In this document: positions 1 through 64,000 of the stretch, piece by piece
Layout of the letters: each line of letters starts with the position of its first letter
Position numbering within the stretch: position 1 is the stretch's first letter
IMG/VR virus record: IMGVR_UViG_3300027810_000002
Span: 1-64,000 of that record
Strand: one strand, 5' to 3'
From: a virus
Length of the DNA: 64,000 nucleotides
The notes under the pieces: model-generated
Told to the model about the DNA's origin: nothing
Seen by the model: only the letters and a program-made list of their open reading frames with translations
The model's database searches: none
Made by a program: the position numbers and the translations under genes

Positions 1-949
1 TTGTACCTGATTCCCAATCAAAATCTACAACTTCTTTGTAGTTATTCATTAATTGAGCTAGCGATTGCTTTGCTCTTGTTTTAGATTTACCACCGACTGG
101 GATGATAAATTTCATTCTATAAGATGAGTTTGTTACAGCCCAGATTACTCTAGTGTGTTCCATAATTCTCATCAAGTTAAATGATCTTACTAAACGTTCT
201 AAGTAACTTACTCTAGATGCTGTGGTAATAGATGAATAAGAAATATAAATGATCTGTGCGTCATATAGGACTCTCTCTTTAACTGGATCGTCCATGAATT
301 GGGTCCATACTTTCTTACCATCATCTTTATTATATCCAGGAACTAGTGTTATTGGATCAATTTCTTTAAATCCAATAATTTCAGTTTGTTCTGGGTTATA
401 GATAATTTCAAATGATAAATAACCATCAACTAAGAATTTTCTAAAATAATACCAAGCTGATTGATCTTGCGTAAATCCAAAATATTGGTAAATATCTCTA
501 AAGGATTTATTTAAGTCTTTCTGTACATCATCACTAACATCCATCCCAATAATTTCAGGATTTACGAAAAAGTTTTTATTGTCATATACAACCGACTCAT
601 CACATAAAATATCTAAGATATCTTCAATTTCATCGTATGTTGAGAATGCTCTTAATTCATCACGCTTACTTTCATAACCTTTATCAAAGAAAGGGATATT
701 CTTACGCATGTTGGTATCTGACATAGAGAGGGCTGCGAAAGCGCCATACATATCATCATTATCCAGACCCATCTGGTTCATCATACCGAAGCCAATTTCA
801 TCCTCCATTGGACCAATTGCTTGCGATTGTCTAAGTACTAAATCGTCATAATACATACCAAAAGAACTTAACTTCTTAAGTTGATCTCTCAGTGTAAATG
901 ATTTTTTATTGTAACTTAAAGGGCCATTTCTATCTACGAATCCTGCCAT
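1..949 (-). CDS. gp20: T4-like portal vertex protein (partial, 3' end runs off the window)
   Basis: Not in the ORF track; translated by hand from ATG at 949 (MAGFVDRNGPLSYNKK...EIEDILDILCDESVVYD...YYFRKFLVDGYLSFEII...SYLERLVRSFNLMRIMEHTRVIWAVTNSSYRMKFIIPVG...). These blocks match T4 gp20. Adjacent to gp2/gp4. Confidence 0.92.
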   Translation of the reverse strand, partial: MAGFVDRNGPLSYNKKSFTLRDQLKKLSSFGMYYDDLVLRQSQAIGPMEDEIGFGMMNQMGLDNDDMYGAFAALSMSDTNMRKNIPFFDKGYESKRDELRAFSTYDEIEDILDILCDESVVYDNKNFFVNPEIIGMDVSDDVQKDLNKSFRDIYQYFGFTQDQSAWYYFRKFLVDGYLSFEIIYNPEQTEIIGFKEIDPITLVPGYNKDDGKKVWTQFMDDPVKERVLYDAQIIYISYSSITTASRVSYLERLVRSFNLMRIMEHTRVIWAVTNSSYRMKFIIPVGGKSKTRAKQSLAQLMNNYKEVVDFDWESGT

Positions 950-990
950 TGTTATTATTTTATTATATTTATTTATATATTCAATTTTTA

Positions 991-1575
991 TTAGCTAAAA
1001 AACAACCTTCTAATATTTGCAATTGTGGTTCCATTTAATTCAATAAAGTCACACAGTGCAATATCAGGCCATTTTGTGTAACTAACTACACTTTGTCTTG
1101 ATTTACCAGTAGGTACATATTGTCTAATTGCAAAATCATAGCCATCTTTTTTAAGATATGATTTTATTCCATCATATGTTATTTTTAATGGAGCTTGTGT
1201 TTTTGCATCATAGTATTTTGAACCTGTTGTTGCGTTTTTAATTTGACCTTCCATTCTATTATATAAGTCATCTAACAATTGTTCTTTAAAATCAACTGGT
1301 AAAAGATTTAAATTAATACCCAGATCGTTTTCACCTTTATGTTCTATTGCTAATACAACCGGGTTTGCATCAAACCAGGGTAGGTTCTGTGTGATAGGTC
1401 TGTAATCAAATACATATATCTTGCCCGGTTCAAATCTGTTTCTTGTTTTCTGAACTTCATTTAAAGATCTAGATTTTGAGCTTTCTTCGAACCAATCCTC
1501 TGCGGTACGGCGAGCCGACTTTCGGCTGCCTGCTTCTTTAATTAATTCTTTTATTTTATTTTTAACGTAACCCAT
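991..1575 (-). CDS. gp2: DNA end protector protein (T4 gp2-like)
   Basis: PGKIYVFDY...LPWFDANPVVL...GINLNLLP...FAIRQY motifs typical of gp2; position next to gp4. Confidence 0.85.
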   Translation of the reverse strand: MGYVKNKIKELIKEAGSRKSARRTAEDWFEESSKSRSLNEVQKTRNRFEPGKIYVFDYRPITQNLPWFDANPVVLAIEHKGENDLGINLNLLPVDFKEQLLDDLYNRMEGQIKNATTGSKYYDAKTQAPLKITYDGIKSYLKKDGYDFAIRQYVPTGKSRQSVVSYTKWPDIALCDFIELNGTTIANIRRLFFS

Positions 1576-2050
1576 TCAATATAGTATCTTCAGTTAAAAC
1601 AATAAATTTGTAATTTCTACCATCACAAAACTCTTTAGCTGCATTATATTTATCCATATTTTTTACATACTGTTCTGCAAGAAATTTATATGATTTAAGT
1701 GCTTTTTTAGAGTTTGTTTTAGGCGGCTGTGGTTTTGTTATCTGTGACTTTGGTTTAATTTCAACAATATACTCTAGCTCTGTACCGTCTTGTTGTATTT
1801 GTTTAAAATAAAAGTCTGGATAATATTTATGGGCCTTTGAATCTTGTCGTGACCAGTATTTAATCTCTACTGGTTCGCTTGACCACTTTAATACTTTGTC
1901 ATTCATATCACACCAAATACAGAACTTACGTTCCCATGAGCTCCTATATATTATCGGAGTAGGGCCTACATATTTTTCAGGAAATATAGGGACATAATAC
2001 CCTTGACTGAATCCTGAGTTCTTTGTTGGTTTGAGATTCTTTATTGACAT
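1562..2050 (-). CDS. gp4: Head completion protein / TnsA-like endonuclease (T4 gp4-like)
   Basis: YRSSWERKFC.WCD...WSSEP...YYPDF...IVEIKP signature of gp4. Confidence 0.92.
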   Translation of the reverse strand: MSIKNLKPTKNSGFSQGYYVPIFPEKYVGPTPIIYRSSWERKFCIWCDMNDKVLKWSSEPVEIKYWSRQDSKAHKYYPDFYFKQIQQDGTELEYIVEIKPKSQITKPQPPKTNSKKALKSYKFLAEQYVKNMDKYNAAKEFCDGRNYKFIVLTEDTILNGLR

Positions 2051-2425
2051 TTATAGCGTATAGATTCCTCCGCCATCTCCATCTCCTCCGCCGTTTCCGC
2101 CGATTGAAATAGTTCCACCGTATTTTTTAGGATGAATCTTGTTCCAGCCTTTTGCGTATCCTCTCTTTGCAATCTCTGTAAAGTATGCAAACGCATTTGG
2201 ATATTTAGGATTAAAGTTTCGCCAGTATTTAAGAAGATCTAACATTGCGAATTGTAAACAATCATTACGATCGTCTTCACTAACGTATCTCATTTTGTTG
2301 ATTGTCTTCTCAGCTAATAGGATTAACATCTTCTCAGCTTCTTTGGTTAGCTTGTCTGCATCTTTGGATAAAACCATTTGTGCATAGAAGTCTTTGTTGT
2401 TTAAATAATTTTTTTTACGAGCCAC
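2051..2425 (-). CDS. gp55: Late-transcription sigma factor (T4 gp55-like, short)
   Basis: NYLNNKDF...NFNPKYPNAFAYFTEIAK motif characteristic of gp55. Confidence 0.88.
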   Translation of the reverse strand: MARKKNYLNNKDFYAQMVLSKDADKLTKEAEKMLILLAEKTINKMRYVSEDDRNDCLQFAMLDLLKYWRNFNPKYPNAFAYFTEIAKRGYAKGWNKIHPKKYGGTISIGGNGGGDGDGGGIYTL

Positions 2426-2449
2426 AGTATTAATTTATATTTGTTTAGA

Positions 2450-2479
2450 TTTATACCGTTAAATGTTGTTTTGTTTCTA
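2450..2479 (-). promoter_or_regulatory. TWGAAAC-N17-TATAA promoter upstream of gp55
   Basis: TAGAAAC-17 nt-TATAAA on the minus strand; same motif and spacing at five other replication-gene leaders. Confidence 0.7.
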
Positions 2480-2482
2480 AAT

Positions 2483-2511
2483 AAAAAAAGAGACCCGCTA
2501 GGATCTCTCTT
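2483..2511 (-). terminator. Rho-independent terminator
   Basis: Minus strand AGAGATCC-TAGC-GGGTCTCT followed by a T-run, downstream of ORF 2536..3288. Confidence 0.7.
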
Positions 2512-2535
2512 TCATGATTGTATAAGGTTTTAAAA

Positions 2536-3288
2536 CTATGCTTGTAATTCAGCAATCTTAGTTTCCCAAACTGAAATTTCTTCGTTAATTAGAGCATCTG
2601 CTGCTTTAATTTCTGAAACCGACTTATCAGCCTCAGCTAATAAACCTCTTTGGTCTTTTAAGAATGAAATCATATCTTTAAAAGAATTAATTGTTGCTTC
2701 ATTTTGTGCAATTTCCTGAGCCTGTCCTGTAACTAATTCACTTAAGAAAGTAGCTGCTGATAAACCAGTTTGTTCGTTTACAAAATCTACCGCTGCATTT
2801 GCATTAGTAGCTTCAAAAAACTTTGATATTCTGTTTGCCGTGTTGAATCTAGAAACATATACTTTTTCTTCGATTTTAAATACATTAACAATATTATCTT
2901 TTCCTTCGAATGTTGCTGCGAAATCTAATTGTACGAAATTCTCTAACATAACTGGTAAAGATTCGAATAACTCTGCGGTTCCTTTATTTTCATATCTCAC
3001 TAATCCACTTGATAATACGTGTTTTGTGAAATTTTCAATAACTGTATCTCCTACTGCGAAAGTAGATTCAGATAAGTTATAAGTAAATTTAGAAGCTCCG
3101 TGAAACCACTTTACTGTATTTGCTGAAAATTCAAAAGATTCAAAAGCTGCAATTGCATTTCCTAAAGTAGAATCAATAGATTCTGTTTCTGTGATTGTAT
3201 TGTCAGTCATTTCAAAAACTCTACCATTAACGTAGAATTTAAAAGAATTTTCTGTTTTTACAAATGGGGCTAAAATATTAGTCGTCAT
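2536..3288 (-). CDS. Hypothetical late protein (C-terminal coiled coil)
   Basis: 250-aa ORF preceded by the GATATATA late motif (3312-3319). Confidence 0.6.
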   Translation of the reverse strand: MTTNILAPFVKTENSFKFYVNGRVFEMTDNTITETESIDSTLGNAIAAFESFEFSANTVKWFHGASKFTYNLSESTFAVGDTVIENFTKHVLSSGLVRYENKGTAELFESLPVMLENFVQLDFAATFEGKDNIVNVFKIEEKVYVSRFNTANRISKFFEATNANAAVDFVNEQTGLSAATFLSELVTGQAQEIAQNEATINSFKDMISFLKDQRGLLAEADKSVSEIKAADALINEEISVWETKIAELQA

Positions 3289-3326
3289 ATTAATTTTGTT
3301 TTTATTTTTATTATATATCTTTTATA

Positions 3327-4118
3327 TTATTTGGTATTTTCGTCAATTACATTAATTTCTCCTGGGGTGTTTTGTGTTTTATCTGATTCCGGAACAATCG
3401 CGGAATTAATTTCAAACATTCTATTACCAGCGTGTCTTTCTGATTCCCAATCAAATGAAGGAATTGAAGTGTTAATTTCTATTGGAAAAGTTATTTTATA
3501 TTTGTCTTTATCTTCAAATGTGTAATCAATTGGTCTTTGTATATCATAATCGTCTGGCATTGCGTAGTATGAATTTAATCGGTACGTTGCCTCGTTTAAA
3601 TGACCAACTTCAACATTAAATGAATTTGATTTATAAAGTCTCTTGATAAGCATCTCAGTCACCTTAAATGCATCCAGTGTAGAGCTAACTAATATTTCAA
3701 CATCTATGCCCAAAGTGACAGGAATCATCTCGAATTCTGCCGAGTAACCTTCCATAGCGCCTTCTTCATTCATTTTAGTATAGGTACCCATGTTTCTTTT
3801 ATTAACTAATTTACCAGAATCGATTGACATTCCTGTTAAACTAACTACTCCACGTGGAACTGCATCATAATTTGCATCCGCAAACGCTTGATCAGGGTGA
3901 CAGTCTACTCCAGTTGTGGTAGTGAATAAGAAATTATCTCGCAGAAACTGATCATCGCCTGTTATTGAGTAATAGAAGGGAATATCAATTGCTACTCTAT
4001 CGTTCTCGTTTAATTGTCTCCAAAAATAAACCTTGTTATTTAAATCAGCCAATAAACCTATGATAACGTGTCTTACTACACTATCGTCTGAATTGTATTT
4101 TAAATTGTAACTTGCCAT
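3327..4118 (-). CDS. Tail sheath stabiliser/terminator (T4 gp15-like)
   Basis: 263 aa with VRHVIIGLLADLNN, IDIPFYY, VPRGVVSLTGMSID and PVTLGIDVEI pattern resembling gp15; late motif upstream. Confidence 0.55.
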   Translation of the reverse strand: MASYNLKYNSDDSVVRHVIIGLLADLNNKVYFWRQLNENDRVAIDIPFYYSITGDDQFLRDNFLFTTTTGVDCHPDQAFADANYDAVPRGVVSLTGMSIDSGKLVNKRNMGTYTKMNEEGAMEGYSAEFEMIPVTLGIDVEILVSSTLDAFKVTEMLIKRLYKSNSFNVEVGHLNEATYRLNSYYAMPDDYDIQRPIDYTFEDKDKYKITFPIEINTSIPSFDWESERHAGNRMFEINSAIVPESDKTQNTPGEINVIDENTK

Positions 4119-4137
4119 ATAAATCTATATATCTATA

Positions 4138-5811
4138 TTATTCTATTGTTTCTATGTCAAATTTAGAAAATCCATTCTCTTTGTATATTTGAATTTTCTT
4201 ATCAAATAATTCATGAGGAAGTACTGAGTGATTTATCACAAATGTATTAATCTTACTCTCTTTGATTACTTGACTTAATATTTTTAAAATATTATGAACT
4301 CCGTCTGCATCAACTGAACTTAATAATTCATCTAAGAAAAGTAGGTTTAATTGTGGAAACCTTAGTTTTAATATTTTAATGATAGCGATAATGATTATAA
4401 AATCTGCTTTTTTACGTTCGCCTGTTGAAAGGGTCATTGGATTAATCTCTTCTCCTAAGTGATTAATAATACAATTAAACTTTTCATCAAATCTTAAATG
4501 AAAGGGTAAGTGCATGGTTTGTGCCATCGCTGCAATATTAGTATTTAAACCAGGTAGTATTGTTTTAATTGCAAGATTCTTAACACCATCTTCACCTAAT
4601 ATCTCTTCTAAATTCTCTAAAAAATAATATTCACTATTAACTATTGATTTAGACTTTGTCTTTTCGTTCTCTTGTGTTTCAAACCCATCTATTAAAGATT
4701 GCATATGGGCGAAGCTATCCCCGTTATTTAAAGAGTCTTTTATCTTTATTAGTTCTCCTTTAAGATTTCTAATATTTGTATTAATAACTGAAACTTTATC
4801 TCTAACTGCTCGATCTTTACTTCGAAGAGATATCATGTCTTCTTCGATTTGAACAACCTTTGCTTTTTCTAAAGCAATTTTAGATGGTAGAGTTTCGATA
4901 TTGTTTTCTATATCTGTTTTACGATCGTTGTGAAATTCTGTTGATAGTTCTCCTTCACACGTCGGGCAGGTGTTATTTTCATAAAGGCTTAATTTCCGAG
5001 TGAGAGCCGCTAACTCATATACCAGTTTTGTTTTATCATCATTAGTAGATTTTAAATCTATAGTAACTTTTGATAAACTATCAGAAATAGTATTTTGTGC
5101 TTCTTCTAGTTTGGTTTTATTAGCAGTATATCTAACTAGAGAATCTTTTAACTCTTGGATTTTAGCCTTGTCTTTTTCATTAGACTCTGCCATTAATTCG
5201 TTTAACTTCATATTAACTGAAGTAATGTTTTCGTTTAGCTGTGTAAGTTCTCTTTCATATACATCTAAATCAACCTTCAAGCTTTTACGCTCTTCTTTAA
5301 TATTTTGTTGCATTTCATTTAAAATAGAAAAGCCAAACATTCTATCAATGATCTGTTTTTTATCGTTGTTTGTCATTGTTAAAAATGACTTAAAATCATT
5401 TACCGATAGGATAATGATATTTTTAAATACATGATATGGGATGCCAAAGATTTCTTCTTCTAAATATTCTTGAACTGACCTTTTACCTGCTTTATCAAAT
5501 TCAATCCCGTTAAGCTTAACTTCAAATTTACTGGGGGCCAATCCTCTTTCAATAGATACTTCTGTAGTTTTACATTGTAGATTAATTTTTACCCAAAGTT
5601 CTTTGTTAATACGATTAGGCAAGTCTGCCATCTTCACACCTTCAACTTTACCATATAGCGCAAACACAATAGCATTTGCAATCGTAGTTTTACCATGGCC
5701 GTTTTTACCAAGTGTTAGGAATAATTCTGAATTGTCTTCTTCGAATTCTAATCTTTGTATTGAATTTCCATAACTTGCAAAATTCTTAAACTCTATAGAT
5801 TGTATTCTCAT
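4138..5811 (-). CDS. gp46: Recombination endonuclease ATPase subunit (SbcC/Rad50-like)
   Basis: Walker A GKNGHGKT, zinc hook CPTC, signature LSTGE, Walker B LFLDE. Confidence 0.95.
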   Translation of the reverse strand: MRIQSIEFKNFASYGNSIQRLEFEEDNSELFLTLGKNGHGKTTIANAIVFALYGKVEGVKMADLPNRINKELWVKINLQCKTTEVSIERGLAPSKFEVKLNGIEFDKAGKRSVQEYLEEEIFGIPYHVFKNIIILSVNDFKSFLTMTNNDKKQIIDRMFGFSILNEMQQNIKEERKSLKVDLDVYERELTQLNENITSVNMKLNELMAESNEKDKAKIQELKDSLVRYTANKTKLEEAQNTISDSLSKVTIDLKSTNDDKTKLVYELAALTRKLSLYENNTCPTCEGELSTEFHNDRKTDIENNIETLPSKIALEKAKVVQIEEDMISLRSKDRAVRDKVSVINTNIRNLKGELIKIKDSLNNGDSFAHMQSLIDGFETQENEKTKSKSIVNSEYYFLENLEEILGEDGVKNLAIKTILPGLNTNIAAMAQTMHLPFHLRFDEKFNCIINHLGEEINPMTLSTGERKKADFIIIIAIIKILKLRFPQLNLLFLDELLSSVDADGVHNILKILSQVIKESKINTFVINHSVLPHELFDKKIQIYKENGFSKFDIETIE

Positions 5812-6923
5812 ATTTCACTATCATAATTATATGCACATAAATCATGCAGTCTTTTTATTCTATCTTTGATTTGTCCTTTTGTTTCATCATCCTTAGGCAT
5901 TCCATCAATATACATATTACATAGATGTAGAATGTTATAGTTCTTATACATATCTTCGATCTCTTCCATGTCGTACATGTCTTTATCGATAAAAGTATCT
6001 TGTTCGTATATGTTTGGTTCTATCTTTCTACCTACATTTTGGATTTGGTTGATAAATTTAGAAAGTGAATTACTTGCAGCAACGTGAGAAGGTACAAACA
6101 GATCAACAAAATTATTTTCAATCTGCTCTTTAAATTCACCCAAGGTAACATTGTAAAGACTTGTAAGATACGTTTTCACAAACTTTGGTGATCTATCATT
6201 CTCGAAGAAAGTTTCGCTCATGTCACTTAAATCAATTAGGTCAAATCCTTTTGCGTTGTTTGCGTCAGATCTTGTTAATTGATATGGAACACCAACCATT
6301 CTTAATTTACCTTTATTTTGTCTATAGTGAATATGTCCAGACCAAACTCCATCAAAATTATCATATGAATTTGCTTCAACTCCGTGTAAATTAGTAACCT
6401 TTGAATTTAGTTTAATTCCACGAACCTCTGAATGACAAAATACCATATTTGCCTGAGGATATTCTGCAAGGGTTTCAACTTCATGTTCTGTATCTCTTCT
6501 CCAAGGCATTAACAATACCTTCTTTTCTCCCCAATTAAAAAGCTTAGGTTCTTTATAGATCTGAACATTTGGAATCCACTTTAAACTATCAATTGAAGTG
6601 ACATCATTACTTTTCTTAGCCCAGATATCATGGTTTCCGCAAATAATATGTGTTGGTAGAATTTCACCTAATCTTTCAAATAGATTCACAGCATAATTTA
6701 ATACTTTTAAATTTATACTTTGTCTATTATCGAATGCGTCTCCGACCTGAATTAATATATCTCCGGGTCTAACTTTTTCTTTTAGGGTTGGGATAAATAC
6801 GTTTTCATAGAAATCCTTTTGGATCTCTAACCATTCCATTGAATTTGATCTGATACCTAAGTGCATATCACCTAAAACCCAGATCCGTTTCACGGGATTC
6901 TTTAAGATTTTATTGTCAATCAT
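5808..6923 (-). CDS. gp47: Recombination endonuclease nuclease subunit (Mre11/SbcD-like)
   Basis: Metallophosphoesterase motifs GDMHLG, GDAFD, GNHD, SGHIH; overlaps gp46. Confidence 0.95.
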   Translation of the reverse strand: MIDNKILKNPVKRIWVLGDMHLGIRSNSMEWLEIQKDFYENVFIPTLKEKVRPGDILIQVGDAFDNRQSINLKVLNYAVNLFERLGEILPTHIICGNHDIWAKKSNDVTSIDSLKWIPNVQIYKEPKLFNWGEKKVLLMPWRRDTEHEVETLAEYPQANMVFCHSEVRGIKLNSKVTNLHGVEANSYDNFDGVWSGHIHYRQNKGKLRMVGVPYQLTRSDANNAKGFDLIDLSDMSETFFENDRSPKFVKTYLTSLYNVTLGEFKEQIENNFVDLFVPSHVAASNSLSKFINQIQNVGRKIEPNIYEQDTFIDKDMYDMEEIEDMYKNYNILHLCNMYIDGMPKDDETKGQIKDRIKRLHDLCAYNYDSEI

Positions 6924-6924
6924 A

Positions 6925-7377
6925 TTAAAACAATCTATTGATATTCTTCTTTTGTAGTATATTTGTTCGAGCGTCTAGCTCTTCAATTAATTCTTCTTTA
7001 AATTTGTTTCCAAGTGATTGATAAAATCGAGTAGGGTTTACATTAAAGTAGTCACACATTTCTGAAAATATATCAACTAGAGAATGTGATGCTCTTGTTT
7101 CATCCGATATAAATTCATACACTTCATTAATATCTATTTTGTTTAATTTAACAGTTTGGTGGAATTCATCAATCTTATTAAATTTCTTAAATCTAGAGTT
7201 TATGATTAAAGAATGTATTTCATCTGCTATTAATTTAGTTTCAATCTTGTCTTCTTCAGATCGATTGTCAACTACTCTTGGTGAGAGAGCGAAAGACATC
7301 GATGTGTCATACTCGTATTCTGTTTCTTCGAACGTGTTATCGAATATTTTATCTCTTTTTGTTCTTCCTGTTGACAT
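6925..7377 (-). CDS. Possible late-promoter co-activator (T4 gp33-like)
   Basis: C-terminal half (SLVDIFSEMCDYFNVNPTRFYQSLGNKFKEELIEEL) resembles the gp33 helical pattern; ends in a hydrophobic clamp-binding-like tail (INRLF). Confidence 0.4.
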   Translation of the reverse strand: MSTGRTKRDKIFDNTFEETEYEYDTSMSFALSPRVVDNRSEEDKIETKLIADEIHSLIINSRFKKFNKIDEFHQTVKLNKIDINEVYEFISDETRASHSLVDIFSEMCDYFNVNPTRFYQSLGNKFKEELIEELDARTNILQKKNINRLF

Positions 7378-8690
7378 TATAAACTGTGTATATTTGAGTT
7401 TGTTGTTTCATCGGTTTCTGTAAGTCTCATGTAATTATAATTAATATCTAATTTACATTTAGTTCCTTTACCTTCACCGTCCCTGATTTTCAGGATTTTT
7501 AACCAATATTCATAACTAGATCGCATTAAGTCATCTTGTATAATACCTAACATCATATCTGCAGTGTGTGATAGGCCTGCAGATTCTGCAACGTCTCCCA
7601 TTCCAATATCACTGGAGTTATAGTTATTTCTATTAATCTGAGTTGCCGTTACGATTAACCAACCGTTACGTGTTCCCATTGCTCTTAAATCTTCGGCAAT
7701 TTGCTTAATCTTTAAGTATGTGTTTTCACTGTTTGGATTTCTAAAATTTGCTAAGATGTTAATGTAATCAATTACAATTGCACCTAATTTAATCTTTCTT
7801 TCCTCTTCAATTTGTTTTAAATAAGCTTCTATATCGGTAACAGTCGCTTGAGATGTTGGGAATTGTTTAATGAATAGCTGGCCTGGAGGCGTTAATCCAT
7901 TTCCGACTGTTTCAAGCTTTCTTTTCATTAGATCCTGGTTCTTTGCCTTTTCATCATAGTCATTCATTTGAATACTTAAAAGGTTTGCACCGATTCTTTT
8001 TAATACCTTTGGAGCTGACATTTCAGCAGAGATAAAAGCCGTATTAACTCCCATCTTTACGAAATTAGCAGCATCGTTTGCTAAAAAGATTGATTTACCA
8101 ATATTCTGTTCTCCGACATAAACTACTAAGGAACCGTCTTTATCATAACCTCCGTTAAGTACCCGATCAAGGAAGTTATATCCTGAACTTACTTTAACTC
8201 GATCTTCGCTATAGTGATCTTCTGCATTAAAAAAATCTAATCCGATATCTGAATTAAATACAATCGAATTTCTATCGTTGATTAAAGTCTTTACCTTTGA
8301 TACAATACTATCTACATTTTCTGGAGTAACTTCTGTTGTTTTTACATATTCAATAGTGTCCATTAAGGTACTATTGAAATTACTCCACTTAATCCATGCC
8401 TCCGTAGTTTGAGTTAACCACTCTTCTTCGTATTGTACTAAATCTACCTTATATACTAATTCTATAACTCCTTCATCGATCTTTCCTTTAACTTTAGGAG
8501 ATCCTGCTAATGAAAGCATTTGTGCTAGCGTTGGAGTTTCATGAAATTTAGAATGAAATTTATGAGCTAATGTATGCAATAATGCAATATCTTCTGACGT
8601 ATAGAATGATCTATCAATCGTCTCAAAGTATTTAGGTTTAGAAAGAGAAAGTTTAAAAAATATCTTTTCTTTATCAGCTTCGAATTTCAT
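7377..8690 (-). CDS. gp41: Replicative DNA helicase (DnaB family)
   Basis: Walker A GEQNIGKS, FISAEM, IVIDYINI, TATQINR, AESAGL motifs. Confidence 0.95.
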   Translation of the reverse strand: MKFEADKEKIFFKLSLSKPKYFETIDRSFYTSEDIALLHTLAHKFHSKFHETPTLAQMLSLAGSPKVKGKIDEGVIELVYKVDLVQYEEEWLTQTTEAWIKWSNFNSTLMDTIEYVKTTEVTPENVDSIVSKVKTLINDRNSIVFNSDIGLDFFNAEDHYSEDRVKVSSGYNFLDRVLNGGYDKDGSLVVYVGEQNIGKSIFLANDAANFVKMGVNTAFISAEMSAPKVLKRIGANLLSIQMNDYDEKAKNQDLMKRKLETVGNGLTPPGQLFIKQFPTSQATVTDIEAYLKQIEEERKIKLGAIVIDYINILANFRNPNSENTYLKIKQIAEDLRAMGTRNGWLIVTATQINRNNYNSSDIGMGDVAESAGLSHTADMMLGIIQDDLMRSSYEYWLKILKIRDGEGKGTKCKLDINYNYMRLTETDETTNSNIHSL

Positions 8691-8710
8691 ATTTGTTGTT
8701 TTGTATACAA

Positions 8711-8740
8711 GTTATATTGATATAACTCAGTTAGTTTCAA
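8711..8740 (-). promoter_or_regulatory. TWGAAAC-N17-TATAA promoter upstream of gp41
   Basis: TTGAAAC-17 nt-TATAAC. Confidence 0.65.
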
Positions 8741-8742
8741 TC

Positions 8743-9315
8743 TTATTCTAGGATAATATGACCTTGTCCGACTGACCATGGTTCTTCAGCCCATGCATTA
8801 ATCGCGATAGCTCCTCTGATACCTGATGTTACTTTATCAACGCCATGTACAACCGAACCTGGGTTAAATATAACTAATCTGTTTGGTTTGGTTTTAATTA
8901 CCTCCGGAGATTTTCCCTCTCCATCAGTATAGATATGTAAATCTCCTCCTTCGAATTCAAAACCAGCAGGATAATAAACACAGCCTAAAACTGGGAACAT
9001 TCTTTGACCTTTCTTTTCTCTAAGCATAACGTCATCGTCTAAGTGTAGTTCTAAGAAATTTCTACGACCATCTTGATCTGCTCTTTGAATTCCGGTCCAG
9101 TGTTCGAATCCGTCTAATTGCATATTTAATTGAACAGGTAGCTGATCGTTCCAGATATACTTTATTAGTTTTTGTTTAACTGTTTTTGGTTCGTTACTCC
9201 ACCATCCTTTCCAATATGTATATTGGCCGGTTGGATAGAAGAAAGCATCTCCTTGATCTGCTATCTCTTTTAATAGGGTTTCATCTTTTATGAAATCGTC
9301 AAATACTGCTATCAT
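8743..9315 (-). CDS. 2OG-Fe(II) oxygenase (prolyl-hydroxylase-like)
   Basis: HxD (LHLDDD), GGDLHI, NRLVIF, distal His (VHGV) and Arg (RGAIAIN). Confidence 0.85.
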   Translation of the reverse strand: MIAVFDDFIKDETLLKEIADQGDAFFYPTGQYTYWKGWWSNEPKTVKQKLIKYIWNDQLPVQLNMQLDGFEHWTGIQRADQDGRRNFLELHLDDDVMLREKKGQRMFPVLGCVYYPAGFEFEGGDLHIYTDGEGKSPEVIKTKPNRLVIFNPGSVVHGVDKVTSGIRGAIAINAWAEEPWSVGQGHIILE

Positions 9316-9623
9316 TTGTATGGGTTTATTTTTATTTCGTATGTTTCTTTTCCTTCTTCGAATTTGATTTGCTCTAACAAACCTAATTGAATGCCTCTTT
9401 TTAATCCTTCGGCTGCGTTCTCTACATTACCTTTACTATGATATTTCATTAAAGCATGTTGTGTGAATGTTTCCTTCTGTCGAGAGGGATTCTTTACAGC
9501 TTCGGTAATGAATATGTATAGTATATCGAAAGCATCAGGAAAAGCTTCTAACTTATCCTGGATGCCTAAGATATATTTTATTGGTAATTTATCTTCGTTG
9601 ATTGTGTAAACGTCGGCTTTCAT
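9312..9623 (-). CDS. Hypothetical protein (possible winged helix)
   Basis: 103-aa ORF translationally coupled between uvsX and the oxygenase. Confidence 0.5.
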   Translation of the reverse strand: MKADVYTINEDKLPIKYILGIQDKLEAFPDAFDILYIFITEAVKNPSRQKETFTQHALMKYHSKGNVENAAEGLKRGIQLGLLEQIKFEEGKETYEIKINPYK

Positions 9624-10732
9624 TATGATTCTACCGCATCGTTTAACATCTCTTCGATATCTAATGAACTTGATTCTGAATTATAATTAAATAGAGGTTT
9701 AATGTGTGTTTCGATTCTTTCTAATACTTCTCTAGTAAATACTTTATCTGTGAAGAATTCTTTATTTGGAACTGCTTCATCTAAGTGTTCGCAAATCCAT
9801 CCTCTTGCCGTTGCTTTAGGAACTTTCTTTCCTTTTTCAATCGAGCCTTTAGTAATTCCACAGATATCCCAAGTAGCATATTGTTCTAATCCAACATACG
9901 GATTCATACCTTCACTAAAATTTAGGTGGAATTTAATTGGAGTTGGTTTTGCAAAACGATTCTTTGTAGGTTTTGCAGTTACAATAATACCAACTTTATC
10001 CGCTCCATCTTTTAATTGTGCCTTATTTAACATAAGCACGATTGATGCTGCGTATTCTGGACCAGTTCCTCCACCTGCAATTTGCATTGGAATAAACGAT
10101 TGAGATTGGTATGTGTGATTTGTAAATATAAATGGAATCTTTAAATCTGCCAATGGCGTCATTATAATTCTAAATATAGATTTTAAGATCTTTGAACGAG
10201 TCATATCTGATTTTTCACTACCAGATGCTGCATCGTCGATTTCCTTTCTTGTTGCCAAGTTACCTGCAGAATCTAAGATGATCATAAGCTTTGGAATCTT
10301 TCCGCCGTTTCTTTTGATCTCTTGCATCTTTTGAGTAATTGTTGTAATAGAAGTTCTGAAATCTTGAACAGTATTCATTGGCTGATAATTTACCTTAGTA
10401 ATATCAATACCAAACTTGATCATTTGTTCTTTATCTACAGCTGCTTCACTATCATAATAGATTATACTATAACCCATGTTGATTGCTTCTCTTACAGAAT
10501 TTAAGGTAAGGAATGTTTTACCAGTTCCTGAAGGACCTGCAACTGAACAAGATCTGTTATTAGGCCAACCTCCGAAAAGGGAACCTGATACACATGCATT
10601 TAGGTGATAGTTTCCGGTAGGAATCCATTCGGTAACTTCACTAAAATTTGATTGATCCATCACGGATCCTAGTGGATTTAAATTTGCTAATTCGGCATTT
10701 AAATCGTTAAATGTAAAATCTTTTTTAGCCAT
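9623..10732 (-). CDS. uvsX: RecA-like recombinase UvsX
   Basis: Walker A GPSGTGKT, YYDSE, IILDS, FTNHTY, GGTGPEYAAS. Confidence 0.95.
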   Translation of the reverse strand: MAKKDFTFNDLNAELANLNPLGSVMDQSNFSEVTEWIPTGNYHLNACVSGSLFGGWPNNRSCSVAGPSGTGKTFLTLNSVREAINMGYSIIYYDSEAAVDKEQMIKFGIDITKVNYQPMNTVQDFRTSITTITQKMQEIKRNGGKIPKLMIILDSAGNLATRKEIDDAASGSEKSDMTRSKILKSIFRIIMTPLADLKIPFIFTNHTYQSQSFIPMQIAGGGTGPEYAASIVLMLNKAQLKDGADKVGIIVTAKPTKNRFAKPTPIKFHLNFSEGMNPYVGLEQYATWDICGITKGSIEKGKKVPKATARGWICEHLDEAVPNKEFFTDKVFTREVLERIETHIKPLFNYNSESSSLDIEEMLNDAVES

Positions 10733-10925
10733 TGTCTTCTTCTTTATTTTTATCTTTGTTTCTCATTTTCTCAAGAGTATCTATAAGATCTGCAGTCTCA
10801 TCTTGAATCTCTGCCATTTGAGATTTTAGAATCTTTAGTCTCATGTATACTTTTTGATAATCTCGAACTTGCACCTTTTGTTCAGCTGTAAGTTCCTCTG
10901 TAATCTTTTTAGGATCTATTTCCAT
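10725..10925 (-). CDS. Hypothetical coiled-coil protein
   Basis: 66-aa ORF overlapping both neighbours. Confidence 0.55.
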   Translation of the reverse strand: MEIDPKKITEELTAEQKVQVRDYQKVYMRLKILKSQMAEIQDETADLIDTLEKMRNKDKNKEEDNG

Positions 10926-11100
10926 AATTTTCTAAATCTTGAAATATCGTTATTTGATTTGAATCAGTTGATACTTCTGGTTCTACTTGTTTTGCGTCTT
11001 CAATTTTATTAATTAAAGATCTTATTGAATTTCCTAAATCCATGTTGTTAGGCTTAGACTTAGTAAGGCTGTGTACTATTTCATAAAAGGTTGGTTCCAT
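10909..11100 (-). CDS. Hypothetical protein
   Basis: The track gives 10909..11157; the ATG at 11100 (MEPTF...), right after the polymerase stop, is the more plausible start. Confidence 0.55.
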   Translation of the reverse strand: MEPTFYEIVHSLTKSKPNNMDLGNSIRSLINKIEDAKQVEPEVSTDSNQITIFQDLENYGNRS

Positions 11101-11102
11101 AT

Positions 11103-12302
11103 TTAAAATAATGATGTTGAGTAAATTAAATTTCGGTTTAAGAGTTGTAGTGAACAAGCTTTAAGCACTCTGTTTAATGGATCAATTACACTTTTCTCAA
11201 ATTGTATTTCATAATCAACTTCAGGTGCTATTTCATAAGGATGATCCCCTGGCATATATGCGAACATATCACATGTTTGATTTTTACAGTGGTATAATTT
11301 TAGTTTCTCTCCGTTACCAATCATCTTGTATTTGTTCTTATACTTTGGATTAGTATTCATTAAGAAATTATAAAATCCTGCGGCCTTTACATTAGGAGGA
11401 CATTTTGATCCAATTTGAAATTCAATAGTATCATCTACAATATATTTTTCTATATTGTTAGTTCTCTTATTGAATGCTATTTGATCAATATCTGCCAGCT
11501 TAAATTCTTTTTTACATTTCTTTAAGTAGTCAACTAGTTTCTTTAATAAGGCTGCTGTTGGTTTTTCAGATAGAACTAATTGAAGAGCTTCTGTTAAGTG
11601 CTTACGTGCTAGCGCAGGAGTTGAACTTTGTATTGTATCAAATCCAATTGTTTTAATCTTCTTTAAGGAAGGGTATCTATCGTCTTCATCTAGTTTATCC
11701 TCCCACGCTATATTCTGTAAGTATTTTTTCTTAGCTAACCAAATCCCAGAATATGCTATCGTTTCCATATCGAAATACAGGAAATTATCTGTATTTGTAA
11801 TTTCAGCATATTTTGCCATGCACTTTGTAATGTAGTCCTTGATTCTAAAATTATATAGCTCCATAATAAACTTATCAATTGAAAGTTCTTCACCAAGCCA
11901 TTCAATAGATTCATACATTTCTTCAAATTGAACATAACAAGAATCTGTATCGATATAAACAACTGATGGTCTAACTAATCTGCCTTTAACATTAATATTT
12001 AAATGTTTATGTGATGCAGTGTCTTTAGTCCAGAATTCTTGGAAGTATTTGTTTAATATCTTTTCAGAATATAGAATTGCAGATTGACCTTGTAGGGTAA
12101 TTGATTCTGCAATTTCTATATCAAAAAAGTGAAACCACTTATTTCCAAATGCACCATAAATAGAGTTTAGAGTTACTTTAACCGCTTGTTCATATGCCGT
12201 ATATTTAGCTGACATTTGTTCATAGTGCGATATTAAAGTTTGAGTTTCCTCAGGCGTAAGCTCTGCTTCTGGCTTTTCTATTAGTTGTTCAATTTCGATC
12301 AT
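11103..12302 (-). CDS. gp43: Family B DNA polymerase, C-terminal subunit (gp43B: fingers, palm, thumb)
   Basis: Motif B KVTLNSIYG, motif C YIDTDS, KKKY; C-terminal clamp-binding-like STSLF; lacks exonuclease and motif A. Confidence 0.93.
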   Translation of the reverse strand: MIEIEQLIEKPEAELTPEETQTLISHYEQMSAKYTAYEQAVKVTLNSIYGAFGNKWFHFFDIEIAESITLQGQSAILYSEKILNKYFQEFWTKDTASHKHLNINVKGRLVRPSVVYIDTDSCYVQFEEMYESIEWLGEELSIDKFIMELYNFRIKDYITKCMAKYAEITNTDNFLYFDMETIAYSGIWLAKKKYLQNIAWEDKLDEDDRYPSLKKIKTIGFDTIQSSTPALARKHLTEALQLVLSEKPTAALLKKLVDYLKKCKKEFKLADIDQIAFNKRTNNIEKYIVDDTIEFQIGSKCPPNVKAAGFYNFLMNTNPKYKNKYKMIGNGEKLKLYHCKNQTCDMFAYMPGDHPYEIAPEVDYEIQFEKSVIDPLNRVLKACSLQLLNRNLIYSTSLF

Positions 12303-13058
12303 TTACGCTCCAGTATTACATGTTGCAATAGTTAATAAAGTTTCAGAGTCATTTGACTTCATAACAACTCTATTTTCTAGAACATTAGCTGTATAATCTT
12401 CTTTGTCTAGTAAGTTTAAGTATTTTTTAAATAAGGTTACTTTTTTACCTGAAGTTCCTTCATAATCTGGAGTTACTAACATGTTGTATGTGTTACCTGT
12501 TAATTTTACTCCTTTACCATTTGCTTCGATTGAGAAAGTTTCTTCTTTATCTAATCCGAAAAGGTTTTTAACTTTGTTTAAAGTTCCATAATCCATTTCA
12601 AATTTAAAGCTAGCATCATCTACATTAAAGATACTTGAGATTTGAGAATCTGTAAGATCTTTATATCCTAAAGAAGGCTCTGAACAAGCTAATTTAATTT
12701 CTAATTCGTCGTTAAAGATACGGAAGCTAGTTGCTACGAAATCTTCATCGTTTTCTAAGAATTCAATTTCACCTTGAATTGAATCATAATCAAACTGCTT
12801 AAATGCATCTGTTAATTTTTGTGCATCAAAGAAAGCTACTTTTAACTCTTTTGTTGTTGTGATTGATCCTTCTTCAATTTGAAAAATCTGTCCGATTGGA
12901 AGTCTGTGATGTTTCACAGCATCGCGTTGTGGTAAATAAGCCGAAGCTTGGATAGTTCCACCTTTAATTTTAAAATAAACGAAAGAATCGATTACCTTCA
13001 GTCTGTTAATGAAGTTAATGAAATTAGTTTGATCTACTTTTTGAATTGTAATTTTCAT
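12303..13058 (-). CDS. gp45: Sliding clamp (T4 gp45-like)
   Basis: 251 aa with a clamp-like beta/alpha pattern, directly upstream of the polymerase subunit. Confidence 0.65.
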   Translation of the reverse strand: MKITIQKVDQTNFINFINRLKVIDSFVYFKIKGGTIQASAYLPQRDAVKHHRLPIGQIFQIEEGSITTTKELKVAFFDAQKLTDAFKQFDYDSIQGEIEFLENDEDFVATSFRIFNDELEIKLACSEPSLGYKDLTDSQISSIFNVDDASFKFEMDYGTLNKVKNLFGLDKEETFSIEANGKGVKLTGNTYNMLVTPDYEGTSGKKVTLFKKYLNLLDKEDYTANVLENRVVMKSNDSETLLTIATCNTGA

Positions 13059-13096
13059 TTTTTGTTTTTAGATTTAATACAATGTTATTTATAGGT

Positions 13097-13126
13097 ATTA
13101 TAAACAAAATAAGTAAAAAGTTTCAA
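13097..13126 (-). promoter_or_regulatory. TWGAAAC-N17-TATAAT promoter upstream of the clamp/pol operon
   Basis: TTGAAAC-17 nt-TATAAT; a TATAAATA also lies at 13086-13093. Confidence 0.72.
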
Positions 13127-13130
13127 AAAT

Positions 13131-13158
13131 AAAAAAACCAGGATTGAAGTCCTGGTTT
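13131..13158 (-). terminator. Rho-independent terminator
   Basis: AAACCAGGA-CTTCAA-TCCTGGTTT followed by a T-run. Confidence 0.75.
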
Positions 13159-13180
13159 AGTGTAGTGTATTGGTGAAATA

Positions 13181-13510
13181 TTAAAATTTAAACTTTCTTC
13201 TTTTCATAATTTCTTTTATTAACTTCTTACAATCAACTTCCATTCCAGGTGCTCTGAATTGTCCTCCAATTCTATTTGTCTCTTTTTCAATATGATCTAT
13301 TAATTCACTAGTCATAAATCTAACATCTGCTAATAGCCCTTCCATTTCTTCATCTTCATCGTCTGAAATTAAACCGCCATCTCTTTGTTCGTCAACTCCT
13401 TGTATGCTTGATCCATATGTTGCGATCCATTCTTCTTTGGTCATGCCTGCTTGATCAGCTTGCATTTGCAAATGGTCTTGCCATTCGTTTAAATCTTTAA
13501 CATGTTTCAT
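13181..13510 (-). CDS. Hypothetical protein with a capsid-targeting-like N-terminus
   Basis: Starts MKHVKDLNE. Confidence 0.6.
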   Translation of the reverse strand: MKHVKDLNEWQDHLQMQADQAGMTKEEWIATYGSSIQGVDEQRDGGLISDDEDEEMEGLLADVRFMTSELIDHIEKETNRIGGQFRAPGMEVDCKKLIKEIMKRRKFKF

Positions 13511-13529
13511 GATAGATTAAATTATGTTT

Positions 13530-13976
13530 TTATAATGTTCTTGTGAATGATTCAAATGTTTTCACGAATTTTAATGAACTGTTAGATTTGCTTTCATTAA
13601 TACCATCACCTGTATAATTCCATTTCATACCTTTAGCTTGAACATCGCGACCTAAGAAACAATACATTCCTTTTACAAAACCTTCAAAGAATACAGCAGA
13701 ACCCATATCTTCTAGATCTTCAGCATATTGCCTTGCGTCAGCATCTTCAATTGCTTGAAGTTTAGTACCATCTTCTTCGTATGAAAATAAGATTCCTTTT
13801 TTAAATGTTAATACGTCTCCAGTATATACCCATCCATCTTCATCTTCTACTTCTTTACCCATTTCGAATTGTTCGAATTGTTCTTTTCCGTGAGCTAATG
13901 CTTCTTTTTCTGTTTTGAAGAAATCTACTCCTCCTTCACCTTCGTTGTGATTAATCACGTAAAATACTTTTGCCAT
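13530..13976 (-). CDS. Hypothetical acidic late protein with a C-terminal capsid-targeting-like motif
   Basis: Ends INE-SKSNSSLKFVKTFESF; GATATATA at 14006-14013 upstream. Confidence 0.6.
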   Translation of the reverse strand: MAKVFYVINHNEGEGGVDFFKTEKEALAHGKEQFEQFEMGKEVEDEDGWVYTGDVLTFKKGILFSYEEDGTKLQAIEDADARQYAEDLEDMGSAVFFEGFVKGMYCFLGRDVQAKGMKWNYTGDGINESKSNSSLKFVKTFESFTRTL

Positions 13977-14016
13977 TTTAAATTGTTTTTGTTTATTTGT
14001 TAATCTATATATCTAT

Positions 14017-14060
14017 GAAAAAATGGGGTAAGAATAGTAGCGAACTTTTTCTTACCCCGT
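14017..14060 (-). terminator. Rho-independent terminator after nrdA
   Basis: GGGGTAAGAA...TTCTTACCCC stem followed by ATTTTTT. Confidence 0.7.
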
Positions 14061-14119
14061 GCCGTTAACTAAAACGGTCCTAAAATCCAACCATATTTCA
14101 GGTTGGCTATTTCAGTTTT

Positions 14120-15949
14120 TTATCCATCACAACTTAGACAGTCAGGATCCATCGCTTGCGCTGCTATATCTCCTCGCAATACTGATTCTGTTCTCATATA
14201 ATATAGGGTCTTAATCCCTTGTTCGTATGCTTCTAAGTGTACTTTATTAATAAACTTAGGTTCTGCTTCTTTAGGGAAAGCTAAATTTAATGAAACAGAT
14301 TGATCAACATATTGTTGTCTAATTCCTGCTTGTTTTACTAATTCTAATTGATTAATTTCTTTAAATGTTTTAAAAACATCTCCCATTGGAATATAATCAT
14401 CTTGTGAAATTACCGGTAATTTCTCTAATTGTTTTTTAGTGATTGCCTTTCCTGATCCACTTTCGTGATCTGATTTAGTACCTGTTAATACATAGTAATC
14501 GCTAATCCAATCCAGTCCTAAAACACTTCCACCATCTCTTAAGATTTGATCCCATGTTACTTTAGTATTTTTACCAATTTTTTCTAGTGCTATTTCTAAC
14601 GTTGGATTCTTTCTAATGAATGTTCCTTTAGCAGTTTGTTCTGTAAAAACGTTTGCTGCCCATGGTTCAATACCTGGAGAATTGTTTCCACTTAACTTAG
14701 AATTACTTACAGTTGGAGCGATAGCTCTTAAGTGTGTGTTTCTCATTCCAGTACCAACACACCATAAAGGTTCTCCATATTCTGTTGCTAAATCTCTACT
14801 TGCTCTTTCACTTTCAACTTTAATTTGAGAGAATATCTTTCTTGTTTCAAATTGACCTGATAAAGAATCAAAAGGAATATTTTTATCTTGTAGGTATGTA
14901 TGCCATCCTAAAACTCCTAATCCTAACGCTCGGCCTTTTTCTGCAGATCTTACACTGTTTTCAAAGCCTCTCATGTATTTTGCTCTGTTGATGAATTCTG
15001 TAAGAACTCCATCTAAAAATATAGTAGCAGTATATACTAAGTCTGTATCTTTCCACTCTTCGAATTTCGCAAGGTTTAAAGAACTTAAACAACATACAAA
15101 TGAATGTGATTCGTCAGTGTGTAACGTTATTTCAGAACAAATGTTTGTCATGTAAACTTTAAGACCATTTTGCTTGTATGCTTCTGGATTTGCGTTATTT
15201 ACATTTCCTTTAAACATTATATATGGTTCTCCACTAGATCTACGTTTTCTAATAACTGCAGTCCATCTTTTTCTTGCTTCTTTATCTCCGGCTTTTACCT
15301 TTTGCATAAATCCATCAGAAACTACAACACATTGGTGTAAATTTAAACATTGTCTGTTTACATCTCCTTTAGGCTCTCTAATCTCTAACCATTCCCAGAA
15401 ATCATCGTGTTCAATATCTATATTAACACTTGAAGCTCCTCTTCTAACTGAACCTTGATTTGTTGCAAGAATAGTTGAATCAAATATCTTAGCAAATGGC
15501 AATACACCATCACTTGTTCCGTTTCCAGTAATCTTAGCACCTGCTGGTCTAATTTGATTAATTCCTACTCCAACTCCACCTCCGTGTTTTGCAAGTAACA
15601 TTAATTCTAAATTCTTGTTTCCAATATCATATATAGAATCAGCTACATCAATACCAAAACATGAGATTGGTAATCCTCTCTCTGTTCCTGTGTTTGAAAG
15701 AACTGGGCTTGCTAAGTTTAACCAACCTTTCCAAATGTAATCAAAAAACTTACTTGCTAATTCTGGTTTATCTAGTCTTTTTGCAACTGTGGTTGCAACT
15801 CTCCAATATGCATCCTTTGGAGTTTCACCCGGTAATAAATATCCGTTACTAATTGTTTTAACGTATATTTCTGTATTTGCCCATGTAGGAAAATGTGTTC
15901 CTAATTCCCATCCTAGCTCCTCACCGTGGTTTTTAATTTCTTTACTCAT
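14120..15949 (-). CDS. nrdA: Ribonucleotide reductase class Ia alpha subunit (no ATP cone)
   Basis: PISCF, GGGVG, TNICSEI (catalytic NxCxE), AIAPT, C-terminal CLSCDG. Confidence 0.95.
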   Translation of the reverse strand: MSKEIKNHGEELGWELGTHFPTWANTEIYVKTISNGYLLPGETPKDAYWRVATTVAKRLDKPELASKFFDYIWKGWLNLASPVLSNTGTERGLPISCFGIDVADSIYDIGNKNLELMLLAKHGGGVGVGINQIRPAGAKITGNGTSDGVLPFAKIFDSTILATNQGSVRRGASSVNIDIEHDDFWEWLEIREPKGDVNRQCLNLHQCVVVSDGFMQKVKAGDKEARKRWTAVIRKRRSSGEPYIMFKGNVNNANPEAYKQNGLKVYMTNICSEITLHTDESHSFVCCLSSLNLAKFEEWKDTDLVYTATIFLDGVLTEFINRAKYMRGFENSVRSAEKGRALGLGVLGWHTYLQDKNIPFDSLSGQFETRKIFSQIKVESERASRDLATEYGEPLWCVGTGMRNTHLRAIAPTVSNSKLSGNNSPGIEPWAANVFTEQTAKGTFIRKNPTLEIALEKIGKNTKVTWDQILRDGGSVLGLDWISDYYVLTGTKSDHESGSGKAITKKQLEKLPVISQDDYIPMGDVFKTFKEINQLELVKQAGIRQQYVDQSVSLNLAFPKEAEPKFINKVHLEAYEQGIKTLYYMRTESVLRGDIAAQAMDPDCLSCDG

Positions 15950-15962
15950 AGTTTATAATGTT

Positions 15963-16976
15963 TTAAAATAATTCGTCTTCGTCCCAGTTCTCATCTTCAC
16001 CAGCCTTAGAATAATCTGTAGGTCTTACTGCAAAGAAATCTGTATGTGTTGTTCCTCCTGTTAAATGATAAAACCAATCTAGTTCACCGGCAGAATCTTC
16101 ATCGTATTCCATGAAAGGTCCTTTAGTATATCCTAGTTCAGCAATCTTTTCGTTTGTTCTTTTTAATATAAATTGTTTTAAGTCATTTGCTTTAAGGTTT
16201 TCTAAATCACCTTGTTCAAATATCATATCAATGAATTTGTGTTCCATTTCAACCATAAGCTCTGCAGCTCTTAAAACATCGCTCTTAACATCTTCATGTA
16301 GTTCTGGATATTCTGTACACATTTGTCTAAATAACTGACATCCCATTTTAGAATGTAGGGATTCATCCCTAACTGACCACTTCATTTGTTGTCCAATACC
16401 CTTTAATGTGTTTCTCATTTGGAAAGAATATAATACTGCAAACGATGAATATAATGAAACTCCTTCAGCGAATGCTGAGAAGATTGCTAATGATCTTGCT
16501 ACTTGTTTTCTAGCCTTTGCGTTTGTTTCTAAATCTTCATGAGTCCAATCAGCTTCAATTGATGTTAAATGTTCAAATTTCTCTGCAGTTGCTGGTTCGT
16601 GTAAGAATGCTGAAAAATCATCCAGTCCTAATGTCTCGTTTAAATATGAGTATGCAGTTGCATGTATAGTTTCTTGAGAACCAAAGGCCATTGCCATTTG
16701 TTTAATTTCCCATTTTGGAAACCATTTAGTAACCATTCCTGTCCAGTAATCTGAAACGGCACATTCAGTTTGTGCAAATCCTAAAAGGATATTTCCAACT
16801 AAATTCTTTTCTGATGGTGTTAAGTTTTCATTCCAATCTTTAACATCTCCTTGCATTGAAATTTCAGTATGTAACCAAAATGCTTGCATTTGTTTTAACC
16901 AACCTTCTGTGTAATATTCAGGATATTCAAAAGGTTTATATTCTAATCTCTCTTTAAATAATTTAGAGTTGCTCAT
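15963..16976 (-). CDS. nrdB: Ribonucleotide reductase class Ia beta subunit
   Basis: ETIHATAY, EGVSLYSSF, DESLH di-iron motifs. Confidence 0.95.
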   Translation of the reverse strand: MSNSKLFKERLEYKPFEYPEYYTEGWLKQMQAFWLHTEISMQGDVKDWNENLTPSEKNLVGNILLGFAQTECAVSDYWTGMVTKWFPKWEIKQMAMAFGSQETIHATAYSYLNETLGLDDFSAFLHEPATAEKFEHLTSIEADWTHEDLETNAKARKQVARSLAIFSAFAEGVSLYSSFAVLYSFQMRNTLKGIGQQMKWSVRDESLHSKMGCQLFRQMCTEYPELHEDVKSDVLRAAELMVEMEHKFIDMIFEQGDLENLKANDLKQFILKRTNEKIAELGYTKGPFMEYDEDSAGELDWFYHLTGGTTHTDFFAVRPTDYSKAGEDENWDEDELF

Positions 16977-17097
16977 CTTTTATACTTTTTTTAATTTTCG
17001 TTATAGGCTAATAAAGACCTTCAATAGAGGCCTTTATTCGTAGTAGTAGATTATATATTTAGGTAATCTAATACGTTAAAGACTATTGCTTAAAATA

Positions 17098-18495
17098 TTA
17101 TGTTAATCTTTTCTTAAGGTTATCTGCTTTCGTAAAATACTCATAAGACGTATTCTTGTACTCAACCCTTTGTTCATATAAATCAGAAAGTATTCTTCTA
17201 AGAACTGAATCTTCTTTTGAATAAACTACACCATTATCACATACAATAACATTGGTATCTTCTCTTCTTTCTTTAATTTGACTCTTTTGAACCTGTTCAA
17301 TATATGCATCCGGAGAAATATTAAATTGTCTCATTATTGATGGATATAGAGAAGCAAAATCATATGCAGTTACTCCGGCGTAATATCCAACGATTGGTTC
17401 TTTTACATAAGCTCCCGCATACTGTGTACTTTTCTCGTAATCTTCTTTCTTTTCAGTTCCAATTCGCATTCCTTGTTCAGCTAATTTTCTAGCCATTAAA
17501 GATTCTGTAACTGCCACTGGGCTAGCTGCTTTATATAGAGGCATTTTTGTAATGTTTGCTAAAGTTAATAGAACTTCCATTGACTTTAACTTTTGATCTA
17601 TATAATATACAAGAACTGAATCGACTACGTTATAATAGATATACTTTACAAAATTATCTCTATAAAGATCTTGTAGACCTCCGGTGTATTTAATCTTCTT
17701 AACATTTAATACTTGTCCTGATACATAATCAAGTGAGTTAGATTCTTTAACCTTTACACTACGATCATATTTATCATACAGTTGCATGTAATCTAAAATT
17801 CCAATATGTAATGGGCGTGAATCGTTACGATCTAACTTATTAGTCATACCAACTTCAGTAATATCTATTTGTAATATTTTACACCTGTTTACAATATATT
17901 GCCAGTCATAGTTAATAAAGTTCCAGCCAGTCATCATTGGAAACTTAGGTAAGAATTTCATTAAGAATGTATATACCATATCATATTCACTCTTGAACTT
18001 ATGGTATTTAAATTCCCAGTCTTGATCAAAGTCTTTGAAATACTCATTAGTATCGTCTTCAATCTTTTGAATTTTATCTGGAGCCATATCCTCTAATCCT
18101 AATACAATTGCTTTACGCTCCGGCGTTATAATTGAGAATGAAAGAATTCTTGTTTTAGCTTCTTCAGCTTTTGGAAAACCATCAACAATTTCTGTTTCAA
18201 TATCGACAAAATACGTTTTAGGTAAATTGTATGCTAAAATTTCTTCTTTATCTTTTTCTGGTAATCCATCGATAAAGTAATTAAGAGAAAACTTATTAAA
18301 TTGTCTACCATATCCTAACTTAACAGGACGGCCATCCCAGTTTTTAAATTCAGTACTTACTCCTTTTTCTTTTTCTCCACAGATATACCAATTCTGATAT
18401 TGCGCTATCGGATATTGCTTGTATGCAACTTTACCTTCTTTATCGTAATACGATACGATTACGTCTTTTTCTCTTTGCTCAATATCTAATATCAT
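17098..18495 (-). CDS. gp43: Family B DNA polymerase, N-terminal subunit (gp43A: 3'-5' exonuclease and motif A)
   Basis: ExoI DIETE, ExoII GWNFINYD, ExoIII YNVVDS, YAGAYV, motif A DFASLYPS; ends in the fingers helix. Confidence 0.93.
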   Translation of the reverse strand: MILDIEQREKDVIVSYYDKEGKVAYKQYPIAQYQNWYICGEKEKGVSTEFKNWDGRPVKLGYGRQFNKFSLNYFIDGLPEKDKEEILAYNLPKTYFVDIETEIVDGFPKAEEAKTRILSFSIITPERKAIVLGLEDMAPDKIQKIEDDTNEYFKDFDQDWEFKYHKFKSEYDMVYTFLMKFLPKFPMMTGWNFINYDWQYIVNRCKILQIDITEVGMTNKLDRNDSRPLHIGILDYMQLYDKYDRSVKVKESNSLDYVSGQVLNVKKIKYTGGLQDLYRDNFVKYIYYNVVDSVLVYYIDQKLKSMEVLLTLANITKMPLYKAASPVAVTESLMARKLAEQGMRIGTEKKEDYEKSTQYAGAYVKEPIVGYYAGVTAYDFASLYPSIMRQFNISPDAYIEQVQKSQIKERREDTNVIVCDNGVVYSKEDSVLRRILSDLYEQRVEYKNTSYEYFTKADNLKKRLT

Positions 18496-18962
18496 TAATA
18501 GTTGTTTTTCTGACGGTTAACATTCTCTTCGGCTTTTGCGAAGTAGTAGTTGTATGCTGTTTTTGCGTCTAATCCGATTGAGGCTGCATAGTTGATAAAG
18601 AAGTGTAGAATATCTACCCATTCCATATACAATTCTTTTTTGTCTCCTTCAGACATGTCAGAAATCTTTAATGTATCGTATTTTGTAAAGTCTTTTTTCC
18701 AGTATTTCCATACTGCATTTCCACTTCCGTCTTTAATACCTCCGAGTGCATCTGTCATTTCGTGAATTTCATCAACAACTGCATGTGTATTACAGTGCCA
18801 GAAGTTCATGATTTCTCGAATTGTCATATCTTCAAAGTTAAAACCATAAGTCTGCTCTTGCATCTTTTTCTGGTTTTCCATGATATCTGCGAGGTGTGTG
18901 TTTGATTGATCATAAAAGTCTTTTACTTCAAGATCTTTGCATTCATTATCTATATTTGCCAT
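18495..18962 (-). CDS. All-alpha dNTP pyrophosphatase (dimeric dUTPase / gp56 dCTPase-like)
   Basis: DEIHEM, WKYWK, EWVDILHF and KAEENVNRQ motifs of the MazG/dUTPase_2 fold. Confidence 0.82.
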   Translation of the reverse strand: MANIDNECKDLEVKDFYDQSNTHLADIMENQKKMQEQTYGFNFEDMTIREIMNFWHCNTHAVVDEIHEMTDALGGIKDGSGNAVWKYWKKDFTKYDTLKISDMSEGDKKELYMEWVDILHFFINYAASIGLDAKTAYNYYFAKAEENVNRQKNNY

Positions 18963-19999
18963 TACTTATTTATTTTAAAAGTTATATCTAGTCGATCGAA
19001 TAAGTTTCTTAATTCTTTCTTTTGTCTTGCGATTAAATCGTCTGAATAGGACGCTACTAATTTCTCAACATCTTTGTTTGATTTTACGTATAGTTTTTCA
19101 CGTAATACAGGATCTTGTATCAGCAGCATGCTTGGATCGTATTCGATTTGAATTGCAGCTAGACAATCGCTTGCCATAGTTTCATAAAAACGAAATGTCG
19201 TTACATTATCTAAGTGTTCTGCGTCTCCTAATATTAAACTTGCTTTACTTTTTGAAATAGTATCTAATAAAACAGAGTGTTCCATCTTCTTTGCGAAAGT
19301 TGTTGGAACCTTTTTAGTTTTATAACCAACTAGTAGGCTCTTTTCGCTATGCGGCATATACTTTCGAACTTGTTGTTCTCTAAATGCTGCTCGATTATCT
19401 CCATAGTAAATAGCATCCCATTCTTTTTTAGGAGCATCAAAATCAAATAAGGCATTAGTTTGCTTGTTATCTAACTTGCCTGCCATTCGATGTTTAAACA
19501 TGTAGGTAAACCAATCTAATTTTTCCCAGTTTTTAGGTGTTCTACCTAAGAATTTTGAGATGTCTTTACCAGGGAATAGGTAGGTTGCGTTCTCAATGAT
19601 CTCGGACCACTCAGATTCAAGATCTTGGATTAGATTGAATCTTTTCAATACCTTAACTGGATCTAAGAAATCTATCCGAGGATCATTTACGAGTGTGTAT
19701 ATTTTACCACCATAACCTGCAAGTGCTCGAGCTATTGGTTCTGTATGTTCTCCAACTTGACCTCCGAAGAAATTAGCAGTACTTAATTGAATAAAGACTG
19801 CGTCATAAGATTCCCAATCAGCATCTGTGTAATTTACGTAAAAATCAAAATCTGCTGTATTTCTATTTTTCTTACCGATCAAATCTACCTCATATCCATT
19901 CTCTTCTAAGAGTTGTTTGAAATATGTAGCTTCTAAGCCTCTGTGGTTTTTACTATTATAGGTTAGATTTGAAAATACTGATGTGATTGCTACTTTCAT
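18962..19999 (-). CDS. bgt: DNA beta-glucosyltransferase homologue (T4 BGT-like)
   Basis: Colinear with T4 BGT as recalled: NFFGG, KIY..NDPR, WDAIYYGDNR..FRE, ASLILGD...DNVTTFRFYETMASD (T4: AALIIGD..NDNFITLRVWETMASD); similar length. Confidence 0.82.
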   Translation of the reverse strand: MKVAITSVFSNLTYNSKNHRGLEATYFKQLLEENGYEVDLIGKKNRNTADFDFYVNYTDADWESYDAVFIQLSTANFFGGQVGEHTEPIARALAGYGGKIYTLVNDPRIDFLDPVKVLKRFNLIQDLESEWSEIIENATYLFPGKDISKFLGRTPKNWEKLDWFTYMFKHRMAGKLDNKQTNALFDFDAPKKEWDAIYYGDNRAAFREQQVRKYMPHSEKSLLVGYKTKKVPTTFAKKMEHSVLLDTISKSKASLILGDAEHLDNVTTFRFYETMASDCLAAIQIEYDPSMLLIQDPVLREKLYVKSNKDVEKLVASYSDDLIARQKKELRNLFDRLDITFKINK

Positions 20000-20268
20000 T
20001 ATTTACTTTCGTTTACATAGTTATCAAGTCCTTGAATATATGCAACTGCATCTAATAAATTATCGCGCTTGTGGTTGTAACTTTCTCGAGAGAATTTAAG
20101 AGATACTAAGGCCTTAAACATATCTGCTCCTGTTACTTCATGACCTGTCATTCCTTGAAAGATCATTGCAGCACGATCCATGCCTTCTGAAAAAGGACCA
20201 TAATTACGATCTGCTTCTTCACTTCTGTTGTTTACGATGTCATTCGCTTCTTCTAATATACTTTTCAT
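19999..20268 (-). CDS. DUF6378-like small protein
   Basis: SILEEA..IV..R...YG...M..LK.SR....KRDNLLDAVAY pattern; this family is often found in phage nucleotide-modification clusters. Confidence 0.7.
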   Translation of the reverse strand: MKSILEEANDIVNNRSEEADRNYGPFSEGMDRAAMIFQGMTGHEVTGADMFKALVSLKFSRESYNHKRDNLLDAVAYIQGLDNYVNESK

Positions 20269-20288
20269 TCTTTATTTATTTAGTAACT

Positions 20289-20318
20289 ATTATACGTAAT
20301 ATTTTGTAATTGTTTCTA
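20289..20318 (-). promoter_or_regulatory. TWGAAAC-N17-TATAAT promoter for the DUF6378-bgt-dUTPase-polA operon
   Basis: TAGAAAC-17 nt-TATAAT. Confidence 0.72.
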
Positions 20319-20519
20319 ATTAAGTTTGGTTAGAGGGTTCCATCTTCCGTTTTTAAATTTATGTGGAACTCCATCAATCATCATATAGCCGGATGGTTTA
20401 ATTTCTTTTTCATCTTTAGCAGTTGCTTTTTTAATTAGATCTGCGAATTCTTCAGCTGTTGGCTTTTCTCCTTTAACTGCGTGCATTTTGTACTCCCAAG
20501 GGTGTTTGTGTTTGATCAT
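20316..20519 (-). CDS. Hypothetical protein
   Basis: 67-aa ORF with an A-rich leader. Confidence 0.5.
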   Translation of the reverse strand: MIKHKHPWEYKMHAVKGEKPTAEEFADLIKKATAKDEKEIKPSGYMMIDGVPHKFKNGRWNPLTKLN

Positions 20520-20526
20520 GTTGTTT

Positions 20527-20676
20527 TTATTTATTTTTAGTTATTAAGTTTTCTAATTCAATCGCAAGATCTTCCATACCTTCATTATATGCCCATTGTG
20601 TTTCGTCTTGAGGCTGTGCATATTTGATATTGTCTGCTGCTCGTTCTAATAAGATTTGTAATTCTTCTAATGTCAT
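20527..20676 (-). CDS. Small hypothetical early protein (49 aa, absent from the ORF track)
   Basis: Hand translation MTLEELQILLERAADNIKYAQPQDETQWAYNEGMEDLAIELENLITKNK; lies directly behind the repeated early-promoter cassette. Confidence 0.6.
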   Translation of the reverse strand: MTLEELQILLERAADNIKYAQPQDETQWAYNEGMEDLAIELENLITKNK

Positions 20677-20685
20677 AAGTTATAT

Positions 20686-20745
20686 ATTTGTTATATGTAA
20701 ATATAAACAAAAAAAATGAACCAGAAAAATTCTGACTCATTTATT
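20686..20745 (-). promoter_or_regulatory. Terminator plus early promoter cassette, copy 1
   Basis: Hairpin TGAGTCAGA-ATTTT-TCTGGTTCA, T-run, then TGTTTATATTTACATATAACAAAT; near-identical copies at 21021 and 33322. Confidence 0.7.
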
Positions 20746-20756
20746 TTTAAAATTTA

Positions 20757-21008
20757 TTAATATGTTTGAGTTTCTGACTGAGAATATCTTGAGCAAGTAA
20801 AATAAACTTTCATAACTCTTTCAGCCAATTCAGTCGGTAGCTTTAATCCTTCAATTTGCATTTCATCGTATAAATATCCATCAAATAAACCATACATCAT
20901 ATTTGTTAATTTAGAAGAATGCGATCTAATCTCGCTAATTAGGTCCATAATTTCTCTTCTTGTTTCTGAATCCATTGATTCATGTCTGTTAAATCTTGTG
21001 TAGCTCAT
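20757..21008 (-). CDS. Hypothetical early protein
   Basis: 83-aa ORF flanked by two copies of the cassette. Confidence 0.6.
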   Translation of the reverse strand: MSYTRFNRHESMDSETRREIMDLISEIRSHSSKLTNMMYGLFDGYLYDEMQIEGLKLPTELAERVMKVYFTCSRYSQSETQTY

Positions 21009-21020
21009 TTGTGTTTGTTT

Positions 21021-21081
21021 ATTTGTTATAAGTAAATATAAACAAAAAAAGTGAACCAGGAAAATCCTGACTCACTTATTT
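21021..21081 (-). promoter_or_regulatory. Terminator plus early promoter cassette, copy 2
   Basis: TGAGTCAGG-ATTTT-CCTGGTTCA hairpin, T-run, TGTTTATATTTACTTATAACAAAT. Confidence 0.7.
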
Positions 21082-21111
21082 TAAAGAAGTTATTAACAAT
21101 TTTTCATAATA

Positions 21112-21324
21112 CTAATTGTTTCCATAATACTTATTTAGTGCTGCCAATCTATCGTCGGCGTCTACTAACATTGTTAATGCTTCTTCTGCATTTTTGTAAA
21201 AATCACCAGTAGAGTGATCTCCAATACCTGTTCCTTTATTTCCTAATAGATCTAAAGACAATAGGGCCTTTGCTTTATCAGCCTCTGCTGAGGTTTTAAG
21301 CATTGTAATTAAATGTGCATTCAT
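21112..21324 (-). CDS. Hypothetical protein (GIGDH motif)
   Basis: 70-aa helical ORF with GIGDHS, a small family common in marine phages. Confidence 0.6.
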   Translation of the reverse strand: MNAHLITMLKTSAEADKAKALLSLDLLGNKGTGIGDHSTGDFYKNAEEALTMLVDADDRLAALNKYYGNN

Positions 21325-22253
21325 TGATTTTTGTTTTTAATTGTGTTTACTTGTTCTAATAAAAATTCTTTAAATGAGAGTGTTTCCCAATCTGAAAATA
21401 ACTCTCTTACTTTTGACGAATCAACTGCGTATCTTCTATCATGTCCTAATCGGTCTGCTACAAATTCAAACTTTGGTTTTTTACCTAGCATCTCTCCGAT
21501 CATGTTTATTATTTCAATATTCTCATATCTTTCCCCAGATCCAATATTATAAACTTCACCTTGTTCTTTAGATAACATAAGATTGTATAATATCTGTGTA
21601 TTATCTTCTACGTCAATCCATTCTCTTACCTGGTTACCATCTCCATATACTGGGATTGTTAAATCCTCTGCAATAGATTTCATAATCTTTGGAATGAACT
21701 TCTCTGCATTTTGCTTAGATCCATAATTATTGCATGTTCTTGTAATTAAGTATGGTAATCCAAATGTTCTTCCAGCAGCTTCTACTAAAAGATCACTTGC
21801 AGCTTTAGTTGCTGAGTAATAAGAAGATCCTTTCAATCCGAAAGTTTCGTTAGATTCTGCATCCCAGCATATATCATCCATATCTCCATAAACCTCATCG
21901 GTTGAAATATGAATAAATTTCTTAAGGTCTTTGTTTTGTCTGGCACACTCTAATAAATTAAATGTTCCTTCAACATTAGTTCTAACAAATGGTTTTCCAT
22001 CTTTAATAGAGTTGTCTACATGACTCTCTGCTGCAAAGTGTACGATATAATCATAAGAACCTAAGTCCTCTGCGGTTACATCACAAATATCCATATTAAG
22101 AAAATCAATATTAGGTACATTAACTCTACGAGCATCTGCCGCATACGTTAAGTTATCAACTACCAATACTTCTGCATTTGGGTTTTTTCTTCCGATTGTG
22201 TTTACGAATTCAGATCCAATAAATCCAAATCCACCTGTTACGATTATTCTCAT
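21321..22253 (-). CDS. rmlB: dTDP-glucose 4,6-dehydratase
   Basis: TGGFGFIG, HFAAESHVD, ISTDEVYG, YSATKA, NNYG, DRLGHDRRY. Confidence 0.93.
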   Translation of the reverse strand: MRIIVTGGFGFIGSEFVNTIGRKNPNAEVLVVDNLTYAADARRVNVPNIDFLNMDICDVTAEDLGSYDYIVHFAAESHVDNSIKDGKPFVRTNVEGTFNLLECARQNKDLKKFIHISTDEVYGDMDDICWDAESNETFGLKGSSYYSATKAASDLLVEAAGRTFGLPYLITRTCNNYGSKQNAEKFIPKIMKSIAEDLTIPVYGDGNQVREWIDVEDNTQILYNLMLSKEQGEVYNIGSGERYENIEIINMIGEMLGKKPKFEFVADRLGHDRRYAVDSSKVRELFSDWETLSFKEFLLEQVNTIKNKNQ

Positions 22254-22828
22254 GCGTTGTCTAATAATTCTTTAATTCCGTTTTTATATTGTTCTTCCGA
22301 AAGACTACCTTCAACATATTGCGCGATTTCATCTCTAATGGCTAACATTAAATGTTGAGCTGCTGTAGTATCTACATCTTGTTTTGCTCTATCAATTAAC
22401 TCTGGGTTTTGTTTTACGGTTTGCATTGTAATTAAATCTTTTAGTTTAGTGGTCGACCATCCATGTGATCTTGTTGTATATACAACATCAATTGGTAAAT
22501 TATCACCGGTGAATCTTTTACCGATATAATCATCTCCTAATATTCTAACATCAGGCTTATAAAATTCCATTAACTTTATTAAGTCTTCTTCATTTTGGTA
22601 TGTGACAACCTCATCAATATATTTAATTGACATTAATGTCTTATATCTTTCGTATAACGGAATAACTGGTTTGTATTTTGTAAATCTTGTTTCAGAAGGA
22701 TCTACCTGTAAAAAGACCATAAAGTATTCACAGTGTTCCTTTGCTGTTTCAAAAGTGTAAATATAACCAGGATGTAATAGGTCAAAGTTACCTGCAGTAA
22801 ATCCTATTTTCTTTTTTAAGTTGCTCAT
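22250..22828 (-). CDS. Glycerol-3-phosphate cytidylyltransferase-like (TagD/RfaE2 family)
   Basis: AGNFDLLHPGY (HIGH-like), GDDY, RSHGWSTT. Confidence 0.8.
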   Translation of the reverse strand: MSNLKKKIGFTAGNFDLLHPGYIYTFETAKEHCEYFMVFLQVDPSETRFTKYKPVIPLYERYKTLMSIKYIDEVVTYQNEEDLIKLMEFYKPDVRILGDDYIGKRFTGDNLPIDVVYTTRSHGWSTTKLKDLITMQTVKQNPELIDRAKQDVDTTAAQHLMLAIRDEIAQYVEGSLSEEQYKNGIKELLDNA

Positions 22829-23061
22829 ATCCTATTTCTTTTTAAGTTTAAAGATAGGTATAGCTGTTTTGATATATCTTGGACTTGTGTGTCTTGATAT
22901 TTTTCATTAAGAGCCATTGTTAAAATAAAATGATCTATCATAACTTTCGCTGAATCTAAATGTGCTTCAGTTATACATGATGCTATTACCTTTTCTATCT
23001 TGTTAAGAGACTTTACAGACCATTCTGCATAATTGTCAGGTTTAAATAAAAATTGATTCAT
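22825..23061 (-). CDS. Hypothetical protein
   Basis: 78-aa ORF, first gene behind the promoter at 23094-23123. Confidence 0.55.
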   Translation of the reverse strand: MNQFLFKPDNYAEWSVKSLNKIEKVIASCITEAHLDSAKVMIDHFILTMALNEKYQDTQVQDISKQLYLSLNLKRNRI

Positions 23062-23093
23062 TAATTATCTTTTTAAATGAGGAATGCCCTGTA

Positions 23094-23123
23094 ATTATAC
23101 AGGGCATTCTTAAATAGTTTCAA
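23094..23123 (-). promoter_or_regulatory. TWGAAAC-N17-TATAAT promoter overlapped by a perfect palindrome
   Basis: TTGAAAC-17 nt-TATAAT; 12-bp inverted repeat at 23082-23109. Confidence 0.72.
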
Positions 23124-23156
23124 CACGTGGTTGAATTTTTCCGATGATACGCGGAA

Positions 23157-23720
23157 TTATTTTACTTTTGCTGTTGCTAAATATCCTTGGATTTCAGTGT
23201 ATTGAGATCTGAACTTAGTTTCACCAACAACTGATCCCATTGTGAAAGAAACAAATGTTCCTTCTGGTTTTTTCATAGCTGATTTATATAGAGCAACTGC
23301 TTCTTCTTGTGTTGCAAAAACCCCAAGAATCTTTTTATTAGTTGTAGATCCAAATCTAGCACCGCCTTCTAATCTAACCTCTTGACCGTTAAAGCTTACT
23401 TTATTATTAGCCATTACTAGATATTTAGTTTCTCCTTTTGCTGGAGCTTCTGATGAAAACTGTTCGTATTCACTTGTAGTAAAATAGTAAGAGCTCATTG
23501 ATTCGTTTAACGCTGGGTTGCTTTCATTTAAGAAAGATTCTAATCCTTTAATGTGTTTCATTATTTTCTTTTTCTTTTTATATTCTTCTTCAGCGTCTCC
23601 ACTACCTGCTGGAACATCTCCTGATCCAACTTGCGTTGCTGTTGGTAATAAAGTTGCTCCCATACCTCCAATACTTGCTGGAGTTATATTTTCATCTATA
23701 TCGTTTTTTCTGATATGCAT
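23157..23720 (-). CDS. Putative internal head protein
   Basis: Internal MKHIKGLESFLNE (ATG at 23561) followed by LNE sites. Confidence 0.6.
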   Translation of the reverse strand: MHIRKNDIDENITPASIGGMGATLLPTATQVGSGDVPAGSGDAEEEYKKKKKIMKHIKGLESFLNESNPALNESMSSYYFTTSEYEQFSSEAPAKGETKYLVMANNKVSFNGQEVRLEGGARFGSTTNKKILGVFATQEEAVALYKSAMKKPEGTFVSFTMGSVVGETKFRSQYTEIQGYLATAKVK

Positions 23721-23722
23721 GA

Positions 23723-24151
23723 TTAATATGTTGGAGTTTCTATTATCTTCAACTTAACAAGTTCAGCAATAAATTCTCTGAATTTCATTTTAATAGCTCT
23801 ACTAATAATAGTTTTATCACCTTCTACAAGATCACCGCCGTCAAAGTAATATGACTTGCCATTGTTTGCTGCTGTCTCTATAACGTTACCCAGCATAAAA
23901 TCAGAAGGACATCTTCTCGCTCCTGATAATGTTTTTACAACATCTTTTCCCCATGAAGATAAACCCATTTGTTCAGATACCTGACTATCATATCTAATTG
24001 GATTTCCAGGTAATGCTTGAACAGCGTCGCCTTCTGGTGTTCCATCAACGGCATAATGATATGCAAGAATAGCGTTAGCTAATGCTTCATCTCTGCCAGC
24101 TTTTAATCTTGCTTCGTTAACAAACTGTTCAAATAATTGTAAGTGTTTCAT
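23723..24151 (-). CDS. Putative internal head protein
   Basis: N-terminus MKHLQLFEQFVNEA. Confidence 0.65.
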   Translation of the reverse strand: MKHLQLFEQFVNEARLKAGRDEALANAILAYHYAVDGTPEGDAVQALPGNPIRYDSQVSEQMGLSSWGKDVVKTLSGARRCPSDFMLGNVIETAANNGKSYYFDGGDLVEGDKTIISRAIKMKFREFIAELVKLKIIETPTY

Positions 24152-24170
24152 TTTAGTTTTCTTTTATTGT

Positions 24171-27100
24171 TTACCAGGCGTAATCAAATTTCTTGATTTT
24201 ACCTACTTTATCTTTAATTTCTTTAGCGTAATTCTGAGACTCTTTTTCAGCATAACTAGATGTGTATTTCTCTGCTTTAGCTTGTTCAGCTTGTTTAGTG
24301 TAATCAACGTATCTGCTATAATCATCTAATATCTGAGACATATGATTAGATGCGTCTCTCATTTTAGCTTCTCTACCCTTAGAATTTCTTCCAATAATAA
24401 TATCTCCGTATCTTCCTTTTTCATTTTTAGCTAAACCATCTTTAATTTGAGCGGTTAATGCATCAATTGAATCTGCAACCATTTTATCTAATGGTAATTT
24501 AGAAGCTTTAGTTGCTAATATTTCTTGGTACCTTGCTTTGTTTGCTTTTTTGAAGTCTTGATCGCTTTCGAATGCAACTGCACCGGCTTTTTGATCAACT
24601 CTTCTTTTAACATCTTCTGCTGAAGATTTAGTAGGATTATTTAAACTGAATGCAATTGCTCTATCTGCTAAATCTGCGGCTCTTTTAATTGAAGAAACTC
24701 CAGTTGCATCATAACCTTTATATGCTTTGTTTCCACCAACTGCCATTCTATCATCTCCACCTTTTAAAGTTTTAGTGTTCTTCTTTGCTCTAAATCCAGT
24801 TTTTTCATATTGAACTCCTAAGAAATCTTTTCCTCTTGTTAACGCTAATATTCCTGGAGCAACTTGACCTGTTCCGAATGGATTATGTTTTGCATTATCT
24901 ACTACGTAAAATACAACAGCTTCTCTATTGTTAGCATACGCTTTATAAGCTTCTTTAGGTGTCATGTCGATTAAATCTTCGTCTCCGATTTGATCTAACT
25001 TCATTTTAGTTAATTGATAAAATGCTTTAGGTAATTGAACATCGTTCTTACCCCATCCCATCGCATCTGACATAGTTAATAAGTTTCTTAACTTAGAAGA
25101 TTTAAATGCTTCGTTAATTACTGATTCCTTTACGAAATTCTTAAGATCATCTGGATCTATAGAGTATTCTACTTCATCAGCATCGCTCCAAAGAATAACT
25201 TCATCTTTACCAATTTCGTAAATTTCGAATGATGAGTTTTTTAAGATTTCAGATCCATCAACGTCGTTAGTTTTATCATAAACATCTCCATCAAAATCAT
25301 CGCTATCGCTTTTGGCTTTAATATATTGTCCTTTTTTAAATTTAGCTTCGTTAATTACTGATTCAGCGACGATAGTATCGTAATGTACCTCTTGAACATC
25401 ACCATTATAATCAGCATAAACATCAATAGACCATTCTTTACCATTATCATCTTTACCTAACCAGAATTGATCTTGTCCTTCGTTACCGTGATCATCAATA
25501 ACATCTTCGTAATCAAATTCTACTTTATGTAATTTGCTACCTACTTTAAATTCAACGTAAGGCCATTCTTTCTTAATAACTTTAGCTGATTTAGCTTCAA
25601 TAACTAAAGATTCGGATTCATTTAAAGAGTTTATAAAATCTCCGAATGATTCGTAAATAAATTTTGTTTTCATATTTGTGTTTGTATTTTCATTTAAATC
25701 TAATGACCATCCATATTCTACGTATGATATTGCTTCATCTGGATTTACTTTATGTTTTTTAGCTACTTTTAATACTACATCTCTTGTTATTTGAGAATTT
25801 GGAAGTTTAGCAATTGCTTTATCAAACCCTGAAGGAACCCATATTTCTGGATTCTCATTGGTTGCTTCCTGTAATTTCATTTCTAGAGGCTTTGTATTTG
25901 TAGGCTCTTTTTCGTTTATTGTAATTGAAGCTAGTGCTCTATTACCGAATTTACTTAAAGAAATACCTTCTTCTGATACATTAAAATATCTAGTATTGTT
26001 CTTAGCCCATCTTTTACCATTAGTTGATAATTCTTTTAAAATATCATTGAATTCATCTTGTGTGATTTTACCATCACCAATAGCTTCTAACATTTTATTA
26101 CGTACATTTGCACGTTTACCTACAGTAAGTGCTGGATGATTTTCAGTATATCTTCTTTTAAGAGTTATTTTAGATTCATCTAATCTTTTATTAGTACTGT
26201 CTTTAGATAAAATTACTTTAAAGTTTTTACCTTTTAAATCAGTTGTTGCAACTGACCAACTTCCTGTTGCTGCGTTTCTTACAACTAAAACATCTCCTTC
26301 TTTGCGAATAAAATAAGATCCTCCTGCATATTCTCCAGTTGCTCTAGGATCTACTCCTTCTTTATCTTCAATATCTAAATCAAATGAATGTGGTTCAGTT
26401 CCTGGAGTTACATTAAATTTTAAACCGTCTTTCTTAGAATCTTCTTTAGTCCATTCGTCAGCAACTTGCTGTGCGATTTTCTCAGTTTGTTTTTTATTTA
26501 AAGTTATATCAAGTCTCATAAGCCTAGACTCATTATAACTTGCGATGTCAGAGTAATTAATTTCATGCTCTTCACCGTCTTGATCTAATGCAAAAATAGA
26601 TTTATCATTCCACATTGCATCATTTTCATCATTACCATTATCATAAGCATATATGATATATTCCTCACCATTAGCTAATTGAATAATACCATCATCGGCT
26701 TTCATAGCTTTCATTAACTTCTTCTTGTCGAATTTAGCTTCATTAACTACTGATTCAAATACACTAACTGCGACGTTAGTAGATTTTAAATAGCTTTTTA
26801 ATTCCATTCCCATTGCATCTGCTACCAGTTTCATTTCTGGTTCACTCATGTAAGTTGAAGTTCTAACTTCATAACCATTTTTACCTTTTTTAGCTATTTT
26901 CTTAATAGCTTTAATGCTGTTACCTGTTGCTTCTTCAAATTTCGTTGGAAATTCATACTTAAAGTCTGACATGTTGCCGTCATACGCTTCATTAGCCATT
27001 TCACCGTATAAAGATTCAACCCACTCTACTGAGTCTGCTGTTTTCTTAATCTTAGCACCGAACTGCTTAAAAAAATCTTTAGTAAAAGATTCAATATCCT

Positions 27101-27197
27101 TTGAGTCGTTTGCTAATTGATGAATATCTGACATTGTTCCTTCTAATAGAGAAGCATAGTCTTTTTTATTTTCTGATAAAAATGATTTAAAATTCAT
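24171..27197 (-). CDS. Putative virion-packaged polyprotein (1008 aa) with repeated protease-site linkers
   Basis: N-terminus MNFKSFLSE; internal ESVVNEA, ESLVIEA, ESVINEA x2 and several LNE/INE/LDE sites; late motif at 27232-27239. Confidence 0.65.
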   Translation of the reverse strand: MNFKSFLSENKKDYASLLEGTMSDIHQLANDSKDIESFTKDFFKQFGAKIKKTADSVEWVESLYGEMANEAYDGNMSDFKYEFPTKFEEATGNSIKAIKKIAKKGKNGYEVRTSTYMSEPEMKLVADAMGMELKSYLKSTNVAVSVFESVVNEAKFDKKKLMKAMKADDGIIQLANGEEYIIYAYDNGNDENDAMWNDKSIFALDQDGEEHEINYSDIASYNESRLMRLDITLNKKQTEKIAQQVADEWTKEDSKKDGLKFNVTPGTEPHSFDLDIEDKEGVDPRATGEYAGGSYFIRKEGDVLVVRNAATGSWSVATTDLKGKNFKVILSKDSTNKRLDESKITLKRRYTENHPALTVGKRANVRNKMLEAIGDGKITQDEFNDILKELSTNGKRWAKNNTRYFNVSEEGISLSKFGNRALASITINEKEPTNTKPLEMKLQEATNENPEIWVPSGFDKAIAKLPNSQITRDVVLKVAKKHKVNPDEAISYVEYGWSLDLNENTNTNMKTKFIYESFGDFINSLNESESLVIEAKSAKVIKKEWPYVEFKVGSKLHKVEFDYEDVIDDHGNEGQDQFWLGKDDNGKEWSIDVYADYNGDVQEVHYDTIVAESVINEAKFKKGQYIKAKSDSDDFDGDVYDKTNDVDGSEILKNSSFEIYEIGKDEVILWSDADEVEYSIDPDDLKNFVKESVINEAFKSSKLRNLLTMSDAMGWGKNDVQLPKAFYQLTKMKLDQIGDEDLIDMTPKEAYKAYANNREAVVFYVVDNAKHNPFGTGQVAPGILALTRGKDFLGVQYEKTGFRAKKNTKTLKGGDDRMAVGGNKAYKGYDATGVSSIKRAADLADRAIAFSLNNPTKSSAEDVKRRVDQKAGAVAFESDQDFKKANKARYQEILATKASKLPLDKMVADSIDALTAQIKDGLAKNEKGRYGDIIIGRNSKGREAKMRDASNHMSQILDDYSRYVDYTKQAEQAKAEKYTSSYAEKESQNYAKEIKDKVGKIKKFDYAW
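25108..26760 (-). repeat. Dispersed 20-bp repeat encoding ESV[VI]NEA in the 1008-aa gene
   Basis: gcttcgttaattactgattc identical at 25108-25127 and 25345-25364; variants at 25594-25613 and 26737-26756. Confidence 0.85.
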
Positions 27198-27230
27198 GTT
27201 TAGTATTTTGTTTTATTCTATATTATAAGA

Positions 27231-29120
27231 TTATATATCTTGGTTATTTATGAATTGTTCAAAGGTCATCATGCTGTTATCTAATTCGATTGATTCTGAA
27301 ACCAAGTCCATTGATTTTTCAAGTTCAGACTTTAAAGTGCCATACATTCCATGAATAGCCTTTGGCGTCATTTTCTTAAAAGTCTTTTCGTCTCCGTCTA
27401 TCATCGCATTTCTAACTTGAGTTGCTGAGATATTGTCATCTGTTCTTGGAATTTCAAATAATCCAAAGTCAGATCTTACGTTTAATTGATCTCTATATGA
27501 ATCATTATTAACTTGATATCCATAACCTTTTAATCTATCTGTTCCAGTTCCCCATAAGGTTGGCTCATACTTAGGTCTTAGTGCATTGAATATAGTATCG
27601 ATTCCTCCAGTCGGTATAATAAGAATTTCTTTTAGAAACTTATATTGCTTTTTAACATTGTTAAACATTTTAATTTGTAAGTCCGAATCGTATGGTTTTG
27701 AAAATTCATCTCCTTTTTTACGTTTTGGATTTTTAGATTTAACTAAAAGCACTACTACTGGAAATCCATTCTCTTTATGAATAGCCTCTAATACTTTGGC
27801 ATGACCTAATGTAAATGGTTGGAATCTACCAACAAACATATTTACTTGCTCTTTACCTTGTTCAGCGTGTTTTACGTTTAATGCCTCATTTAAGCTTACT
27901 GATGTTTTAATCTTATTGTGCATCATAAAATTATTGTAATCATATATTGAATTCTCATCTGTATTTTCAACGAACACTAATTCGTTTATTTTATCAACCA
28001 CGCTATTTAACTGCAAGACCATATCATCATTAATTATATCTGTTGCTTTAGTCTTTTGCTTTCTAAATGTTCCGATTGTTATTTTAAATAGAGAAGATAA
28101 AACTTCGTTTGATACGTGTGTTAGTGTTTTATCGTTCTTGATGAAATTTGTATTTAACTTAAAAGAACTTGAATTTGAAAACTCTGCGTTATCAAAGTTA
28201 ACTCCAATATATCTCGAAGCATTCTTAGAAATATAGTCATTAAATACTACTGACATTAATTCTAAATATCTGCGATTTGCATCTTCTTCATTTAATTGAA
28301 TTTCTTTAAAGTCATATGTTGTAAAGTGCTCTAGTATATCTGCTATCGCGATTTGATACATGTGAGAACTTTCTCTTTTTTCACTTATATTAGTTTTTGT
28401 AAAATCTTCTAATTTAAATGAAGTTATCTTTTTTCCTTCTGAGAAGTTTAAAACCAATCCTTCAATTTCTTGTTCTAAATCATGTTGTAAAACAGTAGAG
28501 TTTGAGCTTGGATTAAATATCTTATATATTTCTTTTGTAAAGCTTGTTTCAGCTTCAGTTTCAATATCATAATCAAATGACTCTGAAAATTCTTTGTCAT
28601 TCATCTCTAATAATTTGATTAATCTATCAACCTGTACTTGGTCTAACACTCCATCAAAAATAACTTCTTGTTTTTGAGTGTCTAATACTTTAGCCCACTT
28701 AGATATAATCGCCGGATCTATTATAGTCTTTTTAACTTTATTAGATTCGCTCATATGTTGAACGTGAGTTAGTATTAAATTATTGGTTGGTACTTTATCA
28801 TATGATATTGAAGATACGTTTGTTTCTGGTAAATATTCAAATCCAAATCTATAATCAGATGGTAGCTCTTCTTTGCTTTCTGGATTTAAACTTTGAATAT
28901 GTTTAATAGCAACTTCATATAATGACATTATAGTTCTATCAATGATTGTAAGAGGATTTCCATTCGAAGATTTATAATATTCAAATTTATCATTTACTCT
29001 CCTAACATAAAATGATGGAGCTGAGATTTTCTCAACTACCATTACTCTATTTTTTAATAGCCTTTGGAACTCGTTAGCATTTGCTGATTGAAAATGCTCT
29101 CTTAATTTTTGTAATGCCAT
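27231..29120 (-). CDS. Degenerate ligase-like N-terminal domain fused to a cytidylyltransferase/NMNAT-like domain
   Basis: C-domain VGRFQPFTLGH ... GTDR ... ISATQVR; N-domain VVEKISA and EIEGLVL resemble nucleotidyltransferase motifs I and IV; C-terminal MMTFEQFIN. Confidence 0.7.
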   Translation of the reverse strand: MALQKLREHFQSANANEFQRLLKNRVMVVEKISAPSFYVRRVNDKFEYYKSSNGNPLTIIDRTIMSLYEVAIKHIQSLNPESKEELPSDYRFGFEYLPETNVSSISYDKVPTNNLILTHVQHMSESNKVKKTIIDPAIISKWAKVLDTQKQEVIFDGVLDQVQVDRLIKLLEMNDKEFSESFDYDIETEAETSFTKEIYKIFNPSSNSTVLQHDLEQEIEGLVLNFSEGKKITSFKLEDFTKTNISEKRESSHMYQIAIADILEHFTTYDFKEIQLNEEDANRRYLELMSVVFNDYISKNASRYIGVNFDNAEFSNSSSFKLNTNFIKNDKTLTHVSNEVLSSLFKITIGTFRKQKTKATDIINDDMVLQLNSVVDKINELVFVENTDENSIYDYNNFMMHNKIKTSVSLNEALNVKHAEQGKEQVNMFVGRFQPFTLGHAKVLEAIHKENGFPVVVLLVKSKNPKRKKGDEFSKPYDSDLQIKMFNNVKKQYKFLKEILIIPTGGIDTIFNALRPKYEPTLWGTGTDRLKGYGYQVNNDSYRDQLNVRSDFGLFEIPRTDDNISATQVRNAMIDGDEKTFKKMTPKAIHGMYGTLKSELEKSMDLVSESIELDNSMMTFEQFINNQDI

Positions 29121-29149
29121 ATTTTTTTATTAATTTTCTTAATTATTGA

Positions 29150-29863
29150 TTATGCAAATGCTTCAATATCCCACTGGATTCTCTGCATCGGATCTTCTCC
29201 TCTAAAGTTCTTCTTTACCCAATCAATAAGTCCATTTTCGTTTTTAGCATTTTGTGCCATATCAAAAGCATTGAATGCTCCTCCGTTTGCTGCCATGTCT
29301 TCTAACCACTGATCATATTTCTTTTGATTCCATTTAACCTTCTTAGCGGCCTTCTTATGTGGACCATCTCCTAATTTAGAAGTAGCTGCATCATAAGAAC
29401 CTGGAAGAAATACTCCAGTTGTTCCTTTACCATATCCGATTTGCTTTCTAAACCTTCTTAGTGAATAATTAGCAATATCGATTTGCTTTTTTGTAGAAAC
29501 TTCTCCTTGCTTTTTACCAAGCTCTCTTTTCATTTCTTCAGCAGTTTTTTCGTCAGTTTCAAAATGCAGTGCTTTTGTTAAATCTGCAATATTATCAAAT
29601 TTACCTTCAGTAATCACTGATTCACTAAATAATCTCTTACCTGTTTTATCTTCTAAATGTATAAGTGCTTTAGGATATTTTTCTTGCATTACATTAAATG
29701 TAGCAGGAGCAACTTCTGGAGTACTTACAGGTTCTTGATGGATAACTTTACCATCTTGTACAACTACAATAACAGCAGGATAACTTCCTTGCTTTGCTGT
29801 TTTATGTACTTTACCTTTATTAGCCTCAGCTATAAAACTTTCAAATAATTTTACTTTTTTCAT
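29150..29863 (-). CDS. Putative internal head protein, two modules
   Basis: MKKVKLFESFIAEA N-terminus; internal ESVITEG linker at 29604-29623. Confidence 0.65.
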   Translation of the reverse strand: MKKVKLFESFIAEANKGKVHKTAKQGSYPAVIVVVQDGKVIHQEPVSTPEVAPATFNVMQEKYPKALIHLEDKTGKRLFSESVITEGKFDNIADLTKALHFETDEKTAEEMKRELGKKQGEVSTKKQIDIANYSLRRFRKQIGYGKGTTGVFLPGSYDAATSKLGDGPHKKAAKKVKWNQKKYDQWLEDMAANGGAFNAFDMAQNAKNENGLIDWVKKNFRGEDPMQRIQWDIEAFA

Positions 29864-29870
29864 AATATAT

Positions 29871-31160
29871 TTATCCTCCGTATTTTATGATACCCATTAG
29901 CTGGTTGATTGCTGCAAAAGTACCTGTTAGTTTCATTGTTTTTCCTTTATATACAAATACAATACCTTCAGTTGGTATAATTGATTCAACACCTCCGATT
30001 CGATCTAATCTTTCTAACTCTGAAATTACTTTATTAACTTGAGCAACTTCTCCACCCTTTTTAATTTTGTCAGCTTCAGTTCTAATTTGATTATGTAGTC
30101 TTTGCATTTCAGCGTCTGGATTAGCTGCAACAAAATTACTTGCATTTTTAAGAATGATAGATCCTAGTTCTAAGAAAAGGTCTTCAAACGGTCTAATGTT
30201 TTCTTTTTGTTTTACTTTAATATCTTCTTTATCAAATTTCTTTATAGCGGCTGCTTCGTCTTTACCAATCTCTTTTGCAAGTGATCTCATATTTAACGTC
30301 TTTTTGTCGCCATAGGCCCATCTTAATAATAAACCTTCTTTATAGTCTTGTTGTAAATCTGGAAAACTTGTATCAATTGTTTCTCTCCACCACATTTCGT
30401 GATATTTAGAAACTTGATCAGAGTCTGCTAATTTATATTTGTTCTTTAGATCTTCTACTTTCTTAATAAATTTAGCTTTATTCTTTTCAAAATCTAAATC
30501 TTTTCCTAATTTAATAATTTGCGGTGGGATAACTGTAAATGTTTTACCAACATTAATTTTAAGATCTTTCATTGCTTTCGCTATTGATCTTGCTGGTTTG
30601 TTATCATCTCCTATAATGTTTCCTTCTCCGTCTGTTTTCTTAATACCATGAAATTGAATAACATCACGATCATAATAAATTACATTTGGATTCTTAGAGT
30701 AAATTAACTCCATGTTCATCCAGTTTTTACCATTATCGAAAACTTCTAAATCTTTAGGGGATAATTTATTTAGCGAGTTTGCTAAGTCTTCTGCTGCGAA
30801 TTGAAAAGTATCTTGTACTAATTTACTTGGATGTCCTTCGAACTTTTGACTAAACGTAGCAAGATCCATTGGATTCTTTAATTCACCTTTATTTCTAGCA
30901 AATTTAACCTCTCCATCTTGTACTGTTGCAAATACGTTTTGGCCATCTGTTTTTTCAGTTGCTTCTTCCTCAAAGTTTAGTTCACCTTGTAAACCTGCCT
31001 CGATAATTTTCTTAAAATCTCCGAATGTTAAATCTTTTTCATCAAATGGATGGGACATGTGTCCTGCTGCTCCACCTTCTAAAATTAACTGAGAATCTTC
31101 TAATAATTCTTGATTTGTCCTTTCGACTAAAAAGTCTTGAAATGATAATAGTTTTTTCAT
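29871..31160 (-). CDS. RNA-ligase-like nucleotidyltransferase-fold protein with a capsid-targeting propeptide
   Basis: MKKLLSFQDFLVE...LILE/GGAAGHMSHPF; motif I TEKTDG, EGIVF (motif IV), KLTG (motif V). Confidence 0.65.
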   Translation of the reverse strand: MKKLLSFQDFLVERTNQELLEDSQLILEGGAAGHMSHPFDEKDLTFGDFKKIIEAGLQGELNFEEEATEKTDGQNVFATVQDGEVKFARNKGELKNPMDLATFSQKFEGHPSKLVQDTFQFAAEDLANSLNKLSPKDLEVFDNGKNWMNMELIYSKNPNVIYYDRDVIQFHGIKKTDGEGNIIGDDNKPARSIAKAMKDLKINVGKTFTVIPPQIIKLGKDLDFEKNKAKFIKKVEDLKNKYKLADSDQVSKYHEMWWRETIDTSFPDLQQDYKEGLLLRWAYGDKKTLNMRSLAKEIGKDEAAAIKKFDKEDIKVKQKENIRPFEDLFLELGSIILKNASNFVAANPDAEMQRLHNQIRTEADKIKKGGEVAQVNKVISELERLDRIGGVESIIPTEGIVFVYKGKTMKLTGTFAAINQLMGIIKYGG

Positions 31161-31164
31161 ATTG

Positions 31165-31467
31165 TTATTTTGACCAAGGATGATTCTTAGCCACCATTTT
31201 TTTAAAGTTAATAAGTCCTAAAACATCTCTGTCCTTTAAATCATGATGCAATCTGTAATCGTCGTGATTATATCGCCAATGAGCTTCTTTAGAACCCTTT
31301 CTGTGACCATATGTGACATCATCTTTTTTATCGTAAATTATTACGTTATCTGGGTGAAGTTCCTTGTATGACTCTTTAAACTTGTCGAAGGTATACCCTA
31401 CGACCTCATTATAAGTCCTGAATATTCCTTCACTAACAAATTGTTCGTATAATTTAATATGTTTCAT
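31165..31467 (-). CDS. Putative internal head protein
   Basis: MKHIKLYEQFVSEG. Confidence 0.65.
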   Translation of the reverse strand: MKHIKLYEQFVSEGIFRTYNEVVGYTFDKFKESYKELHPDNVIIYDKKDDVTYGHRKGSKEAHWRYNHDDYRLHHDLKDRDVLGLINFKKMVAKNHPWSK

Positions 31468-31470
31468 CGT

Positions 31471-31791
31471 TTAATAATTTTTATGTCCTCCATTGATTCT
31501 TTCAATCTCATCATATTCTCTTCTAGAATAATTAGATGAGTCTCCGGAAATACTAATACCAGAACTTCCACCGTAAGTCATTCCAGCTTTCATTAATTTT
31601 TCATCAATGTCTTCTGCAATATAGTCAGGTGCGTCGCTACCTATAATAATATCAATTTCATTCCATTTAGTAACTAACATTACTGTAAATGGATATTTTG
31701 ATTTACTTAATATTTTAACTACTTTGTCAAAATATTTTTTATCTACTTTTGCTTCGTTTACGAATTGTTCAAATAATCTAATATGCTGCAT
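31471..31791 (-). CDS. Putative internal head protein
   Basis: MQHIRLFEQFVNEA. Confidence 0.65.
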   Translation of the reverse strand: MQHIRLFEQFVNEAKVDKKYFDKVVKILSKSKYPFTVMLVTKWNEIDIIIGSDAPDYIAEDIDEKLMKAGMTYGGSSGISISGDSSNYSRREYDEIERINGGHKNY

Positions 31792-31792
31792 C

Positions 31793-32443
31793 TTATTTAT
31801 TCATTATATCTTTTAAAGTGTCAGCCATGCCTCTACCAAAAGAATAGCTTGAGTTTTGTAATCCAATTGTATCATAATTTGTACCAGTACTGTAGTTAAT
31901 CATAACTCCACCGTCTGATGAGTTATACTGATCTAATACAAACATTAATTCGTAAATCTCTTGAAACATTTTATCTTTAACGGATTTATTAATTCCTCCA
32001 CCGCATGTAACTGCGATTAAATAAGAATTATTACCATTGCTAAAGTTTGCTCTACCATCAATAGTACCACCTACTGTAGATCTCATTGTTCCAGAATATC
32101 CACCAGCAGCTCCTGTTGAAGATTGTTCAACTTCATTTTTCTTATATTTCTTAATTACCTTAGAAATCTTCTCTGCTAATTGATATGCGTTTCTTCCTTG
32201 AAATACATCATAAGAATCTTGTTCGATATCTCCTTGAACATTTAGATGTTCTTTGTAGTTTGGTAATTTACCGGATTTTGCAGATGCTTCCGCTTTTGCT
32301 AATACTTTTTCGTATGAACTTCCCCATTTTTCAACAGCGATCTTTGCGATTCTAACTTTATCTTCTAATTTAGCTTTAATACCTTTTTTATCAAAAGATA
32401 CTGCTTCATTTATAAAAGATTCAAATAATTTTACTGGTTTCAT
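31793..32443 (-). CDS. Putative internal head protein
   Basis: MKPVKLFESFINEA. Confidence 0.65.
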   Translation of the reverse strand: MKPVKLFESFINEAVSFDKKGIKAKLEDKVRIAKIAVEKWGSSYEKVLAKAEASAKSGKLPNYKEHLNVQGDIEQDSYDVFQGRNAYQLAEKISKVIKKYKKNEVEQSSTGAAGGYSGTMRSTVGGTIDGRANFSNGNNSYLIAVTCGGGINKSVKDKMFQEIYELMFVLDQYNSSDGGVMINYSTGTNYDTIGLQNSSYSFGRGMADTLKDIMNK

Positions 32444-32460
32444 TGTTTTTATATTTTAAT

Positions 32461-33306
32461 TTATGATATGTCCATTGCGTCATCATGATCACATACAATA
32501 CCTTTTTTAGCTATTTGTTTACATAAAGCATCTAGCTCATCAGTTTCGTATGTTGATGGAACTTTATCTGTTATTTTAATAGATTTTAGAAAGGCTTGTA
32601 CTTCGTCTAATCCGAATTTAACCCTATGACCTACATTTGATGTTTTTGCAACATCATATAAATACGCTCCATAAAATCTACCACGCTGTTCTGTGTATGT
32701 AAAATTAATTCCTTTAACTCTGAAAGGTTCGTTTTGAGCAGATATTGCCTTTGCTTCGCTTACGAATTGTTCAAATAATTGTACGTGTTTCATTGTATAT
32801 TCACTTTTTTCTATTTTATTATATATCTCACTCATACTCAACATATCTTTAATACTATTGATAAATGCATCAGCAGGAACCCTATGACCTCCGTCATATA
32901 CTGTATGATTAAAAGATACTTTATTGTCTTTAAAGTATTTTCTTACTTCTTTTCCGCTAACGACTGAATCGCTCTTGCCAAATCTTATTTCTATTTTAGT
33001 CTTTTTTAAATCAGAATCATCTACGACTGGATCGAATGTTCTACCAACCATTGCTGGATTAAATAACAACACTGGGATTGAAAGCTTGCTTCCAATTAAA
33101 TAAGAAACATATCCTCCCATTGAAGATCCTACAATAAGATCTGGATTTAATGATTTAATATCTTTGTATAATTTATCAAAAGTACTATCATCTCTATAGT
33201 TTATTGATGGCATATAAGCCTTGTCAAAGTTTTCATTTAAAAATATAATCTTTGGGTCTTTTTGATCAATACTAGATTCTAAACCATGTAAATACGCTAT
33301 CTTCAT
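32461..33306 (-). CDS. YqiA-like alpha/beta hydrolase fused in frame to a capsid-targeted module
   Basis: YLHGLES, nucleophile elbow GSSMGG, SDSVV, GGH; then internal MKHVQLFEQFVSEA (ATG at 32793). Confidence 0.75.
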   Translation of the reverse strand: MKIAYLHGLESSIDQKDPKIIFLNENFDKAYMPSINYRDDSTFDKLYKDIKSLNPDLIVGSSMGGYVSYLIGSKLSIPVLLFNPAMVGRTFDPVVDDSDLKKTKIEIRFGKSDSVVSGKEVRKYFKDNKVSFNHTVYDGGHRVPADAFINSIKDMLSMSEIYNKIEKSEYTMKHVQLFEQFVSEAKAISAQNEPFRVKGINFTYTEQRGRFYGAYLYDVAKTSNVGHRVKFGLDEVQAFLKSIKITDKVPSTYETDELDALCKQIAKKGIVCDHDDAMDIS

Positions 33307-33321
33307 CTTTATCTTTATCTT

Positions 33322-33383
33322 ATTTGTTATATGTAAATATAAACAAAAAAAATGACATAAAAAAATATTATGCCACTTATTTT
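33322..33383 (-). promoter_or_regulatory. Terminator plus early promoter cassette, copy 3
   Basis: TGGCATAA...TTATGTCA hairpin, T-run, TGTTTATATTTACATATAACAAAT. Confidence 0.68.
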
Positions 33384-33391
33384 GATTTATT

Positions 33392-33985
33392 TTAAGTTTT
33401 AGGTCTTCCTAATAATATCTTATCGTGCATTTTGCCTCCAAGTTTTCTAGAATACCAGCCATTTCCAGGTGATCCTTCTTTTAAACCTATCCAATCTACT
33501 TTTTTACCTAATACCTTTTCAACAGTTTCTAGATCTGAAACTAAAGGTACATTATATGAATCTAATAAGATCTCTGCGATCCTACCTGAAACTTCAATGT
33601 AAAAACCTAACTTATTAAGATCTCTTCCTCTAGCAGCGATGTATTCTCTTTTTGCTGCGGAAGTACCATCATGACCTACTCCTGAATATTTTACTCCGAA
33701 TTTGGTTTTTTTACCAAACATTATCATATCGAAATCTTCATCTCCGTGAAGGTCTAGACCTTCCCAATAATTCCAATCTGGATCTCCAAAAACATCGTCT
33801 GGCGATTTAATCTTTGCATGTCCACCTATTACAGAATATGCAGTAGATATTAACTCAAAGAATTCCCCAGCAAGCTCTGGATATTTTTTATGGTTAAACT
33901 TAGTAATTTTACCTCTCTTAGGTTTAATTAATTCACCACTAGTTTTTTCATTGATAAATTCTTCGTATAACTTTATATGTCTCAT
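33392..33985 (-). CDS. Putative internal head protein
   Basis: Likely start MRHIKLYEEFINEK at 33985; the track start at 34006 lies in a hairpin. Confidence 0.65.
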   Translation of the reverse strand: MRHIKLYEEFINEKTSGELIKPKRGKITKFNHKKYPELAGEFFELISTAYSVIGGHAKIKSPDDVFGDPDWNYWEGLDLHGDEDFDMIMFGKKTKFGVKYSGVGHDGTSAAKREYIAARGRDLNKLGFYIEVSGRIAEILLDSYNVPLVSDLETVEKVLGKKVDWIGLKEGSPGNGWYSRKLGGKMHDKILLGRPKT

Positions 33986-34001
33986 CTTGATATATTGTAA
34001 A

Positions 34002-34033
34002 AGCATGACCTTGAAAAATCTAGGCCATGCTTA
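34002..34033 (-). terminator. Hairpin/terminator after the 746-aa gene
   Basis: AAGCATGGCCT...AGGTCATGCTT inverted repeat followed by TT. Confidence 0.5.
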
Positions 34034-34041
34034 ACTTATTT

Positions 34042-36282
34042 TTATCCTAATGAAGATGTTAACATCCCAACGGCTGCTCCGTAATCTCCATCAGATTTTG
34101 ATAAGATTCCGTCTACAATTTCTTGTCCTTTAGCTTCGTCAAAATCATCTCCGAATGCTTTCTTTAAAATCGTGAATGCATATTCTTGAAATTCTTCGTC
34201 AGATTTAATTTCTGCTTCGTTAACTACTGATTCTTTAATACCGAATTCTTTAGCTAACATAGTTTGTACGTCTCCAACGTTTGCACCAGATATTTCCATA
34301 CCTTCCGTGTCGTTTGCTGCGAAATCTTCAGGTTGAGCGTATACAAATTTAAGTAATAAATCTTCGACGTCGTTTATGTCTTTTTTATTTTTATTGTAAA
34401 CATCTTTTAATTCTTTCATAGTAACTGAAAGACCTAAGGCACCGTGCTCATCAGAATCAATATCTAATTGAAATAATTCTTTAGCTTCGTTAACTACTGA
34501 TTCTTTAACAAATATTGCTTCTTTATCACTATATCCAGGTTCTAATGAAAGTCCGTGTTTTTTCATTAATGATTTATATTTATCAACGTTATTAATAAAT
34601 TCAATAGCAACGTCATCCATATCGCTTGGATCTGTATTTAGAAATCCTGTATAATCATCGTGTTTTTTATCAAATTGATAGTCTTTAGAAATCATTGCTA
34701 AGAACGCATTAACTTCTGATTTACCTTCAGTAACTACTGCTTCATTGTATAAATGAACATAGTTGCTTCCTTTTTTAGAATAAACTGATTCGATTTTAAA
34801 AGATCCGTCATTTTTACCGGCGTAATGTGCTCTAAAGAATAAATTATTATCAAGCTCTCCAAAGAAATGAGATAGTTTACCGATAAAGAATTCAGCGTTT
34901 GGATAAAGCTCTAAAACTTCTTCTTTTGTTTTCGCGTTTAAAACATCTCTATTAAAATCTTTTACGAATTTAGCTTCAGTAACTACTGATTCAAATGCTG
35001 GAACTAATCCTGAACCTTGGTAAAGATCTGCCATCATCCATTTTTTAGATTTTTCATCCCATAAGTATACGAATTCTGCTCCACCGTCTCTATCTGCGTC
35101 TTTTAAATAATTATCTATATTTTTAATAGATCCGGTAGTGTTTGCAGTACCGTCATTATAAAAGTTGATTTTAGAAATATCTGTAGATAAACCGCTATTA
35201 GCTCCTTTGCTAAGTACATCGTCTACATTTTTACCGTTTTTAAAAGATTTCTTAATAATTGGTAACATGTTGTCTGGGTAAGAATCATAATGAGTATATA
35301 CTGAAGTAATATTTCCAGCCTTGTCTATTTTACCAAATTGACCTCTTGTTCCTTCGTTAAGAACCGTAGATTCATTAACTGTTACTGGGTACATTTTACC
35401 GTTAAATTCAAATTCTTCTAAATCTTCTTCAATCGCTTTAGCTCTTGCTCCTAAAAATGCATTACGCTCTTCTAGTTTAGTAGTTTCATCAGTAACTGTA
35501 ATTAGTTCAACTTCATTTGATTCGTTTAGTTTAGAATCTAAATCAATTCTAACATCTTCTCCTTCGAATGCTTGGTTAAACTGATTGACTGCAGCTTGTC
35601 CCATTCCTTCTTGTTTAATCTGCTCTAAGTAAAGTGCAGTTCCTTCAACAATTCCTTGACCTCCCCAGCCAGCAGCATTTGCTATGTCTGAATAATATTT
35701 GTCTAATATAGTTTTAATTGTTGCAGGTCCAATTTTAATAAAGTGACCTCCTAATCCGGCCATTTTAATTTCTAAAGGTTTAATGTTTCCTTTAATCATT
35801 TTAGAAACTGGTAGTGCTTCTCTATGGAAGTTTGCATCAACCATCGCTTCGTGCATTAAATACTTAATACATCCTAAAATAGATTCACTAGACATTGCTC
35901 CTAAATCTACTAATACTTTGTTAAATATTTTATTATATACAGTTACAACTTTCTTAGCGTCTCTTTTACCTTCAACTTTAATAGCTTCAGTAATTTCTTC
36001 AACTTCTTCTTCATCACTAACAACAGGCACATCATCTTCTGATTCTGAATTATCTGATTCTTCTTCAGAAATTTCTCCAAATAATTGTGAAATTATAGCT
36101 GTTTTTTGTTCTTCGTCTAATCCTTCTAGTGAAGTGATTTCCATTGAATCTAATATAGATGCAATTTTTGTGGATAGTTCTTCTCTTTTAGTGTTGTTTT
36201 CTACTGCTAACTTAATTGTTGCTTCATGTGCTAACACATCTGAGAAAGACTTAAAAGATTTGATTTTATTCATTTCTGCCAT
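34042..36282 (-). CDS. Putative virion-packaged polyprotein (746 aa) with repeated protease-site linkers
   Basis: N-terminus KIKSFKSF; linkers ESTVLNEG, ESVVTEA, EAVVTEG, ESVVNEA x2; late motif at 36317-36324. Confidence 0.65.
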   Translation of the reverse strand: MAEMNKIKSFKSFSDVLAHEATIKLAVENNTKREELSTKIASILDSMEITSLEGLDEEQKTAIISQLFGEISEEESDNSESEDDVPVVSDEEEVEEITEAIKVEGKRDAKKVVTVYNKIFNKVLVDLGAMSSESILGCIKYLMHEAMVDANFHREALPVSKMIKGNIKPLEIKMAGLGGHFIKIGPATIKTILDKYYSDIANAAGWGGQGIVEGTALYLEQIKQEGMGQAAVNQFNQAFEGEDVRIDLDSKLNESNEVELITVTDETTKLEERNAFLGARAKAIEEDLEEFEFNGKMYPVTVNESTVLNEGTRGQFGKIDKAGNITSVYTHYDSYPDNMLPIIKKSFKNGKNVDDVLSKGANSGLSTDISKINFYNDGTANTTGSIKNIDNYLKDADRDGGAEFVYLWDEKSKKWMMADLYQGSGLVPAFESVVTEAKFVKDFNRDVLNAKTKEEVLELYPNAEFFIGKLSHFFGELDNNLFFRAHYAGKNDGSFKIESVYSKKGSNYVHLYNEAVVTEGKSEVNAFLAMISKDYQFDKKHDDYTGFLNTDPSDMDDVAIEFINNVDKYKSLMKKHGLSLEPGYSDKEAIFVKESVVNEAKELFQLDIDSDEHGALGLSVTMKELKDVYNKNKKDINDVEDLLLKFVYAQPEDFAANDTEGMEISGANVGDVQTMLAKEFGIKESVVNEAEIKSDEEFQEYAFTILKKAFGDDFDEAKGQEIVDGILSKSDGDYGAAVGMLTSSLG
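34214..34996 (-). repeat. Dispersed 20-32 bp repeat encoding E[SA]VV[NT]E[AG] in the 746-aa gene
   Basis: gcttcgttaactactgattctttaa identical at 34214 and 34484; variants at 34724 and 34973. Confidence 0.85.
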
Positions 36283-36324
36283 TTTATTAAATTTATTTTA
36301 TGTTTTACTTGTTTAATATATATC

Positions 36325-37824
36325 TCATTCAAAAGAGACTCTTTTAATATTATAATCAAACTTCTCTTGTTTGTATATTGATTGCCTTGCTTTTCCGTGT
36401 TTCCATAGATAATTATCCCACTCCTGTGTTCTAATATTATCTACAAAATCTACTATTAATACCTTGTCCTTTGACTCATGTTGTCTTAAACCACGTCCAA
36501 TTGACTGTCTTATTATTACCTCCGACTTGAACGATTCAGTAAAGAATATACTATGGATTTTTTTAATGGATATACCTGTTGAAAACGTACCATAACTCGC
36601 GACAATAACGACTTCATCGCCTGCTTCCATTTTTTTCTTATACTCTTCTCTAATATCTTTATCTGTCCCACCATCAACATAAAAAACTCTTTTGCTGCTT
36701 TCCTGTCTAAGCTTTTCATATAACCTTTTACCATGTTCAATCCTGTGGAAAAGAACAAGGGAATTCCGGGGTACTCTACTAATAACACTTGAAACAAAGT
36801 CAAGGCGAGCCTCGCTAGTAATGACAAAGTTTTGTTCAAGCGAAAATACATCTTTTCTATCATATTTATTTTGTGCTAATTCTTGGAATGCAAGTCTTTG
36901 CTTATCTGTTGCATAATTCATTTCAATTACCTTAACTACGCATTTTGCGATATGCCCTTGGTTTTGTAAAAAGTTTGCCTTGACTTCGCTAATAACTGGG
37001 CCAGTCTGGCTCATTAATGTTAACTTGTCCAATGTTCCTTCTTTAGGAATTGTTCCAGACAAACCAAATTTGTATTGTGCACTAGTACATTTCTGTAAAA
37101 TTGTCTTTATTGAATTACTCTTTGCTTTATGTGTTTCATCAACAAGTACTGCATCGAACTGTGCAAAGTATTCAGCGTTCTTTTTTACTAACGACTGATA
37201 CGTTCCAATAATAATATTTTTATTTGATTTGATTTTTTGACCTGCAAAGATTTGTTGAATCTTTAACGGTACTTTATTCATGTAATTATAGTCATGAAAA
37301 TCTTCGTGTGCCTGTAATACTAATGAAACATTAGGTACAATCATTAAGATTTTTTCAGCCTTTCCTTTTTCTAACATATATGCTATAGTTAGGAAACTGA
37401 TCAGTGTCTTACCTGCGGACGTAGCAAGCTCCGCTAGACACTTTCTAAATTTAAGTATATTATATGCTGTTTCAATTTGATAATCTCTAGGTGTAATCTC
37501 AGCTCCTTTAAAAAAGTCAAGTGCCCATTTTTCAAATGTCTCTGCATTTATATTAGGATCTATTAAACGTTTGATTCCGTTCATTTCAATCTCTAAATTA
37601 TAGTCTTTGCATATTTGTAAAACATGACGCCATAATCCGGCTGGAATCCATTTGTCATCTTTTATATAAGATACATATCCATCCCAAACTCCTCGCTTTA
37701 CTAACGGGTTAAATCTCCAGCTCTCGATTCTTTTCGTGAGGGAGATTGTAATTTGTTCTAATTCAAGTTCAGTTGCATCATCAATTCTTAAGAACTGATT
37801 ATCATCTGTTAATGTGAGTATCAA
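36325..37824 (-). CDS. uvsW: SF2 DNA helicase UvsW
   Basis: PRDYQ, LATSAGKT, DETH, GLSGT, QSIGRGLR. Confidence 0.95.
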   Translation of the reverse strand: MILTLTDDNQFLRIDDATELELEQITISLTKRIESWRFNPLVKRGVWDGYVSYIKDDKWIPAGLWRHVLQICKDYNLEIEMNGIKRLIDPNINAETFEKWALDFFKGAEITPRDYQIETAYNILKFRKCLAELATSAGKTLISFLTIAYMLEKGKAEKILMIVPNVSLVLQAHEDFHDYNYMNKVPLKIQQIFAGQKIKSNKNIIIGTYQSLVKKNAEYFAQFDAVLVDETHKAKSNSIKTILQKCTSAQYKFGLSGTIPKEGTLDKLTLMSQTGPVISEVKANFLQNQGHIAKCVVKVIEMNYATDKQRLAFQELAQNKYDRKDVFSLEQNFVITSEARLDFVSSVISRVPRNSLVLFHRIEHGKRLYEKLRQESSKRVFYVDGGTDKDIREEYKKKMEAGDEVVIVASYGTFSTGISIKKIHSIFFTESFKSEVIIRQSIGRGLRQHESKDKVLIVDFVDNIRTQEWDNYLWKHGKARQSIYKQEKFDYNIKRVSFE

Positions 37825-37842
37825 TATTCATAATACTATTTT

Positions 37843-38274
37843 TTATAACTTAGACATGTCTAGGCGATTCTTTATTGCAAAGCCCATATTGTCTAAGGTT
37901 TTCACAGTGCCTTCAAAAAAGGCTTTCTGTGATTCTAGTAATTCTAGCAGTTGATTGTCTTCTGCTAAATCTGCTAGTAAAAACTTTTCACGTTGTTTGT
38001 CTGTTAGTTTATAATCATAACTATAATACTCAATCCACTTTGTTTTATATTTCTGGTCAACTGTGGTTTTTTGGGAGCGTATTCTAATCGACATTGACGT
38101 TAAGCTTTCAATTAATATCTGTCTATAACTTAAAGAGTAAGAGCTAACTTGTTCTAAATTATTACCTAATTTTAAATCTTCAGTTAGTGCTTTGATTTTA
38201 TCTGTCCATTCTAATCTCTGCTTTCCTAGATATTCATCTAGTTTTAGTATTTTACTTTTTAAGTCTGTTGCCAT
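37843..38274 (-). CDS. uvsY: Recombination mediator UvsY-like
   Basis: Helical 143 aa ending in LDNMGFAIKNRLD; adjacent to uvsW. Confidence 0.7.
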   Translation of the reverse strand: MATDLKSKILKLDEYLGKQRLEWTDKIKALTEDLKLGNNLEQVSSYSLSYRQILIESLTSMSIRIRSQKTTVDQKYKTKWIEYYSYDYKLTDKQREKFLLADLAEDNQLLELLESQKAFFEGTVKTLDNMGFAIKNRLDMSKL

Positions 38275-38284
38275 TTATTGTATT

Positions 38285-38506
38285 TTAAAATAATTGGTTT
38301 TTGTTAGTTTTAAAATTCTTTATATACACTGTCGTGTTAATTTTCTTTTTTAATTTCGGATCAGATATTACCATGTTCTTTTCATTATAATTAATAATTG
38401 AACTACTAAAGCTAATTAATTCTTTAATATTTTTTCTACGGTTTTTATCTTCTTCGAATTCTAAGAATTCCTCATCGATCATATCGATTACATTATTTTT
38501 TATCAT
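38285..38506 (-). CDS. Hypothetical protein (ends NQLF)
   Basis: 73-aa ORF coupled to the primase. Confidence 0.5.
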   Translation of the reverse strand: MIKNNVIDMIDEEFLEFEEDKNRRKNIKELISFSSSIINYNEKNMVISDPKLKKKINTTVYIKNFKTNKNQLF

Positions 38507-39630
38507 AGGTAAAATGCATCTAGTTTTGAGTTACTAAAATACTTTGAAAGATCTTTAATACAGTTATCTTTTAAATAATATGCAACTCTAACCAGGTCAT
38601 TTAAATCACCTAATTCTTTAGGATATTTATCTCTGTTATTTTTGTCAATAGATTCCAACCATTTATCATACCTTAAGTCTAATCTGGTGTCATCTAAAAA
38701 CTTAGTCCACATAAATATCTCTTTGCCTCTTCGAAGCTTTTCCATCATCTTCTTTTTACCAGTAACATCATTGTCAAACATATAACGTATTGTAGGTATC
38801 TCATCAAACTCATCAGTAGATCTACCTGCAGTTGCTAGTCCAATACTATTTTGCATAAACATTGCATCAATAGGTCCTTCAAACATCGTTACCTGTCTTT
38901 GTAAATCAACTAATAAAACTCCGAATAGGGTTGATATTTTCTTTAGACTTATTAATTCATCTATAGAAACTCCCATATCCTTTTTCATTTCCTGATATAT
39001 TTTTTCAATATCATAAGTCAGATATCTAGCACTTTTATGTTTTGATAGGGCTCTAGTTTGAAATCCAATAACTTTACCGTTTGGCGCTAAATTAAGAACT
39101 ACCATCCTACGATCTTTAGGAGAATACATAAAGTTTTCTAACTTATGAGATAACATTCTACCTCTTAAATAGAAATAACCAGGATCTCCTGCTTCAATTT
39201 CTTTAAATCCAAAAGTGGCTTTAAGTTCATCTCTGGTTGGTGCTAAATCATATATCTTTTTAAATACATCATGTTCTAAGACTTCAACTGTTGATGCTGT
39301 TATCTTATGTTCTTGTATAAAATCAATAACTTTAATAGAATCTTCTCTATCCTGAAATCCAATGTGATGATCTTTTAATAAGCTATAAACGTCGCCGTGT
39401 TGGCTACAGTTAAAACAGTGATATTGTAAACTATCCCAATATATACTGCCTCTTTTCTTATAAGTATCATCGTGGCTGTCTCCGCAATAAGGGCATGCCA
39501 GGCTTAAACGGCCTGGCATTTCCTTAAGCATCCTTTTATTAGGGTCAGCATGTTGGGTTGTAACAACCTGTTTTACTAAACTTCTAATTTTAGATTTTAA
39601 TGATTCGTCTATCTTAGATGTCGAGGTCAT
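38503..39630 (-). CDS. gp61: DNA primase
   Basis: Zinc finger CPYCGDS...HCFNC; TOPRIM FEGPIDAMF, FDND, DLND. Confidence 0.93.
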   Translation of the reverse strand: MTSTSKIDESLKSKIRSLVKQVVTTQHADPNKRMLKEMPGRLSLACPYCGDSHDDTYKKRGSIYWDSLQYHCFNCSQHGDVYSLLKDHHIGFQDREDSIKVIDFIQEHKITASTVEVLEHDVFKKIYDLAPTRDELKATFGFKEIEAGDPGYFYLRGRMLSHKLENFMYSPKDRRMVVLNLAPNGKVIGFQTRALSKHKSARYLTYDIEKIYQEMKKDMGVSIDELISLKKISTLFGVLLVDLQRQVTMFEGPIDAMFMQNSIGLATAGRSTDEFDEIPTIRYMFDNDVTGKKKMMEKLRRGKEIFMWTKFLDDTRLDLRYDKWLESIDKNNRDKYPKELGDLNDLVRVAYYLKDNCIKDLSKYFSNSKLDAFYL

Positions 39631-40528
39631 TCAAGAAAGAATCTAGATCATCACTGTCTTCTGTAGTAGATACAGGTACTGGTGATGGATTAGTATTCAT
39701 TGCTTCACTTCCTGCTGCAACCGCTACTTTAGCTTTAACTGGTGCTGCTTTTGGTTTTGAAGTAACAGTATCCATCGAGCTACCTGGATTCAGGTATTGT
39801 CTTAGGATTCCGTTAACGAAGTCTCTTGCATCTCCGTCCCAAGCTTTATATTCATAAGGCTCTAGTGATGGTGCAGCGTCTAGTTCAGCTTTAATAGTAG
39901 CCATAGACTCTTTACTTCTTTCTGCAGGCTCTCCTTCAATTGAGATTGCTGAGCGACTTGCTGAGAATTTAGATTTATCGTAGTTGTTATATTCACCTTG
40001 TCTTGTGATAATTAACTCAAAGTTTTTACCTTCAAATAGGTCAAATACTTGTGTTGGTTCACCAAAAGCTGGCTTTAATTCCTCATCGATCTTTTCTTTG
40101 ATCTTATAACCGAACTTGTATACCATATATTGGCCTTCCATTGCGGTATTTTGAGGGTCTTTTACTACTTTAATAAGTGCGTAGTATTGCTCACGTCTTT
40201 TAAGTTTCTCACTCATCTTACGGTCTACTGCTGAATCACTGTTACGTAATTTGAAAAATGATTCTGCAATCGGACAAGTTTCTCCAACAGAACTCGGTGA
40301 ATCGACTAATCGACCGTTACCTGAAGCATCTGTTAGCCAGTGTACGTATTTTTTAACTAATGAGTTACGTGGATTTGATGGATTTGGAACGAAACGTATT
40401 AACGCTTTGTAGGTTCCATCTTTACCTTGATCAGCACTAGGTTTGTAGATTACATCTGTCTTAGTGTTTTGTTGATCGTGTGTTTCGACGTCTGAGACGC
40501 CTAAATTGAAAATGTCAAAATCTGCCAT
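39614..40528 (-). CDS. gp32: Single-stranded DNA-binding protein
   Basis: ALIRFVP, CPI, KFGYKIKEKI, NYDKSKF, acidic tail DDLDSFLNDLDI. Confidence 0.93.
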   Translation of the reverse strand: MADFDIFNLGVSDVETHDQQNTKTDVIYKPSADQGKDGTYKALIRFVPNPSNPRNSLVKKYVHWLTDASGNGRLVDSPSSVGETCPIAESFFKLRNSDSAVDRKMSEKLKRREQYYALIKVVKDPQNTAMEGQYMVYKFGYKIKEKIDEELKPAFGEPTQVFDLFEGKNFELIITRQGEYNNYDKSKFSASRSAISIEGEPAERSKESMATIKAELDAAPSLEPYEYKAWDGDARDFVNGILRQYLNPGSSMDTVTSKPKAAPVKAKVAVAAGSEAMNTNPSPVPVSTTEDSDDLDSFLNDLDI

Positions 40529-40590
40529 GTCTTTAATTCTTTAATTCTTTAATTTGTTAAACTTTAAATTCTTTGATCGTTAATTCTTTC
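40529..40590 (-). promoter_or_regulatory. Putative gp32 translational operator (AAUUAAAG repeats)
   Basis: Three tandem AATTAAAG immediately before ACATG, with degenerate copies upstream; analogous to the UUAAA repeats of the T4 gene 32 operator. Confidence 0.6.
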
Positions 40591-40614
40591 GGTACCTTTA
40601 ATAAACTTTCATGT

Positions 40615-40644
40615 ATTATATAAGAGACTTTGTAAAAGTTTCAA
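40615..40644 (-). promoter_or_regulatory. TWGAAAC-N17-TATAAT promoter upstream of gp32
   Basis: TTGAAAC-17 nt-TATAAT. Confidence 0.72.
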
Positions 40645-40655
40645 ATATAATTAAA

Positions 40656-40844
40656 CTATATATCGAAATTATATAGAGCACCTTCCTCGTCAACAAAGTT
40701 CTTACCATCTGCTGATATACTAAGCCCGGCTTTCTCTAATATCTCTAAGCTTTCTTTTTTTGTTATTCGGTCAGTTGAGACCATCATGTCTAAAGTACGT
40801 TTTAAATCCATAAGGTTGTGGGATCCTATTTTATTGTTTTGCAT
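40656..40844 (-). CDS. Hypothetical protein
   Basis: 62-aa ORF with an A-rich leader. Confidence 0.5.
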   Translation of the reverse strand: MQNNKIGSHNLMDLKRTLDMMVSTDRITKKESLEILEKAGLSISADGKNFVDEEGALYNFDI

Positions 40845-40920
40845 TATTATTAAATTATTTTTGTTAGTTATGAAACTTTATACCCGAAGTACAGTATAAG
40901 TTATGTCTTTAAGCTGAAAG

Positions 40921-41571
40921 TTAGATATGGTTTAAAGTTTGAATATAAGAGTTCAAGAAGTAGGCATCCACCAAGTCATCAAAGGGTTTTGGAATCTTAG
41001 TTGTTTCACCGATTTCATTAACACAAAAAAGAAGGAAGTCAGAGTCTCTAATAATCTCGTCAGTTCCTGTTCCATTTTCAATAAAGACTTTCCATAACTG
41101 AGACTTGTTCATGTTACCTTTACCAGCATGCTTCTTTATTGTTGAAGGTGCTACTGTCTCAATTGTTATTGGATTAAAAGCTTCTAAAATCTTAAGTTTA
41201 AGTATTGCGGCACCAGCTGCCATATCAATGATATTATTAGTTCCTTGCTTTGAGCCGAAACTAGTTCCTTCAAATGCAAAAACAAATTGAGTTTCCCCCT
41301 TTGTAAGATCTTTAATAATTTTAATAATATCGTTTGCTGATGTGATATATCTGTTAATCTTACCTAATTCAACTGAAGAGTATTCTCCAACATTAGTAAA
41401 ATCAGGTTGCTCTTTTAAAATAACATCAGATAGTAATCCCATGTCTTCTTGTAACAGCTGTTGTTTTTTAGTTCCGGATTTCGGTTTTAAATAAGAAATA
41501 AAATGGTAAGTGTCTTTGAAAATACAAACACCTGGTGAATTTAATGAAAAGTCAATTGTTACGTATGTCAT
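40921..41571 (-). CDS. RuvC-like Holliday junction resolvase
   Basis: TIDFSLNSPG, FAFEG, VAPSTIKKHAGKGNMNK, DDLVDAYF RNase H-fold motifs. Confidence 0.82.
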   Translation of the reverse strand: MTYVTIDFSLNSPGVCIFKDTYHFISYLKPKSGTKKQQLLQEDMGLLSDVILKEQPDFTNVGEYSSVELGKINRYITSANDIIKIIKDLTKGETQFVFAFEGTSFGSKQGTNNIIDMAAGAAILKLKILEAFNPITIETVAPSTIKKHAGKGNMNKSQLWKVFIENGTGTDEIIRDSDFLLFCVNEIGETTKIPKPFDDLVDAYFLNSYIQTLNHI

Positions 41572-41940
41572 TTATAAAGCTTTACCGATAGCAGCACCTA
41601 AAGCGGCTCCGACTAGTCGTGAGGTTAACATATCATAAAATACTCCTTTTTGAATCCCTAATACTTTGGCAATAGTTTTACCAACGGTTTTACCAAGAGC
41701 AAATCCAGTTAATCCTCCAAATATAGAACCAAACATTCCTTCATTAGTCATTTCATCATTAAAAGATTTAATGTCGTAAGAACCATCTTCTAATTGGTAT
41801 TCTTTCGCAAATTCCTCTAATGCCGCATCAACTTTTTCTTCAAGTTCAGTTGTCCATTCAGATTGTAAAGACTCAGTTAATACACTAAGCTCTTTTTCAG
41901 TTATGTCTTGTTCCTTAATTAATTCTAAAAATGTTTTCAT
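41572..41940 (-). CDS. Late protein with an acidic propeptide and a glycine-zipper membrane segment
   Basis: MKTFLELIKE N-terminus, MTNE/G site, then GSIFGGLTGFALG...VGAALGAAIG; late motif at 41946-41953. Confidence 0.6.
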   Translation of the reverse strand: MKTFLELIKEQDITEKELSVLTESLQSEWTTELEEKVDAALEEFAKEYQLEDGSYDIKSFNDEMTNEGMFGSIFGGLTGFALGKTVGKTIAKVLGIQKGVFYDMLTSRLVGAALGAAIGKAL

Positions 41941-41953
41941 ATAAGTATATATC

Positions 41954-42505
41954 TTAGTCTATTTCTAACTTTAAATTAAATTTGTTATAATAGAAGTTTA
42001 TGGTGAATGTACTAAAATCTGCAATGTTAGAACTCATATTTAATTCTAGTTCAGTAATTGAGTTCATGATTGGTTTTTCAAACACAGCACTCATTACATG
42101 AATTCCTTCTCCATCTAATATTTGTAATTTTAAATCGTCTAAAAAAGGTTTCTTAGTTTGCCTTGCGTAATAATATAAAAGAGTATCTTGCATTATCCAA
42201 TAGTTAATATAACCATCCAGTAATTGCATCTCAATAGTAAATTGTCTTTCTACTGTGTTTTGAATAGGTACTGCTCCTCGATGATATGTTGTTGTTCCGT
42301 CATTTGAAGCCTGTTCAATAGGATCAAAAGATAAACCAGGAATTCCAATTCCTTGTACTGAGTAATTTATAAAATCGATTGGCTCAGTTAATAAATTGCC
42401 AGGAACCCTATTCAGGTAATTTCTATACTTTTCAGCTACTTCTTCCGGTATAAACTTTCTAGGAAATTTAAAATTAAATAAATTATTTCTACTGTTTAAA
42501 ATCAT
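41954..42505 (-). CDS. Tail tube/terminator-fold protein (T4 gp3-like)
   Basis: NYSVQGIGIPGLSF...FTIEMQLLDGYINYWIMQD...FTINFYY pattern of the gp3/gp19 fold. Confidence 0.6.
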   Translation of the reverse strand: MILNSRNNLFNFKFPRKFIPEEVAEKYRNYLNRVPGNLLTEPIDFINYSVQGIGIPGLSFDPIEQASNDGTTTYHRGAVPIQNTVERQFTIEMQLLDGYINYWIMQDTLLYYYARQTKKPFLDDLKLQILDGEGIHVMSAVFEKPIMNSITELELNMSSNIADFSTFTINFYYNKFNLKLEID

Positions 42506-44565
42506 TATATGATATTTACTTTTCCGTAATATAATAAAGACTCTGTGTCTCCATTCTTTAGGTTAATATAAAATTTGTCAGGAAATATGTTCGTGTCCTT
42601 TTGATCAAATCTACTTGCAATGGCTTTAGATACTTTAAATAAAACTTCACCTTTTCCTAAATCTATATCTGGAAAATTAGGATCATGATATACTTGTTGT
42701 TCTCTCGATCCACTCTTAATAATAAGAATAATATCGTCAGCGTTTACTAAACTAATAGATTCTATATCATTTCCCTTTGGTCTTCCAATGCTAAATTTAA
42801 CAAAGTTGTCTGAAACCTTTGAAAGAGTGATTATTGTTTCTCCTTCTGGCTGGTAATTTATTTCGCTAATTGATCTTGCTTCAGTAGCTTCTAAGGTTAC
42901 ATTTGTAGAACCTGCTAAAATTCCGTAAGTATCTAAAGCAACCGGTACGTATTTTGTTTCTCCGATTGCAGGTCTTATTGAATTAACAAATTGATTTAAT
43001 TCTCTATTAACTTGCGTGTTTGCTAATTTATTATAAACGACGGTTGGTGTTAAATTGTCGCTTAAATTAATTCTACTCATTCTTTTTCCATACTTCTTAG
43101 GCTTGTTATAAACTAAAGAAGCAATCTTTAATATTTGAGTATTATCTGTTTCATTATAAATTCTCATACTAACAGTTAGCAAAAAGTTACTTGATACTGC
43201 TGAGTTTAAAATTACAGGTCTATATATAATAGGCTCGTCGTAATTTGCTATTTGAGAAAAAGATGTTCTATATGTACTTACATAATTTAATCCTAGTTGT
43301 TCACTAACCTCTACGTCGTAAAAAACTGTAATATCATCACCAGAACTTTGAAGTCTTCCATTAATATAATTTTCAAATCCGGAAGTTGATCCGTCTTTTG
43401 TTCCGTATATCTCAAAATAATCACCAGCGTTTGACTCTTGTAATGTAACTGCAATATCTACAAATTCATCTTCACTAGAAAGTGTTAACTCTCTAGAATC
43501 AGATATTTCTATATAGTCATATCCATTTACTGTCTTTACTGTTTCAATTAAATTTAATTTAATTTCATAGTTAGCTGCATCATCTACCGATTGTTGACCT
43601 GTTCCGAAAAAAGAATCGTTAAACTCTTTATTTTTTGCAGGGTCATTCATGTATACTAATGAAGGAACCTTTATTTCTATGTATTTTGAAAAAGAACTAT
43701 CAGAAAGTGTAAATGGCTTAGGGTTTTGAATTTCAAAACTAGAAGAGTTTAAATAAACTAAAGAAGTAAAATAATTATATTCTCCATCAGCTTCTTTTCT
43801 TGCCTTTACTTGAAAGTTAAAACCTTCATATCCTCTTCCACTAAAAGAATATCCTGTTCTTAAGTGAAGTCTTATAGTATCGTACCATACTGCTTGTACA
43901 TTATTAGTAGGGACTACTGTTAAACTACTAGATGGATCTCCTGCCCATTCATTTGAATCTAAATAATCTAATCCATTATTTAATAAAGCCAATACACTGC
44001 CATTACTAGTAGGTACTGCATAATATCTGCCTCCTTCTCCGGGAGCAGTCTTAATAGTATTACCTGTTTCTTGTAGAGGTCTAGCGTATAAAGAATTTGC
44101 TCTTTCTCCAACTACTATATTTCCTCCAACTAAAACTTCTCCTGCTAAATCATTATATGTATATTCGTATGAACCATTTGTATTAGGTGTGAAAGTTACA
44201 ATTCCGCTTATTGGTGATTGTTGAATTCCATTAATATAAAATCCATTAATATTATCTATACTAGGATCATTTAGATCAAACTTATATGTTAATCCATTCT
44301 TAACTAGTAATTCTCGTGCTGCGAAATTATTAACATAAATATATCCGTTTGCTACGTTAACTGTAAAATTAACAACATCAGATCCTAATTCATGAATTAA
44401 CATTCTAGGTGCCGTGTTGCTTCCTGCTACTGTGTTTAAGTACTTCAGCTGACTTCCGTTATCATCGTTCTCGATTTCCACTAAATCAGGTGCACTTTGA
44501 TCATTGTAGATAAATTCTAATAGAATATCCTCGTCTAATCTTGCAAACTTTGATGATTGTGCCAT
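42505..44565 (-). CDS. Virion structural protein (uncharacterised)
   Basis: 686-aa beta-rich ORF in the tail module. Confidence 0.55.
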   Translation of the reverse strand: MAQSSKFARLDEDILLEFIYNDQSAPDLVEIENDDNGSQLKYLNTVAGSNTAPRMLIHELGSDVVNFTVNVANGYIYVNNFAARELLVKNGLTYKFDLNDPSIDNINGFYINGIQQSPISGIVTFTPNTNGSYEYTYNDLAGEVLVGGNIVVGERANSLYARPLQETGNTIKTAPGEGGRYYAVPTSNGSVLALLNNGLDYLDSNEWAGDPSSSLTVVPTNNVQAVWYDTIRLHLRTGYSFSGRGYEGFNFQVKARKEADGEYNYFTSLVYLNSSSFEIQNPKPFTLSDSSFSKYIEIKVPSLVYMNDPAKNKEFNDSFFGTGQQSVDDAANYEIKLNLIETVKTVNGYDYIEISDSRELTLSSEDEFVDIAVTLQESNAGDYFEIYGTKDGSTSGFENYINGRLQSSGDDITVFYDVEVSEQLGLNYVSTYRTSFSQIANYDEPIIYRPVILNSAVSSNFLLTVSMRIYNETDNTQILKIASLVYNKPKKYGKRMSRINLSDNLTPTVVYNKLANTQVNRELNQFVNSIRPAIGETKYVPVALDTYGILAGSTNVTLEATEARSISEINYQPEGETIITLSKVSDNFVKFSIGRPKGNDIESISLVNADDIILIIKSGSREQQVYHDPNFPDIDLGKGEVLFKVSKAIASRFDQKDTNIFPDKFYINLKNGDTESLLYYGKVNII

Positions 44566-44580
44566 TTTCTTTTTATTATT

Positions 44581-45378
44581 TTAAAATTTTAACCAAGCCG
44601 GTGAATAATAAACGCCGATCCCAATTGAAGGCCCTGTGCTTATTACTTGGTTGTTATTTAAATTGATTCCGTATCCGAAACCAACTCCAATTGACCAACC
44701 TGCTTTTTTATTATATGTTTGATTTAATTTATCATTAACTATATTAATATTTTCAATCGAAGTAAAATTTAAACCAGGATATGGAGTTGTAATTCTTAAA
44801 ACTTCTCTTCCTTCCTCTAAAACTAATGCAGTTGTTAAACTAATACCTTGATTAAAATCAAACCTAGAGGATTTAATAGTAAACATTGAATCTAATTTTG
44901 TTAGTTTCAATTCTCCAGTAAACTCTCTGTAATTATATTTATCCCAGTTTTTATTGTCACTAAAATTAAAAGTAACAGTGTCTTCACTTTGTGAAACTGC
45001 CACGTTTGAATTTAAAATCGAATCTTTGATAGTTAAATCAGTTGAGATTAATGTGTTTATATTTTCAAGTTTTGTTTTTTCTTTAAGTACCCTGTTATAT
45101 CTATTTAACAAATTAGATTTATCAGACTCTAAAACCTCAACGTCGTATTCAAATGAAGTTATTCTAGAAACTAGTTGCCCGCTTTTATTTTTCTCTACTA
45201 AGATCGAATCCTGTGCCGCTTTATAGTTATTAAAATTTCTATCTGCAATCTTTTCAGTACTTTGTAAATCTTCTTTAAGGTTTGAAATTTGATTACACTG
45301 TTTTAAAACTAATAAAACGACAATAGCGATTCCTATGAATCGCAATAATGTCTTATTATTTAATATATTTTTTATCAT
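44581..45378 (-). CDS. Membrane-anchored coiled-coil protein, spanin-like
   Basis: N-terminal hydrophobic segment ending ...VLKQC, coiled coil, C-terminal amphipathic beta-hairpin ending in Phe. Confidence 0.5.
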   Translation of the reverse strand: MIKNILNNKTLLRFIGIAIVVLLVLKQCNQISNLKEDLQSTEKIADRNFNNYKAAQDSILVEKNKSGQLVSRITSFEYDVEVLESDKSNLLNRYNRVLKEKTKLENINTLISTDLTIKDSILNSNVAVSQSEDTVTFNFSDNKNWDKYNYREFTGELKLTKLDSMFTIKSSRFDFNQGISLTTALVLEEGREVLRITTPYPGLNFTSIENINIVNDKLNQTYNKKAGWSIGVGFGYGINLNNNQVISTGPSIGIGVYYSPAWLKF

Positions 45379-45381
45379 TAT

Positions 45382-47874
45382 TTAATATATTTTTGAAAGC
45401 AATTGGACTTCGTTATTCGCTCCTGGTCCGTTTCCGGTTCCAAAGTAATAGTTTAGTTGTAAAACCCAATTACCACCACTAGGTATACTGGTAATATCCC
45501 ATGTTATATCAATGCTAGCCCCGGGCTGTATTGTGAAGACTGTAACGCTATAGTCTGTATTAGTATTTCCATTGTTAAGAGACTGGTTACCTGTACTTAC
45601 AAATTGCTGCTGAATACTTGAACTTGCGCTCGGTTGGTACGCTATACTAGCGCTTACACTACTTCCTGAAATTCCGGTAGAATCAACACCTTTTAATCTA
45701 ATGTTAACTTGTTGATCTGTATCATTCTCGATATACCAGTGTCGGTTTGGCTCATTTATCTGACCTACATACTTTTGACCGTAATTAGTACTGTTCCATG
45801 TGTTATTACCACCAGTCCATCCTGTTGAGTACCTAACATACGGTTTAGTTTCATACGATGCAATGCCTGAGACATTAATAGTAGTACTATCAGTTGTTCC
45901 TCCAGTCACAGAACTTGAATCTGCAAAATCGTTATCTTGTATATTTATTTCTAGTTTCACTGCATCTGTGTTTGTAACAGGTACAAGGCCATCGACTGTT
46001 CTATATGTGTGATTTAATACTGTTAAATCGGCAGTTCCAGAAGTAGCAGACCCTCTTGGGGTACCACTTCCTCTATATGTATATGGCAAGGTTGGTGTTT
46101 TACTAATATCAAAGTATTTACCGGAAGGTGCCGTTAATGTAAACGTTGAAAGGTTTACTGTATCTCCTGGTGTGGCAGTTTTATTTTGTGATGTAGGGCT
46201 TGCTGTCCATGAACCACTTGATGGGTTTAACTGATATGTATTTGTTCGTGTTGCTATTGCGCTAATATGACCTGTAGAATCATATGTTAATGATACAGTC
46301 CCTCCCTGTGGTTGAGCACTTACAGTAACATTTATAGTAATGTCCTGTGTTGGTAGTGATCCTGAAAGATTTGAAACTGTAGAAGACGATACTGGTCCTC
46401 CTATCGCATCAGCAGATACGGTTGGTAAAGTATTCCATTCATATCCATTAGGCGCTGCTACGTTAACTGAGAACGAGAATGATGATCCTTCAACCTGCGT
46501 CTTTATTTCATTAATTGTTGTTAATCCTCCAACTCCTTCGTTTGAATCTGTAAATCTATATGTTACCGCTACTGGCGCAGATTGATTAGTACCTTTATCA
46601 TGCCAGAATAAATCTTCAGTTCCTAAATAAACTATTTGCGGTAATCTTTTTAAGACGAAAGTAGTTCCTGCACTATCAGACGTTATTGATTGAGTTGATG
46701 TTGATATTGTTGGTGTTGTTACTGTATATGTTGGAGATGAATATGCCGCTAACATTGATATATTAGCACCTCCTATTATATTTGTTTCTGTGTTCGTAAC
46801 AGATGCATCTCCCTGGCTGTCAGAGTCAATTGTTGCTGGATTCTCATCAATACTATATGAAAAAGAATTTAAATCCTCTGTTTGATACGAAAGATAAGCT
46901 TGTACTGCTGGGTTAAGATTGTTTACCCATTCTTGACCATTACATAAATACCATCCCGCGAAATTATTAATACCTGATCCTACTCTAATTTGAATAGGTT
47001 CATCTGAGGGTGCAGTGACTGCTGTCTCGGTTAGTATAAAATTAGAATTAGTAAAGAAAGCAGGATCAACTGAAACAATAGTTCCAATTGGTACTACTCC
47101 TCCGATTTCATCAACAGATTTAAAATCTATTGTTCCATCAGTATCTCCTGAAACTGCGATTTTACCAACGTCAGGTGCCGATACGGTACCTCCTATTTTT
47201 AAACTATTATAAACATTAACAGGTTGATTAAATCTAGATTCAGTATTAACTACTAATCCATTAGTGTTATCAAGTTCCATGATAGGTAGAACTGATTGTT
47301 CACTATGCCAAATCCATTTATCAGCGTATTGATGTACTATATAATCTACTGACGTAGATCCAACAGGTCTAAACCCCGTTGTCATTCTTTTTGCTGGTGT
47401 GCCGTCCGGCTGTGTCGTATTTGATAATCTGTAATAAAATGCAGGGCCCTCTCCTTCTGATCTTAACTCTAAGTTGTTTTCAATAACCGAGTCTTTATTA
47501 ATTAAAAGAGAAGCATCTGATTGTCCTCCGCTAAGATAAAATGGATCATTTGATCTGTACCCTATTGCAATGGTAGGTGGATTTGCATCATTAGAATCAT
47601 GTACCGGTAGGATGGTTTTTGAACTAGAACCTAGGTTCTCTTGCCAAATGTCATCTCCGCCGTCCCCTGGTTCTCCTGGAATACCTTGATCTCCTGCAAC
47701 TCCAGTATCTCCCTGGTGTCCAGTTAATCCTTGATAACCAGTAGCGCCCGGTGCTCCTGTATTTCCTATTGGCCCTCCGCCATTGGCAACAATTTGATCA
47801 AAGTTATAATTAACTTTGTCTAATTTTATTATATCATTATCTATTAGCGATATTTGTTTTAAATTGATTGCCAT
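45382..47874 (-). CDS. Tail fibre protein with collagen-like repeat and tail-collar domain
   Basis: Gly-X-Y run near the N-terminus; VPIGTIV...GWYLCNGQ collar motif; Ser/Thr-rich C-terminus. Confidence 0.75.
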   Translation of the reverse strand: MAINLKQISLIDNDIIKLDKVNYNFDQIVANGGGPIGNTGAPGATGYQGLTGHQGDTGVAGDQGIPGEPGDGGDDIWQENLGSSSKTILPVHDSNDANPPTIAIGYRSNDPFYLSGGQSDASLLINKDSVIENNLELRSEGEGPAFYYRLSNTTQPDGTPAKRMTTGFRPVGSTSVDYIVHQYADKWIWHSEQSVLPIMELDNTNGLVVNTESRFNQPVNVYNSLKIGGTVSAPDVGKIAVSGDTDGTIDFKSVDEIGGVVPIGTIVSVDPAFFTNSNFILTETAVTAPSDEPIQIRVGSGINNFAGWYLCNGQEWVNNLNPAVQAYLSYQTEDLNSFSYSIDENPATIDSDSQGDASVTNTETNIIGGANISMLAAYSSPTYTVTTPTISTSTQSITSDSAGTTFVLKRLPQIVYLGTEDLFWHDKGTNQSAPVAVTYRFTDSNEGVGGLTTINEIKTQVEGSSFSFSVNVAAPNGYEWNTLPTVSADAIGGPVSSSTVSNLSGSLPTQDITINVTVSAQPQGGTVSLTYDSTGHISAIATRTNTYQLNPSSGSWTASPTSQNKTATPGDTVNLSTFTLTAPSGKYFDISKTPTLPYTYRGSGTPRGSATSGTADLTVLNHTYRTVDGLVPVTNTDAVKLEINIQDNDFADSSSVTGGTTDSTTINVSGIASYETKPYVRYSTGWTGGNNTWNSTNYGQKYVGQINEPNRHWYIENDTDQQVNIRLKGVDSTGISGSSVSASIAYQPSASSSIQQQFVSTGNQSLNNGNTNTDYSVTVFTIQPGASIDITWDITSIPSGGNWVLQLNYYFGTGNGPGANNEVQLLSKIY

Positions 47875-47927
47875 CTTTAAATTTAATTTATTTTATATTC
47901 TATATATTCTTTTTATATTACTGGTTG

Positions 47928-50489
47928 TTATCCAATAGCATTAAACGTACTCATTATTGAATCATCCGACGATTTGTGTAATCTAATGTATAATTCCATA
48001 TCATAATCGTCTTCATTACCAAGCGAATTGAGTGTGTAGTTTAGGTTGGTTGCTACACCTTGAGAATTTAAAGTAAAATTCGTACCATTTCTCCATGTAC
48101 CATCTTCTTGATTAATCGGACTAGTCGAAGCTCCAGTTATTCCTGGACCACTAATAGTTATTGATCCTTCAAATGCGTCACTTGAATATACTCTCCAACT
48201 ATAATAATATTGATTAGTATCTCCAGCTTGTCCATTTACCGTAATGTAGTATAGTGTATCTAGATCGTCTCCGTTGTCTGACGTAGACATTTGAGGTGCT
48301 GATATACAGCTAGCTACCCCTGGATCATTTGTAATTTTAGAGTTAAATGTTAAGGTACCTCTCTCACCTGATATACCATCGTAAAGCTGCTGCCATGTGT
48401 TCGAGGATCCTGGTCTATTTTGGCTACTTATACTAACTAAATTACTTCTACCAATATTTGCACTTGTATTAGATACCCATCCGTCATTAACTAATACAAC
48501 AGGACCCTGGTCCTCTAAAAACTGCAACCTATTCGACGTTGGAACAGTATTATTTGATGAACCATAGTATATGTCGATTGCCGCGTTATTAGCACTACAT
48601 GCGCCAGTACCGAGGCTTTCATATGGTATCATTTTTCCAACGTAGTGCATGTAGTCCAGCGCCGTTCGATATTGAACTACTGTACCGTTCCAATAAGCTC
48701 TATACCATGCGCTTTGGCCAAGTTCTGCTGATCTATACCAGCCAGCTGGCGGTGATGTTCCGTCTGCATTTTTAATTATGTAAGCAAATTTAAATGTAGT
48801 GGCACTAGCACCATTAGCGTCTTCAATTAGATAACCATTAGACCCTGTTGAAGGCGGTTGTGTCCAGTTTAAATCCCTAACATCTTGTTTATAAAGTAAT
48901 TCATATGTATCTAACTGTAAACAGATTTGAACGTCAGTCCATGCAGTACCGCTCCACTCCCTTGCTGTTGAGTCTTTTTCATACCAACCTGCAGATGCTA
49001 GTGATCCATTTAGATACAACTGTGTTCCTGTAATTCCGCTACCACCATTGCCAGTTATCCAATTTACATCAATACCTGTCCACATATAATCATTTATAAA
49101 TGTAGTAGTACATGCAGCAGCTGCAGTGTTTGATACCTCTGATAGTGTAATAGGTTCTGTAGTTACAGATGTAGATGGTTCTGACTTCCATTGTAATGTA
49201 GGTTCTCCTAAATTAATAATATGTACCATTTTAGAATGTTCATATGAACCATTCTGTTGTCTCGACGCAGGTTGATTAAAGTTAATTGAAGAATCCGACG
49301 TTACAATATTAATTGTTTCTATATCGTATGCTCCACTTGATGAAATATAATTTGCTCGAACTTGTAAACTAGCTCCACCAATTAGTATCTGTGAGTTGTC
49401 CCCTCCATTAATTATAGCAGGTTGCCCTGTTGTTTCGTTGATATTATTTCCATTGTTACTATCAATATTAAAAGTAAAAGAATTTAAATTAGGAACATCG
49501 TGTGATGTAATACCCTGTTCCCATACTTGCCCGTTACATAAGTACCATCCTTCGAATGGAGTGTCTACTCTACCTCTACCTTGGTTATTTAATAATAATC
49601 CGTTTGGTTCAGTTTCTGGGTTTCCATTTAAATTAAAATTAGCATTATTGAAATGCTCTTCTTGTATTGACATAATAGATCCAATAGGTAATGCACCAAA
49701 AACTTCGTATTTACTTTTCCAAATTACAGTCCCATCAGTATCTGTTGACACTATAACTTTATTAGGTCCTTCATTAGTAACCAGTCTTAAACTGCTATAT
49801 GTTTCAACAGGTCGATTAAAATCTGTTTTAATACCTGATGTAACTAAATCACTTGTAAAAGATAATCCAGTAGGGATTTGATCAAATGAATTTTCTTTAC
49901 CTATAAATATTCTGTTAATTGAGTGTATAGTACCTCCTATATTTTGTACAATATGAAAGTCTGATGCTCCTAAAAAATCTCCAACAGTCAACTCATTACC
50001 GGCAAGGGAATGTGGGGCTGTTGTTGCACCTCCTCCTTCATAATCTAATGCAAAGTTAGGTCTATTGATTTCTCCATAAAAAACAGCAGCAGTTGAGTTA
50101 GGCCCATCAAATGGTAATGAAGTATAATAATCACTATTACTTTGATTTTTTTTACCTGTTATAAGACCTACTGCTGAAAATTCAATACCTTGCATTCTAG
50201 TAGGTAATAACGTTATACCATCAGACGTGCTGTTAATTTTCCATATTGAATTAGCAGGAGTTCCTTCTAACCCCTGTTCCCCTCGCGGTCCTTGTACTCC
50301 TTCATATCCTTGAGTTCCTTGTAATCCTGTTAAACCAGGAGTACCTTGGTGACCTGTTGGTCCGGGCATTCCTCCTTTTTGTAGTTGGCCAAAGTTAAAA
50401 TTGAGTTTATCTACTTTATCCTTTGCCCACCAATTCAAACTGTTAGGATCTAAATCACTCTTAAATATTTCTTTAATATTTATTGACAT
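47928..50489 (-). CDS. Tail fibre protein with collagen-like repeat and tail-collar domain (paralogue)
   Basis: DKLNFNFGQL followed by a Gly-X-Y run; LPIGSIM...GWYLCNGQ...PNLNSF. Confidence 0.75.
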   Translation of the reverse strand: MSINIKEIFKSDLDPNSLNWWAKDKVDKLNFNFGQLQKGGMPGPTGHQGTPGLTGLQGTQGYEGVQGPRGEQGLEGTPANSIWKINSTSDGITLLPTRMQGIEFSAVGLITGKKNQSNSDYYTSLPFDGPNSTAAVFYGEINRPNFALDYEGGGATTAPHSLAGNELTVGDFLGASDFHIVQNIGGTIHSINRIFIGKENSFDQIPTGLSFTSDLVTSGIKTDFNRPVETYSSLRLVTNEGPNKVIVSTDTDGTVIWKSKYEVFGALPIGSIMSIQEEHFNNANFNLNGNPETEPNGLLLNNQGRGRVDTPFEGWYLCNGQVWEQGITSHDVPNLNSFTFNIDSNNGNNINETTGQPAIINGGDNSQILIGGASLQVRANYISSSGAYDIETINIVTSDSSINFNQPASRQQNGSYEHSKMVHIINLGEPTLQWKSEPSTSVTTEPITLSEVSNTAAAACTTTFINDYMWTGIDVNWITGNGGSGITGTQLYLNGSLASAGWYEKDSTAREWSGTAWTDVQICLQLDTYELLYKQDVRDLNWTQPPSTGSNGYLIEDANGASATTFKFAYIIKNADGTSPPAGWYRSAELGQSAWYRAYWNGTVVQYRTALDYMHYVGKMIPYESLGTGACSANNAAIDIYYGSSNNTVPTSNRLQFLEDQGPVVLVNDGWVSNTSANIGRSNLVSISSQNRPGSSNTWQQLYDGISGERGTLTFNSKITNDPGVASCISAPQMSTSDNGDDLDTLYYITVNGQAGDTNQYYYSWRVYSSDAFEGSITISGPGITGASTSPINQEDGTWRNGTNFTLNSQGVATNLNYTLNSLGNEDDYDMELYIRLHKSSDDSIMSTFNAIG

Positions 50490-50494
50490 GTTGG

Positions 50495-53400
50495 TTATGC
50501 TTGTATTTTAATATGCAGTTTTAAATGATATTTAAAACCTGGTTTTTTATTATATATTAATCTAAAACTTAAACCATCATTTTGATAACCTTGGATATCA
50601 AAATTAGTTTGTTTAGTAAATCTACCGTCTGTTAATTCTTCTGGTGAATTTACCGATTTAAATTCAGTTGTTATGTTCTTACCCGCGATTCCATATATTT
50701 CGGTGTTTTCTATAATAAACCTTGAAACAATGTTAGAATAGACATATTTTTCTAGATCATCTAGGATAGTTGATTTATCTCCGAATGAATTTTCAGCAGT
50801 TAAATACTTGCTAAACTTAGACTGTATTCCATCTTCTAATAATTCATTGTATATTGTCTTAGGTAAATAAAAATCTGCAATTATTTCAGAATCGTTTTCG
50901 ATCCAGTGAATCGCTGTTTTATTTAATTTGTTAAATCTAATATAATCTAAAGAATCTAAAGACGTTTCATTTGTTTGTGAAAAGCTAGTTAAATCATATT
51001 GATCTCTAACCTTCATGACGGTCGATGCCATAAAGGATTTTAATTCAACAGGACTCAATGTTCCATACACATTCTCACCAACCGATCCTGGGATAGATTT
51101 TACAAAATAATCACTAGAATATTTAGATTTAAAAATATTAAAATCTTTTTTATCTATTGCAATCTCTCCAATTGCAGGGTATAACGGTAACTTGTCTGAT
51201 GTTTCAGACAGTTTTAATAAGTTTTTAGAATCTTCATCATTTACCTTGTGATAGTGATAATTACTAATATAGCCATAAGATTCGTTTACATTCTTATAAG
51301 ATGCAAAGGCAATTCCTAGATTTTTAAATTTATTATAAATTAATCTTTCTCTCCATCTATCTTCTATTTCAGATGTGTATAATCCAATAGTTTGTTGGGT
51401 TAATGTCGCTTCAGCGTCCGATTGACTTCCTGGATGGTCTATTGGGTAAGGTATAATAATACCTACTAGATCCCCACCTATTCCAGCGTTAGCAAAATTT
51501 CCAGAGCCACTACCAGATCCAGATCCAGATCCTGTACTTTGTAATAATCCTTCAACTGTATTTAAATCTGGTATTAAAGTAGATTGTATTGTGTAGATGT
51601 CTGTAAAATCTACAACATCTTTAAAAAGTGGATTGTATTCACCGTTAAATCTACGTAAAAGTGTAAAATATCCACCATCTTCTCTCTCTTTTAATATTTT
51701 ACCAATCTCCTCAGAACTTAATTGATAAGATCTTGGTCTGTCTCCATCGGGTGACGTGTCTAACACGGATGGCTTAACAATATCTACTCCATCTTGAATT
51801 TCTAAAACAAAGTCGTTAATAAATTCATCATCCGGAAATTCAGAACTAACTCTAGTGTATACGACATCTCCAAACTCGTTAAATCTTTTTGCAAAATTAT
51901 AAGAAACTACTTCTTCTAGTAGATTCTTCCAACCAGCAGAACCTGTTTTCCAATATTTAAAAGTAGTGGATGAAGATGGTATGTAATGCAATAGTTGACT
52001 GTCTAAAGGAGACCCACCAAAATAAGGTCCTGCCTCAATGGTAAATGGAATAGGTAAACCTGAAACAACTATTTGCTCATCGTTAATTATTGAAACAACT
52101 TGCATACATGCATATAAAGAACCTCCAGTATTTGGGTCTGTGTCGTATTGAAAATATATCCATGAATATTTTCCTTCATCATTTAAAGTTATTTCTTTAG
52201 TAAATGCAGATTGTCCACCGCTAATCGATAATTGACTGGCATATACTATAGTTTCAACACCAGAATCTTGCGGCCACGCAGAGCTACTTAAATCTATTTC
52301 AAAAGATAGATCAGTATCAATAATTGTTATGACAGGATCTCCATTATAATCTGTTATCAAATTACCATCAACATCGTATGTGAAGTTTTCAATATCTTGT
52401 AATTCATATACAGAAGCTCTAGATAAATAATTAACAACGTTTGGTTGCACTGCAATATCAATAAATACACAAATAAATTTAAAAGTGTCGTTTTTAATAA
52501 CATGATACTTTACGCCGTTAGGCTCTCCTTCTGGTGCTTCTGTATAACTTAAAGTTACTCCAAACTTGTAAGAATTTACATCAGTTGATGTTTCAAACGC
52601 TGTAGGTGCATCTTTAAAAGACTCTTTTCTTTTCTTGTAAATATATCGTAATCCTCTAAATAATGTGCTAGATTCTAACTCTGACGTGCCTCCGTTAAAT
52701 TTAGAATATAGATTTCTAGATTTGTCGTCGATCCACATTCCATCATTTTGATTAACCGCTCCGTTCCATCTAAAATAAAGACTAAAATAATCTACATCAG
52801 TAGATTTAAGTTGGTTAATACTTATTCCGTCAGTTGTTGTAAAACTAGTATATGAGGATAGTCCCTTAATTGTGTTGTTATCGTGGAAGTTGTCAGGTAT
52901 TTTATTAAAATGGAAATGTTCCATGTTTAAATTGTCGTAATTTCTACCCGATTCTAATTTAATTTCTGGGGAAATATTATTAGTACCAAACGCCTCATTC
53001 ACGTTTAAAATATAAGGTAGGTTTCTTGCGTTAGTACCATTCTTTAAAGCGTATTTCATAATAGTAGGTACTATCCTACTTTTTAATGCGGTTTCTTTTA
53101 ATGTATTTTCATTAAGTCTATCATATTCTGAATTAATATCTGTTGAAACTGAATCATCATTAGATGTTTCCTGGTATAAAACAGAAGATATTCCTGTAAA
53201 TTTTTCTAGTGGGCTGTAATTGGTTCCAAATGATTCATAAGCCAATTCTCCTAATTCAGAATTTTTAGTTGAATAAAAATCAAAATCAAAATCTTTTAAT
53301 TGATACGCACTAAATTTACCAAAAGTAGGTGTAAACTTATTGTATAATTGAACTATTCCATCACTAGGTAACTTATATGCTGTATCTAAAATAACTCTAT

Positions 53401-55168
53401 AAGTTTCACTGTTAGCATTGTCTCTAACTATATCTATTATCCTAGAAAATTTAGTTAGCTTTGCATGTTTAACATACTGTCCTATAGCAGCTTCGCCTAA
53501 TTCATCAGCATTCACTAAAAAACTAGCTCCTATTTTAGAGCCTCCTCGTGCTGTGTGCAAATTCCAGTCAGAAAACTGAGTTCCTGTATAGTTTTGTAAT
53601 CCAACATAATCTTCCTTTGCTGCTTCTACATTTATGAAATCTGAAATGTTTAAGTCATAAATACCAAAAGACATTCTATTTCTATTATCTCCACTACCAT
53701 AGTCCTCAATAATAACAGAGGATCCTTCCGCTCTAGTGTTGTAATTAGATATGTCTTTAATCAAACTACTAATAGCGATTGCAATTTGTCTTAAAGTACC
53801 TTTACTCGAAAAGTTGTTCCCAGAGAAAGTACCTGCAGGTATTGTATCATCAGCAACTGCCATGAAGCCGTACATTTCGTAGTTTTTTATTTCAATTTCA
53901 GTTTTATCACCGATGTAAAATCTATCGTTCGTGATAGGTTTGCTTATGATTTCAAACTTAATAAAAGGCTTATTTGAAACATTTGTTGAAATTGATTGTA
54001 ATTTATTATTTGATATAGTATAATTTGTATTTTTCAACAAGTTTTTAATATCAATATTAGAAGTAACTGGTATTTTTAAACCATCTACTTCTGTATTATT
54101 TTTTATATGTAAGAAAGAGTTATCACCTAGATTGATATAGGAAAGTACAGGAACCTTTAGCTCTGGAGTTTTTGGTAACATATCTTCGTGAGTTATTCCC
54201 GCTCCGATCACGTCGTAAACCGTGTGAGTAGTTCCCGGTTCAATACTTACTATATTATCTGAAGAGATAGAATTAATCTTAAAAGAACCTTCTTCGATGT
54301 CATCAACATAAAGTCCAAAATATCTATAAATATTATAATTCACAGCAGATGCGTCGTCAAACATAAACTCCATGTTAATTAAGTTAGCTGAAATTACACC
54401 ATGTCTTTCAAATCCTTTTGTAATCAATTCATTTGCATTAATCTCTAAATTATCTTGCTGAATATAATCATCTGCGATAAAATCTTTTTTAGAAACAAAA
54501 CCTCCTTTAGTTGAATCAATTCCTCTATACAAAACCGCTCCGCTATCTGAAAAATTAAATTCAATAGCAGATTCAGGCATGCCTTTGTCGTATACATGTG
54601 AATGCAAATATTTACCGATTCTGCTTTTTCTAGTTAAATCAAATGTTTTAACAATAGTTGCAGATTCTAATAGCTCTAAAATTCTATCATTTTGTCCAAC
54701 AACGTCTTCGGTGTATTTATTCTTATAATCGACATCGCTAACTCTATAAACTATAAATTTCTTAGGTATTCTACGATCTAACCAAATTGGTGCAAAGATC
54801 TTATATTGTTCGTCATATAGTTTAGTTGAATTAAAACTAGCTCCAAAGTTATACTGATTCTCATATTGATATGAGTAATCTGAATATGGTGTAATGTCTG
54901 AGTGTTTTCTTAATGTTTGAAACCTTTCGTTAACAGGCGTTCCTTTAAAGAATCTAGCGACGTCGTTTGCATAAATACCGGTGTCCGATACTTCAAACTT
55001 TTGATACTCTACCTTTGAAAGGACTTTATTAGCCTTGAATGCGCTTAAGAATATGTGCTCCGAAGAGTCCACAACCAACTTTAAATTACTTGTTAATTTT
55101 GGATTAGTTCTTAATAGTGCGAATGAAGATTCTTCTTCCTTGTTGTTCGTGTTAAAATTTATAGCCAT
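50495..55168 (-). CDS. Large virion structural (tail/baseplate) protein
   Basis: 1557-aa ORF with late motif at 55194-55201, in the tail module. Confidence 0.6.
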   Translation of the reverse strand: MAINFNTNNKEEESSFALLRTNPKLTSNLKLVVDSSEHIFLSAFKANKVLSKVEYQKFEVSDTGIYANDVARFFKGTPVNERFQTLRKHSDITPYSDYSYQYENQYNFGASFNSTKLYDEQYKIFAPIWLDRRIPKKFIVYRVSDVDYKNKYTEDVVGQNDRILELLESATIVKTFDLTRKSRIGKYLHSHVYDKGMPESAIEFNFSDSGAVLYRGIDSTKGGFVSKKDFIADDYIQQDNLEINANELITKGFERHGVISANLINMEFMFDDASAVNYNIYRYFGLYVDDIEEGSFKINSISSDNIVSIEPGTTHTVYDVIGAGITHEDMLPKTPELKVPVLSYINLGDNSFLHIKNNTEVDGLKIPVTSNIDIKNLLKNTNYTISNNKLQSISTNVSNKPFIKFEIISKPITNDRFYIGDKTEIEIKNYEMYGFMAVADDTIPAGTFSGNNFSSKGTLRQIAIAISSLIKDISNYNTRAEGSSVIIEDYGSGDNRNRMSFGIYDLNISDFINVEAAKEDYVGLQNYTGTQFSDWNLHTARGGSKIGASFLVNADELGEAAIGQYVKHAKLTKFSRIIDIVRDNANSETYRVILDTAYKLPSDGIVQLYNKFTPTFGKFSAYQLKDFDFDFYSTKNSELGELAYESFGTNYSPLEKFTGISSVLYQETSNDDSVSTDINSEYDRLNENTLKETALKSRIVPTIMKYALKNGTNARNLPYILNVNEAFGTNNISPEIKLESGRNYDNLNMEHFHFNKIPDNFHDNNTIKGLSSYTSFTTTDGISINQLKSTDVDYFSLYFRWNGAVNQNDGMWIDDKSRNLYSKFNGGTSELESSTLFRGLRYIYKKRKESFKDAPTAFETSTDVNSYKFGVTLSYTEAPEGEPNGVKYHVIKNDTFKFICVFIDIAVQPNVVNYLSRASVYELQDIENFTYDVDGNLITDYNGDPVITIIDTDLSFEIDLSSSAWPQDSGVETIVYASQLSISGGQSAFTKEITLNDEGKYSWIYFQYDTDPNTGGSLYACMQVVSIINDEQIVVSGLPIPFTIEAGPYFGGSPLDSQLLHYIPSSSTTFKYWKTGSAGWKNLLEEVVSYNFAKRFNEFGDVVYTRVSSEFPDDEFINDFVLEIQDGVDIVKPSVLDTSPDGDRPRSYQLSSEEIGKILKEREDGGYFTLLRRFNGEYNPLFKDVVDFTDIYTIQSTLIPDLNTVEGLLQSTGSGSGSGSGSGNFANAGIGGDLVGIIIPYPIDHPGSQSDAEATLTQQTIGLYTSEIEDRWRERLIYNKFKNLGIAFASYKNVNESYGYISNYHYHKVNDEDSKNLLKLSETSDKLPLYPAIGEIAIDKKDFNIFKSKYSSDYFVKSIPGSVGENVYGTLSPVELKSFMASTVMKVRDQYDLTSFSQTNETSLDSLDYIRFNKLNKTAIHWIENDSEIIADFYLPKTIYNELLEDGIQSKFSKYLTAENSFGDKSTILDDLEKYVYSNIVSRFIIENTEIYGIAGKNITTEFKSVNSPEELTDGRFTKQTNFDIQGYQNDGLSFRLIYNKKPGFKYHLKLHIKIQA

Positions 55169-55232
55169 TCCTGATGCCTCTTTTTAGTTAAATTATATAT
55201 CATAATTTTAAGAGGGACCTGATCGGGTATAT

Positions 55233-58200
55233 CTAAAACTCTTCTCTGATGTTAGGTAATGAAAAATCAACGCTTCTTCCTCTGAATGGTGTGTACTTGC
55301 CGCTAGTTGCATAGTTAGTTAACATTGAAGAAGTTATAGAATTTATATTCTTTCCAGTTGCTCTATACTTAGAATACACTTCAATATCAAACTGAAAGTC
55401 AGTATTGTTTGAATCTATTATATCTATACCTATTATTTTAGAGTATGTTAAGTTTTGTAGAGAATTACTAATAATTCCTCCAACTCTACCTCTACCAGTA
55501 TCCCCTGTTCCACTATAATCTGTCATTCTATATTGAAATACCATATCGATGTTTAGTGCGTTAGAGCTACTTCCTTCGATTATCTTCTTTCCTCTTTTAT
55601 TGTTAGCATCAACAACTAAAGAATCTTTTCCTAGTGGAGATACATATAAAAATGATCCACATGAATGTCCTCCTAATAGATATTGATCATTTGGTTCGAA
55701 TGAATTTTTACCAGCAGTTCTAGTTCCTAGCACTACGCCACTTCCTGCACCACTGTCTGTTCCACCACTCCCTGCTATTACTTCCACTATAGTATTTGTT
55801 AATCTAAATGGAGTTTGTTTTTTACCATATAAATCACTAGCTCTTCTAGGTGCGGTTTTAGGCATTCCAACCAATCCATTACTAGCAATACCTAATACGC
55901 TTACATTTTTCGTTAATGGATGATCTTTGTGTAGGAATATTGCGTTATCATATAGAGCTGCAGTTACTGTAGAAACCGATACACTACCTAATGTACCATT
56001 AGCACTGTCGTATTCCCCGTTCCATATATAATCGTTAGTACTTTGGCTATCTGACCATGCTGTAAATTCAGCAGCTGCAAAAGATTTAGATTTATCTGTA
56101 TTATTAGTGTTAACTCCTGATATTTGATATGCTGTGTTTATACCATACTCGAATGTGTCATATCCTGAATTATCAGATACATCAATATCTCCGCCAGATC
56201 CATCAGTACTTGTTAAATACAAACTAGTATCATTAGCAATATTCATAAACCTTGAATATAAAAATTGACCTCTTAATTGTGCAGATTGTACTGGGCTATC
56301 GTTAAAATATGACTCTGTTGATTCTGTTGCATCTAAGTTTTGATAAACTACAGGTGCTAAATCGTATTTTCCTTCTGTTGTGTAATATGTATTAGAACTT
56401 ACAACAGGATCTATTGCACCAGATTGTAATCCCCACAATGTACTTGGAGTTGAGGAATATGCAGGTTGTTCAACGTCTCCTAATATTCTTGCGATTAATT
56501 CTAGATTAGTAGCCTTCGTATTAGAAAGATTTATTTTAAAGTTTTTAGTAACGATAAACCCTTTAGAGTTTGTCGATGGTACTTCATCAATATAATATCC
56601 TGCAAATAATTTAACTTTACTGTTATTAGTTACTGGTGTTACATTACCGTCTTCGTCGATTATCTGCACTAGTAACTCCCCAAGAGTTCCATCAATTTGA
56701 GCTCTTAAAGATTCTACTTCGTTTTGAAGTTCTAAAAGTTTATCATATACTGAAATAGGATTTTGCTCTCCAGTTAAGAAACCAGAAGCTAATGACGATG
56801 CATTGTGTGCAAAATACTTTTCGTTTACAGTGAATGAATCGCCAACGTGATCGTATACTCCAACAGATTCTAAATCTTCTTTTAAAGAAACTTTTAAGTT
56901 ATCTAATTCGTTTTGTGAAATTAAACCAGCTAGTGAGTCTGTTGAAAGTTCTCCTTCTGGAAATTCTACCTTAACTATGTCAGACCAATCACTTGTTACT
57001 GGGTTAGATGGATATCCTGCTTCTGATACAGATTTAACCATAATTTCAATAACTTCACCAGATCTAATAGGTAAATCAATTGAATTAAAATTAACAGCCT
57101 GTGCGTCTTCTTCGCTTTCCACTACCCATTTGTATATCCCAGCATCGTTTAATTCTCTCTTTCTAACAGGACCTTGAACTTCAATCCAGTTTGAAAAGGC
57201 TGCAGTCTTTTTAGTGCTGTTAGTAGTATCATTAAATTCAATCTGATCAATTGTTGATGTTTTGCCAGAAGTAGATACGTATCTATATCTAGTTTTAAAT
57301 TGTACAACTTCTTGAGAAAGTTCTTCACCAACTGTTTTAGGTGAAGGTATAGGCCAGAATCCTCTAACCCTAAATTTCGGAGAGGCTGTTGAAACATCTA
57401 TTGAATCTGCTGCTGCTTTTATCTCAGCAACAATTGATCCAAATAATTTAACCTCAGATGTCTTTTCGTTTACAAGTGCTCTGAACTCATTAAGTTGCTT
57501 GTCTCTTTCAACCTTAGATTTAAATTTCTTAGTGTTTAATAAAGATTTTTTAACTTTAATAGCCTCATTAATATTCTTTAAACTTTGTTCAGCTGCTAAT
57601 TTATCTGATTTAAGTTGTTTAATCTTTTTAGTAGTCGTGTTATCAGTTAAGTGTTTATTTATTTGGATAACTTTTAAATCGCCTGATGCTAATATTGGCA
57701 TGTTTGGTTTTATACCAACTGATGCTGGTGGAATGTAATCCACACTAAGAGCCTTAATAAACTGTCCAAAGTCAGATACTTCATCCTTATAATAAGATGC
57801 TAAGTTCTTGATAGTTCCGTCCTCTGTTGATATTTGTAATTCATTTGAATAAAAACCAATACCTGGCGAATATTCATTTGAAGGTATGTTTGAGATAGGA
57901 TCAATTGGTTTAATAAATACTATTTGCTTTTCATCAAATCCTATTTTAATCTCTACATCTAAATCTACGTCAATGTCTCTATATATTGATAACACGTTTG
58001 ATCCTACTTTAATAGATTCAAATCCTTCAATTAACTCTAATTCAACCTGTGATGTAGAACTATCAATTGATCTAACAATATATCTTGTTCTTAACTCTCC
58101 TGAATTAATCACTAATGAATCTGAAACTTTTAAAACTTCAGTCTCTTGAAGCGTTTTAGAAGCATCTGAGTAACTTAACTTATCAAGCGTAAATAACTTA

Positions 58201-58910
58201 ACTGTTTTAGTTTGAGTAACTCCATCAACAATCTTTGACTTCTGTTCGTTAGATATCTTAGTGACATCATAGTCTCCGAAGTATTGTACTGTTCTGATTG
58301 GCATTTCAATTACCTCAGAATCTAAATAATATTTTAAACCGTCTTCGGCAATTCTGTCTTGTAGTTCTTTATATACAATCTCGCTTTCTCCTTTATATAT
58401 TTCATCAAATGAATCTGAAGTTGCTCCGTCTTTTAAATCAAAAATAAATCTTTCAATATAAACTCTTTCCGTTTCTACTGGAATTTGACCACTAACGTCT
58501 AATCTAATAGTTAATAAAGGATTTAAAAAGTCCTCAAAGAATTCATTTAACTTTGTGTTAAATTGAGTAGGTGCTGCAAGTGATGTGATTGGTTTAGAAG
58601 GGCCTTTAAGTTTAGAAGTGTATATTTTTCTATAAGCTCCATCTTTTAATCTTACATTTGCTCCGCTACCTTCAACACCAGAAATAGATTCTAAATTTTT
58701 ATTTAGTCTTTCAATCTCTCTTTTTAAATATCCAAAGGCAGGAATCTGTACAGATTTAACTCCTTCACCAGAAGGGTCCCATAAATCTACAGTAACTGTT
58801 TCTTTATCTGTTGAGATCGCCTCATTAATACGATTGAAAGTTTCTAGAGAATTAGTGTTTAATTCTAGAAACTGTTCAAGTAATTGCGATATTGAATTTT
58901 GTGCACTCAT
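55233..58910 (-). CDS. Large virion structural protein
   Basis: 1225-aa ORF with coiled-coil and beta-rich segments. Confidence 0.55.
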   Translation of the reverse strand: MSAQNSISQLLEQFLELNTNSLETFNRINEAISTDKETVTVDLWDPSGEGVKSVQIPAFGYLKREIERLNKNLESISGVEGSGANVRLKDGAYRKIYTSKLKGPSKPITSLAAPTQFNTKLNEFFEDFLNPLLTIRLDVSGQIPVETERVYIERFIFDLKDGATSDSFDEIYKGESEIVYKELQDRIAEDGLKYYLDSEVIEMPIRTVQYFGDYDVTKISNEQKSKIVDGVTQTKTVKLFTLDKLSYSDASKTLQETEVLKVSDSLVINSGELRTRYIVRSIDSSTSQVELELIEGFESIKVGSNVLSIYRDIDVDLDVEIKIGFDEKQIVFIKPIDPISNIPSNEYSPGIGFYSNELQISTEDGTIKNLASYYKDEVSDFGQFIKALSVDYIPPASVGIKPNMPILASGDLKVIQINKHLTDNTTTKKIKQLKSDKLAAEQSLKNINEAIKVKKSLLNTKKFKSKVERDKQLNEFRALVNEKTSEVKLFGSIVAEIKAAADSIDVSTASPKFRVRGFWPIPSPKTVGEELSQEVVQFKTRYRYVSTSGKTSTIDQIEFNDTTNSTKKTAAFSNWIEVQGPVRKRELNDAGIYKWVVESEEDAQAVNFNSIDLPIRSGEVIEIMVKSVSEAGYPSNPVTSDWSDIVKVEFPEGELSTDSLAGLISQNELDNLKVSLKEDLESVGVYDHVGDSFTVNEKYFAHNASSLASGFLTGEQNPISVYDKLLELQNEVESLRAQIDGTLGELLVQIIDEDGNVTPVTNNSKVKLFAGYYIDEVPSTNSKGFIVTKNFKINLSNTKATNLELIARILGDVEQPAYSSTPSTLWGLQSGAIDPVVSSNTYYTTEGKYDLAPVVYQNLDATESTESYFNDSPVQSAQLRGQFLYSRFMNIANDTSLYLTSTDGSGGDIDVSDNSGYDTFEYGINTAYQISGVNTNNTDKSKSFAAAEFTAWSDSQSTNDYIWNGEYDSANGTLGSVSVSTVTAALYDNAIFLHKDHPLTKNVSVLGIASNGLVGMPKTAPRRASDLYGKKQTPFRLTNTIVEVIAGSGGTDSGAGSGVVLGTRTAGKNSFEPNDQYLLGGHSCGSFLYVSPLGKDSLVVDANNKRGKKIIEGSSSNALNIDMVFQYRMTDYSGTGDTGRGRVGGIISNSLQNLTYSKIIGIDIIDSNNTDFQFDIEVYSKYRATGKNINSITSSMLTNYATSGKYTPFRGRSVDFSLPNIREEF

Positions 58911-58912
58911 AG

Positions 58913-60883
58913 TTATCTTATAATTTCAAGTTCGAATGTCTTGTTTATTTCGTCAACGCAAACTAATTCGATATATGGCTTATTGCTTAATAGATCTGTT
59001 TCGTTGATCGTATTTGTTAATTTCCAGTTACCTTTTTTACCTACGAATATATTAATTTTATTGTTATCCATGTGATCAATTGAAGTTTTAAAAGTTAATT
59101 TAATAACTTGTCCTACTTTAACTGGAATAACACTATCATCTAAGTATATATCTAAATCTCTTACAAAGTCCTCGTCTTCGGTATATACTCTAATTAAATT
59201 ATCATATCTTTTTATTCTTGTCCAAATACCTGTGATATCCGCTTCTTGTGGATTCCATGCAAGATCTTTGTCTATTTTAACCTCAACTCCTTCGCTTACT
59301 AAATCATAGATATGCGCTTGATTAAGACTATATCCGTTGTTTACGTTTTGTATCTTTATTTTCTGAGGATTACTCTTATCTATTAAGATTCCGTTTCCTG
59401 CAGATATGACATCTGTGTTATATTGAATAGATGTTGGTATCTTCCCGTTAATAACTTGATTTAATCTATCGTTCGTCTTAGATATAATATCTAAAATAGA
59501 ACCAGCGTTTTTAAAGTTAAGTGAAGCGTCTTCTATAGATTGCTCTAATGCTATAACTTTAGCTGAAATAGAACTTTGATCAACCGAAGTCATCATTAAG
59601 TTTTCTAATTCATCAAGCCTGTCAGACATGATATTAAATCTATGACTTGCTTCTGCTAATATTTTAGCAGCGTTCTCTAAAGAACTTGTAGTATCAAAGA
59701 ATAAATCCATTGAGAATGTAGTAAAGTCATTGATGTTTGTTTCAATACCTACATTATCTAAAGAAGAATTAAATTTAACATTTAATTTTAGTGCAAATGC
59801 ATTACCATTTAAACCTGTTACTTCGTTTGGTTTGTATTTACTTAATTCCGGTAAGTACCATCCAGTACTATTCGGATCATTTTTAAAGTTATCTAATAAT
59901 ATAACTCCGTATAGGTTTGTTGTTCTGTTACCAGGGTTAGATTTAGAATATACATCATAGTATACTAAGATCGCATTAAATCTAAAGTCTCCACCTCTTT
60001 TTGAATAATCTTGAACTGTGTTAAGCTTTGCATCACCTTCAATAGCAGCATATGTTATTGGGCTCCATTCAATACCGTAATTATAGGTTGAATTTGGATC
60101 AATATCTATCGTACCGTTATTTGAATCTGCTAAAGACCCTAAGTCTATGTTAGCATCTGGATGTGCTTGTCCGTCTCTTCCGTTAATAAAAGAACCTGGT
60201 TCATATGACGTAGCAGTCGTGTTATAGCTTGAGTTTTTAAATAAAACAGTTGGAGTATATCCAGCCGAAGTTGGCACATTAATAAAGACTTCATTATAAG
60301 TATCACCATTATAATTTTTGTCATTAGTAACATCTACGTTTCCTAAGTATCTAACTACTTGACTATATTCTGATCCACTTTGTATTGAATCATCCTCTTC
60401 TACTACTCTATTATATCCTGACGCAGCTTCCTGTGAATTAGCTGGTCTTGTTCTAAATGCTCCAATTTCGTTTAACCACTTAAAAAAGATCTTTTCAGCA
60501 TCAGAAGAATATATTGAATTATCAAAATCGTCGTCTGTTAGTATAAAGTTTTCTAAGTTAAGGGCGTAGTTTTGGAACGTGTTGGCAAAATGACGGTTTG
60601 CATTATCGTCCGGGCTGTCTCCGTCGTAATTTGGTGCAATACCAGGTACTCCGTTAACAGGGGCCACTGGGCCACCTTCGAATAAATTATTAAATTGTAT
60701 GTAATTGTTTGTTGCTCCACCAGAAGGCTCGTCAACAACTGGTAAATCTAATAACGCGAATTTTGAATACTCAAAAACAATATCTGGATTATAATATGCA
60801 CGCGTTAAATCTCTAGCGGCGCTAGAGAAAGCATACATGGTACCTCCCTGTTCTTGAGGAATTCTAATTAATGGTGTAGCCAT
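58913..60883 (-). CDS. Virion structural protein
   Basis: 656-aa ORF in the structural operon. Confidence 0.55.
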   Translation of the reverse strand: MATPLIRIPQEQGGTMYAFSSAARDLTRAYYNPDIVFEYSKFALLDLPVVDEPSGGATNNYIQFNNLFEGGPVAPVNGVPGIAPNYDGDSPDDNANRHFANTFQNYALNLENFILTDDDFDNSIYSSDAEKIFFKWLNEIGAFRTRPANSQEAASGYNRVVEEDDSIQSGSEYSQVVRYLGNVDVTNDKNYNGDTYNEVFINVPTSAGYTPTVLFKNSSYNTTATSYEPGSFINGRDGQAHPDANIDLGSLADSNNGTIDIDPNSTYNYGIEWSPITYAAIEGDAKLNTVQDYSKRGGDFRFNAILVYYDVYSKSNPGNRTTNLYGVILLDNFKNDPNSTGWYLPELSKYKPNEVTGLNGNAFALKLNVKFNSSLDNVGIETNINDFTTFSMDLFFDTTSSLENAAKILAEASHRFNIMSDRLDELENLMMTSVDQSSISAKVIALEQSIEDASLNFKNAGSILDIISKTNDRLNQVINGKIPTSIQYNTDVISAGNGILIDKSNPQKIKIQNVNNGYSLNQAHIYDLVSEGVEVKIDKDLAWNPQEADITGIWTRIKRYDNLIRVYTEDEDFVRDLDIYLDDSVIPVKVGQVIKLTFKTSIDHMDNNKINIFVGKKGNWKLTNTINETDLLSNKPYIELVCVDEINKTFELEIIR

Positions 60884-60900
60884 TTACTTATTTTATTTTT

Positions 60901-61458
60901 TTAATTAACAAAAACTAAATCAGTGTTAGCATGTGAAATAACATACCATAAAGAATTAACTTGTCTTAATGTTAACGTTCCGTTATTTTGAACTGTAAAG
61001 TTAGCTGAAACTCCTGCAACATTAGTTGCATCGATATCAAAGTCTCCGTCTGCGATAAAAGTTACACATTGTCCTTCTACTCCTAATGCAACAACATTTA
61101 CGTTTGATAAACCTGTAGCAGATCCGTCTAATACGTAAGTTGATTTAGTGTATATTGAAGGCATAACCGTTACTGATCCTGTAGACACAGAATAAATTAA
61201 ACCATCTTCTAAAGTTAACGCTCCATTTACTGTCATTGGCTTTAATACCGTAACTAATGTTGAATCCGCTGATAATACATTAGAGATATTTAACGATGAT
61301 GCCGCTACCGCTCCTGTAAGAGTTAGTGTTTGTGTGTTTACATCAAGTAAATTACCGATGCTAATTAGCTCATCGTTCATCTGTTGAAAATTGTCGTTTA
61401 ATACGATTCTCGACGAAGATAGACTGTCTGTTCCGTTGATTGTTGTGATACTTGCCAT
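60901..61458 (-). CDS. Small fibre-like structural protein
   Basis: TDSLSSSRIVLNDNF N-terminal motif typical of fibre-attachment domains; beta-rich. Confidence 0.55.
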   Translation of the reverse strand: MASITTINGTDSLSSSRIVLNDNFQQMNDELISIGNLLDVNTQTLTLTGAVAASSLNISNVLSADSTLVTVLKPMTVNGALTLEDGLIYSVSTGSVTVMPSIYTKSTYVLDGSATGLSNVNVVALGVEGQCVTFIADGDFDIDATNVAGVSANFTVQNNGTLTLRQVNSLWYVISHANTDLVFVN

Positions 61459-61459
61459 T

Positions 61460-64000
61460 TTAGATTATTTTTAATATATTTTTATTTACTGTATTTTTGT
61501 TCCCGTTAGAATCCAATAGATCTAATGATATTGTATAATATCCCTTATCGCTAAATAGGTGAGTTAATATTGGATTACTATAATATATATCTTCGATATT
61601 TAATGTATTGTTAGTTAATTTCCATTGTTGACTAATTACCCCAGGCATATTAGTTAAATCGTAAGAAAATGTCAAATGATTTAAAAGATTTAATTCTGCC
61701 ATACTATTTATAATATAGGTATCGTCAAAACTAGGGTTATAACTTATAAAGTTTATTTGTCCTTTAATTCCTACAATATCTAATGGATCTAATGGTTCTT
61801 CATTTTCTTCTATGTTACTCATCCAAACAGATTTAAAATCGTATGTTCTTGTAGGTTCTTTACCAACTGCTAGTATGTATAATAATTGATCTTCAGTATT
61901 CGGGAAAGGTGTTGAATCTCCATCGACATCGAAGGGTAAGTTATCTTTTAATATTGGATTATAATTGAATTTAGAAAGTATTGGATGTTCGTTAGAATCT
62001 AAACTACTAAGTTCATCTACAATTAACTGCCATTGAGATGTCGCGTATGATGTCGGTGGAATTATATTTACTATTTCATAACTATCCCTTAATATTGCAC
62101 CAGTTACTGAATCTTCTTGTGTAATATTAATCCATTGATTACCAGGTAATGCCCATATTTGAAATGATGAATTAATATCTGATCCTACTCTTGTCATATC
62201 CCAAGTTACATTAGGACCGTCTGCCCATACATGTTTCTTAAGAGAAGCCCATTGGTATGGACCTGCCGTTTCATTAAATCCACTTGAACTACTAGAATCT
62301 AAAAATCTTCTAACAGTCGACGCTGGTATACCATATTCATCTTCATCGTAAATATAATTAGCTCGATCCATCGATAAATAATAAGTTCCTATTACATCCT
62401 GTACGGGTAGCATATTCTCTCTTGACCAACCCCAACTAGAACCAGCTGAATCCCATGAATGTTTATATCCTTTCCAATCTAATTTCTTTGTTGCTAACTG
62501 AGTTAATCCATAAACTTCAACGTTCTTGTTTTTAACTTCAACCGCGTCTTTTAATATTTTAGTACTCTTTACGTTATATAAATCATATAGGTTAGCTTCA
62601 ACCGTATACGATCCAACATACGGTAATGTCATCGGTAAATTAATATATTCTTCAATAGGTCCTCTGAAAGATCTTAGATAATTCTTTGGTCCTCTTAGTA
62701 CCCATTCAATTTCATAAACTCCGCGATGCCACCAGTTGTTCCAAGTTAATAAATGGTCTCCTGTGTCAGTAGCATCCATGAATGAAAATTCAGCAGCATC
62801 CCATTGATCTGATATTCCGTCAATTTGTAGGGTTATTGGAGCTCCGATTGGAATTCCATCAACCGTGTTGAATGTATCTAAATTACTGTTATAATATTCT
62901 GTATAAAAATCTGTAATAGATTCTGATATATTTAATTTATCTGCAGAAGGAATTGTATTAAAATCTTGACCAAATCCTGTAAGTCTATAATCGACTTTAC
63001 GTAAATCTTCAATAAATATGTTTCTTCCTTCTGGCTTTACAACTGGGTTAAATTCTATTCCAGCTGTTTGTGTTTTTATAGATTGCTGATTATTCCATAC
63101 GTTTTGATTAAATTGAGAAAAGTAATCACCTTCACCTGTTATATCTACTATCTTAGCTTGTAGTGGTAAGTAATCTTTTTGTAATTTCTTTTTTAATCCG
63201 TATAGTTTAATTAAAACCTCATCTGGAGAATAGTCAATAGTCTCTTTAACTGTTGGAATATCCCATTCATCCTGAAGACCTGTTGGTGTATTTAATCGAT
63301 ACACTAAACTAAACCTTGAAGTTTTCTTTTGATTTGAGTTTGGTAACTCTCCTCCTTTATTTTTGTCAGCTAAAAAACCAACGACATCTTGATTTGGAAC
63401 AGCAACTGCTTTTAGTTTTCCAAAGTTTTCAGATTGTTCGTTAACATTTAACCAATATTCTTTTAGTGTGATTTTATCGTATCCAAAGAAATCAATTGCA
63501 TTTAATAGAGCTTTATAAGTTCCAATAAATGGTTTGATTTGAGAAGCTTGTAAAAGCAACTCTTTACGTTTTTGGTTTAATATAATAAAATCAGGAGATT
63601 GTTCTTGTATGTTAGAGTCTTTAAATATAAAATAATCTAAGTCATCTAAGTTCATTCCCATGTTAGAAAGTAAAGTTCTTAATCTTTCATCCTCTCCTTC
63701 AACTTCACCGTATACTTTAATTTGTGCGATCTCTCTAGTTTCAACTCCATTAATCAATTCCGTTACGCTTAAAGTCCTAATATGAAAACCTTCAGTGTCA
63801 GAATTTAATGCAACCTGTGCAGTGATTGGAGTAGCTTTTAAATTATCTGTAACTACTTTAACACCGTTAGATGTTGATACTGAAGTAGTTGCTGGAAGTA
63901 GTTGACCTACCTGTGAATTATCTATCTGTATATATAATTCTCTAGCATCTTGTTTAGCGCTATATAAAAATACATCCTCACTTGTGTTATAATCATCTTT
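61460..64000 (-). CDS. Baseplate wedge-like protein with a C-terminal PKD-like domain (5' end outside the window)
   Basis: Frame stays open from 63757 to 64000 (hand translation); KPFIGTYKALLNAIDFFGY wedge-like motif; C-terminal THLFSDKGYYTISL. Confidence 0.6.
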   Translation of the reverse strand, partial: KDDYNTSEDVFLYSAKQDARELYIQIDNSQVGQLLPATTSVSTSNGVKVVTDNLKATPITAQVALNSDTEGFHIRTLSVTELINGVETREIAQIKVYGEVEGEDERLRTLLSNMGMNLDDLDYFIFKDSNIQEQSPDFIILNQKRKELLLQASQIKPFIGTYKALLNAIDFFGYDKITLKEYWLNVNEQSENFGKLKAVAVPNQDVVGFLADKNKGGELPNSNQKKTSRFSLVYRLNTPTGLQDEWDIPTVKETIDYSPDEVLIKLYGLKKKLQKDYLPLQAKIVDITGEGDYFSQFNQNVWNNQQSIKTQTAGIEFNPVVKPEGRNIFIEDLRKVDYRLTGFGQDFNTIPSADKLNISESITDFYTEYYNSNLDTFNTVDGIPIGAPITLQIDGISDQWDAAEFSFMDATDTGDHLLTWNNWWHRGVYEIEWVLRGPKNYLRSFRGPIEEYINLPMTLPYVGSYTVEANLYDLYNVKSTKILKDAVEVKNKNVEVYGLTQLATKKLDWKGYKHSWDSAGSSWGWSRENMLPVQDVIGTYYLSMDRANYIYDEDEYGIPASTVRRFLDSSSSSGFNETAGPYQWASLKKHVWADGPNVTWDMTRVGSDINSSFQIWALPGNQWINITQEDSVTGAILRDSYEIVNIIPPTSYATSQWQLIVDELSSLDSNEHPILSKFNYNPILKDNLPFDVDGDSTPFPNTEDQLLYILAVGKEPTRTYDFKSVWMSNIEENEEPLDPLDIVGIKGQINFISYNPSFDDTYIINSMAELNLLNHLTFSYDLTNMPGVISQQWKLTNNTLNIEDIYYSNPILTHLFSDKGYYTISLDLLDSNGNKNTVNKNILKII

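Follow-up and report, generated by a model that had tools for sequence, protein, structure and literature searches.

T4-type phages target internal proteins to the head by means of a short N-terminal sequence. This T4 tag ends in F-I-A-E, is cut once and takes any protein fused to it into the head (PMC8442874); its removal is due to the gp21-type protease (PMC8442874, PMC5694885). The internal proteins of T4 are highly basic (PMC8442874). The bodies of T4-type cargo proteins are mutually unrelated, come in more than 30 variants that are shuffled via conserved flanks in dedicated loci, and serve defence-related roles after injection (PMC2839356, PMC3012670). In T4-type phages, there are also PeSL cassettes, whose short conserved linkers direct how orphan genes are inserted, deleted and exchanged (PMC2839356). 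In phiKZ, 201phi2-1 and SPN3US, a related protease cleaves many of the internal head proteins behind Glu, some of them at several sites, and phiKZ-type paralogues share conserved N-terminal propeptides (PMC5694885, PMC10052503). Finally, polyvalent proteins combine several unrelated domains per polypeptide, for which co-travel with the DNA and proteolytic release have been predicted (Iyer et al. 2017, PMC5512222).

Here, we studied a window of 64,000 nt, i.e., positions 1 to 64,000 of the 175-kb IMG/VR virus record IMGVR_UViG_3300027810_000002. With a probability of roughly 70%, we take its 13-kb stretch 23157-36282 to be a head-targeted cargo island of a T4-like jumbo phage, with modules behind [LIV]-x-E signals; that its proteins are targeted to the head and cut there is what we infer. 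The cargo unit would be a small, independently folding module behind a signal ending in [LIV]-x-E. At the N-terminus, this signal would be a 13-residue tag, the counterpart of the T4 capsid-targeting sequence, while internally it would be a shortened joint E-S-V-[VI]-[NT]-E/A (the slash marks the putative cut). Respective features are listed in Table 1.

Table 1. Features of the island and of the portal fragment, in window coordinates.
Feature	Position	Strand	Remark
Portal gene (gp20), T4-type, 5' part	1..949	-	cut by contig start; Pfam Portal_T4 at 2-949, E 8.6e-31
187-aa two-module ORF	23157..23720	-	double [L]-N-E/S site, residues 66 and 73 (23502-23543)
142-aa ORF	23723..24151	-	13-residue N-terminal tag
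P0001, 1008-aa polyprotein	24171..27197	-	short tag-like N-terminus and five modules
P0001 modules			residues 10-153, 154-534, 535-617, 618-696, 697-1008
P0001 C-terminal module F1, 312 residues	24174..25109	-	most widespread cassette
P0001 joint 4, residues 691-697	25107..25127	-	right recombination junction of transferred cassette
P0001 79-residue cassette with joints	25110..25364	-	DNA 100% identical to L049, flanks there unrelated
P0001 joint 3, residues 612-618	25344..25364	-	left recombination junction of transferred cassette
P0001 joint 2, residues 529-535	25593..25613	-	six-frame scan
P0001 joint 1, residues 148-154	26736..26756	-	six-frame scan
GATATATA promoter-like motif	27232..27239	-	starts 42 nt before P0001 start codon
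P0004, 629-aa ORF	27231..29120	-	412-residue part, S-L-N-E/A (27885-27896), then nucleotidyltransferase domain
P0003, 237-aa ORF	29150..29863	-	tag 29825-29863, 73-residue module, joint 29603-29623, 151-residue module
429-aa ORF	29871..31160	-	variant N-terminal tag 31122-31160
100-aa tagged ORF	31165..31467	-	
106-aa tagged ORF	31471..31791	-	
216-aa tagged ORF	31793..32443	-	
281-aa ORF	32461..33306	-	YqiA/UPF0227-like hydrolase domain, in-frame internal tag 32755-32793, 97-residue module
GATATATA motif	32820-32827		27 nt before internal Met of 281-aa ORF
204-aa ORF	33392..34006	-	tag at residues 8-20 (33947-33985)
P0002, 746-aa polyprotein, seven modules	34042..36282	-	
P0002 modules			residues 1-99, 100-310, 311-436, 437-519, 520-599, 600-689, 690-746
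P0002 joint, residues 684-690	34213..34233	-	six-frame scan
P0002 joint, residues 594-600	34483..34503	-	six-frame scan
P0002 joint, residues 514-520	34723..34743	-	six-frame scan
P0002 joint, residues 431-437	34972..34992	-	six-frame scan
P0002 loose 8-residue joint, residues 304-311	35350..35373	-	six-frame scan
P0002 degenerate joint E-E-I-T-E/A, residues 95-99	35986..36000	-	rearrangement breakpoint vs. L008, L040
GATATATA promoter-like motif	36317..36324	-	starts 42 nt before P0002 start codon

Joints, tags and modules of the island

A six-frame scan of the window for the joint E-S-[VLF]-[VI]-[NT]-E/[AGS] yields 10 copies, all in three minus-strand ORFs, and no further copy on either strand elsewhere in the window. 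For the 54,503-residue proteome of the record, 0.035 copies are expected by chance, and 300 shuffles of the proteome give a mean of 0.04 copies (maximum 1). The scan recovers the joint positions of the original prediction, whose coordinates equal the scan positions plus 1, and exactly reproduces its joint spacings (237, 249, 270, 240, 249 and 378 bp). Likewise, the modules within the genome show no significant mutual similarity (best BLASTP E 0.018), and the conserved DNA repeat that was said to encode the linker is found as a 21-nt core GAA TCA GTA GTT AMY GAA GCW with a mean pairwise identity of 84% in the window. Three points go beyond this prediction: the joint is a double site, [FVKL]-x-E/S-V-V-N-E/A; a degenerate joint is found at P0002 residue 99; and the joint motif also makes up the N-terminal tag of neighbouring genes.

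This tag is amphipathic, comprises 13 residues (M-K-H-[VI]-K-L-F-E-x-F-[VI]-x-E) and has the [LI]-x-E end with a small residue behind it that characterises T4-type capsid-targeted internal proteins. Its likeness to the T4 capsid-targeting sequence was judged against the T4 sequence quoted in PMC8442874. Strict tags occur 9 times in the 175-kb record, 7 of them within the island, vs. 0.14 expected. Taken together, 12/12 genes of 23157-36282 bear the joint, the related N-terminal tag or a looser form of either. For the 204-aa ORF, the true start is probably 33985, and P0004 is possibly an enzyme cassette. The motif GATATATA shows a strand bias of 32:1; in the relative G001 it is placed before the portal and protease genes as well as the capsid and sheath-like genes, and in the window before P0001 and P0002, which we count as timing evidence.

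Structure prediction for P0002 returns separate confident domains (pTM 0.35) and no single continuous domain, as proposed for a chain of independent modules. At 4/5 strict joints, the pLDDT dips below 50 between confident domains. The joint at residues 514-519, however, is modelled within a helix, which counts against the cargo reading.

Joint DNA as a homology patch for cassette exchange

The ~20-nt joint DNA is a homology patch for in-frame insertion, deletion, reordering and transfer of cassettes. Across dozens of related metagenomic phages, modules turn up beside other partners and in changed order, and more than 120 shorter marine proteins hold the same modules in different combinations. 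For the 255-nt cassette shared with L049, identity begins and ends within both flanking joints, and the module order is F20-F9 in the window vs. F9-F20 in L049. Internal homology ends at most 8 residues from a joint in 190/459 cases vs. 33 expected. One cassette is found in 652 representative clusters in metagenomes, and module F1 also exists alone behind a tag; hardly any of the module pool is annotated.

At related loci, cassettes are gained, lost and reordered, as predicted, and also transferred, and the breakpoints fall at the repeat. The further idea of an integron-like magazine holds for cassette exchange at the repeat but not for its machinery, i.e., integrons need an integrase and attC sites, neither of which was seen in the island, such that the analogy is loose. 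Integrase families have no match among the 12 island genes, and at the junctions there is plain sequence identity inside the coding joint. The exchange looks like homologous recombination on the ~20 nt of shared joint DNA.

The codon choice within the joint is position-specific beyond codon bias: the Val-2 codon is GTA in 49/50 cases and the Ser codon is TCA in 50/70 (vs. 22% in the flanks). Seven conserved residues with fixed codons are more than cleavage at a three-residue site calls for, such that the joint must be under a further constraint, which counts against the cargo reading. Conservation at the codon level would also suit joints that are never cut: they would be flexible spacers within beads-on-a-string multidomain proteins, and recombination would use their DNA as an in-frame site. 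Recombination junctions exactly inside the joint and low-confidence linkers between modelled domains agree with such uncut spacers. At the protein level, however, the joint substitutions are conservative (V, I, L or F; N, T or S; A, S or G). Among 77 representative carriers of module F1, which share 31-97% identity and include both standalone and fused forms, P1, directly before the module, is always E and P3 always L, I or V (77/77), while P1' is A in 66/77. P1 and P3 are thus invariant where DNA similarity is gone, and this includes standalone proteins without need of a recombination partner. The motif furthermore falls within the specificity of the protease class that the lineage itself encodes (PMC5694885). 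We consider uncut spacers quite improbable and retain the reading as head-targeted, cut cargo.

Proposed relation to the phage head and its protease

The record ends inside the portal gene, such that the S77 protease, the capsid protein and the portal-adjacent gene are known from relatives only; directly outside the contig start, the head module must continue with a tagged core gene, the protease and the capsid gene. The window's portal is 97% identical to those of L153 and L155. Relatives encode Portal_T4, Peptidase_S77 and Gp23, which follow the order of gp20 portal, gp21 protease and gp23 capsid in L158. Peptidase_S77 (T4 gp21-type) is located beside portals 93-97% identical to the window's (L153, L158) and is also found in G001, G002, G004 and G005. 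The capsid protein matches T4 gp23 in the PDB (E 6e-7); the counterpart of its conserved N-terminal L-I-N-E/A in the alignment is the beginning of the T4 gp23 propeptide and not the known cleavage site, and this stretch therefore does not confirm the protease specificity. The T4 cleavage contexts F-L-T-E/A (gp23) and L-I-A-E/A (gp22) match the joint.

In relatives, a tag is present in every case on the gene that separates portal and protease. Its product has 111-122 aa, extends to 213-215 aa where the tag is followed by one inserted cassette, and in polyprotein form reaches ~790 aa (open frame of 838 aa) or at least 1315 aa. The polyprotein of L155 in this slot holds both modules of P0003 (92% and 81% identity). 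Given the S77 protease of the lineage, the [LIV]-x-E before modules, the T4-like tags and this cassette-sharing polyprotein, sequence comparison indirectly supports the joint as a putative prohead-protease site. The tag would first draw a protein into the assembling prohead core, where the S77 (gp21-type) protease would cleave behind every Glu, in many cases at a pair of sites with a five-residue spacing. The tag would thereby be removed and modules of ~6 to 43 kDa (57-381 residues) would be freed and kept in the head with the DNA. The polyproteins originate from the fusion of tagged genes.

The neighbourhood of the island consists of replication genes (helicase, primase) without head genes, which counts against head cargo. 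T4 ip genes likewise lie outside the head cluster. Such a setting, together with the ATP-dependent protease encoded at 116786-118762 of the record, would rather suit joints that are cut in the cytoplasm by a phage Lon-like ATP-dependent or a host protease, with polyproteins serving co-expression only and no packaging. But Lon-type proteases degrade their substrates instead of cutting at defined sites, and the same signal tags single-module proteins, for which co-expression gives no reason. Since the tag also resembles the T4 targeting sequence and a cassette-sharing polyprotein is found inside the head operon of close relatives, cytoplasmic cutting is the alternative to which we give the least credence.

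Head targeting and cutting are also compatible with island proteins that are prohead core or scaffold material (like gp67, gp68 and gp22) and no host effectors. The slot between portal and protease is held by the core genes 67 and 68 in T4, its conserved module is strongly acidic like gp67, and the N-terminal part of P0002 holds an acidic low-complexity stretch. Furthermore, the payload modules have no family or fold matches, and none matches a known effector family. However, the modules are confidently modelled folds of about 80 to 380 residues and not short peptides able to exit via capsid pores, and some tagged proteins bear ATP-grasp, nucleotidyltransferase or hydrolase domains. The hypervariable and horizontally exchanged module content would also be unusual for assembly-critical parts. 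A core or scaffold role is thus unlikely in our view, and we favour packaged cargo.

A wider reading, which we put forward tentatively and with some doubt, is that of a large, uncultured marine T4-like jumbo-phage lineage with exon-shuffling-like cargo: a single short sequence would be head-targeting remnant, protease site and in-frame recombination site, and unrelated effector modules would be strung into polyproteins, packed, cut apart in the head, injected along with the DNA and traded as single cassettes, building up an anti-defence arsenal in rapid evolution. If the inferred steps hold, the T4 internal-protein principle is extended from single tagged genes to modular polyproteins, and phages have a mechanism to trade protein-sized units in frame. 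Here, the cutting site would protect function because each module is freed whatever its neighbours, while the same site's DNA provides the homology for exchange. Given its large and almost unannotated module pool, the system is a defined place to seek injected proteins with counter-defence or host-takeover roles. A further use of tag and joint could be that of a packaging-and-release device for engineered phage cargo.

Comparison with described systems

Polyvalent proteins carry recognisable conflict domains and usually their own peptidase, mostly zincin-like (PMC5512222). In contrast, the island polyproteins have no embedded peptidase, and a uniform repeated putative prohead-protease site bounds every module. 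Pfam domains of polyvalent proteins (MPTase, ART, ParB-like and others) are absent from P0001, P0002, P0003 and the L155 polyprotein.

In the phiKZ type, the motif is [AGS]-x-E and cleavage mainly removes long N-terminal propeptides, whereas P3 is L, I or V in the island lineage. A repeated joint between unrelated modules or cassette exchange at such sites is not described in PMC5694885 and PMC10052503. A tblastn search with P0001 and P0002 against 50,697 phage records gave no match, to phiKZ or SPN3US head proteins or otherwise.

PeSL linkers are non-coding, regulatory and intergenic, while exchange in the island takes place inside reading frames with the frame kept. T4 gp67 and gp68 share with the lineage the gene position between portal and protease as well as small acidic proteins with [LIV]-x-E processing, which for the lineage is putative. 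The T4 genes are, however, fixed single-module genes, whereas in the lineage cassettes enter this slot and product lengths run from 111 to at least 1315 residues.

With T4 internal proteins, the island shares the short N-terminal tag ending in [LI]-x-E, whose removal is putative for the island proteins. No homology to the families IPI, IPII and IPIII was found by Pfam, PHROG or NCBIfam; such homology is not strictly defining, since T-even internal proteins are mutually unrelated. Unlike the T4 proteins, most modules are not basic but acidic or neutral (pI 4.1-6.4), which counts against head cargo. T4 cargo is encoded by separate single-tag genes and shuffled via intergenic promoter and stem-loop sequences, whereas here in-frame fusions of up to at least 1315 residues are found and recombination takes place in the coding joint itself. 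It is this in-frame polyprotein variant of the T4 internal-protein system that we rate as new.

A repeated joint and a related N-terminal tag

The IMG/VR virus record comprises 175 kb (about 32% G+C, estimated completeness 66%), of which the window covers the first 64 kb. Within a six-frame scan of the window, the joint, i.e., the repeated 7-residue linker between modules, was found in 10 copies when searched as E-[SA]-x?-[VLI]-[VIL]-[NTI]-E-[AG]. All are on the minus strand, with 4 in the 1008-aa ORF (P0001), 5 in the 746-aa ORF (P0002) and 1 in the 237-aa ORF (P0003). By chance, 0.035 copies are expected in the predicted proteome of 54,503 residues, and shuffles provided one at most. The scan reproduced the joint positions and spacings of the original prediction and, along with the proteome statistics, confirms its central observation of a repeated joint in these ORFs. 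Its claim that the modules are mutually dissimilar within the genome was likewise upheld by module-versus-module comparison.

The joint is a double protease-type site, i.e., [FVKL]-x-E/S followed 5 residues later by V-[VI]-[NT]-E/A (slashes mark putative cuts). The same ending is found in the 13-residue N-terminal tag M-K-H-[VI]-K-L-F-E-x-F-[VI]-x-E, which occurs 9 times in the record (0.14 expected), 7 of them at 23.7-34 kb. Tag, joint or a looser form of either is present in 12/12 genes of the island, with P0004 (629 aa) being the weakest (loose S-L-N-E/A site only). The capsid-targeting sequence of T4 consists of 10 residues ending in F-I-A-E; the head protease cuts it once, and any protein fused to it is taken into the head (PMC8442874; PMC5694885). 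Here, the tag ends in F-[VI]-x-E (F-I-A-E in P0003). Searching the literature with the tag peptides provided nothing relevant. Internal translation starts were dropped since the joints contain no Met, and 2A-like skipping was dropped since N-P-G-P is absent.

Next, we studied the conservation of the joint. It is found with varying copy number in homologous loci of more than 20 IMG/VR contigs, with the consensus E-S-[V50 L10 F8]-[V48 I24]-[N38 T25]-E-[A53 S15 G6] (74 non-redundant copies). Independently of the joint search pattern, we investigated the boundary of F1, the C-terminal module of P0001, for the best 150 of 652 HMMER representatives of P0001. In 77 of these 150, the alignment extends to the F1 start. 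F1 is directly preceded by Glu in 77/77, with L, I or V as the third residue ahead of the module in 77/77, and Ala follows that Glu in 66/77. The Glu plus L/I/V pattern spans 31-97% identity and holds for fused and standalone proteins alike. Standalone F1 proteins (325-350 residues) start with the tag and show a second site directly before the module. Since the whole tag is still visible upstream of many internal sites, the joints look like one-time N-terminal tags of fused genes, judged from their sequences.

On the DNA level, codon choice depends on the position within the joint: GTA encodes the first Val in 49/50 and GTT the second in 41/48 cases, Thr is ACT in 23/25, and Ser is TCA in 50/70 compared to 22% in flanking codons. 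Since some of the copies share ancestry, binomial P values overstate this bias, but the pattern is still clear. The simplest reading would be that joints have been copied again and again through recombination; less than 50 bp of homology is enough for T4-type recombination (PMC2839356).

Coordinates of features (window positions unless a record or locus is named)
Feature	Position	Strand
P0001, 1008-aa ORF	24171-27197	-
P0002, 746-aa ORF	34042-36282	-
P0003, 237-aa ORF	29150-29863	-
P0004, 629-aa ORF	27231-29120	-
281-aa ORF	32461-33306	-
Island of 12 genes	23157-36282	
Start of portal gene	1-949	
F1 module	24174-25109; relatives P0125-P0272	
F9 cassette	25110-25364	
GATATATA	3312-3319, 4126-4133, 14006-14013, 27232-27239, 32820-32827, 36317-36324, 40657-40664, 41946-41953, 55194-55201, 59145-59152, 61584-61591	
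Tagged protein with ATP-grasp ligase domain	G000 (whole record) 82781-83812 (L001:18781-19812)	
Tagged DUF5824 protein	G000 85019-85483 (L002:1019-1483)	
ATP-dependent protease	G000 116786-118762 (L003:12786-14762)	
S77 protease with extension, relatives	L067:4769-6973; L158:12320-14401	
Ten-joint polyprotein, relative	L155:11618-15562	
Capsid protein of LR756500.1	L152:20001-21623	

Cassettes are exchanged at the joints

Modules were clustered with joints trimmed; otherwise, single linkage merges all of them into one family via the shared joints. The resulting families recur among relatives with changing order and partners. That is, P0002 shows the order F16-F10-F5-F2-F6-F3, while its relatives show F16-F10-F5-u, F22-F2-F6-F23, F14-F2-u-F3 and u-u-F2-F3 (u = unclustered), and F5 is found in another protein, too. 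For P0001, the order is F8-F19-F20-F9-F1, compared to F8-F19-F1, F8-F9-F24-F12 and u-F9-F20-u-u-F15 in its relatives. In polyproteins, F1 is always the last module; it shows a conserved [DN]-Y-A-W at its extreme C-terminus and is the commonest cassette in the 652 representative clusters matched by P0001 (E<=0.001).

The F9 cassette is 100% identical on the DNA level to the related locus L049, where the neighbouring modules are unrelated. This identity begins one codon before the left joint and stops inside the right joint. Both F9 architectures were seen again in independent samples (L050, L051, P0125). Assembly chimeras were dropped as an explanation since the same architectures occur in independent samples (L049, L050, L051; L008, L040).

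We also compared the ends of homology between polyproteins. Among 459 internal ends, which are not independent given that some loci are closely related, 190 are no more than 8 residues away from a strict joint (33 expected, maximum 53 in 1000 trials). Beyond that, these modules are found, combined in yet other ways, in more than 120 shorter marine proteins, including a single module behind the tag. Module orders, L049 identity and homology ends thus bear out the anticipated exchange of cassettes with breakpoints at the joints.

Head module, portal-protease slot and candidate late promoter

Relatives encode a T4-type head module, i.e., Portal_T4, Peptidase_S77 extended by about 480 scaffold-like residues, and Gp23. 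The extension shows repeated I-x-Y-[ST]-E-H-[VL]-A-E-K-L-D units, an acidic stretch and many [ILV]-A-E sites and is probably a scaffold protein joined to the protease. The first window ORF is the start of a portal gene, so the phage's own head module is lost at the contig end.

The gene between portal and protease begins with the tag in 42/42 related loci. Its short form (111-122 residues) consists of tag and acidic module, while forms of 213-215 residues align with one more cassette directly behind the tag. The long forms both adjoin portals 97% identical to that of the window: the one in L153 has about 790 residues (838-aa open frame), while the one in L155 has ten joints and a length of at least 1315 residues. 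The L155 polyprotein includes both P0003 modules (92% and 81% identity, about 750 residues apart) as well as a relative of the first P0001 module. One of its modules opens with a hydrophobic, membrane-spanning-like stretch (residues ~178-200). In T4, this slot holds genes 67 and 68, which encode prohead core proteins. That the polyproteins are core filler rather than effectors is considered a weaker explanation.

All members of this protease class cleave behind Glu within a short motif (PMC5694885), and T4 substrates have sites of the same type as found here (gp23 F-L-T-E/A, gp24 L-R-E/S, gp22 L-I-A-E/A). Cutting of the joints by another protease is again the weaker account. That the proteins are targeted to the head and cut there by its protease is the best-supported reading, to which we assign a probability of roughly 70% based on this context. 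A modelled complex of protease-scaffold and a small tagged core protein scored 0.00 and is neutral on binding.

Among 41 clade members (L071-L150), the gp23-type capsid proteins share the conserved N-terminus M-A-N-L-[IL]-N-E-[AS]-E-I-R, as does that of the 462-kb phage LR756500.1. We rejected L-[IL]-N-E therein as proof of specificity: while of the right type, this site corresponds in the alignment to the very start of the T4 gp23 propeptide instead of the known E65/A66 site.

Furthermore, GATATATA is nearly confined to the gene strand (32:1 in the relative G001, L062-L070; 24:1 in this record). Its G001 copies begin about 30-51 nt ahead of the genes for portal, protease, capsid, sheath-like and tube-like proteins. 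In this record, the distance from its start to both P0001 and P0002 is 42 nt, and it also precedes several other tagged genes. This placement suggests that tagged genes are co-expressed with structural genes via GATATATA as putative promoter, which would probably be the late promoter of the lineage and correspond to TATAAATA in T4.

Module structure, possible cargo and known systems

The original prediction assumed that the modules are small independent proteins. In agreement, the AlphaFold2 model of P0002 (pTM 0.35) predicts separate confident domains with pLDDT dips below 50 at residues 303-308, 434-439, 576-618 and 684-689, which coincide with 4/5 strict joints. Other dips are at 73-93, just upstream of a degenerate joint (95-99), and at 243-262. 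As an explanation of the joints, uncut spacers are considered weaker than sites of the prohead protease.

The modules have pI values between 4.1 and 9.5. Searches of the modules against Pfam, PHROG and NCBIfam provided no family match except an unannotated PHROG (P0002 residues 311-420). For the F1 (pLDDT 83.7) and P0002 models, nothing was found in PDB at E 0.001 or better; F1 was without match in BFVD, a wide VIA search yielded nothing beyond generic helical bundles (Z up to 9.9, residues 178-312), and ESM Atlas gave no usable match.

P0004 combines a 412-residue part without assigned family, S-L-N-E/A and a nucleotidyltransferase domain with weak, sub-cut-off similarity to nicotinamide-nucleotide adenylyltransferases; by sequence, it may be enzyme cargo. 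The 281-aa ORF encodes a YqiA/UPF0227-like hydrolase domain, a complete in-frame internal tag including its Met, and a 97-residue module. With GATATATA located 27 nt ahead of this Met, the ORF may yield two products or be a fusion caught midway. Tagged proteins beyond the island include one ATP-grasp ligase and one DUF5824 domain, both with GATATATA upstream. An ATP-dependent protease gene (phrog_4871, E 8e-245) is also present in the record.

Concerning cultured phages, tblastn of P0001, P0002 and a 216-aa ORF against a phage collection gave no match, and tags and joints are absent from Tenacibaculum phage PTm1 (first 50 kb) and LR756500.1 (capsid region). The search for a cultured relative with a virion proteome was thus negative.

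Multi-cassette polyprotein fusions, in which a single coding sequence would be cutting site and in-frame recombination site at once, are not described in the literature searched. The shared principle is already known from T-even internal proteins, i.e., a tag, gp21-type cleavage, variable cargo and exchange through conserved flanks.

Follow-up and report, generated by a model that had tools for sequence, protein, structure and literature searches.

Phages rely on injected head proteins as front-line weapons against the defences of their hosts. What is known of how these proteins diversify concerns mostly whole genes, at the T4 internal-protein loci and at PeSLs. Integrons, whose integrase acts at attC sites lying between genes that are translated separately, build arrays of unrelated cassettes in which a repeated site serves gain, loss, and reordering. 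The capsid-targeting sequence of T4, MKTYQEFIAE (PMC8442874), is removed by adjacent cleavage, and its positions 8 and 10 govern processing (PMC8442874, PMC9026906). For the T-even gp38 adhesins, PMC3157838, citing Tetart 1996 and 1998, describes exchanges in or near conserved glycine-rich motifs that give in-frame chimeras. PeSLs, the promoter/stem-loop repeats of T4-type phages, flank ORFan cassettes and were proposed as homologous-recombination sites for insertion, deletion, or replacement (PMC2839356, PMC4122927). In polyvalent proteins (Iyer et al. 2017), many unrelated effector domains lie in one chain, which is delivered with DNA and processed to units (PMC5512222).

We analyzed a 64,000-nt stretch of DNA (the window) belonging to a 175-kb contig, approximately 66% complete, of an uncultured marine T4-like giant phage. 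Two large genes in the window are built from small, mutually unrelated protein cassettes strung together by a single short linker, and we found no published description of this linker design in the literature. As in the T4 internal proteins IPI, IPII, IPIII, and Alt, proteins of this phage carry a short N-terminal tag ending in hydrophobic-x-Glu before Ala or Gly (MKTYQEFIAE/A in T4 and MKxxxLFEQFVNE/A here; a slash marks the known or presumed cut), and a protease of the gp21 family and a capsid protein of the gp23 family are encoded, here in relatives. A constant tag is likewise followed by diverse unrelated bodies at a locus that is hypervariable between relatives (PMC8442874, PMC9026906, PMC3012670, PMC2839356). 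Whereas the T4 internal proteins are separate genes whose products are cut once, the cassettes here form in-frame chains with the motif repeated internally, and this internal motif, unlike the N-terminal tags, is fixed at the DNA level. Short conserved coding motifs also part variable segments in gp38; however, those motifs build the structural core of a single folded domain, with the segments as its loops, whereas the linker presumably marks a cut between separate proteins, and entire unrelated modules are swapped at it, even across genes. T4-type recombination machinery is invoked both for PeSLs and for the linker, but PeSLs, at ~100 bp, are regulatory elements between genes and mobilize entire genes, whereas the linker is a coding joint of ~20 nt that keeps the frame. 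Polyvalent proteins also combine unrelated domains in one polypeptide, but they contain their own embedded MPTase and known enzymatic domains, whereas here the prohead protease would do the processing in trans, at a single linker that recurs along the chain. In contrast to integron cassettes, those of the window are translated as one chain, and no integrase was found in the ~66% complete contig.

Organization of the polyprotein genes

The two polyprotein genes lie in a cargo island bordered by sugar-nucleotide genes on one side and a replicative helicase gene on the other (Table 1), and the cargo-island genes were absent from GenBank phages. Pfam and PHROG profile searches matched no family in the gene 1 protein, and in the gene 2 protein only residues 311–420 were matched, by phrog_1987, a family of unknown function. 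Neither polyprotein of the window had a Pfam family at E ≤ 0.01, and the Pfam search detected no embedded processing peptidase (MPTase) or conflict domain in the two proteins. Among 148 representative modules of relatives, 12 Pfam families in total were matched, mostly in one module each. In the clade, which comprised 381 portal relatives, linker-bearing reading frames occurred in 177 retrieved loci, and polyproteins contained up to ~12 modules per chain.

The stop codon of the tagged gene at 29150–29863 (after ...QWDIEAFA) occupied the exact place at which relatives have a linker and further modules; in all, two window genes had their stop codon exactly at the linker position of relatives, and stand-alone tagged genes occurred elsewhere as internal modules (96% identity).

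Table 1. Positions of the features discussed, in window coordinates
Feature	Position	Strand	Description
Portal gene	2–949	(-)	phrog_213; cut by contig end
gp46/gp47-like (SbcC/Mre11-type) recombination nuclease genes	4138–6923	(-)	Context only
UvsX-like recombinase gene	9623–10732	(-)	phrog_97, E 5e-60; Pfam RecA; context only, candidate enzyme for short-homology exchange
Cargo island	23157–36282	(-)	~12 genes with tags or linkers
N-terminal tag	24113–24151	(-)	MKHLQLFEQFVNE followed by A; gene 23723–24151
Polyprotein gene 1	24171–27197	(-)	1008 aa
Gene 1 modules (five)			aa 1–153, 154–534, 535–617, 618–696, 697–1008 (strict linker pattern)
Gene 1 degenerate sites			SYNE/S (~aa 225), RLDE/S (~aa 341)
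Linker ESVINE	25110–25127	(-)	Breakpoint in L204, L205, L206, L207
Linker ESVINE	25347–25364	(-)	In metagenome-contig joints 25359>25615 and 34730>25352
Variant linker ESLVIE	25596–25613	(-)	Breakpoint in L204
Linker ESVVNE	26739–26756	(-)	GAA TCA GTA GTT AAT GAA; arm of 32-nt pair
Tagged two-cassette gene	29150–29863	(-)	N-terminal tag and internal linker ESVITE
Linker ESVITE	29606–29623	(-)	Inside two-module gene 29150–29863
Sister tags	29825–29863, 31429–31467, 31753–31791, 32405–32443, 33947–33985	(-)
Sister tag at internal Met	32755–32793	(-)
Polyprotein gene 2	34042–36282	(-)	746 aa
Gene 2 modules			aa 1–436, 437–519, 520–599, 600–689, 690–746
Gene 2 variant sites			EITE/A (aa ~99), ESTVLNE/G (aa 304–310)
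Linker ESVVNE	34216–34233	(-)	Deletion end in L173
Linker ESVVNE	34486–34503	(-)	Weak joint 34239>34483 (side 22), run X10
Linker EAVVTE	34726–34743	(-)	Deletion end in L173; cross-gene joint of run X8
Linker ESVVTE	34975–34992	(-)	Other 32-nt arm; 15 HSP ends ≤25 nt away
Seven-residue variant linker ESTVLNE	35353–35373	(-)	4 HSP ends nearby

Sequence and codon usage of the linker

On the minus (coding) strand, the linker encodes E-S-V-(V or I)-(N or T)-E/(A or G) between the modules of both genes. The first-pass annotation had described a 32-nt repeat shared by the two genes, and the pair at 26729–26760 and 34965–34996 indeed differed at one of 32 positions, an AAT/ACT difference that changes Asn to Thr on the coding strand. 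The shorter identities that it listed (25 nt at 34214 and 34484, 20 nt at 25108 and 25345, and 15 nt near 29600 and 34720) were all present as well. In the 32-nt pair, the codons of all nine shared residues were identical (P = 0.0017 from genome codon usage). The conserved homology was not, however, 32 nt long: among copies that share no module it was limited to a core of 18–21 nt, GAA TCA GTA RTT AMY GAA GC, outside which the identity of the flanks dropped to ~0.30. The 32-nt pair exceeded this core because its two copies also have in common a Phe preceding the linker and a Lys-Phe following it. When the 175-kb contig was scanned with the 20-mer GAATCAGTAGTTAACGAAGC, allowing up to four mismatches, eight matches were obtained, all in frame and confined to the two polyprotein genes; Markov-shuffled genomes used as the control gave 0–1.

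Amino-acid constraint and codon bias, dicodon bias included, predicted less nucleotide identity than was observed. Where residues agreed, the codon identity of the nine window linkers was 0.845, compared with 0.50 ± 0.06 in simulation, and none of 20,000 simulation runs reached 0.845. In 73 unique linker contexts, from loci picked by module homology and not by DNA motif, Ser was encoded by TCA in 55 of 68 cases (background 0.36), the first Val by GTA in 50 of 51 (0.40), the second Val by GTT in 46 of 51 (0.53), and Thr by ACT in 28 of 31 (0.51). After the junctions of relatives were collapsed to 24 independent groups sharing neither flank, the first Val was still GTA in 16 of 16 (P = 4e-7) and Ser was TCA in 14 of 21 (P = 0.005). 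The dicodon context failed to explain these choices, since outside the linkers Ser-Val was TCAGTA in 15% and Val-Val was GTAGTT in 22% of cases. The adjacent Val residues of the linker consistently used different codons, GTA and then GTT, whereas 125 N-terminal tags, which are under a similar peptide constraint, showed background codon usage (Val: GTT 19, GTA 17). Silent sites in the module flanks showed random identity, and those of the linker were fixed even where the modules of relatives were <50% identical. By the codon, dicodon, and tag controls, the DNA motif that flanks the variable segments was thus conserved beyond coding need. Such codon fixation could also stem from one ancestral linker copy.

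Breakpoints and cassette shuffling in relatives

We compared the window with relatives of ~75–97% nucleotide identity, all of them represented by assembled metagenome contigs. Of the internal blastn HSP ends, 115 of 145 (79%) fell within 20 nt of the nine linkers, against an expected 10%. Consensus linkers drew 10–19 breakpoints each and degenerate sites 0–9, the SYNE site having nine. Cassettes of the relatives were deleted, permuted, duplicated, and exchanged across the two genes: two cassettes were missing from each of L173 and L204, and both ends of the deletions lay in linkers; in L174 and L206 the cassette order was permuted; and in L205 and L207 a gene 1 cassette was joined to a gene 2 cassette, in agreement with the earlier proposal that cassettes move between genes. 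Logan contigs of one further marine metagenome (run X8) contained two well-supported linker-to-linker joints, one of which, 34730>25352, linked the two genes, with a shorter side of 151 nt.

In terms of module families, the window architectures 0-4-14-43-1 and 27-18-8-12-2 were accompanied in relatives by 0-1, 0-4-10-1, 27-18-2, 128-12-4-1, 0-4-2, and 0-11-11-20-1. A total of 304 junction types were found, and 45 of 60 recurrent upstream families had at least two downstream partners, with a maximum per module family of 12 downstream and 20 upstream partners. Linker variants were almost unlinked to both flanking modules. In the codon preceding the linker, pairs that shared only the upstream module had an identity of 0.92–0.96 at positions one and two, and within the linker their identity was at most 0.10 above background; pairs sharing only the downstream module gave the mirror result, with linker identity at most 0.14 above background. 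The exchange points of natural variants were thus located at the motif by HSP ends, junction alignments, contig joints, and linkage decay. Junctions that survive selection would have module-boundary positions under any mechanism.

Tags, protease, and recombination genes

The tag consensus in this phage was MKxxxLFEQFVNE/A. Starts of the form M-x(4-6)-[FYL]-E-x-[FY]-[VIL]-x-E occurred at eight genes or internal starts of the island and at two further tagged genes outside it, at contig positions 81790–83812; the residue after the tag was mostly A or G, and S or K in three cases. The tags have ~10–13 residues and end with hydrophobic-x-Glu, mostly before a small residue, as in T4.

The protease was known only from relatives, because the contig of the window stops in the portal gene; neither a gp21-type protease nor a gp23-type capsid gene was found in that contig. 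In L227, whose portal is 93% identical to that of the window, the portal gene is immediately followed by genes for a tagged 213-aa protein, then a fusion of Peptidase_S77 (gp21) and scaffold (E 6e-12), and then a capsid protein of the Gp23 family (E 3e-44). In the phage of the window, the protease, scaffold, and capsid genes would be situated past the end of the contig. The head proteins of L227 bear, by eye, similar [LIV]-x-E/[AS] sites. Judged from these sequence features, the linker is likely to be a site of gp21-type cleavage and to be related to the capsid-targeting sequence of T4.

UvsX and UvsY had been suggested to be encoded in the window; a UvsX-like gene was present, and UvsY was undetected by profile. 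PMC2839356, citing Singer 1982, reports that T4 recombination needs only small (<50 bp) homology patches.

Interpretation of the repeat

We consider the repeat to be probably a dual-coded joint, serving the protein as a protease site and the DNA as a short homology for in-frame recombination. At the protein level, the linker would be an internal copy of the capsid-targeting and cleavage tag; the polyprotein would be loaded into the prohead and cut after the last Glu of each linker by a T4 gp21-type prohead protease, which would release separate small proteins, presumably cargo that stays internal or is ejected, comparable to the T4 internal proteins. At the DNA level, the linker core is where cassettes are deleted, duplicated, reordered, and exchanged between both polyprotein genes, and where they become fused with stand-alone tagged genes or detached from them. 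The phage's T4-type recombination machinery probably accounts for this by using the linkers as short homologies, either inside a single genome or between relatives that infect a cell together, and every product would be in frame and cleavable. The linker DNA would stay uniform because the cassettes flanked by consensus linkers are those that move. Codon fixation and the breakpoints at the repeat agree with the original suggestion of a short recombination homology, and homology as the cause of exchange is what we infer from them. Both outcomes that the first-pass annotation had named as refuting, nucleotide identity fully explained by peptide and codon bias and a lack of breakpoints at the repeat in relatives, were checked for, and neither was observed. 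Exact identity tracts between two given linkers spanned 9–25 nt, near the lower end of what RecA-type exchange uses, and in L173, the clearest case, the entire linker matched the downstream parent, so that the crossover point was not placed inside the linker.

These two observations also agree with an explanation in which homology is idle, with rare illegitimate or microhomology joins surviving when cleavable at a linker and with uniform DNA inherited from few ancestral copies that are duplicated together with their cassettes. Breakpoints at 26177, 26527, and 35993, degenerate sites whose DNA similarity is slight, and the L205 junction, which lies in a YNE motif and not in a linker core, fit this explanation too. 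However, a linker carried by its cassette would stay linked to it, so the near-absent linkage to the upstream and downstream modules counts against this explanation, given that in the flanking codons adjoining the linker on either side (P1' and P2' downstream) the first and second positions were at least 0.9 identical. The fixed silent sites between modules <50% identical and the excess of breakpoints at consensus over degenerate sites also speak against selection filtering with common descent, which we regard as rather unlikely.

Explanations that give the DNA other roles, or none, fared worse. A conserved peptide combined with AT-rich codon bias is hardly credible as the whole cause: the peptide is clearly constrained, the genome has 34% G+C, and GAA, AAA, and TTT dominate their codon families, but the codon identity of the window linkers, the invariant GTA of the independent junctions followed by a different Val codon, the dicodon usage, and the unfixed codons of the tags all contradict it. 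If the fixed codons served mRNA or translation, as an inter-module folding pause or the site of an RNA-binding factor, with shuffling unrelated to DNA identity, specific synonymous codons would be expected to be fixed at domain boundaries, as they are; but all of them are common and none rare, and no sequence or structure is conserved past the 18–21 nt, which makes this role very unlikely. An exact, short, and widely shared motif at every junction resembles the recognition site of a dedicated site-specific recombinase or homing-type nuclease acting in the fashion of an integron, and the contig has one HNH-domain gene (169965–170471). That gene lies >130 kb from the island, no tyrosine integrase (Phage_integrase) or GIY-YIG match was found in the 175-kb contig, and the motif, read by eye, is without the inverted-repeat symmetry typical of recombinase sites; a missing enzyme is weak evidence, because about a third of the genome is absent from the contig, but we still judge such an enzyme most improbable.

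As a dual-coded joint, a single ~20-nt sequence would be both a protease site and an in-frame recombination joint in an abundant uncultured marine phage clade, and the case gives a concrete, testable rule for within-gene diversification. If cleavage and packaging take place, the linker flags ORFan modules by the hundred as candidates for delivered effectors, accounts for their mosaicism, and represents a natural design by which one gene can supply a T4-type capsid with several proteins. A wider reading, which we offer tentatively and hold to be doubtful as a whole, is that linker DNA is kept by selection for cassette mobility and that a clade of marine T4-like phages shares a plug-in cargo pool, in which any linker-flanked module would automatically be expressed, brought into the head, released by cleavage, and delivered. 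Targeting would then fall to the N-terminal tag and cutting alone to the internal linker, so that one signal would load many cargoes in equal numbers, and the linker would be the counterpart, at the protein level, of exon shuffling or of an integron that works in frame.

The tag and start regions of the small genes of the window may be the gene-level counterpart of PeSLs. Linkers within one gene were slightly more similar to each other than linkers of different genes (0.83 versus 0.78).

Conservation of the linker DNA

The first-pass annotation had described a 32-bp linker DNA shared by two polyprotein genes, and direct comparison confirmed that the 32-mer pair differed at 1 position; the further identities of 25, 20, and 15 nt were all found. 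The window makes up the first 64 kb of a 175-kb linear IMG/VR virus contig with a G+C content of 34% and about 66% completeness; nearly all genes were carried by the minus strand. On the coding strand, the two repeats were translated as F-ESVV[N/T]E-AKF. The sole mismatch replaced Asn with Thr, and the codons of all shared residues were identical (P = 0.0017, genome codon usage). A 20-mer core with up to 4 mismatches had 8 matches in 175 kb, compared with 0–1 in shuffled genomes, and all 8 were in frame within gene 1 and gene 2. Although the near-identical pair was real, conservation between copies without a common module was limited to 18–21 nt, with flanks at random identity. Against GenBank phages, the 32-mer gave chance-level matches only. 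The encoded motif, E-[S/A]-[V/L]-[V/I]-[N/T/I]-E before an A or G, divided its host genes into mutually unrelated modules of 57–436 residues each. Beyond the cargo island, its strict form recurred in just one large protein of the contig, and one more ORF matched a looser form.

Coordinates of the linker-bearing genes, rearrangements, and other features
Feature	Position	Description
32-mer repeats	26729–26760; 34965–34996	in gene 1 and gene 2
Cargo island	23157–36282	genes with tags or linkers
Gene 1	24171–27197 (-)	1008 aa; motif 4 times
Gene 2	34042–36282 (-)	746 aa; motif 4 times
Linker-bearing gene	29150–29863	motif once
Large contig protein	150832–156513	strict motif once, outside island
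ORF outside island	163955–163972	looser motif match
Tagged genes	81790–83812	2 additional genes of the contig
Start-region repeat copies	24109–24168; 31425–31484; 31749–31808; 32401–32460; 32751–32810	direct repeats
Esterase-like ORF	32461–33306	UPF0227 domain, aa 3–105; internal Met at aa 172
Deletion in L173	34234–34725	two cassettes; ends within linkers at 34726 and 34216
Deletion in L204	25128–25595	two cassettes
Fusion in L205 and L207	26527–26756 to 34480–34749	gene 1 cassette to gene 2 cassette
Joints in run X8	25359>25615; 34730>25352	linker to linker, well supported
Joint in runs X3 and X6	31782>32460	whole tagged gene (31793–32443) lost; ends in tag/start regions
Joint in another metagenome contig	24163 to 32446
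Weak joints, uncounted	29416/29417>34722/34976; 25367>26368; 26389>32403; 34239>34483	last in run X10, 22 nt on one side
Portal gene	2–949	phrog_213; contains contig end
Protease-scaffold protein of L227	12320–14404	694 aa
HNH-domain gene	169965–170471	E 4e-18
Glucosyltransferase-family ORF	18962–19999	Pfam T4-Gluco-transf, E 3e-10
Cytidylyltransferase-like proteins	27231–29120; 22250–22828	first of 629 aa, inside island
NDP-sugar epimerase/dehydratase gene	21321–22253	adjoins second cytidylyltransferase-like gene
Family-B DNA polymerase ORFs	11103–12302; 17098–18495	about 5 kb apart

Among the 9 window linkers, codon identity at same-residue positions was 0.845, compared with 0.50±0.06 when codons were resampled from genome usage, and none of 20,000 simulations attained the observed value. 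Relatives were fetched through module homology, not through the DNA motif, so as to avoid sampling bias. In the resulting 73 unique linker contexts, TCA encoded Ser in 55/68 (same-ORF background 0.36), GTA the first Val in 50/51 (0.40), GTT the second Val in 46/51 (0.53), and ACT Thr in 28/31 (0.51). When contexts were collapsed to 24 groups with neither flank in common, the preferences persisted for GTA (16/16, P = 4e-7), TCA (14/21, P = 0.005), GTT (13/16, P = 0.02), and ACT (9/11, P = 0.04). A degenerate scan of IMG/VR (GAATCNGTNRTTAMYGAAG) gave TCA-GTA in 85 of 145 in-frame matches, compared with about 18% expected. Codon-pair context did not account for this uniformity: among dicodons outside linkers, Ser-Val was TCAGTA in 15% and Val-Val was GTAGTT in 22%. 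Serving as an internal control, the 125 N-terminal tags, which are under similar peptide constraint, used background codons (Val: GTT 19, GTA 17; Ile: ATA 23, ATT 23). Linker DNA is more alike than the peptide requires, and the identity beyond amino-acid constraint and codon bias that the first-pass annotation had supposed was borne out.

Rearrangements at linkers

That annotation had also proposed that the linker moves cassettes between genes, and rearrangement breakpoints at the repeat were found in relatives. The exact motif GAATCAGTARTTAMYGAAG occurred in at least 118 IMG/VR stretches, always in frame within long ORFs, and its matches joined one upstream module to various downstream modules, and vice versa. 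When close relatives (about 75–97% nucleotide identity) were compared with the window by blastn, 115 of 145 internal HSP ends (79%) lay within 20 nt of the nine linkers, compared with 10% expected; most of the others fell on degenerate versions of such sites (RLDE↓S, SYNE↓S, and EITE↓A; arrows follow the Glu). In loci of relatives from metagenome assemblies, cassettes were deleted (L173, L204), permuted in order (L174, L206), or fused between the two genes (L205, L207). When 227 linker-bearing ORFs were cut into 653 modules and clustered, the window architectures were 0-4-14-43-1 and 27-18-8-12-2 (numbers denote module clusters in order). Those of relatives included 0-1, 0-4-10-1, 0-14-11-1, 27-18-2, and 27-12-8-6-2, as well as a tandem duplication (0-11-11-20-1) and mixtures of cassettes from both genes (128-12-4-1 and 0-4-2). 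Under tighter flank families there were 304 junction types; 45 of the 60 recurrent upstream families had at least two downstream partners, and one terminal module had 20 upstream partners.

Chimaeric junctions and deletions were also sought in four further marine metagenomes, at the level of their Logan contigs, and stretches lacking coverage were disregarded. Linker-to-linker joints were present in one of the four, run X8, and the gene 1–gene 2 fusion had a shorter side of 151 nt. Joints with 20–25 nt on one side, which match little beyond the linker, were left uncounted. Other joints in these contigs lay in the start regions of tagged genes, where a family of 60-nt direct repeats (67–80% identity) comprised the ribosome-binding region, the ATG, and the tag. 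These start-region repeats resemble a PeSL-like joint at the level of whole genes.

Recombination homology or selection filter

A selection filter alone would also put surviving junctions at module boundaries, and the exact identity tracts between linkers were short (9–25 nt). Codon fixation, however, is without explanation under a pure filter. The linker was also genetically uncoupled from both neighbouring modules. Linkage was evaluated with 12-residue flank families, which replaced loose single-linkage module clusters whose curves were too noisy. In pairs sharing only the upstream module, the codon just before the linker was 0.92–0.96 identical at positions 1–2 and 0.76 at position 3, and identity inside the linker was at most 0.10 above background. 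Pairs sharing only the downstream module were 0.91–0.99 identical at positions 1–2 of the two codons just after the linker, and within the linker their identity exceeded background by no more than 0.14. A linker carried along within a cassette would remain linked to that cassette; its unlinking could occur by exchange within the linker, by exchange at both edges, or by conversion among linkers. Linkers of the same ORF were slightly more similar than those of different loci (0.83 vs 0.78, P = 0.0005). Because of the codon fixation and the uncoupling from both flanks, a role of the DNA was favored over a pure filter. The proposal that the linker doubles as a short recombination homology withstood both tests suggested for it, the identity excess and the breakpoints; its mechanism is one that we infer rather than demonstrate.

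UvsX and UvsY had been named as the possible agents. Among the window genes were one for a UvsX-like recombinase (phrog_97, E 5e-60) and others for gp46/47-like nucleases, but UvsY was not detected by Pfam and PHROG profiles in small ORFs near uvsX. For T4-type recombination, homology patches of under 50 bp are reported to suffice (PMC2839356). Neither integrase nor GIY-YIG genes were present in the 175-kb contig, which is about 66% complete, and its sole HNH-domain gene was 130 kb off, with no link to the cargo island found.

Predicted cleavage sites and cassette anatomy

Pfam S77 and Gp23 profiles had no match in the window's own contig, because this contig ends in the portal gene. In L227, a relative whose portal was 93% identical to that of the window, the order was portal, a tagged 213-aa protein, a 694-aa protease-scaffold protein, and a Gp23-family major capsid protein (E 3e-44). 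The N-terminus of the 694-aa protein was a T4 gp21-type Peptidase_S77 domain (E 6e-12); joined to it was a repetitive scaffold-like region, in which tandem units of ~11 residues (..EKTDQxIQYxEH[IV]AE..), each with a terminal hydrophobic-Ala-Glu site, were followed by an acidic stretch. Linker-like sites were recognized by eye at the capsid protein N-terminus (LINE↓S), in the tagged protein (SVLSE↓A), and in the scaffold part (ESLTE↓A and repeated EH[IV]AE↓K). Since gp21-type proteases cut after Glu (PMC5694885) and such sites occur in the head proteins, the linker is a well-motivated candidate for a cleavage site.

M-K-x-x-x-L-F-E-[Q/S]-F-[V/I]-x-E, followed mostly by A or G, started 8 small neighbouring genes or internal starts. 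These tags resemble the ten-residue T4 capsid-targeting sequence MKTYQEFIAE, which is stripped from internal proteins by cleavage beside it, with processing governed by positions 8 and 10 (PMC8442874, PMC9026906). From its sequence, the internal linker (F)E-S-V-V-N-E↓A resembles the tag's cleavage half, without the aromatic residue that stands three before Glu. Stand-alone tagged genes were found as internal modules in other contigs (96% identity), and the stop codons of the linker-bearing gene 29150–29863 and gene 2 lay exactly where relatives had a linker and further modules. The longest chain found, an ORF of >1322 aa in L077 (IMGVR_UViG_3300027849_000082), was divided by 11 linkers into 12 modules, and several of these modules occur as stand-alone tagged genes in other contigs. 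In the esterase-like ORF, the internal Met opened a full tag, MKHVQLFEQFVSE↓A; the ORF represents either a fusion or a pair of expression units that overlap.

Pfam identified known domains in a few of 148 representative modules of relatives: DUF5824 in 3, and also GH25 lysozyme, dCMP/cytidine deaminase, polymorphic-toxin-type dual-specificity phosphatase, and redoxin, some of which may stem from unrelated ORFs with a chance motif. Most remaining modules had no Pfam match, and two modules compared with the ESM Atlas yielded nothing informative.

Comparison with known systems and other window genes

The closest system was that of the T-even internal proteins with their capsid-targeting sequence and hypervariable loci (PMC3012670, PMC9026906, PMC2839356). 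The closest recombination precedents were the gp38 adhesins, with exchanges at or near conserved glycine-rich motifs (PMC3157838), and intergenic PeSL cassettes (PMC2839356, PMC4122927). Polyvalent proteins are alike in concept at the protein level but rely on peptidases embedded in the chain and on known domains (PMC5512222); Pfam found neither in the two window polyproteins. We rated the system as a combination of known kinds, T4-type capsid-targeted cargo and motif-mediated modular shuffling; a full-text literature search found no published description of in-frame cassette polyproteins with a DNA-fixed protease-site linker. Neither these genes nor the linker motif were found in GenBank phages, including by tblastn of the 1008-aa protein. 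The nearest capsid proteins among GenBank phages were 52% identical (an uncultured phage of 462 kb) and 37% identical (Prevotella Lak phages).

Among the other window genes, the match to the T4 beta-glucosyltransferase family may point to DNA modified with sugars, a trait that accompanies anti-restriction internal proteins in T-even phages. Two cytidylyltransferase-like proteins were also encoded. The family-B DNA polymerase signal in two ORFs suggests a split polymerase gene, as occurs in some T4-like phages.
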